Shown here piece after piece: positions 1-64,000 of a DNA stretch of 64,000 nucleotides; within the stretch, counting starts at the first letter, position 1; each line of letters begins with the position of its first letter. Source of the DNA: Botryllus schlosseri. Lineage: Eukaryota. The DNA is taken from the NCBI GenBank assembly GCA_051294905.1, contig CM119372.1, forward strand, positions 15,068,001 to 15,132,000, read 5' to 3'. Made by a program: the position numbers and the translations under genes. Under the pieces are notes generated by a model, which did no database searches, was not told the origin of the DNA, and saw only the letters and a program-made list of their open reading frames with translations.

Positions 1-695
1 TGGATTGTGATGGCGCCGCGGGCCGCAGCACCAATAATAGCGGTACTCAATGTATTTGCAAATAGGCGCTGTTTAACGGGACCTTGTAGACTGGCATTTC
101 ATACAGATCGTGAAAATGTGATTTACTATTGTGAATTCACGCCTAGCCCGAAAACATTACATTTTTAAATATATGAATAAATTTGTTGTTGTACTTGGCA
201 TCGTGTGTCAAAAGAATTAGGTATAGACACCGTGTGATGGTATACATGCATCATGGCATCGTAAAATCTGTCGGGTTATAATTTTGCATCCAGCGGACAT
301 ATTGACGTGCCACAATATTATATGTAGAATTGTAGGCCTCAGTAGAATATTTTAGAATTGACCAAAGATTGATCTGATATCAGAGCATAGAAGCAGCATA
401 GCCGAATCTGGGTTTTCGGCGGGGGTCACCATCACGCGGCCCGCCAAGTCATACTCGGCGGCCCGCGGCCTGATTTGAGATTTCGGAAGAAAGCTAAGAA
501 ATCCAATTTGAAATGCTGAAATTGACCACAGTTTCCACATGTTGTTGTTGTTGTTCAAAACAAGCTATTCTCCTGTGCGCAACATCACTATTCGTCACTA
601 GCTAAAACGGCTGTGGTGATGGCAACAGCATATTGACTTGACTTGCAATGACCCAAACACTGCCTAAACCGAGATGCTTAGAAATGGCTTAGGGC

Positions 696-976
696 AGTGG
701 TTCCCAAACTGGGGAGCGCGAAAGCATCTGTAGGGGAGGCGGAGATGCGCTCAACTGAAAATATTTTCGCGCTCCTCGCGATTTACTTGAGATTCATAGT
801 TATTGCTCCGTGTATAGTCCGGAATTCATCTTATAGAATTCTCTAATCAACAGTCATAACCTTCCACGCCATCAAACTACCTGTTGGGATTGCTAGCATT
901 CTGGTTGCATTGAGTGATATGACGATTTTTCAGTATCATAAAGGGGGGCGTTTTCAAAAAAGCTTAAGAACGACTG
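696..976. mobile_element. hAT (Charlie-like) MITE
   Basis: Starts CAGTGGTTCCCAAAC and ends in degenerate AAGAACGACTG. 8-bp TSD GCTTAGGG on both sides. Internal sequence resembles 49560-49876 in inverted orientation. Confidence 0.8.
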
Positions 977-3171
977 GCTTAGGGCTTCTCCACAAGATCA
1001 AGCTTTACGTGGAGATGATTTTTCAGCTAGTAACGTATCTCGCTGGTCCCAATATATCGATTCCTTAGTCGCTGAAAAGCGTTTCTGGGTGTCGTACACA
1101 GCTCGCAGTTCAAAATAAAACAAAATTGATGAAAATGGTGTTTTGTTGTACTTGGATTGCTTTAATAAAATATTATTTCTTTTGTGGTCAATATGTCCAT
1201 CGCCTATGTTAGGTATCTCACGGTTGTACTGAAGCAGAGTTCTAGAACGTGCATGGGTGCCTATTTGACATCGATATCGAATTCGTGCGGCCCGCGGCCA
1301 TTACAAAATTTGAAAAGTGGCCCGCGACCAGTTTTGAGTTGGCGACCCCTGGTTTACGGCATACTCCTGATAACTATAAGCTATTGATCATGTCATTACC
1401 AAAGTCAAATTGAAACAGCTATATATAAATTTACCTTCGAATATTGGAACAGGACATAGGAATAGAAATGTCCAATCGCCGAAGAATCCATTGGTGTTAG
1501 AGCTGTGGAGCGTATACCTCTACCTTACTCGCCATCTTTGATTGGCGATAATAACATGGATGAAGAGACCCAAGATGACGCAGTATGTAACTAACTATAC
1601 AACAGGGGGAAACAGAATGCCTATGATTGCCATACCGGCCTGCTTAGCTACCTAAATATGCTACGCAACGCAAGCTACGACCTTTTTATATATTTCTATT
1701 CCCCATTACAGTCTGATAGTTTGTTGCATCCGTGGTTGTATAGCAAGTCACTGCGTTCCGAGTCACAAGTCTTTATTTGATCGTAACGTTTGACCCGACT
1801 GAACTCGAGTAATTTTAATTTTATCACCCATTCGGTCCGAGTTCAAATAGGCTAATTCTACAAAAGGTCCAAATCACAATTTTCAATCCCAAATCATCAG
1901 TAGGTCAAGTTTTACCATCATAAACAGGTAATGTGACGTAATAGCTGACCTTCCACTGCAGGCTAACTTTTCAAAGTGATATGATAGTGACGTTTAATGA
2001 GTAGTTTCCGGTTTTTGGAGAGGTTTTAGAGCGAATATGAAGTTCTCAAATCGAAAAAAAGGTATGTGGCGGTTAAATATTGTCGAATACTTCAGAATCC
2101 AAAATGCCGACGCGAGCCGCACAAAATGAACTCGCGGGCAGCATCGGGTCGCGTGTTTGAGACCTCTGTGTTAGAGTAACAATATGCACGAGAATGACTT
2201 TCAATTCACAGGCATACACAAACAAGAATTATTTTGTAAACGAATATGGGCGCAAATACCATTTATGTTAAAGGATGACGTGATTTTGCGCGTCTGGTCG
2301 AGAGACGAGTCGTAACTCGGCGCAGTGTTGTATACTGTAGGCTATATAGAAGGGTTGAATTCATAATTATATATATCATTGCTGCATCCATGCAACCAAT
2401 GAATAGCTATTGAATAAATTCGTACCCATCCTTATATACATGCAATTAAAAGATTCAATATCGATGGCTACATAAAGGTGACAGGTACTAACTCTGGCCA
2501 AGGCTAGCCTCGTTTCAAATTAATAAAGCTGTTGCAGACAGCAAGGCAAATAAAAATGAGAGGATTCGTTATTTGGAAGACATCATACGAACAGAGTTCA
2601 ATCGAAAATATTGCTTGCCTGTCTTCAGCATCTGGTTCGCCGGACAATATTCTCGATCGAATAGACGACATGGCGTTTAATAGACAGTTTGGCGAAGCAC
2701 TTCACTATGGTAAGCACGCGATACAAATATTACAAAATAAACCGCTAGGTGGGATACATCAGTATCATTATGACGTCATAGAGACATACAGTTCTCGCCA
2801 GCTACTTCTAATGTAAACAATTTGGTAAGCTTTGATGAGCTTTTCTTGTAAATAGGCCCACATTTATGATGTTTTTCGACTGCAATGATCATTTGCACCA
2901 AACCGATATCCTACATTATCAATCCATATCTGCCGACTTGTAGCACGTCCCACATCTAGAGTCAGTGACTCACCAGTCGTGAACCTCACCGCATGTCAGT
3001 GGTACAGGCACAACTAAAACGCCATAAAGGACGCGAAACCTAGAGCTGGTCTTCTGAGAGCCGTTAGAGCTGGTCTTCTGAGAGTCAAGTTGGAAAAATG
3101 ACTAACAGTTTATCTGGTGAAAATTTTCAAATGAACCGTTTTCTAGTACGATATTACAATAGGGTTACCAT

Positions 3172-3330
3172 CAGGGCTGTGGAGTCGGTCAATTTTACCA
3201 CCGACTCCAACTCCGACTTCACAGATTTTCAATGGACCGACTCCGACTCCTAAGTCTGTAAGCGTACCGACTCCGACTCCGGCTCCGACTCCGACGTCTT
3301 TAAACCTATATACCGACTCCGACTCCAACA
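3172..3330. mobile_element. End of a hAT-type MITE with CCGACT subterminal repeats
   Basis: CAGGGCTGTGGAGTCGG terminus followed by arrays of CCGACTCCGACT. Partner end not found. Confidence 0.55.
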
Positions 3331-5445
3331 GTATTGCCAATTTACTTCGAAAATTATATGCCGCAGTGACGGTTAAATGACTATCATATAACCATTAAAC
3401 ATATGCAAACATTCGAATAACGATGGCATGCAAAATTGTTTCATTGTGGCACAGCTCGAATTATGCACTATGTATGAAAGATTGTTTTTCTAAATATCCT
3501 TCCTTTTTTCATGTTTTATCAGGTTTTATAACATGGACCCTCTAATAACCTAATATGTATGAATCATTCAAACACGACATATATCCCATCCTGTATAATT
3601 GAAATGTAGATAAAACAATCGAAGTGTTGATACATCTTACTAATTTTCTCATTACACACAGTACTGATTACAAGCACACACATTCTGATTACTAATAGAC
3701 AATGGTCATTCACGTAATTTAGGAAGTAGTCAAATATAGCATATGTCTAGTCTACATGCACTTCGTCAAGTATCCAAGGACTAGGACCTGCAGTCTTTCT
3801 TAATCATTTGTTCGACCCAACCAACTAAGCTACACTAAAATATTTTTAATTATTTACATCAATTTTACAACCAGACGATATATTTGCTCTGTCATAATAT
3901 CATGGTATAATTCCAAAAATTGCATCAAATTGTGACTACATCGTGAAGATGCATATTGCTTCTTTCTTCCTGTATGCAACTGAATTGTAATTTGCAAATA
4001 TTGTCCAATTCTATCAATGTCAGGGGTGGCCAACCTTTTCGGCCAAAGAGCCACATGAGATTTACGAACCATTGCGCGGGCAACTTGAATGTTGATTACC
4101 TTTTTTAGTCGTCCGATAGGAACGATCCTAATGAGATAACATTAAAAACAAGACTTATATGACTACGCTTTAAAATTGATAACAATTATGTCATGAAATC
4201 TCCGTGTGCAACCGTACAGTGTGCACTGTGCAGTCATCCCCGGATTGTCCTTGATCTGGGGATTATCAACGAAAAACTCAAATAGGTCCCCTTCTACTAG
4301 TTGGAATTGAGTCAAATTTGTTTTTCAGCGTATTTGAAGACAACTTAACAATTTCATGGGGTTGACAGAAAAATTTGAATTTTTTTTTCCTAATAAATTA
4401 AAAATTTCAATTGAAGATTGCACGACCTGATCATTTAGTCGAGTGAAATTTGGAATTTTTTTAAACAACCCTACTGTCGACGGATTAGGAAATCAACGTT
4501 ACATGGTCGTATCTTTCTTTATCCCATCAAGTCGATTCGCCTAGTGATTAGCCTACTGATTAGCGTGGTCAGTAACGAATTACTTCTACTTTTTCGCAGT
4601 AGTTTTGCTCTACTTGTAGCTTTTACCCAAGTAAATCCTTCATAGATCTATTTATGCATGACTCTTTTGTACTCCTTGCAGGGATGAATTGGTAAGTTCA
4701 GGGAATCCTGCATCATAGGAGTTGGTGATCAATTACAAAAATTAAAGCACTGAAGAACATTGCTATATAGAAATAGAATCACGAGATTCACAAACGAGCG
4801 GGAATAGGTAAGCCGAACCAAGAAGTAAAACATTTTTTGTTTCTAATGGCTTATACGCACCAAAATCGGAATAATTACATTTAAATATCAATGGATATTA
4901 GCGGTCTAGACGCGCCAAGAGCGAATTATTTATGTTCTTTAATAAATTGTCAATAATATACGTTTTCGCTTAGATTACTGTTATTTTTTAGTCATGTCTC
5001 AGTCCACGTGATCAGATACACCAGTGGTGTTGAAGTGGCTGGTGTATTGGAAAATTTAGGGCACTTCTCCTGTACTACATTTACAATTTTCACACAAAAG
5101 ATCGTGCTAATCGCGAGGATTTTTAGTTGCAAGAAATTCAGCACGTACAAACCAAAAAATCTCTCTGGTGGGTCGCGACCGAAATTTAGACCCTTCGCCA
5201 CCGTTTGGGCCGCGAACCCCTGCCCTATAACTTTCACAAGCCTTGAACTTGATTGGTGTGTAAGTAATGGACTTTACGGAATGAGAAATTCAATGCTGTT
5301 GCTATAAAAACCTATACTTTTTAATAATGAGGAAGACACACTGACCGATTAGGCTATTTTTTACAGGAGCGCTGGGCTTATATATATCATTAATGTTTCT
5401 ATGCAACCAATGAATAACTATTGAATAAATACGAATACATCCTTA

Positions 5446-8026
5446 CATAGGCTCCGACTTTTATTTTTTTACGAGGTGGCGAAGTCTTGTGACGTCATGA
5501 TTGTTCCATATCGATGACGTCATCGTCGCACTAAAACGCACTTTACTACATGCTGCTGGTGTACCTGCAGCGTTAAACCATTCGTGTGACGTTTTAATAC
5601 TGGCCCTGCACTCATTAATATCAAAACATGCAGTCGAGTTATTAAATGGAATCTTTAAACGGTACGATCATTCGAAAGTGTAACTGCAGCCTGCGCTACC
5701 AGTCCGTCCGACGGAATGCATCGATCAAAAATCAGAATTTACGTCACTGAGAATCTGGAATTGCATCAATGTTATTCACTTCACGCGCAACACGCCGTGT
5801 GAGTAACGAAATACACTACGCACTAGCCTGCCAATTAATATACGAAAACTCTGGAATATTTCAAGCAGACAATAATGATGATTACAAACGCAAATTCGCT
5901 CACCCATCAGTAATTGTCTCTTGCGGTTTCTTGGATTGCTTCGCGTTGACCAACTCGCATCGCGGCAATTATTGGCAGATTAAAAGAGCGATTTGGGCGG
6001 CATTTGTGCATTTCCGATTTACGTTCACAAAGCATTTCGGGAGTACATCGGTCATTTCGTAAATTCAATTTGCATGTCGACGGCCGCCAACACGTACTGA
6101 TTGAATTACGTCTTTACGTGTTGACTGCCGCTGGTTGGCCACCACTGGGCTAGAATTAATTCCACTTCCGGGCGCATGCCGCGATCTTATCAATAGAAAT
6201 CCACTGTGTACCTAATAGTTTAATATTCGATATTGTTGTTCACGATACGAGTACATCCAGCAATCAAGTTTACCGGAATGTAGAAGGTGCCCTGCTCGAA
6301 CGAATCGAATAAAATCAAAATCTGTGCCACCCAGGATCTTGTGATGCATCAATATTTGATAATGGCATGGCATGGCCATTCACGTTAATAATGAAAGGAA
6401 CACTGAAAAATGACTTTGTGCGACAATTTCGGAGTACGAATGTATCAAGTAGATAACGAGAAATATGGATACCGAGATGGCAAACGAGAAAGCGTGTATA
6501 ATCAGTATCGCCACGAATGGGTTTGAGTCTGACACCGTATTGAGTAGCTTTCGTTGCGACAATTGTTTTCTCATTATATCGATGTTTAAGCTGTATTGCT
6601 GCATTTCCCGAATAATGTCACTGGCAAAACATTGTAGAGAAACCAATCTGCGCAGAAATGAATTCCAATTTGCAGGCACACGCCAACACATCATTCAATT
6701 TCGCGATCCGATTACCAAGACTATCACGAAGCTAGCTAGCTCACGAATGGTTTTGTAAACGAATACGAGCGCACATAATTTAGATGTCAGAAAGGCAGAA
6801 CGTCTATTTGGGCGCCTGATCGAGAGAAGAGATCCAGGGTGGTGCTTCTAAGCACAGGCTAGGCGCGTAGCCATGCAGTCGAAAAATTAGGGGGATTTAG
6901 ATTATTTTCCAATTTACCAATATAGCATCAATTCAAATCGAGTCAAGTACATGTGCATATGGCGATCATATAATCTCTTCGTATTGACGATTTTAGGCGT
7001 ATGATAAGCTTGCCAAAGAGGCGGGGAGTGCTGTCAATTAGCGAGTCCCTGATCTCTGGTGAGCAATTAAATACGCGCGCGTATTACGCAGTCTCGGCGA
7101 CAGATTTCGCAAATCAAAATGTCCGAACTTGATCGCAGCGAGTTCAAACCTTTGTCGTCTTTCAGAACTCAAGCCATGATAAACATCTTCTGATCGTTAC
7201 GTTCAAGTCTTAGCGAGACTAATTTTCGCACGTTAAAGTCTGTTTGCAGCGATTTGATGTTATTCAGTTTCGCGATGTCGCTTTTTAATCAATAATGACA
7301 TAAAACAATCACTAATTAGCGTAAACTCGACCGCATTGTCTCCAAACCAGCCAGAGATAGGAGACAAAGCATGCTATGCCCGAGACGCGATAGTCAGGCC
7401 AGCAATGCAATGAGATCTTTCACACCAGGCCTATTGCCGATACTACTGTGTAGGCAAGCGTGATATCGTGCACATCAGGCCGAAGCCGCCAATGCAGATG
7501 CGATTGCGCAGGCAAGCGATGATATAGTGTGAACTGGGCCTATTGCAGATGCGACTGTTCCAGCCTGCAGAACCAGGCTTGTTCGAGACGCGATAAATTA
7601 GGCTAGCGACGATTGCCACGCGCAGGGGAATGAATGACCTAATTTCGTGACTATTCAGCGGGCGATCATCGCAGACTCTTCTCTCTTGGCAACAGGTTTC
7701 TCGCAAATCAGCCGCGCGGAACACTGATAACGCAATTATTGAATTGCAACTGAATATTAGAGTTAGAATGATCATTTCAAAATGACGGGGATTCACGTTT
7801 CAAATAGAGAAGTTCGACTCGCGAAACCACCGTGGCTACGCCTACGCGCCTGGCACACGCGCGTATCGAAATCGAAGACGTCTGTAACGAGGCCGCATCG
7901 ATTCGCCTGATTAATAATTACTGGTCACAAATCACTTGGGCGTTTGAGCATTTGTACGAGGTGGCCGCCACCTCGTAAATATGATCACGAGGTGGCTACG
8001 AGGTGGCTCGTAAGTCGGCGCCTATG
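5446..8026. mobile_element. 2.6-kb non-autonomous hAT-like element
   Basis: TIRs CATAGGCTCCGACTT / AAGTCGGCGCCTATG, TSD CATCCTTA/CATCCTAA, ACGAGGTGGC subterminal motifs at both ends. An empty-site paralog lies at ~2370-2445. Confidence 0.85.
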
Positions 8027-9517
8027 CATCCTAATATATTATATACCCATGCCATGATGAATCTAATTCCGACCGCCGAGCGGAATAAAGACCTTTAACG
8101 TCAGAGTCCCTACTCACAGATACACATACTATTTGACCACTTGGCCAGTCATCGAATTCACGATATCAAGCGGAAGGGCTATATAAGGAATTGTAAACCA
8201 TTGAAATAGTACAGGAGCCATTATCGCCAGATATCGTCCTGCAGTAAAAATCCGAGTAATCCCCATTACCCCCCCCCAAATACCTACCTACCTTATATAT
8301 ACATACGTCGATTGCTGTATCGAGTTGACTGGTACTTACTCTGGTCGAGGACAGCAAAGCAAATAAAAAGTGAGCTAGGATTCATTATTTCGGGGACATC
8401 ATACGAATAGAATTCAATCGGAAATATTTCTTGCCTGTCGTTACCAGCTGGGTCCTCGGCCGATATTGTAGATCGAATACACGACATGTTTAATAGTTTC
8501 GCGAAGCAGTTCTCTAGGAAACTAGGATAAGCACACGATATAAAAAATATTACAAAAAGACCGCTAGGTGGGAAAGTTCTGCGTCATTATGACGTCACAA
8601 AGACATATAGTTTCCATCAGCTTATTCGGGGTCGGGTGCTAGAATGCTGATTACTGTTTAGCTTAGCTACTGATTACTGATTAGTGGGGAAAATTTTTGC
8701 AACTTTTGCAACTTTTTTGGCACCTTTCGGCAGTCAGAGTTCATGTAGTATCGTGTTTTAAGCTGTTTGTAGGAATTTTATATTGCAACTTTTTGCAACG
8801 TTTGTCTATTTTTATCATGCAACTTTTCACTGTGACTATTATCAAGTATTGCGCAAAATGTGAAGGAGTGATTTAAAAAAACATTCTGTAGAACTATTTC
8901 TAATATGGTTCTATTCTCTTTGATTTGCTTAACAAAGAGCCTGGTGATGGATTAGCTGAATCTCAATGTTATCTTTGACGCAACAGCTGGCTTGCAAGCT
9001 AGAAGTTCAACAATCCCAGCGGCCCAGCCTAGCACGACAGTGGCCGAACTAAATTAGAAGTGGAAATATGACTTGGCTTTGGGCCAAGCCCGCGCAATCG
9101 GCAACAGGTTGTGTCTAGTATTTCGAGGTCAAGTTTTGATATAGATCGCTTGATTAATTCACTACCGCTTAGATTTGAGGTCATTTCCCATTTTACGGAC
9201 GCTCGGGCAAGACCGCCAAAAATACATTTAAAACTGGGTCCACCTTTTCAGACCTATGTGAATCCGCCGGAATATGCTTACGTCATAAATACAAATTTGC
9301 TGATTCATTCTCTCGCCAGTGTTTCGCTCGTCGACGCACGAAATATTCGTCACGGAAATAAAAGATTTCATGCGTTAGTGAGAAAACAAGCACGTGTAGA
9401 GATGCTGAGAGGTCATATAAATATATCTAATAGAATGTTACATTACCTATGGTTGTTAAGCGACGGAGTTGAACGATGAAACCGTATTACTGATAATACT
9501 TGATTAGGGTCAGACTT

Positions 9518-10265
9518 GAACTTTAGCTTTGAATTCAAAATATTCTATTTTAAAATGCCCTTTGCTCGATTATACTCATATATACTGTAGATAAGACCCT
9601 TCTACTGTCCACGACATGTATTGATTTAATCATTTCGTGGAAGGCAAAACCAGCGGAATACTTGTGAGTTGCGAATAATTCACAATGCCGGTAACGCAAC
9701 TAAATGGTTGAAAAAACCGCTAACTTTAAACTAAAAATATCCTACTGTAAAATGCCTTTCGCTTAATTATACTTGTATATGTTGTAGATAACACCTACTG
9801 TCCACGAAATGTAATCATTCAATCAGTACCCCTCGAAGGGAAAGCCAGCGGAATACTTGTAAATTGCGAACAATTCACAATGCCGGTAACACGGCTGAAT
9901 GGTCGCAACTGAATTGTCGTGAAAACTGCTAACTTTGATTTCCAAATATCCTATTTTAAAATGCCTTTCGCTCGATTACACTCATATATGTTGTAGATAA
10001 GACCTTTTACTGTCCAGGAAATGTATTCATTCAATCAGTACCTCGAAGGGAAAGCCAGCGGAATACTTGTAAATTGCGAATAATTCAGAATGCCGGCAAA
10101 GCAACTATAGATGGTCGTGAAAACTGCTAACTTTGAACTCAATATTTCCTATTGTAAAATGCCTTTCGCTCAATTATACTCATATATGTTGTAGATAAGA
10201 CCTTCTACTGTCCAGGAAATGTATTCATTCAATCAGTACCTCGAAGGGAAAGCCAACGGAATACT
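9518..10265. repeat. Tandem repeat, ~200-bp unit, about 3.7 copies
   Basis: The motif AAAATGCCTTTCGCTC..ATACTCATATATG..TAGATAAGACC..TACTGTCCA..GGAAAGCCAGCGGAATACTTGT recurs near 9551, 9748, 9958 and 10156. Confidence 0.9.
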
Positions 10266-11217
10266 GTCTGTCCGGCGGCGATCAACTTCATTGTTATATC
10301 GAAGGTTCCCATTCAAACTAATCGCAGAAAATCAGAATATTCAACGCCGTCAATGAGTACTGAGTAATGTGAACTGAACTAAGCACCATCAAGTGACTTT
10401 ACGTAACAATTCGGGAATACGAGTGTATCAAGCACATAATAATAAATAATCGCCGAAACACCGGACGCGAAGCGCGCCTCCAACCAGTAATTCGTCTCAA
10501 GCATCCAACATAATGGGGTTCTGCGCTGCCATCGCAGTTAGCTAGGGCTGCCATATTTTTGAATTTCTGAAAAGAGTACACTTCATTTTTCAGACTTGCA
10601 ATAGGCTACCGGAGGTAAATCCTGAAAAAATGGTGAATTTTTCCCACTTCGTTGTCGGTTGACTAAAGAAAAAAAGGTCAACTTTCCGGCTCATCTCCCG
10701 AAATATAGTTTTTCTTCAACGTTATCCGTTGGTTGACTAAAAAAAGTCAACTTTCCGGCGCAGCTCTAGAAATAGCCGCCGGAGCGTTACTTCAGTGCAG
10801 ATTTATTGTATCTCAGTCGAATTTTGCCCAATATTTAACCAAAATTCTCAAAAAAGAGGACAAAATCCCCAAAAAGAGGACATTTGGGCGTCCTCCGAGG
10901 ACACTTTCAAAAAAGTGAAAAAGAGAACAAATCCTGCACTTCGCGATTAACGTTCGCGAATGCGAATGCTCAGGAATGCGTTGCAATTCACAGGCATACT
11001 GAATAACACAATGTGTGTGCGGGGTGTCAGTGCCTCTACTGCCTCGCCAGCCATGAACCTCGCCGCACGTATAGCGTACTTCTTGTCGAGTACCAAAATG
11101 AACTACTTTGACCTCTTCTACTGGCCTTCTTTGAAAGCGAGTCGATCCGCTTGTAAGACTCTCAACTTATATGTTTTATAATTTATTATGTTTAAAAAAC
11201 AAAATCTCATCTTATGT

Positions 11218-12074
11218 TCAATAATATATAGACGACGCCAAAGCTGCAGATGTTGGCGGATGCTGAAAAGAAAGAAGAAACATAAAAACGTTTTAATTAA
11301 CATCACAGCGTAATTAAACAACGCAACTGCATTGCAGACCCATCGTTAACTTACTCAGTGATAATCAGTCGATTTGACTTACCGAAAACCAAACTTCGTT
11401 TGCTCGATCCAGCGATTCCATCATTTTACCTGCAGTGCGAACCGCATATTCTTCAATAGACAAATTCATATTCGCTAATGCCAGCTTTATGTCTATCCTC
11501 GGTACACGCTTGCCTGAAATGACAATGAAACAGCAAATAAAATTTATATGATGAGTTTGCTATGTGTTGTATTGCGGTAACAATATGACCCTTCAAAGAA
11601 GTGTATAGGTTACGCAAGATAGGCCCGGTTGACATACAGGCAGTTATTTCGACAAACCTCTTACGATTCCGTCGTGCAAATGGAAAACCGAAATCTATAA
11701 ATTTGAAAATTCCAATAATATCGACAAGCTAATTAACGAACACCAAGGAAAACCAATAGAAGTGTCGCCTAAATGGACAAATTGCAATCTTACAGGCAGC
11801 ACCGGGCATGCAAGGGTGAAAGCACAGTGTGTAATCCCATAATACGTTCAGCCCTTTCAAATCTCGGACATTTCGGCCCGCTGCTTTCAAAAAGCGGTGG
11901 AGCTTGACTTTTTCCGAGGGCTTTAATACTTCAAGTGGAATGGGAACGTTCACACCTGTGAGACAAAAAGTGGCGGTAGTTGTGTTACATCCATTCAAAT
12001 CCTGCTTGCACGACATCGTAACACTTGCATTTCTGGGAATATTCATCAGGATAGTACCCTGGTTTCTTCGGGAT
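11218..12074 (-). CDS. 3' part of an unidentified spliced gene or pseudogene
   Basis: Phase-consistent candidate exons 12074-11794 (..LEVLKPSEKVKLHRFLKAAGRNVRDLKGLNVLWDYTLCFHPC..), 11694-11665 or 11590, 11513-11383 (KRVPRIDIKLALANMNLSIEEYAVRTAGKMMESLDRANEVWFS) and 11262-11218 (HPPTSAALASSIYY*). No recognisable family; the 5' end is unresolved. Confidence 0.45.
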
Positions 12075-13162
12075 CTAAAAAGAAATAGACACTAGTTTAA
12101 GTTTGGGTGATGATTACCGTCCGTTTGCAAATGGAAATCGAGGTGCATCGATGGTTTCCAAACATTAACTGCCACACAGGTGAAGTCATATAGGAAACAC
12201 TGAAAAATCTGTGTTGGTTTCTATTCTGCTGGCAGACATGGTTTGTAATCCAGGTCGGGTCAAATCATAGCCTTGCTATATGCTACCAAGAGCTTTTCGC
12301 AAAAGCCGCCGTGATGTGTAATTAAGATCACACAATATATAGTTTAACAAACATTTGTTCTTTCTAATGCAGTGGTTCCTAACTTAGAGTCCGTGAGAAG
12401 GCATTTGGGGGTCCGTGATTACCTTGTTGATTTTTTTGGGAAAAACGAGAAGCGATCTTTTTACTTTCATTTTCTCTTTAAATGCACATGTGTCAAACTC
12501 AAACATGCCACCATAAACTGTATCGGAATGCAATAAGATAAATAGATGCTGTGGCCAACAGTGTGTAATGTACATTGACCTTACATTACAGTACAATTCT
12601 ACCACTACCATAACGCATGTCGATTAGAGTCAAATCAGGATTACCTCGTCTATTACGTAATAGAAAACATGCAGTTTAGTTAGGAAAGGTAACAACAGCC
12701 TTTATATAAGTCCGGGCGAGGAACAACTCCCACTAAAAACCTCTGGCCCACTTCCCCTGGTGTGGAGATGTTTCTGTATCTTAGTATTATGTAAATTGTT
12801 GATTCAATTTTATTCCAATGGTATATGCAACTCTTGTTCTTTCGTTTGGTCGAATGACAATTTGACACAGTATATAGTATAGTTGACTACCATAATTTTT
12901 ATAAAAGTCAATAGTATAAATGTTAATCGATTTTCAGGCAAAATTTAGGCAGGGGTTCGCAGAATTACTATTTTGTTCAAAGGTTAGGAGCCACTACTGA
13001 CTAGTCTAATAAATAAAGAATCGAATGCGCAAGAACTTCACATATACGAAAAACGTCCTCGAATTTGTACTGCGACAATGATTGGGTCCATGAGTTGAAT
13101 ACGCTTGAGGTGTTATATTAATCCGTAAGCTGTCTACTTTCTCTTCATCTCCGGTTCCGCTA

Positions 13163-14418
13163 CAGGCGCGTATCCCGAGCGCGAAAAATGGGGGGGGGGG
13201 TTGCGTTACGAAATTGGTTTTTATGACGTCATTACTACGATCACTCGTCTCCACGCCTGGCGAATATTTACGATATATTATACTTTAATAATAAAAATAG
13301 ATTTGCGGTGAGTATGAGATGTACGAATACGATACAGTCATTGCCTGAAAATCGCGTTTTATACGGTATGATTGAAAGAAATTCGTAAATGCTCACATTT
13401 AGTCATGAGCCGGCAAACGCCGCCCATGTTCTGTTCAAGCGCCTACTTCCGGCCAGAGATGCGCGATTTTGTTGGGTTTTGACGATATTATGCGTACGGC
13501 CGGTAGTATCGCAGCGGACGAACAAGCGCGGAAGCATAAACGAGGGCGATCGCGATCGCCACAGAGAGGAGTGGTGTGAACAGCGTACGTCGTACACTAA
13601 TATGTGCTTTTCGATGGCTTTACTAGCCGTGCGGCTGAGCGTGTAGTACGCGCGAATATAATTAGACCTTAATTGCAGGCACACAAGTCAGTCAATTAAT
13701 ACAGAGTACACACTGGGATAATAACTTGATCGACTGAGAAACTTGTCAGCCGATATAATTAGGTTAACTTAACTACTAGGCCTACTCAATTCTCCCGTTC
13801 AGCGACAACATAGGCCTGTATTTGGACGACAGCAAGCCACCTAACAATCGGGAACGTGGATTGCTAGGCTTGTATTTTGAAATGTGAATGTCTATCGTAG
13901 GCCACTTCTCGCCAATAACCGCGAAGACAATGTGGATTTGAGAACAGCATTGTCGTACTGGTGCCGCCGTGTCTGCGTCTCGCTGATCAATCAACACGCC
14001 GTGCAATTATTAATTAGGATTTCAAGGCGAGCAGGTGCAGCGAATTCGCGGGTGAGGTTGATTGCCGACAACTTCGTCTTTGCAATTACGTATCGCGACG
14101 GCCAATTAGATTAGATTTTCCTAAAATGCGTCTCTCGTTTTAGCAAGGCTAGGGAAGAAGGTTGAGAACGTCAGCAACTGCCACAGCTGAAATGTAGCTG
14201 AACAAGCGCAGAATTCGTATGGAATTAGCGAAATATAATGACTTATTTTATCCTTTCAACTAATTCGGCGCATAATTTCCATATTTTGTAGGGGTTTTAG
14301 TCCCCATAAATAAACTAATAAATTAGCAATTATTAGAGGCTATATTTGACATCAATTTTTAGTATTTTGAAAAGGAGGGGTTCCGACCCCCTAACCCCCC
14401 GCCCTGGATACGCCACTG
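13163..14418. mobile_element. Non-autonomous hAT-like element
   Basis: TIRs CAGGCGCGTATCC / GGATACGCCACTG. Perfect TSD TTCCGCTA at 13155-13162 and 14419-14426. Confidence 0.88.
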
Positions 14419-15295
14419 TTCCGCTAATAATTATTTCGTCCGTTTGTCTATCAGTTAGTTCAGCATTCTGGTGTAGGGAGTTCTGTGAGTAGCATGTGTT
14501 TCCTGATTTACGTATGTTTTAACGTTTATATTCTTTGTATCATAGTCTACAACAGGGGTGTAAAACATCCGGCCCGCGGGCCGCATCCGGCCCACCAGGC
14601 GATTTCATCCGGCCTGTGAAGCAATTCTGAGTAGGTTGAAAAATTATTTTAGTATCCATCACATTTGTAACAAACATTGAGATTTTCTGCAGCAAATACT
14701 TTCTTAAAATAATCCCTCAAGACAGCAAATGTCGAGCATGTTCATTGTTCATAGGTCACATAACCACCCGACTATGGCGTTGTGATTTCACTCTCTCTTA
14801 TTCGAGAGAGCAAAAAGTACACACTGAGTTCAGAGTTTTATTGAAAATAGACCCAAAGTAGTTCTTCAAAGAAGCGAAAACACCAACGCCGAACAGGTTT
14901 ATGCAGTTTACATGGAAGATATATTAGTTACACAAAAATCCAATTCATATATTTATAATCGCACTGCTTTGTCGCTTCCCACCCTATCGGTCCCCGGACT
15001 CGAGATTAGGTTGGTAATCTATAATTCAACCGGACCACCATCGTATTTTTGCCAATTCGATTGCTTGCGAATAAAGGTATTGCGACGAGCTATAATAAAA
15101 CCTCTATGAAGTGTGTATTATTTATCCATATAAGCTTATTAATGAAGAATTCAAGTAAAAAGCAAGGGCACGGGGTAACATTTTGGAATGAGTTGACTGG
15201 TCCGACTTGCCGCCGATTAGAAGGCTTGAATCCGGCCGGCGACGCAATTTGAGTTTGACACCCATGCTACACTTTTAGTGAATAAAAGCTTAGAA

Positions 15296-16767
15296 CAGTG
15301 GTTCTCAACCTTTTTGGCTTCGCGGACCCCTTTTGACCGTCACGGACCCTCGCGGACCCCCTCAAGTTTTAGTTCAAATTTACCTATATTATGGAGCAAC
15401 CGTCATCTGTTTTTTGCAAATATGAACTGTAGGCTTGCGGTAAGCAGCAAAATAATGATTTTTTTTTTAAATAACATCATACTATTTATGTAGAAATTGC
15501 TTGACTTTTATTATTTCAAAGCTAATTTTGCTGTTGTATTTCTTGAAGTACGTGGTCGTGTCTTGGAAATCCGTGTCGTCGTTTTGATATGAACGAGGAG
15601 TGCCGAAAACCATTTTCACGAAGCTAGATGGAGGCTAATGCAATATTACCGCATAACGCTTCCTACGATACTTTTGGCGTGATCGCAACATTTATGGCAA
15701 CAAAATGAAGAAATACATATTTTATGAACATAACACGTCCAGCATCTAGCGCAGGGACGGGCAACATACGGACCACGGGCCGGATTCGGCCCGCGACAGC
15801 ATTTTAATCGGCCCGCAGAGAGTTTCTACCGTCAAAGTGAAATCCTAATTTAAAAGTATAGACAAATTTTATGCGCCAAAGAATGGATCCAAGTTTTCCA
15901 AGCGGAGAAAGACTGGCATGAAACGACTTGTTCTGTTCATGTTTAAATATATATTTACGAGCAAACATTTTCGACCACGAACAATTGAACATTAACAAGA
16001 CAAGGCTGCATACTGGTATAACTGGTGATATGAATTTCAGGGTTGGGGCGTAATGCTTTGATAGCAACACAACAATCATAAAAAAATCAGACTTGTCGAT
16101 AGGGGATCCGCAGTAAGAATGCGCCAGATCTGAGAGCCGAGCTTTGAGACGATTTATGACGAGTGTCAGCCAAAAATATTGGGGTTCATTTCAATATGAA
16201 TACACTATTCAATTGCATATTGAAGTTCTGTACCTGCAAGAAGCTGCGCAAATAGTGGTTAGCCTATGTATATCACAGGATAAAATGGATTTCGCGGCGA
16301 GGTTTCAATCCCTGCATTGGGACAAATTAGGGAAATACTTCGGAAATATTTATTTCAAACGACTGTTCACTAATTCGATGAGACTGAAAACTTCAAATCG
16401 AGAAGGTTTCGCAGACATTACGAAGTCACCCTGATTGACGTTACTATCTCCATATTTTTATTTTTCCACAAACATCAACAAAACGTCAACAAAAACAGCA
16501 ATATGTTCGTATGAGCAGGTTATTGGAATGTTGGCAATAAAAATGAATTTCCACACCACGACAGTTCATGTCAGACGATTACTATGATGATATGAGTCAT
16601 GAGGTATTAGCAGTTGTTGTGCGAAACTGCCTCATGCTTTCTCAAATAAAAAAAATAAAGTGAAAATTACGTTATCAACCATTTTAAAAATTTAAAGGTG
16701 TCGCGGACACCCTGAAATTGCTTCGCGGACCCCTAGGGGTCCGCGGACCCCCGGTTGAGAACCGCTG
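15296..16767. mobile_element. Charlie/Buster-type hAT derivative with transposase C-terminal remnant and a nested MITE fragment
   Basis: TIRs CAGTGGTTCTCAACC / GGTTGAGAACCGCTG, perfect TSD GCTTAGAA and CGCGGACCC subterminal repeats. 15480-15720 is homologous to 22205-22445. Another MITE end (CAGGGACGGGCAAC) starts at ~15751. Confidence 0.88.
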
Positions 16768-17794
16768 GCTTAGAAAGCCGTATGTTTATTGGTGGGTTTT
16801 CCACGAAAGGTCACGACAACGCTCAAACACCAACATTCAATCAGAATAGAAAAGAATGATCTCACCGGTTCGCCAAATGAAAAGAACTCTTTGAACCTTT
16901 TCTTTTCTTCCTGGTTGCCCTTCGATTGGCCTAATGAAAGAATATTACGCGTCAGACGTCATGACATACAAGTAGTGTTGGGAGCACCGCTGGCGACCGA
17001 TAAAAAACTTCAGGGATTCGTTGTCAATTTTGGAAGGCCCAGAATCGAGTCAATTTAACAATGCGGTCAAAATCATAAAAGGTATATATTTGACAAAGCG
17101 GTAATCAAAGTAAAGGATGGTTTGCTAGCAGTCGATGATAATGATATCGCAGACATGGGCGATGAACTAATAAGTCAAATCGACTTTAGCTGCTAATAGA
17201 TTCTATTTTCATGCAAGTTCGGATTCAACATTATTTCGATTTCGAATGCTGTAAACATTTGAAAGTCACCTAGAAGCCTCTGCTTTTCGATGATAACGCG
17301 AACTCCGGTCTCAATCGATGAAGCCAGTCGTTCTTCAAATCCCGTGTGCTCAAACACCTTCAGAGGTTCCACCAGCGTGAGCGTCACATCACTATTCGAA
17401 GGCGTTTCTGGAACGTGAATATCAGGCGTTGAAACATTGATTTTCAATGCTCAAAATGCAGGGTGAATTCGATCCTCAGTCATAGACGATCGGAAATTCA
17501 CAGTGTTTGAATAAGGATTGCGTCAAAAGCAGATGCATGACAAAGGAAAACTTAACCGACTATTGTGTCCATTGAAATAAACCCGAATATTACGTTTTAC
17601 GGGTCAGAAATATAATCAATCCGCTCATAAATCAGTACCAAACGAATCCCGCTCACCGGGATAGTAATTCCCTTCCCAAGCTCTGCGGATGCATGGCTGG
17701 AAATACTCGTCAGTCGTATTCTCTTTTCGCGGGTATCGAATGCGAGAATCTTAAAATCGGCATGTAATACCGGCCTAAACGCGTAAAGAGCCTA

Positions 17795-19473
17795 TCAGAA
17801 AGACTCACTGAGTCTCTGTGACAGCGACTGCCCCCTCAGAAACTTGTAATATCTCCCGTGTGACCTCCTGTCGACTTCTTTCAGCGACAAAGTAATCGAT
17901 CTTAGGTCTTGCTCCAACTTCTCTCCCTTTCTCTTTTCCTCTCGCTCTCTCTTTTTCTGCTCCTTTCTCTCTTTTCGACGCTGCTTCTCTACTCTGTCGA
18001 AGTCGTCCTCCAATTTCAATTTCACGGGCAACCATTTCTGAGGCGCCCTAAACACTCTGCTCACAGACAATCCGCTGCTATTGCCAGCCTCTTTTCTTTC
18101 TTGTCTCTCCTTCTCCCGCTCCAATTTCAATTGCAATCTGTCCTCTTTGTCCTGGTTGCGGAGAAACTCCTTAACTATCCTGCTATGTTCTTTGCTTTCT
18201 TTCTGCTTCATTTTTTCGATGAGCTTCCTTTCTTTCCTTTCCTTTCTTTTCTGCTTCTTCCTTAGAGCTTTCTCCTCCTTCCGTTCTTTGTATTCCATCT
18301 TTTTGTTTTCTTTATGAATATTTTTCAAGGCTTTCTTGGATTTCTTTCCGTTCAACTCCAAGTTGAAAGATTGTATTTCCTCGTCACCGTGTTTTTCGTG
18401 TAGTTTTGCAGGATACGCTTCATTATCTGATGATGATGAGCTTTCTGACGTCTAAAAATAATAGTGAGCACTGACCAACGTCACCTAATCAATAACGCCT
18501 ATATAGCAGAGCTAGACAACTAGAAACCTAGGCACCTGGTTTCTCGTCCTGTGGATAGTCGTTTAAAGTATTTATCAGATTGCGGATGATCAAATTACAA
18601 GCCCACCAATATTTTCTTATAATTCAAAATGCCCATCATCGTCGAGTCGCCTTTCTGAATTTCCTTTTCTGGTTTCTCCAGCTTGCTGGCAGAACGATTG
18701 AACTTTTTGTCGGCTGTTTCGTGAGATAGGCCTATAAGATGTAATTTATGTAACTTCTCTTCCAACTTCAAATCGACAGCGTTGTCTGTACTAGAGTGGT
18801 TCTGAATATGCAACAAGAGTATTGAATACAGAGTCATATTATAAAGTAAACGACATAAATTCAATACGAAAAGAAATTACAAAGCATTCCAATTTTCGCG
18901 GGTTCTTTCCAGAGCCTTCCGATTTGAGAATGTCGTAAATATTGACTGACTCCGAATCGGAATGTTGCTATTTAAATTGAAACAATTGTGAGATTACTGC
19001 CGACAAAAGAAACTTGATGTGGTTCAAAAAGCATACCTGTTCCGGGATCGCGATGTTTTTCGCGGATCCCTCCGATTTGAGGATGTTGGAGACATTCAAC
19101 GACTCCGAATCAGAATGTTGCTATGTAAAATTGAAACCACTGTGAGATTACTGAAAAAAAGAGAAACTTGATGAGAATAAGAAAGCACACCTTCTCGGGG
19201 ATATTCTTTGTCGAATCTTCTGATTTGAGGATATCGGAGATATTTAACGACTCCGAATCGGAATGTTGCTATGTAAAATTGAAACCATGTGAGATTACCG
19301 CCGAAAAGACAACTTGATATAAATGAAAAAGCATACCTGCTCCAGGGTGTTCTTTGGTGATTCCTCAGACTTTAGAATATCCGATATCTCAGAGTCGCAG
19401 CGCTCAGTGCCATTCTGCAAGAAGACATAAAGCCATGAACTCTACCTAACTCATTACCCATATATCATACCAT
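17795..19473 (-). CDS. Orphan ~393-aa protein: four N-terminal S/D-rich repeats plus a long K/E/R-rich helical or coiled-coil C-terminus
   Basis: ATG|gtatga at 19473-19471, then exons 19414-19337, 19268-19191, 19120-19037, 18967-18881, 18801-18607 and 18451-17795. All introns are GT-AG and phase 0, and the frame is open to the stop at 17795. The last exon contains the 188-aa ORF of the track. No recognised homolog. Confidence 0.75.
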
Positions 19474-19495
19474 GTTTAACGTTGCGACCCACCAC

Positions 19496-20285
19496 CAGAA
19501 GTGGTCACTGGTCATACAGTACCGAGGTAATTCTACTTTTTTTAAATACTCATGTAGTTTTCCACCAATTGCAGTATTTAATCAAGCACATCGAATTTCT
19601 GCTACTTCTATTTCATAATCTTTTGTGATTTACCTACTTACTTTTCTTTATTTTCAGTTTGTTAAGTAGAAGTATTATATTCCTTTTCGGACCTGTTTTC
19701 ACAGAGTATCATCAATAATTTAATTTTCACAAAAGTTGAGTAAAGCCCAGAATTTTCGTCGCGTTTCGCGCAAAGTAGATATGGAGTGACAAATATGTTT
19801 TCGCGGAAGTTTCGGCGAAGATAATTTAGGTGGCGGGTCGCGTGGTTCCGCACACGCCGCATTGTCGCCCATATGATATGTTTCATCACAGTAAATATGA
19901 CTCATAAAAACGCTTGGAACTACCGTTTATCCATCTAGCATCTATACCTATCGTATCGTAATGCAGCAGCACATGGCGTGTCCTAATCTGGAAAAATGGT
20001 CTCTAGCTATATATAAACCTGTTTTAGTGCACCAGCGTTGAAGCTTTCTCGACAAAAGACTTGAAATAATATTTCGCTTCTTAGTAGCATTTGTATTTCT
20101 ATTTTAATTCACAAGTCTTGTAATTCATTTCAGTTTTTTTATCGGGCGATCATATATGACGATTGTTGGCGGTTGAAACCAAATGTAGTATTGCCTTTAG
20201 TTTCTGGAAATAGAATTACAGTATGGCGTTTTTACGATCCAATATATCTTACTTACTTGAGTAGCTTTCTTGACTACTTTGACTT
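19496..20285. mobile_element. Degenerate copy of the CAGAGGTGG-TIR hAT MITE family
   Basis: Internal blocks (AAAAGTTGAGTAAAGCCCAGAATTTTCGTC, GGCGTGTCCTAATCTGGAAAA) match 57500-59291 and the reverse complement of 44077-45343. Ends are eroded. Confidence 0.75.
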
Positions 20286-21572
20286 AATATGTCAGCTGAT
20301 GCAGAGTAGATAAATTGGCTGCATTGAGATATATTGACGTACAGCACGGTCAGGGGGCTCATTGACTCTACATATAGTGATCAACTCCACCCCCTTTCTA
20401 TACCGGTCACTGCATCACTAAACTATCAGTTGTGATTGTGATTAGCAAACACACACAGCCGTTTCATACTTAACTATAACTCCAGTATTGATCGATTCAC
20501 AGAAAGCCGCGACAGCTATCAGGGAGCTGCGCACCAAAATAGTGAGTATTCATGTTATGAAAAAACAGTGTACATATTTCGTAATTGCTTGGAGCGTGAG
20601 AAACTTTTGAAGTTAATAATGTATTCTGTTAATAATGTTGATGCTTGCCTATATTGCGATCAATTCCTGATCTTCACTCAGCAAAAGTGATCAGATTACA
20701 CATTATACGAATCCAAGTTGTAATTTTCTGCGACGTATACCTGAATTAATAATGTAGGACAAATAATGTGATAAACCCCTGTCGGAAGAAATCCCGCTAC
20801 GCGTATCTTCAAAGCAATGTCTCAGATGTATCATTATTCTCGGATCATTTACGCAATTGTTACACGGAAATAACTGTTGATCCTAAATGAATAATTACAA
20901 CGAGACCATAAACGCTGTTATAGAGAAATTGCTATGACCAGACAAGCATTGAATAACTACTGAAAAAATTCGATTGAACCATTATATGTAGGGTGAGGTT
21001 TTGTCCTATTTAGCCTACTCGGGAAATCGAAAATGTCGTCCGAGGACACCTAAATGCACTCCTTTCTGAGAATTAGTCATCCTTTACAGATTTTACGGCT
21101 AGGCTAATGGACAGGCACAACCAAAAAAACGCCCTAAATTACGCGGAATCTGCAATGTGGATGTTCGAGCGGGTCTTTCTGGACTGAAAAAAAACTTTTT
21201 TGTTTTTTAGTCAACACCACAGCAGCATTATTATAAAGTGTGTCATTCGGGAGACGAGCCGGAAAGAGAACCTTTTTTTAGTCAACACAACAGGATTTCC
21301 CGAAAAAATGTTGTAGAATCAGCAGTTTCGGAGTCCGGTCTCAAGGTCTCTCACTCAAGGATATCGCGAATTTTCACAGAAAATTTTTCTTACCTGAGCA
21401 TCCATATTGCAAGACAACATTATCGATCGAATAGAAGACAAGTGTATTGATAGAGAGTTACGCGAAGCCATTTCACAAGAATACGCACATGATGTAGAAT
21501 ATTACAAAAATCCGCTAGGTGAACTATTTTCATATTATTATGACGTCACAGGAGCATATAGTTCTCATAAGA

Positions 21573-21978
21573 TAGGGTTACCATATTTTGGAAATCTGAA
21601 AAGAGGGCACTTTTTCAAAATTTTCAGACTTGCAATACCGGAAGAAACCCCTGAAAAAATGGTAAATTTTTTGCACTTCGTGGCCGGTTGACTAAAAAAG
21701 GTCAAATTTCCTGCTCAGGTCCCAAAATACAGTCTTTCCTTGCCCATTATCAGTTGGTTGACTCAAAAAAGTCAACTTTCCGGCTCAGCTCCCGAAATAT
21801 CTGCCGGTGCGTTACTTAAGTGCTGGTTTACTCTATCTCAGTCGAATTTTGCCCTATATTTAACCAAAATTCTCAAAAAAGAGGACGTCCTCCGACGACA
21901 GGCGTCCTCCGAGGACACTTTCAAAAAAGTAAAAAAAGAGGACAAATCCCCTTTAAAAGAGGACGTATGGTAACCCTA
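21573..21978. mobile_element. hAT MITE, TAGGGTTACCATA family
   Basis: TIRs TAGGGTTACCATA / TATGGTAACCCTA, TSD TCATAAGA/TTATAAGA, GAGGAC subterminal repeats. Other copies at ~10543-10935 and 36485-36895. Confidence 0.9.
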
Positions 21979-22024
21979 TTATAAGATGATTGACCCTTAA
22001 CAATACAGCGATGACTACTATAGG

Positions 22025-22600
22025 TCAGTGGTTCTCAATGTTTTTGTCTTTGCGGACCCCCTTTGGGCCGTCACGCCCCCCATACACATACACTAAATTA
22101 TATTTTAAATATAGCTCAGTCATCATGCAACAGTCACCTGTCTTGTGCAAATAGTAACTGTAGTATAAACAGCAACAAAATGACATTTGTCGAAAATAAC
22201 ATGATACTATTTATGTAGAACTTGGGAAGACTTTTATTATTTCAAAGTGAATTCTGTATCTGCATTTCTTGAAATACGTGGTTGTGTGCTGAAAATTCGC
22301 GTCATCGATTTGATATGAACTAGTGCCGAAAATCCGATTCCACAAAGATATAAGGTGGTGAATGTAATAATAACGCGTAACGCTTCCGTCGACATCGTTG
22401 GGTATGATGGTCGCAACATATATGGCACCAAAATTGAGAAATACAATTGCTAATAAACAGAGAACTTCCAGCCTAGTCTTTTCTATCTATACCAGCGCAT
22501 CTTGAAGAGATTTTGGAATAGCGATTATACCATTCACAGGAGAAAATGGATTTTTTTCCAAAACCCGACCAACATTATCTTTGAATTTATATTTTCAGAA
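22025..22600 (-). pseudogene. hAT (Charlie/Buster) transposase C-terminal remnant within a truncated element
   Basis: ORF 22237-22446 reads ALRVIITFTTLYLCGIGFSALVHIKS..TQPRIS, resembling the hATC dimerisation motif (ALxxLxPFxTTYLCExGFSxLxxIK). TIR CAGTGGTTCTCAA at 22025. Confidence 0.7.
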
Positions 22601-22828
22601 TCGGTGCGACAGTAGCTTTCGATCAGGGATATATAGAACTCTAGGTCTATATCCCTGCTTTCGATGACCAAATTCAGTAAATTCTGCGCTCTGAGTGATA
22701 GCTTTTGGATTGCCAGAAATCCTACAGTCGCAGCCGCGAATCAATCCAGATTCCAGCCTCCGCTTATCGGATCGAAACAGAAAAATTTGTCGTTGCCATT
22801 CCATGTTAACATTCGATAGTACAGCAGT

Positions 22829-23212
22829 TAGAGATGTACAGGATCAGGATTTTTGATTCTAACCGGATAGGAATCCGTCAAGTTTTTCTCAAACAAGATT
22901 GGATCCGGATTCACATTTTACACCACTGCCGGATCTGGATCACGACAAGATTTTAAATATACGGAATTCGCTTTCTGATTGTTTACTTCGATGTTTTGTA
23001 TGATCTCGGAATCAGCTGACTTCAGCGTTGCACCAGTATTTTGAAAAATCCCTGATCTAGAGTCAAATAGCTGTTCAACCTTGTTCAGAATATTTTTGGA
23101 TCCAGATTTTAACATTTGAGACGGAAACGGGATCCGGATGGAATTAGGATTTCATTTTATCGAACGGGATCGGATCCTTATCCCGAAAACCATGATCGGT
23201 ACACATCTAACT
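22829..23212. mobile_element. MITE with GGATCC/CCGGAT subterminal repeats
   Basis: Starts TAGAGATGTAC and ends near GTACACATCTA, with many GGATCCGGAT motifs. Flanking direct repeat ACAGCAGT. Right boundary approximate. Confidence 0.6.
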
Positions 23213-24246
23213 ATAACAGCAGTTGCAATACCATAGTCGTATAAAGGCTATGCTGTAATCACCGGCGAGTTGACTAAAAAATGGTCAACTTTTTGACTCG
23301 ACCTCGCAATTACACTTTACAGCTAAATTTTCGTGAGTTGACTAAAAAAGGCTCCAATATAGATGTTCGCGCCATCGCCTCCCTATCGCCCCCTTCGTTA
23401 TTTTCGCCCCCCCCCCCCGAGACCGCCAAATCGCCCCCCTTTTTGTTTTTTGCTTCGTGCTTGAAATGATCTTTGCCCAATATCATAAATGGGGAAATCC
23501 CTTGAGTTAACTTCCATCACGGCATCACCGAAGTCAATGAGTGACTTTGAGTTTCAAGTTCCACTACACATACCAGTCATCGTTATCCTTTGATTTATAA
23601 GTATTTTCATCAATTCAAGTCACGATAACACGAAAAGATAGGATGGTGTTGAAATGACTAAGACAGTTAGTTACAGTAGATATATATATTCCCATCAATG
23701 GAATATTGCAATGGAACTAATCGAGCAAAAATGAAACTGTAAAAGTGAAACTGAATCACGGCATGTAAAGGAGAGAATTAAGTATTTGATGAATAAGGTT
23801 ATTGAATATGATATAGATTAGATGTTTGTAGAAATGGACATCGGTCTATTACTGTGGACTGTGGAGTACTTAATGTGGGTAAAGGTCAAGCAATCTACGG
23901 CCGTAACACCAATTTTTTATGGGCTACGGGGTAGACTCTAGGAGGGTCCTGGATTATGTGCTTTAGTTCATTCCGGCTACTTATGGGCATGTGAACAGGT
24001 CAGTAGATTCAGTATAATAGTCTGTCCATCCAACTTTATGTTATAAGGGATATATTTTGGTCATTGCAACACTGCTTTTTGTAGTAGGTTATAACATCAA
24101 AATAAACTTATGTTTATGTATGTCATCGTGAGTTATACGCTACTAGTCACCAACTAGAATTCAAAAACGTATATATCATAACCATACTTGATGTTCATAT
24201 TAGCGGTTCATTAACTAATTTTTGTTGTATATTAAGCATACTATAA

Positions 24247-27200
24247 ATGTTTTTATCGCTGAAGCCGTTCAAAATAATTAACTCTGTCCCACATTTGAAG
24301 CAATCATCGACATGGGACTGTGGCATTGCATGTCTATCAATGGCGATAAGGTCAGTATTGTTGTAGGCCTAGATTGATTGAGATTTAATAGATTGGCATG
24401 AATTTTCAGTCATGTCAAACCTGATCTGAATGACAAGAGCATATCCGAGGCGTGTGAAGAATATAATCTTGATGAAAGTGTATGGACTATCGATTTGGCT
24501 TATATCTGCAAGATATTGGGTACGTTTAATTCATTTCTTCAGGATATGAGAAATGTACGATATGTATTGTAGACTTTGTCGAGTTTATATATTTACTGTG
24601 AAATAATTACATGTATGATTTCGAACCGTATTTTTGTTTGTTCATGAGGGGAAATGTTGGCTCCTGTCATAGTTAATTGGGCTAATAATTATTTGGCATC
24701 TTTGATTGACGAAATTATATATTTGCCATGAGACCAATTGAGGTGTTGGGTTGCCTCTTGACGTGTTGTTGACTAGGCAATGCACACATTGTATTGGCTA
24801 TTTGGGGGGATGAAGGTGGAGTCACAATTTTGGCCGTTCCTTACAAGTTTTGAAACCATTCAACTTTATATTATCTGAATCGGTGATTAGTAACCTACAT
24901 TTGAACGCCATTGCCAGGTATAAAGCATAGATTTTGCACCCGGACAATCGGCGTAGATGAAAATTACTCGAATGAGTCATTCTATACTTGTGAAATGAAG
25001 GGAACATTTTCCGAGGAACAATCCCGAGTGAATAGTAGATTCCAGCATGCTGCAGAGAACAATGTAAATGTGATCAATGTATCGGTGGATGTTGAAGAGA
25101 TATTGGAAAGCATTTCAAAAAATCAGGTGACAAAATCACTTTTACTAAGTCCATCACTATTGTAGTGAGTGAAAAATTGTGGTCAATGAAAAAAAATACT
25201 ATCCAAATTCAGCTAACTATAAACTACAGCATCACTTTTTGGACATATTGTCTGTATTTTATCTGTCAGCAATCACCGGGTTTTGTCATAAATTAAGTCA
25301 ATTCTGAGGTAAGTTGAACTATCTCAAGTTCATCATCTTGTTCTCATTACCAAAAAGAGACTTATTTATTGTTGTATCTCTTCTATGTGACATTTGTTAT
25401 TTAAAATTGACACTAAGTTATGTGAATCAAACTGAATATCAAACACTACAATAAATATCACATTAGATATCAGCAATTTATTGTATTAAAATGCATAATG
25501 TACACGTTACACTGCTGTAATACTGTGCTGAAATGGTTCCCTTACCAGGGCTGTCAACTTGCAAGATTTATGATATTTTAGACCTTTTAATAAAGTTGAC
25601 GATGTTATTTTCAGGTGGCAATCGTGCTGATTAATGACAGAGTTCTGCGGCCACAAGTGCAGAAATGGGATTCCTCGTTACACAAAGAATACGGCAGAGT
25701 GCAAGAGTGGTTGTTGCAGTTGCTTTATTGCTTCCAATGCAGAAGGAATCGTCATCGCCATTCCAAAAGAGATACTAACGTTTCTGAAGAAGCTTATTGG
25801 GGACACTATGTATTAGTTATTGGATACGACCTAAGAAATAATAATTTTATACTACATGATCCAAGTTCAGATGGTGAGTACATGCTATAATGTAGATTAG
25901 TACTTCTCAACTTCTCGTGCATATATTAATAGTGGAATGTATTGGCAAATGATGTCCAGCTAGATAGCCAACTTCATGAAGTTATCTGTGCACATATATC
26001 CGAGATCCTGGTGGTCTCAAATGTATTATGAACTGAAGGAAAATCTTTAGTTATCGACTGCGAAAATTGCTCCTGTCCCGGGTGGCTCGGCTCTGAAGAC
26101 TATGTCATATCGAGCCTCCCGTCTACCTTACATGTCTCATTTCACTGTTACATTTTTGTAGTGTTATGTTGATATGTAATGTATACGAATAAAGATTCTC
26201 TCTCTCTCTCTCTCTTTGGGGTCTCGTTAGACTTTTAAAGAAACTTGACTCAAAACATATGCTACTCATGGGTGCAGTACAATAAAGTTCTCGATTTAAA
26301 CCTCACCATTTCTACACAATATCCCCCATAAAATATATTTGATATCGTGAACATGTTGCACACGAACAACAGTTAGAATGATTGGTAACTTCAATAACAC
26401 TACCACTACCAACCATGGGACTTTTTTGTATCAGATTACCTTTGCTATTCTCATAATCCGAATGAAAGTTGCCTATATAAGAAAATTTAGCCCTCTCCTC
26501 TCAAGCAAATAAAAACTGATGAACTTCAAATAAAACTGTGTTTTTGTAGTGCATTTCAGGAAATTGTTTCTTTCTGATACTCTTGTTATACACAGCGATT
26601 GAGAAAGTTGCCTGGTGATTCACAATAAATAACAGTTGATAAGTACAGCTGTAGGCTAGGTATGTTACTCTATTTGGTGTCACGTATAGTCTTGATGACG
26701 TAAACGAGTACAGGAGTACTTATACCTTTTTTCCGATTAGGCCTATTCAAGTAGGTTTGTCTTTTGGACTTATCTTACTCAATTGGCTGAGTTTTCACAC
26801 TACACTACACTACTTTTGTTTTCTACATAAATCATTTTTGTCATAAAATTTGCTACTTGTTCAATGTACATGTATTTGAGTAGGAATTTACGGCATTATG
26901 TCAAATTGTCCTGGAAGATCATCAGTGACGACTTTTTCACCTTGTGAAGCTAATTGTTCGACTACCATTCCTTGAATGCAGAGGTGGTTATTGATGAAGT
27001 ACCGTACTTATACTTTTTCGAAGTAGGAATACTCCTACTTGCAGTGCTTAGTCAAGTAAATCTAATTTCTTCGCTACTTATACTTCTACCTCATCATTTT
27101 TGTGACTTGCTTACTTTTTGCTATTTACAGACGATATTTGCTATTTACAGACAAGATTTGTGTTGCACCGGGGTGGAAAACGTACAGTACAGCTATTTGA

Positions 27201-28190
27201 ATATGTGACTGGCGGTACTAAACTTGAATATTGCTTTCAGGACTACATTCATTGCAGTAGAATTTATTAACTCAAAGACTATTCTATAGCACATGTATCA
27301 TTTGTATCATACACGATGCAGTCAACCTTGAATAGTACAGGTACTATATATCTCCTACATTGTATATATAGCAACACAAACCCAACTCTCTGCACCATCT
27401 GCATATGTCAGTTTTCGATTTTTTTATAGTTCATGACTGCGTTTCAAAAGTACTTACTTATTGAGTAGTTTTCAAATGCAGCAAATTCTACTTAACTTAG
27501 TTTTGGGCTGCTTCGAAATGCAGAACTTCTACTCGTACTTGAGTAGAATTCTACGTCACTACTACTACTTGAGTACTTTAACCACCTCTGCTTGACCTCT
27601 TGTATAACTATATGCGAATTCCAATTCGTTTAATTGCCATTTATATTTCTGTATTATTCACATAAGATGGAAGAAAATTACTAGTAGATGCATTTCACTT
27701 TGTGTTATATGCTATATTTTATTGCAGTATTAGTTGCAGGCTGGTCACCTAGCAGCCAGCCAGCACTATATGTAAATTTCCATCCTGTTACACTTGCATT
27801 GCCCTGTTTGACAGGTTTTCAACGATATGGCATTTGGGCATTGTTTTGAGGGTGAAATTGCTTCAGTTATTCGGTGCCGAGAAAGCACTTGCAAGAAATG
27901 AAAAGTCAATGTTCAATGCCTGTTTAAACCCCTAAACCTTAACCTTTATGATTTCCGTCGATTCTACGACTCAGTTTCTGGTACTGGAGTTCTGATCAAC
28001 ATTTAGTAGTAATGATTATCACTAGCAAATTCATTTAAGGCAAGGGCTTGATGTGTTTCCTATTCCATGCAATATGTGACATGAAATCTCATTTTCAGGT
28101 GATTTCTTAGTTTGCGGCTTCGATGCATTTGAGAAGGCGAGGACAAGCTATGGTACAGACGAAGATATATTATTTTTGTACCCATCGTAA
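24247..28190 (+). CDS. GUCD1: GUCD1 (guanylyl cyclase domain-containing 1, peptidase C39-like fold), 5 coding exons
   Basis: Exons 24247(or 24265)-24350, 24410-24519, 24918-25126, 25615-25873 and 28099-28190 have GT-AG introns with consistent phases. The translation carries family motifs VPHLKQSSTWDCGIACLSM, SVWTIDLAY, FCTRTIGVDENY, YWGHYVLVIGYD..HDPS and FEKARTSYGTDEDILFLY*. The start is uncertain: in-frame ATG at 24247, or a short upstream exon (MTKT near 23654-23665) spliced to 24265. Confidence 0.92.
26055..26216 (+). mobile_element. Probable 3' fragment of a non-LTR retroelement in GUCD1 intron 4
   Basis: Ends with AATAAA followed by a (CT)n tail. Confidence 0.4.
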
Positions 28191-28356
28191 GACAATCACT
28201 GCTTCATTGAAACCCTTATTTCAAAAATTCAATACTGGCCCAAAACGAAATTCGGGCTTTGTTGGTCTGATCACTCATGCAGTTTCTGAGTCTATGAATG
28301 TATCTGATGCAGTTTAACTCATTTTTCGTACATCATATTTCTGGTACATTGATCAG

Positions 28357-28878
28357 TAGGGCTGGGCACAATGATTCGAGTACTCGAATCTGAATCGTGT
28401 ATCAATTTTAATGATTTGAGTCGAGTAGTAAAAGACGATTTTTTCGAGTACTGGAATTATACGCTTCTCACCACTGAAAGTTAATGTATCAACGAGAATT
28501 ATAGTTTCTATACTAATTTTCACTATTGCAGCCTTGAAACCTTGCTTGGCGGTATCGTAGCATACGAAACATACAGTACAAAGCTACGTAGGTTAGTGGT
28601 CGTAGCACATTTCAGAAGTCACGATTATCCCACAACTGGCGCAACATTGTCACCTAATGGAGTGAAATCGGTATGGTAGAAAAATACCAAAGTATCTTTT
28701 ATGAGATGGGTAACAGGCATTATATTCTTTTTGGTGGAATAAACGGTACATATTTGAACTTTGACGTACCGTATTACATTCTATTCTGCCGTCATAATGA
28801 GTGATACTCGGCTCGACTCGAAGGATATTGCGTGATTCAGAATCGAATCACTCAGGTACTCGATTTTGCGCATCCCTT
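28357..28878. mobile_element. hAT (Ac-like) MITE, TAGGGCTGGGC family
   Basis: TSD TTGATCAG/TCGATCAG and TCGAGT/ACTCGA subterminal motifs. Full-length inverted copy at 55443-55957; degenerate copy at ~54175-54542. Confidence 0.85.
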
Positions 28879-29342
28879 TCGATCAGTGCTTCTCAAACTT
28901 TTTCCGATTTTTTCACTGCACTGCGCACCGCACAGCTGACTGTTAAATGAATTATTTTTCCCAATGTCTAGGTATATATTAGTTATTGGCGTTATACTAT
29001 ACTGTAGCGCCAATGAATCGCGAAGAAATACATATTTTATTGAGATAGATGTTATTGTTTCGTCTGCACAATCGTGGTAAAACATTAGGCTACAGTTCAG
29101 CGGAGATCATGTCCGGATGGCTAAAGGCCCATTCACACATGCACGGTTCCCGGCCACGATTTTGCCGTGCGGTTTTCCATCGTACAGTTAACATTTTCTT
29201 CCGTATTTAATTGCGATGAATCCGTACATTATGTATTGTGGATTAAAGTTTCGTTTCAGCATGGTTAAAGTCCATCCTGATCACTGTATTTAGGATACTG
29301 ATGAATTTGTCTGTTAACCAATCTCGCCAGTAGACTAAAAAC

Positions 29343-30185
29343 CAGTGTTGGGATCAAGTCACTACCTTCGAGTCACGAGTCATTTCGAGTCATTGCACAT
29401 TTTGACTCAAGTCAAGTCAAGTCAAGTCACGAGTCAAGTCAAGTTGCCTTTTAGAAGTATGAAGCATGATTAAGTCATTGCATTTCGCTAGGTCTCTGAA
29501 TAGCAGATTGATTGGTCATTGATTCTGAACCGATGAACAAATATAGAGTTGAATATACATGCAATAAGGGGTTGTATCGCTCACATAAACGTAGAACTGT
29601 TGAACTACGTATGCAATTGCATTGCCTCATTTTATAGTTACCAGCCAAGATAGAGAATTGAGAAACGAATTGATAAGATGCAATACAGTACCCATTTATA
29701 CATATTGATATGATATGATACAATTTGATACAATTCGAGTCTGCGCCAATGGTTGAGGAGTATATAAACTATATTCGATTACCATTTCAATCAAACAAGA
29801 GGTTCGGTTAAGGTAAGAACAAAGAACACAAATATATATTTTGCTATTAAATTACTTTAATACTAGTTTACGACAACGTAAGCTGTAGCTTCGATCACTT
29901 CGTTTGTGAGAGAATATTGGGGGCTCAGTAATTAATGATCGGTCGCTCGCTCTCATGGGTTACACAAAAGTTTAGCGAACAAAATGCAAGATAAGGTGAT
30001 TTTTACTTGATGACTTGAAATTGACTCGTGAATTTTGCTCCGAGTCACGAGTCAATCCACATTTCTGATACGCCGAGTCAAGTCAAGTCATTTTAGCAAA
30101 GTGACTCGAGTTAAGTCAAGTCATACGAAAAAGGTGACTCGAGTCTGACTCGAGTCAAGTCATGACTCGAGTCATCCCAACACTG
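29343..30185. mobile_element. hAT MITE, CAGTGTTGGG family
   Basis: TIRs CAGTGTTGGGAT / ATCCCAACACTG, perfect TSD CTAAAAAC, dense AAGTC/GAGTC subterminal repeats. Confidence 0.92.
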
Positions 30186-31144
30186 CTAAAAACAATTAAA
30201 AAGCACCGAAATCTTCGCTTGCCGCGCTAAAAGCTCTTGCCTGCCACAGTTTAAGAGCGGACGACAAATACGAGCCAGTTTCGTGCAACTAGTGGAAGAT
30301 CACAAAAGGTTCCCGGATTCCGAAAATTAATCGTTGCACATACGGAACTTGCGTGGAGGCCTAGATTCTCGAGATATTCTATCTCGTTCCATGATTTATG
30401 TGAAATCCATCTGTGATTGAATGGTACAACGACATCTTTTAGATATTAAATCTTGTGAAATGGTGATCAGCTTTAGTGACATATGATTTCTAAGGCACTG
30501 TGCGGAATTGAAGTGGTGTCCTGATCTTAAAAGATTGGCGAGAGCAAAGTTCTTCAGAATTATGTGCCGTGCCAGCGATAGAAACAATCTTATCTATAAC
30601 AGGGTAACGCATTATCAAAGCAGGCGGTATTCCCTCTACCCAACGCGCTAACAATTATAGCCAAATTCATTTCCGATGGACAGTCACCTGATGCAAGTAA
30701 TTAACGTATGATGAAACAAAGCAAGGGAAAAACGTTTTAAACTTATAAGCAGAGGTGGTCAAAGTACCGACACAGAAGTATTCTCAAGAAGTATAGTGAT
30801 CTTTGAAACAGGCCGAAATTACTTGGAAGTAGAATTTGCTGTATTTGGAAACTACTCAAGTAAGTAGGCTAAGTAGTTTTGGAAAGCAGTCATGACTACG
30901 CTTTTATGGATCATAAAAACCTGGAAACTGACATGCGGACGGTGCAGAGATATTGGTTTGTGTTGCTATAATAGGCTACATTGCGCGAGATGGCTATATT
31001 TTCTACCTACAGCATCGGAATTCGACCGCCTCATATCATACAAATGATAGATTTGCTATAGAGCAATAGTTCCATGGCTTTTTTCACCCCAATGCCCCCT
31101 TTCAGAATATGTGACAATATCAATAAGTCGCCATCCCTTTACAG

Positions 31145-33873
31145 CAGTGGTTCCCAACCTTTTTGTCTTCATTCCACTCTTCAGATTTATTCCGAGCCTT
31201 CATTCCCCACCAGGACCGTAACAGCACTTCGTCAGTCCCGCCCAAAAAACCGTTGATCAGGGGCCCCCAGTGATAAAGCTAACTTTTGAGCCCCGCTGAG
31301 CGTGTACGCTTTTCCCCCCTACTTATCAGCGACATTGGGTATGCTGTTTAGTGCGTCGCCTTATTTTGACTAAACGCGTGATGCGCGAAAAATTTATATC
31401 GTTCGTGTTTGAATCGGTAAATATGATCGGGAATTGCATACATTTTGTTACCAATTTTTTTTTGTCCCCTCTCTGCTCACGTAATCAGATTTACCGGTAG
31501 AGCTGAGAGAGGTGTGTTGGAAAATGTAGGTCCCCTAAATAAGTATTAATCATTTTCAGGCGGACTCGTTGGTATATTGACTTCATTACATTATGCTATT
31601 TCAAGACTTCCTATATCTGCTATGTCAAAAGATATGGAAATCGCCTAAACTAAAAGGCACACACGATTTCAAATTGGTATTGCTTTACTGGCAAATAATT
31701 TTTCCCTGCGGGATGGCATTTGCCCTGTGGGGTTCAGATCGCCAGGACAGGAACATTCGGCGCCAGCCATCTAGCCGCCTATGGAATTTTAAACATATAT
31801 GTATATTGTATATATATCGAAGTTTTCGGTCACCACAAGGCAATTCCTTCTCGGCCAAGGTCTTCCCGCTGCTGATCGTTCTGGTACACTTCTCGGAGTT
31901 GCATGTGAGATGGCCTTGGTGCGTCGCGGCGCAGGAATGGCCGACGCCGAAGTCTCCATTTCTATAAATTCTACGTATTCTCGTGGGAGAAGTGTACCGA
32001 ATTATCAGATATTCGGCAATATTAAATCGCGCCCCTAGCGCGAAAATTTTTTGATCAAGTGGCATAAATTTCCAAAAAAATACTCTAATTTATGTTAATT
32101 CACGAAAAAATTTTCGGCCTCTTCGAGAACGCCCCACTACGATCCTGCTCCCCACTACCAGGGCCGTAACAGCACTTCGCCAGGCCCCCGAAAAAACTTT
32201 GGTCTTGGCCCCCCATATGATGATAAACCGAACTTCTGGGGGGCTTTGCCCCCCAGACCCTCCTCAGGCTGTATCCTGCACGCCGTTAACCGCTACTTAT
32301 CAACTTACATGGGGCTCCGTTGACTGCATGGGTACGCTTTTCTCGCCTAAACGCGCGAAGCGCGAAAAAAATTCTGTAATTCATGATTGAATCGGTAAAT
32401 ATGATCGGGAATTGCATATGTATTGCTATCAATTTTTACCCTCTCTCTGCTCACCTAATCAGATTTACATGTAGAGCTGAGTGAGGCGTGTTTGAATAGG
32501 TAGGACCCCTCAATAATAATTAAACATCTTCGAGCGTATACCCATTGACAGGAATGAAACAGCACTTTGTTAGGCCCCTAAAAAATCTTGGGTCTTGGGC
32601 TCCCATAGGGTGATAAACCGACCCCCAATGACGTTCGCTTTGCCACGAAATTAGTGGTACTGTTTAGTGAGCCAGCGCCAAGCGCGAAAATTTCGATAAT
32701 TCATGATAAAATCGGTCAATAAGATCGGGAATTGCATATATATTGCTATCAATTTCTTGTCCTCTCTGCTCACGTAATCAGATTTACCGGAAGAGCTGAG
32801 TGAGGTGTCTTGGAAACTGTAGGGCCCGTTGGTATGACTCCGTAACATAATGTTATTTCGTGACCTCCTGTCTGCTTTCAAAAAATATAGAATCGCCCAA
32901 AACGTAGGCTACTAAACTAAAAGACACACACGATTTCAAATTGGTATTTCTTCACTGGTATATAATTTTCCCCTGCGGGATGGTATTTGTCTTGTGAGGT
33001 TCAGATTGCCAAGACAGGAACATTCGGCGCCAGTCATTTAGACGCCTTTGGACAATTAAACCTACATGTATTTTGTATATATAACGAAGTTTTCGGTCAG
33101 CATAAGGGCGGTCCTTTTCGGCCAAGGTTTTCTCACTGCCGATCGTTCTAGCACATTTCTTGGAGTCGCATGTCACATGGCCTGAAACTTTATATGTCTT
33201 GGTACATCGTGGCGCGATAATGACCAACGCAGATATGCCCATTTCGATAAATCTTGCTCATTTTTTTGGGAGGGCAAGAGTACTCCAAAATCAAGATATG
33301 TGGCAACTCGAAATCGCGCGCAGCGCGAAAAAATTTTGAAAAAGTTGCATAAATTTTCAAATAATACTCTATAATTTATGCTAATACACGAAAAAATTTT
33401 GGGCCCCCTTCGAGCTCGGGCCCCCCCAATTGGGGGGTTTGGGGTGCGGCAGTTACGGTGCTGCCCACTACCCAGCACTTTTGTCATCACAGAGCAGCTA
33501 TCTGCTGGTTTGACTACGCAAGACACACGACCACACCAGTACGCAAGACAATCACCTTTAACTGCAACATATAACGTATTGTGAACCGATACCAGTAACG
33601 CTCAAAAGTTCGCGATTCAAGCGTTATTCCACGTCAAACTAGTCGTGCTGGATGCGTTTGTGACGCCATCATTGGCTATCCAGAGTTAAAAATGAGGTTT
33701 TGAGAACACCACGCAATATAATTTTCGATACATACATTCCAGAGCAGTTAACTGGTAACGGTAATTGCGCATGTGTCTCCGTTAATATGTAGACTGTCCT
33801 GTATCTAATTTTGAACAAATGCGTCTATTCCCCACCAGAAACCATTGAATTCCCCACCGTTTGGGAACCACTG
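31145..33873. mobile_element. Charlie-type MITE hosting two nested CAGG(A/G)CCGTAAC elements
   Basis: TIRs CAGTGGTTCCCAA / TTGGGAACCACTG and perfect TSD CTTTACAG. Nested copies at 31211-32147 (TSD TTCCCCAC/CTCCCCAC) and 32159-33463 (TSD CCCACTAC). Confidence 0.88.
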
Positions 33874-34191
33874 CTTTACAGCGCCCAAGAGCGATACGAG
33901 TAGCTTGTACCGGATACTACATGAATACTTCGCGCAGTTAGGAAGGCAACTGAAAATAGGGAAGTTGTATAATTCTAAATGTTTTGCTGAATACTATTTT
34001 CTGCGAGGAAACTGTCATATAGGCGACTATGCGGCCTGGTATTGCGTAGGCCTACATGTTCCGCGTCGCCCCCAATCCACACCAATTTGCCTGTTGTGCT
34101 TATTGGAGAGGAATAAATCGTACAGACAGAATGATTGACTGACTGACATGAACCACGCAACTACTACATATACATTATATATTGACTAGGG

Positions 34192-36481
34192 CAGTGCTTT
34201 TCAACCTGATTGACGGTTCGCACTTGTGCAAATGAAAAAAATGGTAGTGCGAGTGACGCAGGTGGTGCGAATGAAAATCCGGAATGAGTGCGAATGAAAA
34301 TCGTAAATAAATGTTCATTTTTCTGACGTGGAATCATTCAAATGAACCTAATAGGAAATTCAAGGGCAGTGTAACTTTTGTAGTTGCGACGCGATTGGAA
34401 AAACTTCTTTCGTTGACGACGCACAACTAATCGTAGCTCTCACAAGCCATAGTGAATTAATATTTTTGCACTATAATTATTATGTAACCAAAAGCCAGTG
34501 GTAGCTAGTGTAGTGGCAGACATACAGTATATCAGCCCGTCCGAGCCTGCGAAAGGCTGAAAAATGACGTCAAATTAACTTTCTGCTTTCTTTCGCTAAA
34601 CAATCATCATATTTTCTTAATAACTGTTCGATTAGCGCGAGGCACGAGGATGGTAGTAAATACCATCATCACAGACTCACATTTGCAAGTTACTGTAAAG
34701 CAAATTTCAACCCCTTCAGGGGTTAATAAAGTAAGAAACACAAAGGGTATGAGTTTGGGTCGACACGGTGCCAGAGCTATCTGTTAATACGGTGAATCCC
34801 AACGTGGGCGATATCGCCCCCCCAGGGGGCGATTTGGCGGCCTAGGGGGCGAAAATGATGAAGGGGGCGAAAATGGTCAAAGGGGGCGACAGGGGGCGAA
34901 AATAGCGAAGGGGGAGATAGGGGGGCGATGACGCGTTAAAACGGCTATATTGGAGTCAATTCGGAGAAATGACCTTTTTTTTTTGTCAACCCACGGAAAT
35001 TTGGTTGCAAAAGTGTAAAAAATTCGACAACGTTCCGAAAAGTTGACCTTTTTTTAGTCAACCCGCCGATGACTACAGATTGTATACCGATTTTTCGGTT
35101 CACAAAATCTGGGGGGCGATGATCGGCGTTGAGCTTGAAAAGGGGGCGATGAGTCGAAAAAGGTTGGGAACCACTGTGTTAATATCTGTGAAATACTTGT
35201 TGAATGTATTGCAACAAATCCTCCGATAGTTTTTAGATATCCAAGGCCACTGTTTTGGGTAATGTAGCCAATTAGCGTGACACGCAGAAAATATGGCTTT
35301 ATCAGTGAGAATTCATGATAAGATTTGTCCGACTGGTTTTCTGGAAAACTTGGTCGAAGACCGTTGGCATGTGCAACGAGCGAGTTCAGGCCTATGAGAC
35401 TCATTCACTTCGAGGCCAACCCCTTTTGCGTCGGGACACATGAAGACGTAAAGTTTTGGCCAACAAACCGCTGATAAAATGCGGTGCCAAAAACATAAGC
35501 GGCGACAAAACCTTGGCTAAAAAATGACCGATGCTGGATAGCCAAACCTTTCAAAGTGGATATGCTCCGTTGTCGGTACGAAATAGTCCCGTTCTTGCAG
35601 TCTGAATAGACAGTAGTAGCCTACAACTGCGACGCGCAGAGGAATTTAATTGACCCGAATTTGAAATCGTGTGCGTCAGAAATGTTTTGTACAGCTGTGT
35701 TGGATAGAATTGTGGTGTGCGCGCTCGGCATGTCATACATGTCCGTAAAATCGTAGCATAGAACTGTAATATTAAAAATGAATTCTTCTCATGGGTGAGG
35801 CTCGGGTCGCGAGATGCCAGAAAAACTCAGATTTTGGTGGTAGTCTATAAAGCTGCTTTATCGTTATTAAAGTTAAACTGTTATGAAAACTCGAGTTAGA
35901 TTAAGCCAAATAGCAGAACACACAGTATCGTGAGTTTATTTTCTCTTTTCGTAAACTCACGAGACAGAAGTTGGAGCAACGTATCATAAGGTAGCGAGCT
36001 CTGTTGTGCCTTTTCTTCTTGATCGTTTTGGACCTTATTTTCCAAGACATAAGGCAAAAGCCTCAACACAAACATTTCGGTTTTTCACCCTTTCGACAAA
36101 CTGCATGGAGCATCCGGGACCTTTGTGTCAGCTCTCAAAAACGATTTCCGCCAGCAAGTATTTTTCACTCGCAAAAAATACGCTGTATTTTGGATAGGAG
36201 TGCAGAACAGATTTTGAGACCTGGCCATCCAAGCACTAGTAGACGTCCTTGTACAAAACCCAACAACTTGTTTGGCCGAGAAGGGTTTTAGTGAAAGAGT
36301 TGAAATCAAAGCGAGCGAAAATAAGTTGCTTTTTTAATGAGACACTTGATAGCTTAAGCTACATAGTGGCCAATTTGTTGCACATCTGAGCAAAATGTTG
36401 TCAAGTATCTTCATCTTCTTTATGTATAACAATTTTCGATTAGTTTGTGCGAATGGAGCACAGAAAGGTTGTAAAGCACTG
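34192..36481 (+). mobile_element. 2.3-kb hAT derivative with possible decayed transposase N-terminus and a nested MITE
   Basis: TIRs CAGTGCTTTTCAACCT / AGGTTGTAAAGCACTG and perfect TSD GACTAGGG. Frameshifted fragments at ~36050-36400 (KHFGF, EHPGPLCQLSKTIS, SYIVANL) are weakly reminiscent of Buster-type N-termini. Nested MITE 34790-35176 has TSD TGTTAATA. Confidence 0.8.
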
Positions 36482-36484
36482 GAC

Positions 36485-36895
36485 TAGGGTTACCATATTT
36501 TGAAATCGGGAAAGGAGAACACTTTTTCAAATTCAGAATTCGGACTAAAATGGTCAATTTTTCCCACTTCGTGGTCGGTTGACTAAAAAAAGGTCAACTT
36601 TCTCGCTCAGCGCCCAAAATTCAATTTTCTCCATCACGTTTACAGGTGGTTGACTAAAAAATAAATAAATAAAAAAAGGTCAACTTTCCGGCTCAGCTCC
36701 CGAAATACCCGCCGAAGCGTACTTCGGTGCTGATTTAAGGTATTTCAGTCCAAGTAGACAGTAAATTTGACCAAAATTCTGAAAAAAGAGTACAGAATCT
36801 CAAAAAGGAGGACATTTAGGCGTCCTCGGAGGACATTTTCAAAACCCGAAAAAAGAGGACAAATCCTCCTAAAGGAGGACGTATGGTTAACCCTA
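36485..36895. mobile_element. hAT MITE, TAGGGTTACCATA family
   Basis: Same TIR and body as 21573-21978. Its TSD ATATTGAC is at 36896-36903 and, displaced by a later insertion, at 34179-34186. Confidence 0.88.
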
Positions 36896-37790
36896 ATATT
36901 GACAGAAGCTGCTACGCGAAGCATGGCGAAAACTATGGATTCCGAGTTTATTCGTCTGATTTCTCTCTCCTATTGAAAGAACATAATAATGTTACTTGTC
37001 AAACTGTAAAAGGCGAAAAATAAGTATGAGTAAGTCACAAAGTATTGCGAAGTAGCGGAAAATTTGATTTACTTCATGTAGTGCAATTAGAGAAACTACT
37101 TGCATGAGTACTTCGAAAAAGTATAGAATTACTTCGTTACCGACCGAATCTGCGTGATGATATGATATTTGTGACAGTTGGTCAACCCTGGACAACCATT
37201 ATGCAGATATGAGCATGCGACAAATAAGCATGACACAGTTGCTGGGTATGGAGTTTGGATCAGGTTGATTTTGGAGTAGAAAGTCGCATGCTCAAGTCAG
37301 GGAGTTCTATATATCCATGGCTCAAGTATCGCATTCTCAACTGTCATTTATAATTGTGATCATCATCATTTATCATCGCATGCTCAATTGCTCATATCCC
37401 TCGGGTACCATATCATATGGCCGGCCAAATTAGCAGAAACTAAAGGCAGGTGGAAATAAAACAAATAATTAGCATAGCCTACATATAGTTAAAACTCCGT
37501 TTAGTTCTACGAATCTTATAGTTTCCGCACTTCAACTAAACACACGGCACACTTTGCAAAGAAACACACTTCGTCAGTGTGACCATATGCAATCGATTTC
37601 GTACTGTGCATTGTCTAACTTGTGCATTGTGCATGAGTTAAATTAGATTTGTGCCTACACCTATACAAACAAAAGTGAAATGATTCACAGCCAAGTCTGT
37701 GGGGAGTCGAACAAATTTCAACTCGGCTCCACTCTCAACTCTCGTAACATTCAATTGCTGATCTGGCTCCGACTCATCAGTGGTCCCGAC

Positions 37791-39575
37791 CAGACATGGG
37801 GTAATCGTGATCAGTAATCGTAATCGATTACGACGATTACAGCATTTCCAAGTAATCGTAATCGCAATCGATTACATTCGAAAAAAAACCGAAGTAATCG
37901 TAATCGTAATCGACTACTTCACATATCTAATCGATTTCTTAGTGAAAGAACGATTACTTTTCATTTGTGCAATGCCCATGATATAAACCGAACAATGAAC
38001 ATTCATGAGCAACGAAGAGTGTGATTTAAAACATGTTTTGGATAGCAGAAATGTCGGGTTTTCAAACGCCTCTATACTCATTATTGCGTCACAAGTATAA
38101 GCATGGTTCTTGATTGCGTAACGAATTATCCGCACGTAGTAAATAGATATTCGATGTAAATAATGTAGTACTTTGATTGTAATAACACCCGCTGTGGATT
38201 ATGTCACTGCACTGATTATTACACTGCACACGCCACTACCTCGCAGCAGGATAATAATCACCACTCGGCCTAGTTTCGAATAGTAACGTATATGTACAAA
38301 TTGTGCATTGTACAATGTATTGATGTTTTGTTATGCTTAGGTAAACGCAATCTGACCGTAGCTGATTGGCGAGCGGTAGGCCTGTATACAATGGACAACG
38401 ATTTGAAATTTTGTACCCGTCGGCCGTCAAATTAAACATGACAATTTCTACATCGAAGCATTAAAAACCAGGCTGCTGATAAAAAAATCATAACCGAGCC
38501 GTTATTTTCCGTTACTCGTATAACGGCAGATCGAAATATCTGTATTAAGTGGATTGCAGTCAGAAGTTGATGTTTACCTTATCATATTCTCATACGGCCC
38601 TACTTAAAACGGGCAACAATTGTTCTTTCGCAATTTTATGCTCATCATTCGGATATGCCACTAGCCATCCGCTTACACACCATGCTAGCGTGGATTTCAG
38701 CTAGAATCAGTACTGAATCAGCACTTCGCCACCGCCATTCTCACAAATGGTGATCTTGGGCTCCCCATAAGGCGATCAATGAAACTTGTGGCAGGCGAAG
38801 TCCCCAGACCCCCCTTAAGGGCTGGGCTTTTCACAAGAACTGGAAAACACGATTTGATGCGATGGATCCGCTGTGCATTTGCTGTCAAGTCGCGCCAAGC
38901 GCGAATATTTAGGCACATAATTTACGACTAAAACTTTGTTGTATGCTGTTAACTCGTGACCTCCTGTCTGCCATATAGTCAACAGATATTGAAGTCGCCC
39001 AAAAGTAGCAGACGAAAAGAAAACTAAACGAAAAACTTTCGTGAGACGCACCCAAAAATTGTCATTTATGCACGTGACTCATCATTTTCCTCGGTGAGTG
39101 CCTCCGGTGACATTTGTATTGTGGGGCTGAGAGTGAGAAGACTATTCTTCGCGACCATCCAGCGCGGCTATGGACAATGAATGGACAAATACACAATGTT
39201 TCGGCCAATGTAGCATGTCTTGGGCCCTTGGGGTGTTGCGGCGCGGTATTGGCTGGCACCGAAATGCCTATTTCTGTGTGAATCATGCAATGGCAAATTA
39301 TGTCATACACTGGAAATGACGTCATTATGTCTCATTTAAAATAAAGACCTTCTCTCATGAGGTCTTTTCATCGCATTGTTGTCTTCCAAAGATAAATTCT
39401 CAGAAGCAAAATGAATGTAATCGTGAGTAATCGTGATTACTTTTCCAAAGTAATCGTAATCGTAATCGACTACACGCGGATTTTGCTGTAATCGTAATCG
39501 TAATCGTAATCGCGTGATTCATGAGTAATCATAATCGCAATCGATTACATTCTTGAAGTAATCACCCCATGTCTG
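37791..39575. mobile_element. 1.8-kb non-autonomous hAT element
   Basis: TIRs CAGACATGGGGT / ACCCCATGTCTG, perfect TSD GTCCCGAC, GTAATC/GATTAC subterminal arrays. Confidence 0.92.
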
Positions 39576-39616
39576 GTCCCGACTCGCCGTAGTCATGGTT
39601 GATATGTTTGGTTTAA

Positions 39617-40001
39617 CAGTGGTTCCCAACCTTTTTCGACTAATCGCCCCCTGAATAACCTCGACACAAATTTTCACCCCCCCCCCAATATTTACGGAAC
39701 CGAAAAAGAGGACATGTAATCGGGAAAATATTTTACCCAAGTCTGATCACTATTGAATTTACTGAAGAAAGGCCATTTATCCGATGTAGTAAGTGCTCGG
39801 AAAACTTGTTACCACGTCCATATTTTCCCTTGAGTTGACCTTTTCTCACGTCATATGCAGAGCAAGTCGCGTTAATTAAATATATCTCACCGGACGTTCT
39901 ATCATTTTCGACCCCCAGTCGCCCCCTTTGGTATTTTCTCCCCCTTGTTTCTCAACCCCCCCCCCCTGGGGGGGCGATATCGCCCACGTTGGGAACCACT
40001 C
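39617..40001. mobile_element. Charlie-type MITE with TCGCCCC subterminal repeats
   Basis: CAGTGGTTCCCAACC...GTTGGGAACCACT. Inverted relative of 34790-35176. Confidence 0.75.
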
Positions 40002-41651
40002 TAAACTGTTATTTAGTGATTTTGAGCATATACTGTGACATCACAGGAAAGCAATTCTAATCCGTCGATATTCCAGATCAGTGGTTTTTGACCGTTACTC
40101 CATGGAACATTATAGGGCAGGGGGCCAACTTTTTTGCCATTCACGGCCGCATTCCAGGGCATAGTCGTAATGAACTACCTGGACGCCCAATGCCCACGTT
40201 AGAGTGTCTATATGTCCATATCTAGTGAACTCTGGACTGATCTATTTAATCATACAGGCTTACAGCTGTATACGCACCGAAATCGCGAGTGGTCACTGGT
40301 CATGTTATGGAATGCACTTTGTCGCGCAAATCGCGAAATGTTTTTTTTTTCAGGTACTAGTAATGAATTTCGTGATTAATGTTGGTAGTTTTACATGTTA
40401 CTAGCAAACATTTGTCCTTTCTCAACTCATGGATGTGATTAGATTCACCGGTAGAGTTGATGGAGGGGGTGTTTTCAAAAATTTAGGGCAAGTTATAAAT
40501 AGTGATGCATCTTCGGGTGGGACAATTGTTATTAGCCACTTTGTTGCATGCTGTTATTTCTTGACCTCCCATCAGGATTGTGCTGGGTATAGTGAGGAGT
40601 ACGCAATTCCTAGTTGGTATTTCAATATGGGGCGTATCATTTTCCTCTGCTGTTCTAATCTGTAATGTGGGGCTCTAATTGCAAAGGGCCCTACTCTATT
40701 AAAATCGAAAAATGAAGTCACATTGAATCGCGTGTTGCGGGAAGAAAATTTCAAGAATAATTAAAATCTATCAAGAAATCGGGAGTAAATTCATAAATTC
40801 AAATTGCAGTCGACGGCCGCCAACATTGAACTACGTGTTCACGGCCGCACAAATGAGGCATGCCTCAGGGGTTCCGGTGAAGGTCAATGACACACACTCC
40901 ACTCATATGATATGCGATGAAACGCCATTCATGGCTATCATAGGCCCGACCATCTAGTAGTCGCATTGTGTTTGTTGACGGGGTAAGTCGTACGCAGAGG
41001 AGGTTGCATGGGGTTCAAAATTGACACTCCGTCCTTCTGAAATGCCAATTCGATCTCCAATAGCCTACTTATAAACTCACTTAAGTTAAGTTAAGCAATT
41101 CGTATCTCTCTGTTGCGTTTCGACCGAACAATACTGATGTTTTCAAGGTGAGGCCTCGCATTTCTGAACTAGCATCTGTAAGGGAACAGCAGAAGTAGAT
41201 AGAAGCAATAAATATTCATTTTGAAGTTTTTCTTTTGTGTGAAAGTATATTTTAATGGTAATGCTATTTTAACACTCCGTTGATGCAGACTCAACTCGTC
41301 TGATCATGAATGATTGGCATCTTACGGACGTACTGTAGTTCCGTTTCATTCAGATTTTCATACCGCGAATTATTTGACGCAGTTAATTTTTCTCACATGA
41401 TTGAGTTAATCTACATTTGCGCCAGTTCTAGTATGGCGAAAAATGCACCGGTATACAAAACATGATGGCAAATTTATTAACGGTGAGTGCTGGTCTGCAG
41501 CAAGCGAGATCACAGTAAACTTCCTGCCACCAAACTACACAGTCGTCCCGGGGCCTCTATCCAATGTGGTGGTCACAGCATATCCTACATGTTGTGCGTC
41601 CAATCTGTAGGCGGAAAGGGCAAAGCAGGTTAAATACCGCCATGGTTGTGC

Positions 41652-44600
41652 CTATTCCTCTCCGTCGGTAGTTTGTCGAAGGTAACCAGCTATGGAAGCA
41701 TGGCCGAACTTTTGTAGAACATTGTCTAGTTGCGTGATCTCATTATTTACGACTAATTTAGCTTTTCGTGAATATGGATCGAAACTGCGTGTCCTTTTCT
41801 TTCTTTTAAACTCTCCCGTACAAGAGAGACGCATACACAAGAGTCTCGATCGTAGCTCAGCGTCGCTGATTGCGTCTCCCATAACGAAACGCGCCATTTG
41901 TCCCGATATTGACAGGGTGTTTGCGACCAAATCTTCGTATGAAAAAACGTAGTTGGGAAGTTTATTCTCGAGTACGATTTTCGTCGTCACGCGCCACTTC
42001 GCCGAAAAAGATCCGGAAGATATCCCCTTGAAGTCTGCCGAAAAAGCATTTGGCATGTTATAGACTTGATCATTGCTCTATAGTCAGTACTGAGTTACGT
42101 CGAAACAACCTTTGTTACAGTTGTTTTAATTTCATACTTTTCGAAATCTATGGTAATGTGGCTCACACGTTTGCTGCTGAGTGCGTTTTCTAGAAATTTA
42201 TCACATGGCCCAATTTTGCTCTAGGTTTTAGTGAACCATTGCCAACACAAAATGTGTGGCGATGAGGAGGATAGCCTACATAAATATTCAACGCCTATGA
42301 GCATAAAATACAAGCTCTGTAATGGCGCGACATCAATCCCGGCCACTGTTACATGTAAATAATTAACATTTATTATATGTGATATGCACGCCAGAGACCA
42401 CACGCACTGTTCTCTAATGGACTGAGAAGCAAAACTACAGAGTAGAGTAGAAGGCCTATACTCAGGTAAATTCAATTCAATTCAATTCAAGAAACCACAA
42501 TACTGCGATACAATGAAAAATCGGAAGGTGTCGAAACGACTTGAAGTAGTCTTCGAAATCAGACACCCACCTGGCCTGTGCACAGTGCACACAACGCACA
42601 TTGAATGAAAAGAATAAGAAGGTATTATAAAAAGACAGGTGACAAAAAAGGTTGCATGTGTTGGAAGGCGAGATCGATATGTCCAGTCGTGGTCCGGTAA
42701 ACTGGAGGGCTGAATAGTATAAAAAAAACTATATAGCTGTATAATGTATATGTATAGTTTTGGACTGTGTGTCCAAATGCCCTACTACTTCACGATAGCT
42801 TAAAATACTTATATCTGGGGCTAACCAGGCGTATACTCAGTACTCACTATTTAACGAGGTGTGATCTACATTTCGGATGTGAATAATTACCTTCCAGGTC
42901 GAAACTTTGGTCATCTATGGCTCCGGTGTGGCCTTGTTTTCGTCGGTTATATTCCGATAATATAGCGTCATAAGGATTCCTATATACGTTCATGAGGGCG
43001 GTGAGATATTCCATTCTACGTATCTTATGTTGATGGTGACTCTTAACCACCGCTACTCTGTAATCTTCTGGTGGAAGCAACTCTCCCATGAAGCCTGTAA
43101 ATAAAAAAGAATAGGGATGGTGCGATTCCCAAGGTATTCTGGAAATATATGAAAAGCCTACAGAAATAATGCCACTGATTCGTTTCGTTTTAGCTTTGTT
43201 CGAGCATGAAAATAATTATATTCAACATAAGAGCAAAAAAGCCCGAACTGCCAAATTGCAATTGGATATATATTGCGTTCTGCATCTCATCAACGCTTTA
43301 ATAGCAGGTCTGGCACTTGAAGAACACAACACTCAAGGCGGAGATCATAAAGTTAGCTGATCCGGGTGAATGCTAATCTTGTGATTGAAAACTGTTAATC
43401 GGGACGCACGTCGGATAAGGTTACGGGCGATGATTACCGGAGGTGTCCCGAATTTGTCAATCAAGTAAGTGGTGCGTGCAATGTTGTCTGTTGCCTCCAA
43501 TGATAGCCTATATATCCGATATATATCCAATATCCGATAAATATATATCATTGGTTGCATCATAGTGCGAAAATGGCTGTCAGTGGTCAGGTTGTTGAAT
43601 GGAATGGCAGGCTGCTGGTAATATATGCTGCGATTGTAACAGGTAGACCTATCGTCATCGCGAGATGAAAGTCGTGCCCAATCAGTAATACGACACAGCG
43701 CCGCAACGGTTTCGATATAGATAAGATGTCTGCTCTGCAATCGTGCGTGCATAATTCGTTGATTGTTCGATTGTTGAGTGAAGCCATTACCCATGAGACA
43801 ATCGTTACGGTCACTATCGGATATATTTCTGCGTATGAATTTTACGCAGTGTTCTGTACAGTTTGTCCAGGTCTGATAAATCATGAGGTTAAAATGTAAC
43901 TCGAACTTTCTGCACAGCTTAATCCTAGGTTCTTAAATCCTGATGAACGCGATCATCGACTCTTTAATCAATCCAACTTCCGCCCGCAGAGCTACATGAA
44001 AGTTTACATCACAATATAGCCTACGCCCACTTTGCACAGCCAATAAGGTGGAACAGCGGTGTTCAAAGCTCATATCCAGAGGTGGTCAAAGTAGTCAAGA
44101 AAGCTACTCAAGTAGAAGTAGAAATAGCGACGAAAAAATCTACTCAAGTACGATTAGAAGTACTTCTTCCATAAGCAACCTAAAACTACTTGAAGTAGAA
44201 GTAGAATTGACTGACTTTAAAAGTACTCAAGTAAGTAAGTAGTTGTGAAAACGATCCTAGTTCGTTGACATGGATAGTAAAAAGGTGCAAATTGAGCTAT
44301 GCGAAAGGTGACGAGCTTGATTCATATTGATGCATACCAACAGGTATCCAATTTTCGATAGCATAAGCATTTATCCACATCATGATAGTATTGCTATGGA
44401 AATGCGATAATAATCCTCTGTTTTCTCGAACAGCACGTTTTGGAAAATAGCATGATACGGCACCATCCCCCATATTATAAGGCCCGTGGTTTAGTCGAAG
44501 AGCAATACGGAGAAGTTGCATAGGATACGGTGTCAACACTTTGCGCGATTAGTAAACGTTAATAAAAAATATGGTGGACCGTAAAAATGCCGTATTGTGT

Positions 44601-47600
44601 AGCTTTATTTCCGGAAATTGAAGGCATTACTACACTTGCTTTTATACTTCAACATGTATGTTATCCAGACAAAAGAACTGATATTAACTATAACTCAAAG
44701 TATGTGATACTGGGAATTAAAAGTGAAATATAAATACTACCTCTAAAAGTGGAACATGTATTTCATGCTTTTAGTTCAGAAAGTTTCAAAGGTGGTATGC
44801 TGGAACAGCTCTAAAACTAAAAATAAGTCAGACTCCACTTTTCCAGATTAGGACACGCCATGGACAATGGACATGCTAGATTACGATATGACAAGTAAAT
44901 GCTAGATTGCGAAGCATCAGTTTCAAACGTTATGATGAGCCATATATAATGTGGTCAATTATTTCATATAGGCGAAGGGCCACAATGTGATGTAAACGGA
45001 ACCACGCCAACCCGCGACCTAAATTATATTCACCGATACTTTTGTGAAATCATAGTGGTCACTCCGTATCCACTGCGCGCGAAGCGGGACGAAAATTTTT
45101 GGCTTTACTCAACTTTTATGAAAATTAAATGTTGATACTCCGTGAAAACAGCCCCGAAATTTCACAGGCTATCTTCCTGATTGGAAGATTGAACTACTTC
45201 TACTTGACTAACTGAAAATAGCGAAAAGTAAGTAAGTAGATCACAAAATATTACGGAGTAGAAGCAGAAGTAGCGAAAATCAGATCTACTTGAGTAAGTA
45301 CCAGAAGTAGAGGAAAACTACTTGAGTACTTCGAACACCTCTGCTCATATCACACTCAAATTTGAATTTCACCATGGTGAAGTCACAATTGATGAAAGTA
45401 CGGTAACAGAGAAAGCAAATGCTTCATTTTGTTTATCTTTCCTCACATGTGCAACCACACGTTCGAAAAATGGTATTTGGAATCAACAATTTGACGACAT
45501 AAGTTTTCCCTATGTTCGCAACGAGCTTCATCCAAGAAGTGAACATGAGTTGTGTTGCAAAAAATTCGGCCCAAACCGCTGATACCTACTCACCCCCGTT
45601 GACAAGAAAGGGATCGCCGAATACGCTTCCCGTGTAAATCCCAGTTGCGGATTCTAGTAGGTGCCGGATCCAGGTATTACCCGACCCGGGAAAACTGATC
45701 AGGCCGACTTTCCGATCCAATTCCCCTACTTTCAAAAATCGTTTATGCTCACACCGCTTGTCTTCACTATTCGTGCGATATACAATAACGTAATTCCGAT
45801 CGCTCCCTGAACATCGAGTCATATTCACAGGTCGAGACAAGTCGAACCTGCAACGCAAATGTTGATAACAGATAAAGATTAACTTAGGTTGCAGATCAGA
45901 CTGTGCTTACTTTGCGGTAGTCAAGCCGCAGTAACAAACATTCGTGTTTGTCGGAATAGCCAATACCAGGCCAACATACTCGCATTGAAGCAGGCATCGC
46001 GCTACGACCATGTCCCCAATGACGGAGTACTCGTCCATGAATGCGCGGAGATTATTAGGCTTGCGATAGCATCCAATCACCGACTTTTCGTTCACAATAT
46101 TGGCAAGCGGACCAGCTGGAACGATTCGAGTAAGCAGCGATTCATCAGAAGTGTAGCCAGGGTGAAAATGTTAGAGGGCCAGTTGAAAATTTAGGCGAAA
46201 TTTATCGAACAAAAACATTGTGGCATTTAGTTATTCAAACGTGACGTTAATATGTCAAAGTGTTTGGGCACACAGGACCCCGCTCCTTCTTTCTGTAAAT
46301 GCCAGTGGTGATGGTGCTATGTGGGATAACAATAACTATACCAACTATATGATTATAGCGTCACCATAGTAGCACAACACGTACATATATTAAATTACGT
46401 CTATCAACATAATGCTCGAAAAACAATGAATTCTTCTCATAATCGTATCTGCTAAAGTTGATTCTTGATGCTAATAAATTCAGTTTAATCGGTAATAATG
46501 GTATGCTTGTTCAATATTGAGTACCAAATTTAATGAGTTTTTTTAAATAAAGTAACAATTTTATAACTACCTTTTTCAAATACTTCGTTAAAAGACTCAT
46601 TCATGCCAAGGCCTTATTGAACAGACAAAGAATACATATTGGGTTACCTGGTTTACACTGTGATTTCACTAGGTATACCATCGTTAGGTCTCTGTAGCCA
46701 CCACACATTCTTGATTCATCACCAACGCAAGGTAATTTGCATTTATTTCCACCTTCTTCTATGGCGATGAATGCACGGGGATAGTAGCTACAAATACATT
46801 CATTTCCGTTTCTTATTCCAGCAAAGACAAATTTCTTCTGCTTCACCCTGGACAAGACATATATAAGTTTAACAGGGCTGAAGTAACCAATGGAAAGGAT
46901 CGCTATCACATCTAATTCGAGCATCTCTTATATCAGTGTTTCTCAAATTCTTTCCCAACGTGTACCAGCGGTGCCAGCACTAATTCGATTTTTAACACAT
47001 GGCGTACCTCCAAGTTGTTTTTCACTACACGGCTACCACCTAAATCAGTGGTTCTCAACCGCCGGTCCGCGACGACATTCCTGCCGGTCCGCCAAGCATA
47101 TTAGAATTTTATACTTTAATTTCAAGATGCAATGTTGAAGGCTTGTTCATTGATAAAATAAATAAAACATCAAATTTTAAACTGATTGATAACTTCCTGA
47201 GGTAGCATTAGGGCTGGAAACATGTTCGATTTGACTTGAAGTTCAAGACGTGTCATTTGACGATATGCGAGCGGCAAGTACACAGAACAGATACGAGCCG
47301 ACTCCTCGCTAAACAGCGCAGTTTGATCATTGGTTTTCGATTCATTCATTTTGTGCAGGACCGTAACTGGGGCACCACAAACCGCCCAATTGGAGAGGGG
47401 CCGAGCTTGAATAGGGCTCAAAATTATTTCGCAAATGAACATAAATCATAGCGTATTTATTTGAAACTTTTTCTAACATTTTTCAATTTCTTTTCGCGCT
47501 TTTCACGATTTAGTATCCCTAAATGTCTTGCTTATTAGGTGCCCTTTTCTGAGAAATACGTAATGATTTATTGGTATTTTGGCATCAGCCATTACCACGC

Positions 47601-50600
47601 CACGACGCACCAACACATAATCAAGCTTGGGCCAAAAATTTGGCCGCGAGAAAACTGCTTCACTCGTGAATGATCGAAAATTTTCTTTATATAATGTGTA
47701 TACTCCTTCAGGTGGCGACTGTGTACTAAGGCCTTGCGGCCCCTCGTCGTCATCCTGGTCCGTACCGGATTTTCACTGGTGTGACAAATAAATGATTGAT
47801 TGATTGATTGATTGATTCTATTGGCGCGATTAAGCTACGTAAACTCTCTGCTTACGCTGAGTAGAATGGATGTGCTCACAAGTACAGGTGAAAACATCCA
47901 CCCAATGGTAGGGTCTGGGGGTGAAGCACCCGGAAGTTTGACTTATCGCCCTGTGGGGATCCCAAGACCAGCGTCTTTGGGGATGGGCTGACGAAGTGCT
48001 TTTTCGGCTCGGATTTGCGGATGGGCGGTATAGCTGCTGTAATGTGTTTTCTTGCAGCACGCATTGTATTCGTATAGGTAGTTGCCAGAGTAGCCTGCGT
48101 CTGGTGGCAGTGGGCAATGAGCAATGTAGCACGACAAAGTGCTTGGTTCGACTCCGATACCCTTCATCGCTCGATATTGTCAAAGAGAAGACTATTATTA
48201 GAGTTGGCGTGGTCGGTTAAACCGACGGCCTTCGGCGCGAAAGACTGTAAAGGACTCTCGGCGGTAGCACGTTTATCTGGACAAGGCAATTTTACCTCGA
48301 CTCGGCAGACTCACTACCATAAAATCACGTGGATGCCATCATGAATATAATTAAATACGATCAAAACCCTCTAAATATCGCTCTCTAGCACCATATAATT
48401 GCAAAAAACGGTTGCATACTTTACATTTTGGCTTCATTTCAATTTTGAAAGTTCACCGGTCCGCCAGACATTTTTTGAATTTTTACCGGTCCGCGAGGTG
48501 AAAAAGGTTGAGAACCACTGACCTAAATTACTTATGTTACTTGAATGTACCTGTGTTTATTGGTTATTCCTGTTAGTGCTATACCGCAACGCCACTAAAT
48601 ACTATCGGAGTTGATGAGACATTTGACTTTGTGCACTAACTCGGCTCATTAGTGCTCAAACTCACATATGAGAATTGAACAATTGGCAGCTTTGCGTGCT
48701 AATAGCGAGCTCCTGGAGAATCAGCAGTGTGTTATCCTCTACAAATGTACTTCAAAGTTTGTTAAAAAACGAAATCAGTCAGATATTAAACAACCGCTCG
48801 AGTTTAAACCTGTTAATGCATTGCAGTTGCACCAATGACGTAAAAAAGATTTATATTAGACAAACTTACATTGATTCACACTGCACCTATAATTTTTGCT
48901 ATTCATACCTTCCGAGAACTCCGTATCTACTTTTCACACTACATGAGCATTGTCCAAGCCTACTCTTTTCTATTTCTACTTGAAGTAGTTTGGACAAGTT
49001 TTGGGGATTGCTGTTCATACTTTAACTTGATTTAGTCACAATAACTACAGGTTCAATACTTGTGGTAATATTGACATGATCTAAAATTTAATTCTGTCGA
49101 TCATGAATGATGACACTCGTCACGTATGGCTGTCGACCCGGCATGAGCAATTGAACATGAAGTGTCAAATATGTTCCAGCGCAGTGGTCCCCAAAGTGGT
49201 TGCCAACGCCCCTGTATGTGTTAGCGACCTGGAATATGGCGCTCGCTACAAACAGAGCGATGAAGGATGGCGTTCTGCGCTATAGAAATATGTTTGGGAA
49301 ATCCGTCAATCAATAGTTCCGTTTGTGCGCTGTGAACATGTATATGTATTGTATATGTATATATATGAATATGATTTTGGTCACGTCTTTCGCGACGTAC
49401 AAAGCGTATCCAATCGGACATGGTCATTAGTCAGCATCGTACTGCACGGATGTTAATTGTTATGCAACAATCAGTTTTCTAACCAATAAATTAATAAATA
49501 AATAAATCAAATACCGAACAGAATTATATTAGCCAGCGAGGTCTTTCGAGCGGCTAGAGCAGTGGTTCTCAACCTTTTTTAAGACACGCCCCCCTTTATG
49601 ATAGTGAACAATTTCGCGCCCCCCCCCCCCCCTTATCGTCATCTCACAAAATCCAACCGGGATGCTAGCAACCCCAACAGATTGTTTGATGGCATGGAAG
49701 GTTATGACTGTTGATAAGATAATTTTAAAAAAATATGAAATTCGGTCTAATTATAGAGAAACACGCGTGAATTGGAGGTAAATCGCGCAGAGAGCAAAAT
49801 ATTTTTCTAGTTGACCGCTTCTTCGCGCCCCCCCCCTTCAGATGCTTTTACGCGCCCTCCTGGTTGAGAACCACTGGGCTAGAGCGTAGATCCTGAACAC
49901 CCAGCGGTCTACTTTTTAACATCGAGGATGGAGTTTTTAATGCTTACGTGCCACAACGAGACACGATGTGGTGTTAGTAGGGAAGTTGCCTTTTATTTAA
50001 TTCCGACCTCCCTGTCCTTACTAAAGAGTTGTGACGGACAAAATGCATACCTTGATGACTATGAATTAGATCAACCTACAATGGTCATAATAAGCGTCAA
50101 CGTAGTTTGTATATGCAATAAGCATAACATGTTTTTGAGGGATCAGGAGAGTATGGTACCTGAAATGTTGTCCAAAGTGAAATGTTATGTAAAAAGATTT
50201 GGTGAATACTGTTCTGGCGTATCTAATAATTCTCGCTTGTTAAAATATGATACTGTCTTTGTTATGTCAGAATATACAAGAGACCAAAAATAAATTACAG
50301 TTTGGGTCGACAGTTGCAGTGAAGAACACAATTTTTCTACGAATATTACGGGAACATGGGCTATATGGCAGGAGCGCCTTGACCATGGGTGTTAAACACA
50401 ACTTGATTTATGTTTGGTGTACTGTATGATATCCGGAGCTACTGAGCACATCTAAACATAGATGTGTGCCATGGGTAATTCCAGGTGTATTATTACGTGT
50501 CTGGTTATAATGTGGGTTTCACCATATTGTCACGGAAACAAGACACGAATCATATTCTCACCGTGTTCTGGGACTAGGCGTTCCATGCATTAAATAATCC

Positions 50601-53600
50601 CAACGTGAGCTGGAATCCCTGAGTGCTTAGTGGATCTGTCACAGAACCAGATTTCTATACATACCTTTTTGAGCATTGTAATATGCAATTTGAATCCGTC
50701 ATTTGCGGAGATTGGTACCGCTTCAAAATTGAAGAAGATGTGCGGTTTTTTAGAGCAGGATAAAAACATCCGATTGTTTGCACTGCAAAGATAATTTCTC
50801 AATTTAGTACAAAAAATAGGCTTATAGATGCTGCATTCCGGACACGATTCTAAAATTCTCGACTTCGATTGGGCTTCATAGGATTGGAGGAGGGGTATTC
50901 GGCTAATTTTGCCTGACACGATACCCGTGGTAGCAAAGAAAAGCCAAGAACATTTTGAGTACTAGGCCTACCTGGTTATGGGCAATCGTGCTAGGCATGT
51001 TGGAATCAGTGCCAACTTACGATTGTCATGAAACCTTTCAGAGTATTGGTAGGGAGCGAATGACGAAACGCAGTTTATTGTCATATCACCAGTATCAGCA
51101 TCGTTACCACCGATGTGCCTATGGAGATGATGTGGCGTCATCTGCACGTGGAACAACATTTGAATGATTACGTTATTGCCAGATTCAGACGTGATGATGC
51201 GGAATGAATTTCAGTGTTGGATTATGACTTGGCTTCGAAACCTAAACCCAGAAAAGGAATTGACATTTCCAAGATAAATCGGCACCCTGTGCACAACAGC
51301 CATGAATCGTGCTTCGTTTATATATTGGTCTATGGCAGGGGCGGGCAACATACGTCCCGCGGGCCTGATCCGGCCCGTGAAGGGATTTTGTCTGGCCCGC
51401 GGACAGTTTTCCGTCTTACAAGATAAAGGGGCCCGCGGCCCCAGTCTTCCGAGATTCCCCACTACTTGCTTACATACGTCAAATTTTAGTGCCTGTATGT
51501 CATTACTCATTATACACATGTATGCGCAGCGAGCGAGGGTGGAGCTTATACGCGTAAGTTCGTCGAATCGAGAAGACTTATCGCCTTATCGGCATTTACG
51601 ATGTACTCAACCCAAATGGCATTTGTGGTAATCATGGTTTTTGTCGACTAATGGTCATTTACACCAGGCCGATATTTCTTATTTTTGATTCCGCAACCGT
51701 CGACTTGTAGCACGGCACACTTCTATAGGCTTCTGTAAGACATCGCTTATGCCAGGGGTCGCCAACTCAACACGGGTCTGGGCCACTTTCAAATTTCGTA
51801 GAGGCCGCGACCGCATGAATTCAATATCGAGATAAAAATAGGCCTCACAGTTGAACAACCTCGCTATCTCGTCACCTACTAAACCCTAATGAATTGATAT
51901 CTTGGTAAATTTGGGGTACCGGGCTTATCGAATGCCTTGAAATCTTAATTAAGGATTTCACCGTGTGTTGATTGATCAGAGAGAAGCAGACATGGTGGTG
52001 CCTGTATGACAATGCTGTTCTCAAATCCACATTGTCTTCGTCATTATTGGCGAGAAATGGCTTTGAAGTTACATTGCTGTCGTTGAAATTCAGTCATTAA
52101 ATACGATTTATTCCTTGTATATATGGATAAATGGGCGAATAATGTTCAGCAATCCGACCCGCCAAGTTCCTAATTTTCCTATGTCCGGCCCGCCGACTGG
52201 AGAAGTTGCCCGCCCCTGGTCTATGGTCTATGGTCTATGGTCAATTTGCCACTATGGGAAGCTTCCACTCGGAACGTTGGCGCAACGATAATTGAATCGA
52301 TGGTGGTATTTTTATCTCCTTAACACCCGAATATTGAGTATGTACAAAAAGTCCGAATTGTCCTCGCCTGCCGCAGAACTAGGGTTGCATTTAAAACAAA
52401 AATCAATTTTAAAAAGACATGTTTAAAACAAGGCCCTAATTTAAAACATGTTTTTATTGTTTTTCATGGTTTTTTTAAAGAAATACGTCACAAATATTCA
52501 ATTGTGACGTCATAGTTGATTGGCATTGACAATTGAAAATAAAGGGTAAAAATAGCTCCTTTGACGAAATATATGTACTATTGCTGTTGAACCGACTATT
52601 TTGAGGGCTCCAATCATCCTATATCGATATACGTCGGCTACATCGGGTGGTAATTGTCCGTAGGCTCATACAACATGCATTTTTAAAGTATTGACATAAT
52701 TATGGCATAATTTTACAGCTTGAAAAATACGTCTTTTTTTAAAACACTGTTTAAAACGCCTTAAAGAAAGTGTTTTAAAACACCGTTTGTTTTAAATGCA
52801 ACCCTACACAGAACAGTCGCTCGTGGGACACATTTTGCTCGTTTGTTTGTTTTTGGTATTCATGGTGTTTGTCGAATACAATGGTCATTTACACCGAGGC
52901 CGATATTTGTTATTTTTTGATTCCGTTGCTGCTGGCTTGTAGCACGGCCCACTTTTAGGCTTTTTAAAGACACCGATTTAACGGATGAGATGGCGAGGAG
53001 GAGCGTGTAGATAAACCTCTACAGTTTGCCCACCTCTGACAAAACGTGTAATCCATACATAATAACCCTTCGTGCACGCGCCCGTTGCCATAATTTTATT
53101 TTTGAATTGTGCCGGAAGGTAAATTCAGTGATGATTATTTTTATTCCGATTTTCGAAGTCTCTGGAATGACCCGTGGTCAACTGTTCATAAACGGTAGCG
53201 TACCTCTGCATCGATATTGACCGTCCCCTTTGTAACTCCAACCTCTTTTATCGGCGCTAAACTTTTTCTGCCTACTTGAAGATTTGGAAAACGGTGGACT
53301 TCGCTGAAGATTTCCGCTGTTCCGAGGATATTCCACAGTGGTTGTTTTCTTTTTATCGTAGCAACATGACTGCTGAAGTACGAATGGTAAATGTTCCTTA
53401 TTGTCTTGAACTAATTCGCTCCGTCGAATCGTCCTAAATGCGTATATTTTTGTTACATTCATAGATATTGACTCTTAATATAGGCTAATTACACAGTACC
53501 CTTTCAACTTATTTTACATCCATCGTAAAAAGGATATCCATTATCCAGGAGTTATCATAAATATATTTAATGAGCGCAATAACTTCAATGATCTCACCTT

Positions 53601-53686
53601 CTGGAAGAATGATTGTATATCAACGCTGTACACACTGCTACGCCCAGTATTCCCACAGCAAGAGATTTTCGATTTCTTGTGATCAT
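41652..53686 (-). CDS. WSCD1/WSCD2-like WSC-domain sulfotransferase (sialate:O-sulfotransferase family), type II membrane protein
   Basis: Well-supported exons: 46847-46648 ([32 protein letters not shown]), 46115-45911 (second WSC-like), 45847-45594 (PAPS motif [24 protein letters not shown]), 43094-42891 ([22 protein letters not shown]) and 42034-41652 (YEDL, RLLC, GEFKR, DPY, stop), all phase-compatible. Likely N-terminal exons are 53686-53598 ([24 protein letters not shown], signal anchor) and 53433-53204. Linking exon(s) between 53204 and 46847 are unresolved. Confidence 0.85.
42470..42712 (-). mobile_element. 3' fragment of a LINE/SINE with (AATTG)n tail
   Basis: Homologous to ~56970-57246 (+). 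Both end in AATTG repeats. Confidence 0.65.
44077..45343. mobile_element. hAT MITE, CAGAGGTGG family, in a WSCD-like intron
   Basis: TIRs CAGAGGTGG / CACCTCTG, perfect TSD CTCATATC, AGTA/TACT-rich subterminal regions. Related ends at ~27590, 30750 and 59844. Confidence 0.92.
47046..48520. mobile_element. Charlie-type MITE carrying nested fragments
   Basis: Perfect TIRs CAGTGGTTCTCAACC and TSD ACCTAAAT. Contains a CAGGACCGTAAC element end (~47356) and a retro-like 3' end with AATAAA plus (GATT)n (~47705-47817). Confidence 0.9.
49560..49876. mobile_element. Charlie-type MITE (317 bp)
   Basis: Perfect TIRs CAGTGGTTCTCAACC and perfect TSD GGCTAGAG. Confidence 0.93.
51336..52218. mobile_element. 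Charlie-type MITE, CAGGGGCGGGCAAC family
   Basis: TIRs CAGGGGCGGGCAAC / GTTGCCCGCCCCTG, TSD GTCTATGG, GGCCCG subterminal motifs. Confidence 0.9.
52380..52806. mobile_element. hAT MITE, TAGGGTTGCATTTAAAAC family
   Basis: Long TIR TAGGGTTGCATTTAAAACAAA; TSD CGCAGAAC/CACAGAAC. Confidence 0.9.
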
Positions 53687-55442
53687 GCCTTCGAATTGCA
53701 ATGTAAGGTCCGGCAAGGAGAGCGAAATCCGTTAAATGAATATCGTGTATTTTTCTCGCTTAGCGAAGTACGATCTTCATCCCTAGTTCCCCATTCGTGA
53801 CGATGGTAAACACCTACTTATAACTAGAGGGCAACAAGTTACCAAACGTAAAATAAATGCGATGAAGTATGACCGGTGACAGCCATATAGGCATATTGAT
53901 AAGTATGAGGCAATAGTGGATTGAACTGTTCCCTAGAAGCCGAATAGAAATATCCAGCAGATACAGAAGATCGCCTCTACTTGCACGCCACCGCAGTATA
54001 ATTTCTAAATTTTCTCACAAGTTCTGCTACAATCGTTCGCAAGCGCTAGTTACTGAACGAATATAAATTCGACATTCATGGGATTCAACAACTCAACAAT
54101 AATAGGATCTGCTTGCCGATTCATATCCGTCTCGTATATCAACAATCACTGTCTTTCGTACATTGCAGTTAGGACTATGGGTAACCATCGGAGTACTCAA
54201 ATCCGAATTGAGCATCAGATGTTTTCGACTACAGGGATTTAATCACCCAAAATTCTTTTATGCAGTATAATTGTAATCGGCATTATTACAGGAAAGGAAA
54301 GGACGTAGTTTATGTTTGTCCTTGATGTTTCTGCGGCATATATACACCGACTCATGATACACAATACACACGATATGCGTGTATTGTAAGGTACATATTT
54401 GAACACTTCACGTCTGTCTTACTGATCGTGATATGACATCATAACAAGTGGTACTTGTATGCTCGACTCGAAGCTCAATACTCTCTCTACTGTCTACTCC
54501 GAATCGAATCACTCATCAGGTAGTCGATTTTACCCAGCCCTAGTTATAACATGTAACAGGACGCTGGCGACATGAAATGGTCAGTAATATTACTGGGTTA
54601 CTGTCAGATCTAGGTGTCTCTGGTTATTACGGGTATAGGAATGAGCGTTTAGCTTTAGATATATTAATTCAATGCTATCCTTATACTGTTTCCACTTGAA
54701 TCGATGTGTCGGAGCTACACGAACCCGCTCTATAATATGTTGGAATTATATCTAACTGCCCTATAGAACTTGAAGACCAATCTTCGCCGAAAGCGGTCCC
54801 GACCCAATGTAACACAAATGATTGCTGAGAACAGTGCAGTAATAACAGGCCACTACACGGAGAATAATCTGGATACTCCAGTTATATTCCGCCAATTATA
54901 TCCAGCCAAGGGGCGGGATCTCGCATGACAAATCGGCTTAGAAGTACATAATACATAGGATATATTTGGTAAATTGTCGAACATTAGGTGAAATCGCTCA
55001 AATTGCTAATGCTTACACTTCAGTCGTTGATAACTTTGCTCGTAACTACGTGTATATATAGGCCTACTATATGTTACCTAAATTCCGTAACTCATTACAA
55101 TTGCCTGTTCTAGAACGGTATATGAACCCTGGTAGGCTATATTTTGTCGACGTAAAAATCCTGACGTGAAAATGACGCAGACTTTACTAGTATACTGTCT
55201 ATTAATTGCCTCGGGCAATTTCTACACAATTGACGTAGCTAACTGTCATTCAAATTAGGATCATATACGGCATATACCATATGTAGCCTATATGCCGGTA
55301 TTTTGGTAAGTCGCTTCACTGAACATTTGGCCAAACCTGAGAAAACACGCGCTCAAATATCATCTCATGAAGCCAATACCGGTGACTGCTGAGCAACTGG
55401 TGCATAATGTCATTTATAGAGAATTCATTAATTGGTCACCAG

Positions 55443-55957
55443 TAGGGCTGGGCAAAATCGAGTACCTGAGTGATTCGATTCTGAATCACGTAAAATGCTT
55501 CGAGTCGAGTCGAGTATTCGAGTATCACTCATTATGACGTCACAACAGAATGTACTATGTAAAAGTTTAAATATGTACCTTTTATGCCACCACGAAGAAC
55601 ATAATGCCTGTTACCCGTCACATTAATGATACTTCGGTATGTTTTCGACCATACCGACTTCATTGCACTTCTTGACAATGTTGTGGAACGATCATGACTT
55701 CGGAAATGTGTTATTTCCAGTAACGTTCGTAGCTTTGTACTATGTCTATCATGCTGCGACACGGTCAATCAAGGTTTCAAGGCTTCCTCAGTGGAAAATA
55801 TTATCAAAACTATAATTCTCGTTAGTTCATTAACTTTCAGTTGCGAGGAGCGTACAATTTCAGTACTCGAAAAAATCGTCTTTTACTACTCGACTCGAAT
55901 CATTAAATTTAATACTCGATTCAGATTCGAGTACTCGAATCATTGTGTCCAGCCCTA
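55443..55957. mobile_element. hAT (Ac-like) MITE, TAGGGCTGG family
   Basis: TIRs TAGGGCTGG / CCAGCCCTA and perfect TSD GTCACCAG. Confidence 0.93.
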
Positions 55958-56770
55958 GTCACCAGTGAATTCTACATGTTGGATTCGGCACTTGGTAAAT
56001 TAGAAATGTAATTATAACTATTATTATTGTAATAGCGATGCATCAATTTTGTACTGCACAATATTGAATTGTGATATTCGGTACTTGGTATCAGTGACGT
56101 GCGGTCACGGGAGGCAAGTGAGGCTGTGCCTCATCTGTCGTGAGGATGAGTAAGAGAAAATTGTGAAAACTTTCATTGATTTTGATATTTTCTGTCGCCG
56201 TTCATGAATGACTAATTTTGAAAGTTTTACACTAGTATAATCACGCAATTTTCCTATTTATTCTCCGAAAATACAGAGCGAAAGGAGAGACGAGACGCGG
56301 ACGAGCCTGCCTCATTTGTGATAGCGAAATTCATCATAAACAGCTCATAATGCCTACTATCAATATTGTCAGAGCACCAGAATCTCCTCAAAATGGCCAA
56401 GGATTTTTATATTGCGCGTTCTTATGTATAAGGTCGCTACAGAGAAACAATAGCCAGATAAGGCACAGAAGAATTAGCCTCACTGACGATCGTAGCGCAA
56501 TGAAGCAATGCGCTCTCGACTTCACGAACTGTCGGCGTGGTATGAATCGTGGAGTTGTGACGGCGACCAGGAAGTGCAGTGCAGATACATTCCCTTTCTG
56601 ATGTAGCTGTTATATATTTTTAATCCATATACCGTCTACTTCACATGATTCGGACACTTTGGCCGAAATAAGTGGAAAATCAATTGGTCATTACATAGTC
56701 ATGCGTAAAGGCAGACAGCGCATTGAAGATACTGTTATGTTGCGTATTTCGTAAATTGCAGATGCGCTAT

Positions 56771-59700
56771 TACGGTTGTGTTTAAAACAAAAATCAATTT
56801 AAAACAAACATGTTTAGAACGAGGCCCTTGTTTAAAACATGTTTTTTATTGTTTTTTGTTTTTAAAGCAATGACGTCACGAATATTCAATTGTGACGTCA
56901 TATGGAATTGACATTGATAATTGAAAATATAGGGTAAATATAGCTTCTTTAACGAAATTAACCATCTATTTTACCGCACCACGACCTGACATATCGATCT
57001 CGCCTTCCGACATATGCCACCTTTTTACTGTCCTTTTATATTATCTTCCTTTATTTTTCATTCAGTGTGCACTGTGCAGTGTGCATGCCTACTTTTTATA
57101 TCGCCTAGGTCAGGGGGGTGTCTGATTCGAAGACTACTTCAAGTCGTTTCGACACCTTCTTATCTTTCATTGTATCGCAGAGTCGCAGTCTTGTGGTGTA
57201 TTGAAATGATGAAATTATTAGCAATAAATTGAATTGAATTGAATTGATACTGTCTTTGTTATGTCAAAATATATAAAAGATCTAAAATAAGTTACAGTTT
57301 GGGTCGACAGTTGCAGTGAAAAACACAATTTTTCCACGAAGATTACGGGAACTGGGCTATATGGCAGGAGCTCCTTGACCAAGAGGTGTCAAACTCAACT
57401 TGATTTAAGTTTGGTGTATAATATCCTGAGTTACTGACCACATCTAAACATAGCTTTGCGCCATGGATAATCCAGGTGTATTATTACGTGCCTGGTAATC
57501 AGAGGTGGTCAGTAACGAAGTACTTTCACTTTTTTGAAGTACTCAAGTAGTTTTCCGCTACTTTGGTACTTACTCAAGTAGATCTAATGTACCGCTACTT
57601 CTACTTCGTAATATTTTGTGGTCTACTTATTTACTTTTCGCTATTTTCAGTTTGTCAAGTAGAAGTGGTTTAATCCTCCACTCAAGAAGATAGCCTGAGA
57701 AATTTCGAGGGTGCTTTGACGGAGCATCAACATTTAATTTTCATAAAAGTTGAGTAAAGCCCAGAATTTTCGTCGCGCACAGTGGATATGGAGTGACCAT
57801 ATGATTTCACGAAAGTAATGGTGAATATATATATATATTCACCATTACTTTATATATAATAAATTGTCCAGTACAAAACATATGCCTAGTTGATCGGCGG
57901 CTCCTTTAAGCGAAGTTCGATGTTCGTCGTATCTGCTGCACTGGACCAAGAAGTGTTCGATTGATTCCTCCGAGTAACAGGTTCCGTTCACACCGCATTG
58001 TCGCCCATATGAAATATTTCATCACAGGATATATGGCCCATCACAACGTTTGAAACTGATGTTTCGCAATCTAGAATTCACTTATCATATCGTAAACTAG
58101 CAGTCCACGGCGTGTCCTAATCTGGAAAAGAGGACTCTGACTTTTTCAGCTTTAGACCTGATTTAGCATACCACTTTTGAAACTTTCTGGACTAAAAACA
58201 TGAAGTAACTTTTCCGCTTTTAGAAGTGGTATTGGGATGTTGGATAATCCGATTTGTGCGAATAATTATCGAGACGACCGATTTCGAATCGTAGGTCGAG
58301 GCCGTTCACAATTCCATTTGTGTGCCTTGGAATCAACTTTTATCAAAATACACCAACCAAAACTCTGTCAACAAAAGGAGTTCGTGTATCACCTAAAAAT
58401 AGTACATTGAACGCTCTCTCATTCGAAATTTCATGCTGGTGACGTCATATTTTGTGATACGATTGTTGATATACAATGTTCTTTCCAATTCTCTACTAGT
58501 TGCTGACGATTACCCCTGACGAGTGTCAGCCGAAAATATTCGGGTTCATTTCAATATGAATATACTATTTAATTGTATATTGAAGTTCTGTACCTCCAAG
58601 AAGCTCTTCAGAAGTGGTATTTATATTTTTCTTTCAATTCCCATCATAATACTTTGGGTTCTAATTAGTTTCAGTTCTTTTGTCTGGAGAGCATATATGT
58701 TGAAGTATTTAAGCAAGTGTAGTAATGCCTTTAATTTCAGGAGATAAAGCTACACAATATGGCATTTCTACGATCCACCATATCTTTTATTAACCTTTAC
58801 TAATCGCGCAAAGTGTTTACACCGTATCCGATACAACTTCTCCGGATTGCTCTTCAACTAAACTTCAGGCCTTATAATATGGGGGAGGGCGCCAATACCA
58901 TGATATTTTGTAAAACGGGCTGTTCGAGTAAACAGAGGACTAGTATCGCATTTCCGTATCAATCAATACTATCATTTTCATTCCATGATGCGGACGAATG
59001 CTTATGCTGTTGAAAATTGGATACATCCCGGTATTCATCAATATGAATCAAGCTCTGCACTTTTCGCATAGCTCAATTGCAGCTTTTGACAATCCATGCG
59101 AACTAACTACAGCCGTTGTTACAACTACTTACTTACTTGAGTAGATTTAAAGTTAGTCAATTCTACTTTTACTTCAAGTAGTTTTAGATTGCTTATGGAA
59201 GAAGTACTTCTACTTGTACTCGAGAAGATTTTTTTCGACGCTACTTCTACTTCTACTTCAGTAGCTTTCTTGATCACTTTGACCACCTCTGCTGGTAATA
59301 ATATGGATTTCACCATATTGTCACGTAAACAAGACACGGATTATATTCTCACCGTGTTCTGGGACTAGGCGTTCCATAAAATAATCCCAAAGTGAGCTGG
59401 AATCCCTGGGTGCTTGATGAATCTGTCGCAGAACGAAAATTCTATACATATACCTTTTTGAGCATTATAATAAGCAATTTGAATCCGTCATGTGCAGAGA
59501 TTGGTATCGCTTCAAAATCAAAGTGATGTTGTTATAGCATGATAAAAACATCCGATGGTTTGCACTGCAAAGATAATTTCTAAATTTAGTATAAAAGATA
59601 GCCGTTTCAGGCTACAGAGATGTTGCATTCTGGACACGATTCTAAAATACTCGACTTCGATTGAAATCATATAGGATTGGAGAAGGAGTATTCGGCTAAT

Positions 59701-59779
59701 TTTGCCTGACACGATTTTCGCGTAAAGGCCTTTGTTTAAAACACTGTTCAAAATACCATTTGTTTTAAATGCAACCCTA
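56771..59779. mobile_element. Nested transposon stack whose outer shell is a TAGGGTTGC MITE
   Basis: Ends match 52380-52806. The interior holds an AATTG-tailed retro fragment, a copy of 50250-50925, and a CAGAGGTGG MITE at 57500-59291 with TSD CTGGTAAT. Confidence 0.85.
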
Positions 59780-60895
59780 TGCCCGATACTGCAATGATCG
59801 CATAAAGCAGAGAAGAATATATACCTTCACGTTGTGTTATATACAGAGGTTGTCAGTTACGAAGTACTACTTTTTCAAAGTACTCAAGTAATTTTCGTCT
59901 ACTTCTAGTATTTACTCAAGTAAATCTAATTTTTTCTCTACTTCTACTTAGTAATATTTTGTGATTTACTTTCTTTTCGCTATTTGCAGTTTGTAAAGTA
60001 GAAGTAGAAGGCAATTTCAGACCAGCAGTTAATCACAACATATTGTTACAGAGGTCCCCGAATCGGGCCATCGAGTGTCTCATCCTTTCCATCGTTTTTA
60101 TGTCAACTAGTGCACCAGCCAAACAAGTTGTGTGGGATTTTGTACAGGAGCTTATAAGGCAGGGGCGTCCAACATTTTTGGTAAAGGAGCCACGTTGTGG
60201 TGTAGCCTACCAACGATTGCGCGTTGATGTGCGTCGTGTTGATGAGCTTATTTCCAAGGGAACTCTACCCTTACCCAGAAGTCAAATAAATCTGTCTAAA
60301 ATATTAAAATAATATAGGTCTACTTTATGTTAATTTATGGAAAATTTAGCAAAAACTGGGCTCACGAGTCAAGGGTTACTGTATCCGCAGCCAATATTAT
60401 CGAATTCCCATGATTGAATAATGTGCACTAGTCCAAACATCGTCGCATATTTGCCAAACTCTTGTTAGTTGAGTTGTTGAAATGTGGACTCTTGATAATC
60501 TCGAGACTCAATATGACGTAACAATAAAATATTCTTCATAAATCAGCTGCTGTCACGGTACTCGCTTCCGAAGTACATACCGTATCTTTCTCTGTGGAAA
60601 GGTTTTTTTATTTCGAATCCGTTTTAAATTTTGGATGATAATCTACAATCTGTATTAATTTATTGGTCATTTATAGTCAGATTCTTCATGATATAGAAAA
60701 TTTCACTCAAAGAAGAGAATTGAAGCTGGCAACTTAAATTGTGATTTTGGCTCCCTGGCAACTCAGTCAGCTGATAGATCACGTGACAAATTGTGATGTC
60801 ATAATAGCTATTGAAATAAAACGGAAAATAATTTTACAGTATTTCATTGTCGAGTAGTTTTATCCTTGTGAAGAGCCTCTAATAATTTGATAGCG

Positions 60896-63800
60896 ATGTC
60901 GTCTTATCGAATGCGCAATTCTTGCCCTCGTAGCAGGTAAATTTTTTTTAATCCTTCTCTTATATGCATGAGCTGTGGTGGTGTTGCGGCCAATCATTAG
61001 GTGACAGTCGGCATTTAGCTCTGCGATTGCTGCAGAAATACAAGTAATGTCATGTTCACTGTTCATTCATTGTGACTTACATTCGTACTGAGCTAACTGA
61101 CGGCAGATCGGGTGGCAGATCTACACTATTATGTTCATGCCTTACAGTCACATCCAGTGAACCATAAGATATAGTCTGTTTGGAAAATAGATTACATTCA
61201 AAATATACATTGATTGTTTCTAAGTTTCAAGATTTGTGCATCATGCTGTTTCAGTGCTACAATCCGTCGTGCTAAAGATGCCTTTCCGTCATCTTCGATC
61301 GGTTTCCATTTTCCTCTCGTGGAACAGGATAACTATGTGAGTTGAATAAAATGTCATACTGCATCTCATGTATCCCTACTAGGCATCACAAATTTTTTCT
61401 AGATTTCCTCACACGGAAAATATGTGAATCCTGCTAGTTTCCAAAACTTCCAGCCCATTGACAGAGATAACAACGTAAGTTTGTATTGCTGTTTGCCAAT
61501 ATGCAAATGGTCACCAAGTAATATTGTTTTTAGCGTCTAAAGAAAGCTTGGAATAGTTTGGTATCCTGCATGAGACCATTGTCCTGTATGCCTTGCGCAG
61601 TAAGCAGTGTTAATCTCCATTGAATATAATTATCACATGCATTTACACAAATCTATTCAATTTTTAGCGAGAACAACCTGTGCCAAAAAATTATCTTGAG
61701 GTGGGATTTCATACCATTCCTAATCATTATGGAGTTTACTACTCTCACTTTAATAGGAAAAGGAAGAGGTGGACAGCGAATATGACTCTCGGAATTTGCC
61801 GTTCTTGACATTAGTTAAAGAGTATCTTGCAATCGAAGAAGTAAGTTATTTTAGGATATAATTTAGAATCATTCCACTTTTTTACACTTAGGCCTACGCC
61901 AGATATCAATAGCATAGTGAAACCACGGGATGACATACCGGTAGGCTCTCTATGGTAGTTGCTAGGCATGCCATATTATGAATTGGCAACGATGATGATG
62001 AGACATCAATAAAAATATATAGAATAAATAAAATTTAGTAGTAGTTCAGTAGTTTAGTATAGTTGATGGGAACCCATTTTGCGGACCCCACTTAACGGCA
62101 CTTCTTTGCTGGTCCCATTTCACTCAAGGCAGCACGTCACTCACTCATGGATCCATGCTATAACAGATATTAACATTATTTTTTTGACACCTTCCAGAAT
62201 AAGATTGCTAACGAGATGAAGGATGTGCAGCGGAACCATAGAAATTCATTCAAAAATGGTCATGACCGAATGCTGGTAAGAGGATTATTTAAGTTAAAGT
62301 CCATTATTGAAAAAATTGAGCATGTATATCAATCTTGCGGGATTTGACCTTGTCGATTAGAGGCAAACAGGACGAGTTGTCCGTAAATTCCAGTGGCACA
62401 AGTTCAGGAAAGAGTATTCGAGTAAGGATTCAATCAATTCACGTATATCTGTTTACCGACCGTGTAGATTTGGGTGCATTCAAAACTAACTAGAAATACT
62501 GCATTTGTAAGTGGTGGATGAAGATATCCGCAGAACAACAATGTTGATAACAAATTTGATTTGGTATCATCATGGACTGTTTATAGTTATATCTTTGCAG
62601 TCTTCAGCCTGTCTAATGTCACTTTTCATCAATATTGCTGATTCAACTCCATCATTTTGCAGAAACAAAAATCCAAGTTTTCAAATTCGAAACAAAGGCT
62701 CCGCTATGAAGTAGATCTGTGCGATAACAATCCTCCGCAAAAGGTAAAATGTTTCGCGTAGAAATGTCATTGAAATATCCGAGGTGTCACTTTGAGTATT
62801 TCCATAGAAATTATGGCCCATGGCATCCAAACAACACTCCGTAGAAGTGTAATTGAGCACAACTAGTGGCTGACACACGAGAGCAAGAACATTGATAACG
62901 AAAAGAGCCATTTTACCACTTGGGTAAATTTTGAAACATTCTATTTAATGCGAGGATTTGGAGGAACGGAATCTGAAACGAGATAATTCGTTGAGGGCAT
63001 CTGACTCACCTCAAAGTCAGATTGTGAAATCTCGTGTAAGCTCCGTGTAGTGTCATTTCCTATTTCATTAAATTGATTGATTGATAACTATTAGCTTTCT
63101 TCATAGCACATCAATACTCTTCTGCAGATACCTATGTTGTTAATGTATAGAACATACTTTTGTTATCAATTCTGTTTATCTCAGACGATTCAACGAGATG
63201 CGCTACCCAACTCCATATCGTATAGGTTTCTAAAGTCATTGGGGTAGATATCTGTGTACACATAGGGCCATACATGTACCGAGACATACATATACTTTAA
63301 AATGTATTAAATGGAATAGATATATACCTTGCAGAAACGAACGGGGGAGAGAAGATCAAAGCCTAGATCAATCCCGACGGAAGAAACTAGTCAGAGAAAA
63401 GTGAGTTAACTATCAAGTGTATCTGAAAGACTCAAATTATTATATTATTATTTTGCCTCTTTTCAAGACTGGTCGTAAACCCGGTAAAATGATATCTGAA
63501 GATATTGCTTTCACCGAATCTCCATTGGATAACATGAGACAGGAATCCTTGGTATGAATTGAATTCAGCTCATTATGTTTTCAATGTAATGAGCCTGTTG
63601 ATAACAGGCGTTGGGGAAACAACATTTGAAAGTCAGGGACCAAGGTGATCCGAACCAGATGTCGCATCCCACCAACTCTGCTCTGAGATCTCGAGTAAGT
63701 TTACTTTTTGTAATATTGGAAACCCTATTGATTAGTGATGTATCAGACTTTAATGATATTGTATTTGCGATGGTATGTTCGATCAGCAATATTGTCATAC

Positions 63801-63931
63801 ACAGTTAAGCTTCCTTCATACTTTAATTCTCACGCCGTGAAAGTGATGTTATCTATATTGTTTAGAAGTCAAAACCAAGAAAGAATGCTAATCCCGAGTT
63901 GATTCTGCACGAGGGCAATGCTTGTCTTCAG
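60896..63931 (+). CDS. Orphan gene built from many small phase-0 exons, probably largely disordered; continues beyond the window
   Basis: Exon 60896-60936 (MSSYRMRNSCPRS) joins 61255-61336 in phase 2. Then come open phase 0-0 exons 61403-61474, 61534-61599, 61668-61700, 61757-61840, 62198-62275, 62371-62421, 62468-62506, 62663-62743, 62955-63035, 63335-63400, 63468-63551, 63608-63694 and 63866-63931. Each is bounded by AG and GT, most with a pyrimidine tract and a GTRAG-like donor. Confidence 0.72.
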
Positions 63932-64000
63932 GTACCCATTAATTTTGAGTATTGAGGACTTGAGGTGAGCTATGTAATTATTTTGAAGAGGGAAAGAAAA

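Follow-up and report, generated by a model that had tools for sequence, protein, structure and literature searches.

Near the 3′ end of the stretch of Botryllus schlosseri DNA analysed here (64,000 nucleotides, referred to as the window), a run of very short exons raises two questions: whether the run belongs to a functional gene, and whether the symmetry of its exons, any of which could be left out without a frameshift, reflects the making of many isoforms from one gene or the way in which the gene was assembled. The run opens a real protein-coding gene of this ascidian, one that is weakly expressed and has its 5′ third in the window.

A 47-exon gene entering at the end of the window

The exon chain put forward in a sequence-only reading of the window was recovered as a series of AG/GT-bounded, stop-free stretches in phase 0, all multiples of 3, with the 13 lengths in the given order, and the peptides quoted in that reading were obtained from it. 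The search for the same lengths in the same order returned four chains, differing solely in where exon 4 (66 nt) and exon 11 (81 nt) are placed. Two leader exons joined in phase 2 precede the 13, as had been proposed (Table 1). Many short introns (~45-70 nt) had also been described, and 7 of the 13 introns of the best-site chain measure 46-68 nt. The remark that the ORF track misses the gene proved accurate, the plus strand being devoid of any stop-to-stop frame of at least 90 aa past position 60312. What did not hold is the picture of a self-contained gene of 13-15 mini-exons: these make up only the 5′ third of a gene that has 47 exons and encodes approximately 1,463 aa. The window carries exons 1-15 and the first 12 nt of exon 16, whose start at 63989 was absent from the earlier reading, and the remainder extends 9.5 kb beyond the window.

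Table 1. Positions in the window of the exons of the gene and of the 3′ part of its paralog D.
Feature	Position	Strand	Length (nt)	Phase	Remarks
Exon 1	60896..60936	+	41		ATG; ends after 2 codon bases; donor GTAAAT
Exon 2	61255..61336	+	82	2 in, 0 out	AG/GT-bounded
Exon 3	61403..61474	+	72	0-0	copy C gap-free, stop-free, AG/GT conserved
Exon 4	61534..61599	+	66	0-0	chain search and copy C alignment
Exon 5	61668..61700	+	33	0-0	chain search and copy C alignment
Exon 6	61757..61840	+	84	0-0	chain search and copy C alignment
Exon 7	62198..62275	+	78	0-0	chain search and copy C alignment
Exon 8 (doubtful)	62371..62421	+	51	0-0	weak acceptor aaacag; TG not AG in copy C
Exon 9 (doubtful)	62468..62506	+	39	0-0	non-AG acceptor in copy C
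Exon 10	62663..62743	+	81	0-0	chain search and copy C alignment
Exon 11	62955..63035	+	81	0-0	chain search and copy C alignment
Exon 12	63335..63400	+	66	0-0	chain search and copy C alignment
Exon 13	63468..63551	+	84	0-0	chain search and copy C alignment
Exon 14	63608..63694	+	87	0-0	chain search and copy C alignment
Exon 15	63866..63931	+	66	0-0	chain search and copy C alignment
Exon 16, first 12 nt	63989..64000	+	84 (full exon)	0-0	31 more exons downstream
Paralog D, 3′ part	11398..18699	-			exon matches 18598-18699, 18089-18334, 17259-17402, 11762-12001, 11398-11529

In the 47-exon model the first intron is in phase 2, the next 42 are all in phase 0 and the last three are in phase 1. The 41 symmetric exons measure 15-207 nt (median 72 nt). 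After them come a K/E-rich exon of 667 nt (exon 44) and the three phase-1 introns, which bound two 1-1 exons and a terminal exon that together make up a conserved C-terminal module of roughly 140 aa (exons 45-47). Introns range from 46 to 679 nt with a median of about 100 nt, most of them falling between about 50 and 300 nt and 18 of 46 at or below 70 nt; all 46 have GT-AG borders, with acceptors CAG in 31 and TAG in 12. The modelled exons are open through 1,463 codons.

The gene (copy A) has two further copies side by side with it, one near-identical (~98%, copy B), which may be either a true duplicate or an uncollapsed haplotype, and one, an inverted paralog, at approximately 80% (copy C). 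Exons 16-43 derive from our own splice-site chain search on genomic DNA and not from transcripts, with conservation in copy C scored as a bonus. Exon 32 was lengthened to fit the loose end of RNA reads described below, its initial chain-search version being wrong, and the 15-nt exon 28 is without support in copy C. A 236-aa K/E frame was rejected as the last exon, since paralog D has colinear exons downstream, and so was a small exon at gene position 12722, after which there is no frame-compatible acceptor.

When the phase was left free, a naive splice-site chain finder reached a score of 187 on the gene strand (41 exons, 37 of them ending in phase 0), compared with 32-62 and mixed phases for seven control stretches of equal length. 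With the conservation bonus the free-phase chain search gave phase 0 throughout, and without it still in 37 of 41 cases. For major introns PMC10639083 reports 44.3% in phase 0; against that baseline, an unbroken series of 42 phase-0 introns would arise by chance with a probability of about 1e-15. On these grounds, and on those of the comparison with copy C given below, the exon pattern lies far beyond chance.

Origin of the phase-0 run

The predicted product is rich in K, E, S and R (K+R 19.5%, D+E 16.7%, S+T 14.1%, ILVFMWY 22.9%). Its highest 19-residue hydropathy window is 1.03 and its first 25 residues average -0.94, so that, judged by hydropathy, it has neither a hydrophobic leader nor a membrane-spanning segment, in agreement with the signal peptide having been called absent. 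The statement that there is no recognisable domain also stands: four Pfam scans gave nothing above chance, and with 21 exon peptides no family reached E<=0.1, save for one sub-threshold chance match. An AlphaFold2 model from a 9-sequence alignment of the middle C-terminal exon had a mean pLDDT of 47.8 and was unusable.

Homologues outside the genome were sought with single exons, which limits the sensitivity of the following searches. No homologous protein was found with the K/E-rich exon, nor with a profile of 9 family exons, against longer proteins. A phmmer search of 1.84 billion representatives with the C-terminal frame (90 aa) gave two matches, both to bacterial repeat proteins that matched in several stretches and were judged spurious. 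The PDB sequence profile returned catalase alone (E 0.44), and the ESM Atlas yielded no usable match. As a control, a neighbouring sulfotransferase-like exon retrieved proteins of Clavelina, Ciona and Styela at 48-55% identity, its best matches without a species name standing at 63-69% and nothing exceeding 70%; other ascidian proteomes are therefore present in the searched collection, and that of the species itself is apparently absent. The designation of the gene as an orphan thus applies outside the genome, where no homologue was found, and fails inside it, where there are the near-identical and 80% copies and a family module.

That module is widespread. Its middle exon matches at least 14 places in the genome, and the last two exons, with introns between them, are present in five of the six regions examined (five relatives and copy D of the window). 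Paralog D matches the downstream exons of gene A at 32-55% identity (tblastn, E 0.006 to 1e-16); both were found to carry a C-terminal module with conserved last exons and phase-1 intron positions, the last two introns lying at shared splice positions. A retrocopy with the last two exons fused was not found, introns separating them in D and in four of the five relatives; in the fifth (L026) only one of the two exons was matched. Upstream of the conserved exons of D, the naive finder revealed no comparable array on the minus strand (window position 20000), scores there being like background.

Within the window, the exons had been described as not obvious repeats of each other, and comparison gave no more than the pairs e13/e16 and e15/e21 (E ~0.006). 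Across the whole array, 9 of 820 exon pairs are similar (E<0.01), and exons 25-35 account for seven of these. The similar peptides are e25/e26, e27/e30/e32/e34 and e31/e33/e35, with E down to 7e-8. In the DNA of the array, 5735-6146 matches 6199-6640 at 71%, intron included, and a family member on another chromosome (contig C6) contains repeated 60+54-nt two-exon units in which phase 0 is dominant. Parts of the array are tandem duplicates of exons or of two-exon units; this evidence does not extend to the window exons, because those give only the two weak hints.

Runs of symmetric exons that share one phase are described in PMC3632108 as typical of genes for disordered proteins that grow by tandem exon duplication, with MBD1 (0,0 exons) and calpastatin and MAP2 (1,1 exons) among the examples given there (Schad et al. 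2013). As far as that account extends, this is the known class that the gene best fits (PMC3632108). The likeness lies in the long one-phase run of 42 consecutive introns, in the charged product of low hydrophobicity and in the internal tandem exon duplications (the nine pairs and the 71% DNA repeat); the difference is that the family has no detectable relatives outside the genome, and disorder is here predicted from composition only. To our knowledge, the run of 41 exons is much longer than that in MBD1, calpastatin or MAP2.

A second comparison is offered by the SCPP/SIBLING/enamel genes, which section 19 of PMC3632108 describes as built by the addition and duplication of class 0,0 modules. 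All-phase-0 modular exons, tandem duplication and fast divergence under a conserved architecture are common to both. Unlike the SCPP genes, which have a signal-peptide first exon and secreted products, the gene described here has no hydrophobic leader, and it also carries the K/E-rich exon 44 and, in 1-1 exons, a C-terminal module. In the PEVK region of titin, as here, dozens of short symmetric exons encode a charged segment, disordered in titin and predicted to be so in this gene; in titin the exons are heavily alternatively spliced and tune an elastic spring. Striking as it is, the exon pattern is a known route for disordered proteins to grow.

We consider it likely that this real 47-exon gene encodes a disordered polyampholyte that grew by duplication of phase-0 exons, and that the symmetry is mainly a footprint of that growth. 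The product of about 1,463 aa would, judging from its composition alone, be intracellular and largely disordered. Its N-terminal region probably grew as phase-0 exon units were duplicated in tandem again and again, diverged and were occasionally lost. Each mini-exon probably adds either a charged spacer or a short linear motif to a multivalent scaffold, for which the helix-like, K/E-rich exon and the family domain at the C-terminus would serve as the anchor. Since phase symmetry makes the gain and loss of exons frame-neutral, the all-phase-0 pattern would be mainly a footprint and an enabler of modular growth, rather than evidence for programmed isoform diversification.

Alternatively, introns inserted at AG|G proto-splice sites of an exon that was once long, rather than exon duplication, could be the main source of the same run, which we regard as unlikely. 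In coding sequence rich in K, E and Q such sites prefer codon ends (AAG, GAG, CAG), and 15 of the 41 symmetric exons do end in one of these three codons, while most begin with a G- or A-initial codon (D 10, K 6, R 5, A 5, V 4); the 811 exon pairs without similarity and the many introns of minimal size noted above would fit as well. Against this, the most K/E-rich stretch, exon 44, is without an intron, the demonstrable repeats contain their introns, and it is whole two-exon units that are repeated in the relative on contig C6.

Selection, expression and the proposed isoform diversification

The sequence-only reading had likened the gene to the schistosome micro-exon genes (MEGs). MEG exons, according to what 10.1101/2023.06.21.545858 reports of their structure, measure 3-81 bp and mostly 15 bp, with introns of 0.1-5 kb, and the products are secreted, carry a signal peptide and reach at most 189 aa. 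The two have in common small symmetric exons with lengths in multiples of three, restriction to a lineage and membership of a multi-copy family, and neither is visible to annotation that relies on ORFs. The comparison fails on signal peptide, protein size (~1,463 versus <=189 aa), exon size (15-207 nt, median 72, in this gene) and intron size (many of ~46-70 nt).

That the 0-0 exons are nevertheless skipped combinatorially in MEG-like fashion, giving many isoforms from one gene, is improbable in our judgement. All 41 internal exons being symmetric, any skip would preserve the frame. Splice sites have in fact been lost in the copies, namely the exon 10 donor in B, where a 13-nt deletion takes it together with the last 8 nt of the exon, and the acceptors of exons 8 and 9 in C, and the frames remain open; several donors and acceptors are, moreover, weak by our own scoring. 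On the preferred reading of growth by duplication, these losses of splice sites speak for exon loss being tolerated. Besides the missing MEG hallmarks, the proposal has against it the selection acting across the exons (omega 0.41), the RNA data, in which no joint reached the listing threshold, and the link between symmetric exons and tandem duplication, which accounts for the pattern without regulated skipping.

Selection was assessed against copy C, in which all 15 window exons are gap-free (MAFFT) and stop-free, whereas the introns show 288 gap columns versus 1,364 aligned columns. Of the 41 symmetric exons, 33 align to C without gaps, 38 keep their acceptor and 40 their donor, figures that for exons 16-43 are partly so by construction because of the conservation bonus used in the chain search. 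Re-mapping to C revealed internal indels in six exons, all of them multiples of three (6, 9, 36, 21, 3 and 9 nt); exon 6 had 2 gap columns in this re-mapping and none in the MAFFT alignment. Exon 1 is identical at 41 of 41 positions in copies B and C, compared with 29-41% for the flanking intron (gapped alignment columns). Frame 0 is the only open frame of exon 3, and the peptide of exon 14 is present within the genome only in copies A, B and C. The two doubtful exons, 8 and 9, were both omitted by the naive finder, and the identity of exon 9 to copy C (0.74) is no higher than that of introns.

Differences between A and C by codon position number 28/23/55 in 12 window exons and 102/102/190 in the 41 symmetric exons. 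Two sets of dN/dS values were obtained for A and C, 0.54 in the predicted frame versus 1.46 and 1.03 in the shifted frames, and 0.41 versus 1.12 and 0.97; dS (0.26) is near the intron divergence (0.245). These values point to moderate purifying selection acting on the exons.

A run search returned no RNA data set containing the stretch, only runs from the same species. Four of these (X3, X5, X7 and X8) gave 19, 4, 2 and 28 reads, respectively, on gene positions 851-10850 (L010), and expression in them appeared very low. All 53 reads align to the genomic stretch only in part, with a likeness of 95-99%. Most X3 reads and some X8 reads fall on a 30-nt repeat (L010 9831-9861) and are uninformative for the gene. 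Three X8 reads cover window position 61273 in exon 2 (L010 423), and no junction between exons of the window emerged from the 53 reads of the four runs. Downstream, three X8 reads begin 4 nt inside predicted exon 33, and their loose end corresponds, but for 2 mismatches, to the final 18 nt of predicted exon 32 (16 of 18 letters, approximately 20 of 26 when extended by eye). No exact match of this loose end was found in any gene copy compared, and it comes from a diverged allele or paralog.

A broader proposal, which we hold to be quite improbable, is that of an ascidian-restricted family combining the conserved C-terminal module with fast-evolving arrays of about 40 phase-0 mini-exon cassettes that furnish isoform repertoires. 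If true, exons could be included, skipped, duplicated or lost without cost to the frame, and the family would provide individual- or cell-type-specific isoforms of a scaffold inside the cell, where they would parallel the variation of schistosome MEGs. Finally, that the chain is no functional gene, being a chance series of AG..GT stretches or a decaying pseudogene, is largely refuted and scarcely credible: the very low expression, the two poorly supported exons and the failure to find a homologue outside the genome would suit it, but the selection signal is frame-specific, exons without indels lie beside indel-rich introns, control stretches show mixed phases and scores 3-6 times lower, and the modelled exons are all open.

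Meaning of the locus

Annotation based on ORFs, and probably also that based on homology, will overlook this gene and its family or cut them short. By itself the locus opens no long-standing question; on the preferred reading of growth by phase-0 exon duplication, it is an unusually clean and extreme case of frame-neutral modular gene growth. As the three side-by-side copies (~98% and ~80%) differ by single splice-site losses, they form a convenient natural system in which one can ask, for a relative of the chordates, if arrays of symmetric mini-exons serve isoform variation or are simply tolerated.

The exon chain and its coding capacity

The sequence-only reading had proposed a hidden orphan gene with at least 13 phase-0 mini-exons. 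A search for AG..GT-bounded, stop-free stretches recovered the same chain, with the 13 exon lengths in the reported order and the quoted peptides encoded, in a region without a long ORF that the ORF track misses. The observation is confirmed, and the symmetric (phase 0-0) exons now number 41. Exons 8 and 9 are weak members of the chain: both lack an AG acceptor in copy C (a full copy of the gene on the same contig), both were omitted by a naive splice-site chain finder, and exon 9 shares only 74% identity with copy C.

The gene, here gene A, is not a self-contained unit of the mini-exons reported; it extends beyond the window to 47 exons. Between exon 15 and the K/E exon (exon 44, 667 nt) the best chain adds 28 exons, all phase 0-0 in a search open to other phases. 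Exons 16-43 are predictions of this chain search, in which conservation in copy C counted as a bonus, and are not transcript-derived; exon 32 was extended to 114 nt from RNA evidence, and the 15-nt exon 28 is unsupported in copy C. The K/E exon was ruled out as last exon, since paralog D (a distant relative on the minus strand of the window) matches colinearly beyond it; three further exons lie downstream of its donor. Each of the last three introns is in phase 1; for the final two, positions were checked and are common to A and D. Intron phases thus run 2, then 42 times 0, then 1, 1, 1, with GT-AG boundaries throughout. At the pan-eukaryotic baseline of 44.3% phase-0 introns given in the available text of PMC10639083, 42 in succession have by our own arithmetic a probability of ~1e-15.

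Comparison with copy C indicates that the chain is coding. All 15 window exons align gap-free and remain stop-free; the introns show 288 gap columns against 1,364 aligned columns and a Jukes-Cantor divergence of 0.245. In the 13 symmetric exons of the window, the predicted frame gives a dN/dS of 0.54 and the shifted frames give 1.46 and 1.03, with dS (~0.22) at the level of intron divergence. Differences by codon position are 28/23/55 in 12 window exons, enriched at third positions, and 102/102/190 over all 41 symmetric exons (chi-square ~39, 2 degrees of freedom), for which omega is 0.41 (K/E exon: 0.38). On re-mapping, six exons differ from copy C by multiple-of-three indels, and exon 6 shows 2 gap columns, yet is gap-free in the MAFFT alignment. 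As a control, the naive finder was run with free phase choice and without conservation. On the locus strand it returned 41 exons at a score of 187, and 37 of these exons ended in phase 0. Seven stretches of equal length served for comparison, namely the opposite strand of the locus and each strand of three further window regions; their scores were 32-62, with 12-23 exons and about one third of them in each phase.

Coordinates of gene A and associated features (window positions unless marked)
Feature	Position	Strand	Size
Exon 1 (ATG)	60896	+	41 nt
Exon 2 (phase-2 junction with exon 1)		+	82 nt
Exon 8	62371-62421	+	
Exon 9	62468-62506	+	
Exon 16 (start)	63989	+	
K/E exon donor	gene position 11446	+	
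Intron 43 element	L010 9831-9861		30 nt
Acidic motif, exons 37 and 38	L004 8474-8680, 9332-9532		
Acidic motif, C6 family member	L031/L032, F coordinates 16545-17203		
Identical copy of paralog D exon	C2:15322087		
Repeat of window neighbourhood	C2:15,31x,xxx-15,39x,xxx		
Partial copy E	C2:15145641-15149323		
WSCD-like exons	45586-46927	-	
Open frame	59965-60312	+	115 aa
CACGTG and TGATGTCA motifs	60770-60800		

Transcription and predicted product

A search of sequencing runs listed no RNA run that contains this stretch. Four same-species RNA runs placed 19, 4, 2 and 28 reads on the gene, all matching the genomic sequence only partly; among these, no splice joint was listed and no window junction seen. 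Many lie on a 30-nt repeat within intron 43, the final phase-0 intron and beyond the window, and are uninformative for gene A. This element drew 8 and 13 reads in run X3 and 3 and 6 in run X8, in which it is flanked by unrelated sequence. Similar short pieces are present at other points near the locus, and the element probably represents a small repeat carried in abundant transcripts. At least three reads of X8 fall on exon 2 and on exon 33. Three of this run start 4 nt inside predicted exon 33, and their unaligned part corresponds, with two mismatches, to the terminal 18 nt of predicted exon 32, as expected from removal of the 64-nt intron between them; because they match none of the fetched copies exactly, their source is a diverged allele or copy. 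These reads show transcription of gene A, or of a close relative, and splicing at one of the predicted phase-0 boundaries.

The modelled product contains 12.4% K, 10.0% E, 9.8% S and 7.0% R. Pfam scans gave no family match, in agreement with the sequence-only reading, and the product shows no candidate membrane-spanning segment. Searches beyond this genome were made exon by exon, and distant orthologs could escape them. Word-indexed protein searches returned 0 matches; phmmer with a single-exon query against 1.84 billion representatives gave two bacterial repeat matches, judged spurious. PDB profile and ESM Atlas searches with exon queries yielded nothing usable, and an AlphaFold model from one exon alignment (pLDDT 48) was unusable. 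An acidic motif, D-x-S-[DE]-[FI]-[LF]-K-S, recurs in exons 37 and 38 and in a family member on contig C6, and is a candidate for a short linear motif conserved in the family.

Copies and genomic neighbourhood

The proposed orphan status holds outside the genome, where the exon-by-exon searches found nothing, but not within it. In the 495-Mb assembly, where the window spans C2:15,068,001-15,132,000, the window exons are present only in copies A, B and C. Copy B lies on the same contig and strand about 246 kb downstream (about 98% identity), and copy C on the same contig, inverted (about 80% identity). The C-terminal module (the exons after the K/E exon) occurs at no fewer than 14 places on five contigs with conserved intron positions. 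The C6 member contains mini-exon arrays in which phase 0 dominates, with repeated two-exon units of 60+54 nt; the naive finder found no comparable array in the stretch upstream of D.

The whole window neighbourhood appears to be repeated about 242-246 kb away, including a 100% identical copy of a paralog D exon. Between A and B, the 12 window exons compared (exon 10 set aside) are identical, and introns carry indels. This doubling may reflect either segmental duplication of very recent date or haplotypes left uncollapsed by the assembly. About 10 kb past the end of gene A, outside the window, lies copy E, a tail-to-tail inverted partial copy holding only the 3' part (exons 42-43, which close the phase-0 run, then the K/E exon and the C-terminal exons), in the place equivalent to that of the complete inverted copy C beside copy B.

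Within the window, minus-strand exons belong to a WSC-domain sialate O-sulfotransferase-like (WSCD) gene, of which one exon matches, best among named entries, proteins of the ascidians Clavelina, Ciona and Styela (48-55% identity); these matches identify the organism as an ascidian. The 115-aa open frame, ending about 580 nt upstream of the gene A ATG, may represent a repeat or the final portion of an adjacent gene. An E-box-like motif and a second motif, some 100 nt before the ATG, were noted by eye only.

Architecture and origin of the phase-0 array

The sequence-only reading had likened the gene to schistosome micro-exon genes (MEGs). As described in the available text of 10.1101/2023.06.21.545858, MEGs combine exons of 3-81 bp, most of them 15 bp, with introns that can reach 5 kb; their products carry signal peptides and do not exceed 189 aa. 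Measured against that description, gene A differs in every one of these features: its symmetric exons measure 15-207 nt, with a median of 72, its introns are 46-679 nt long, it has no hydrophobic leader (the absence of a signal peptide had been correctly noted) and it comprises about 1,463 codons. It shares only exon symmetry and lineage restriction. The earlier interpretation is partly supported, in that the gene is real, hidden from ORF annotation and lineage-restricted, but on present evidence gene A is not a MEG-like diversifier.

In the window the exons are indeed not obvious repeats, with two weak similarity hints (e13/e16, e15/e21), and similarity is confined to 9 of 820 exon pairs. The array nevertheless includes recognisable duplicates (exons 25/26, 27/30/32/34 and 31/33/35), and one repeat spans exon and intron at 71% DNA identity. 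The copies differ by single splice-site losses that keep the frame: copy B has lost the donor of exon 10 through a 13-nt deletion, and copy C has no acceptors for exons 8 and 9. According to the available text of PMC3632108, genes for mostly disordered proteins tend to be built from consecutive symmetric exons via internal tandem duplication (0,0 examples: MBD1 and the SCPP family), a class that gene A fits with its consecutive symmetric exons and internal tandem duplicates. The duplicates, the frame-kept losses and this pattern point to modular growth of a predicted disordered scaffold as the most likely origin of the phase-0 run. An alternative is that phase-0 introns were gained at AG|G proto-splice sites in K/E/Q-rich sequence, and 15 of the 41 symmetric exons do end in CAG, AAG or GAG, but the 667-nt K/E exon has no intron. 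Combinatorial exon skipping is possible, and hypothetical.

The window contains the 5' portion of gene A, a large member of a gene family whose architecture is of a known kind. Under modular growth, its phase-0 run would be both the footprint and the enabler of frame-neutral enlargement of a predicted disordered, predicted intracellular scaffold protein.
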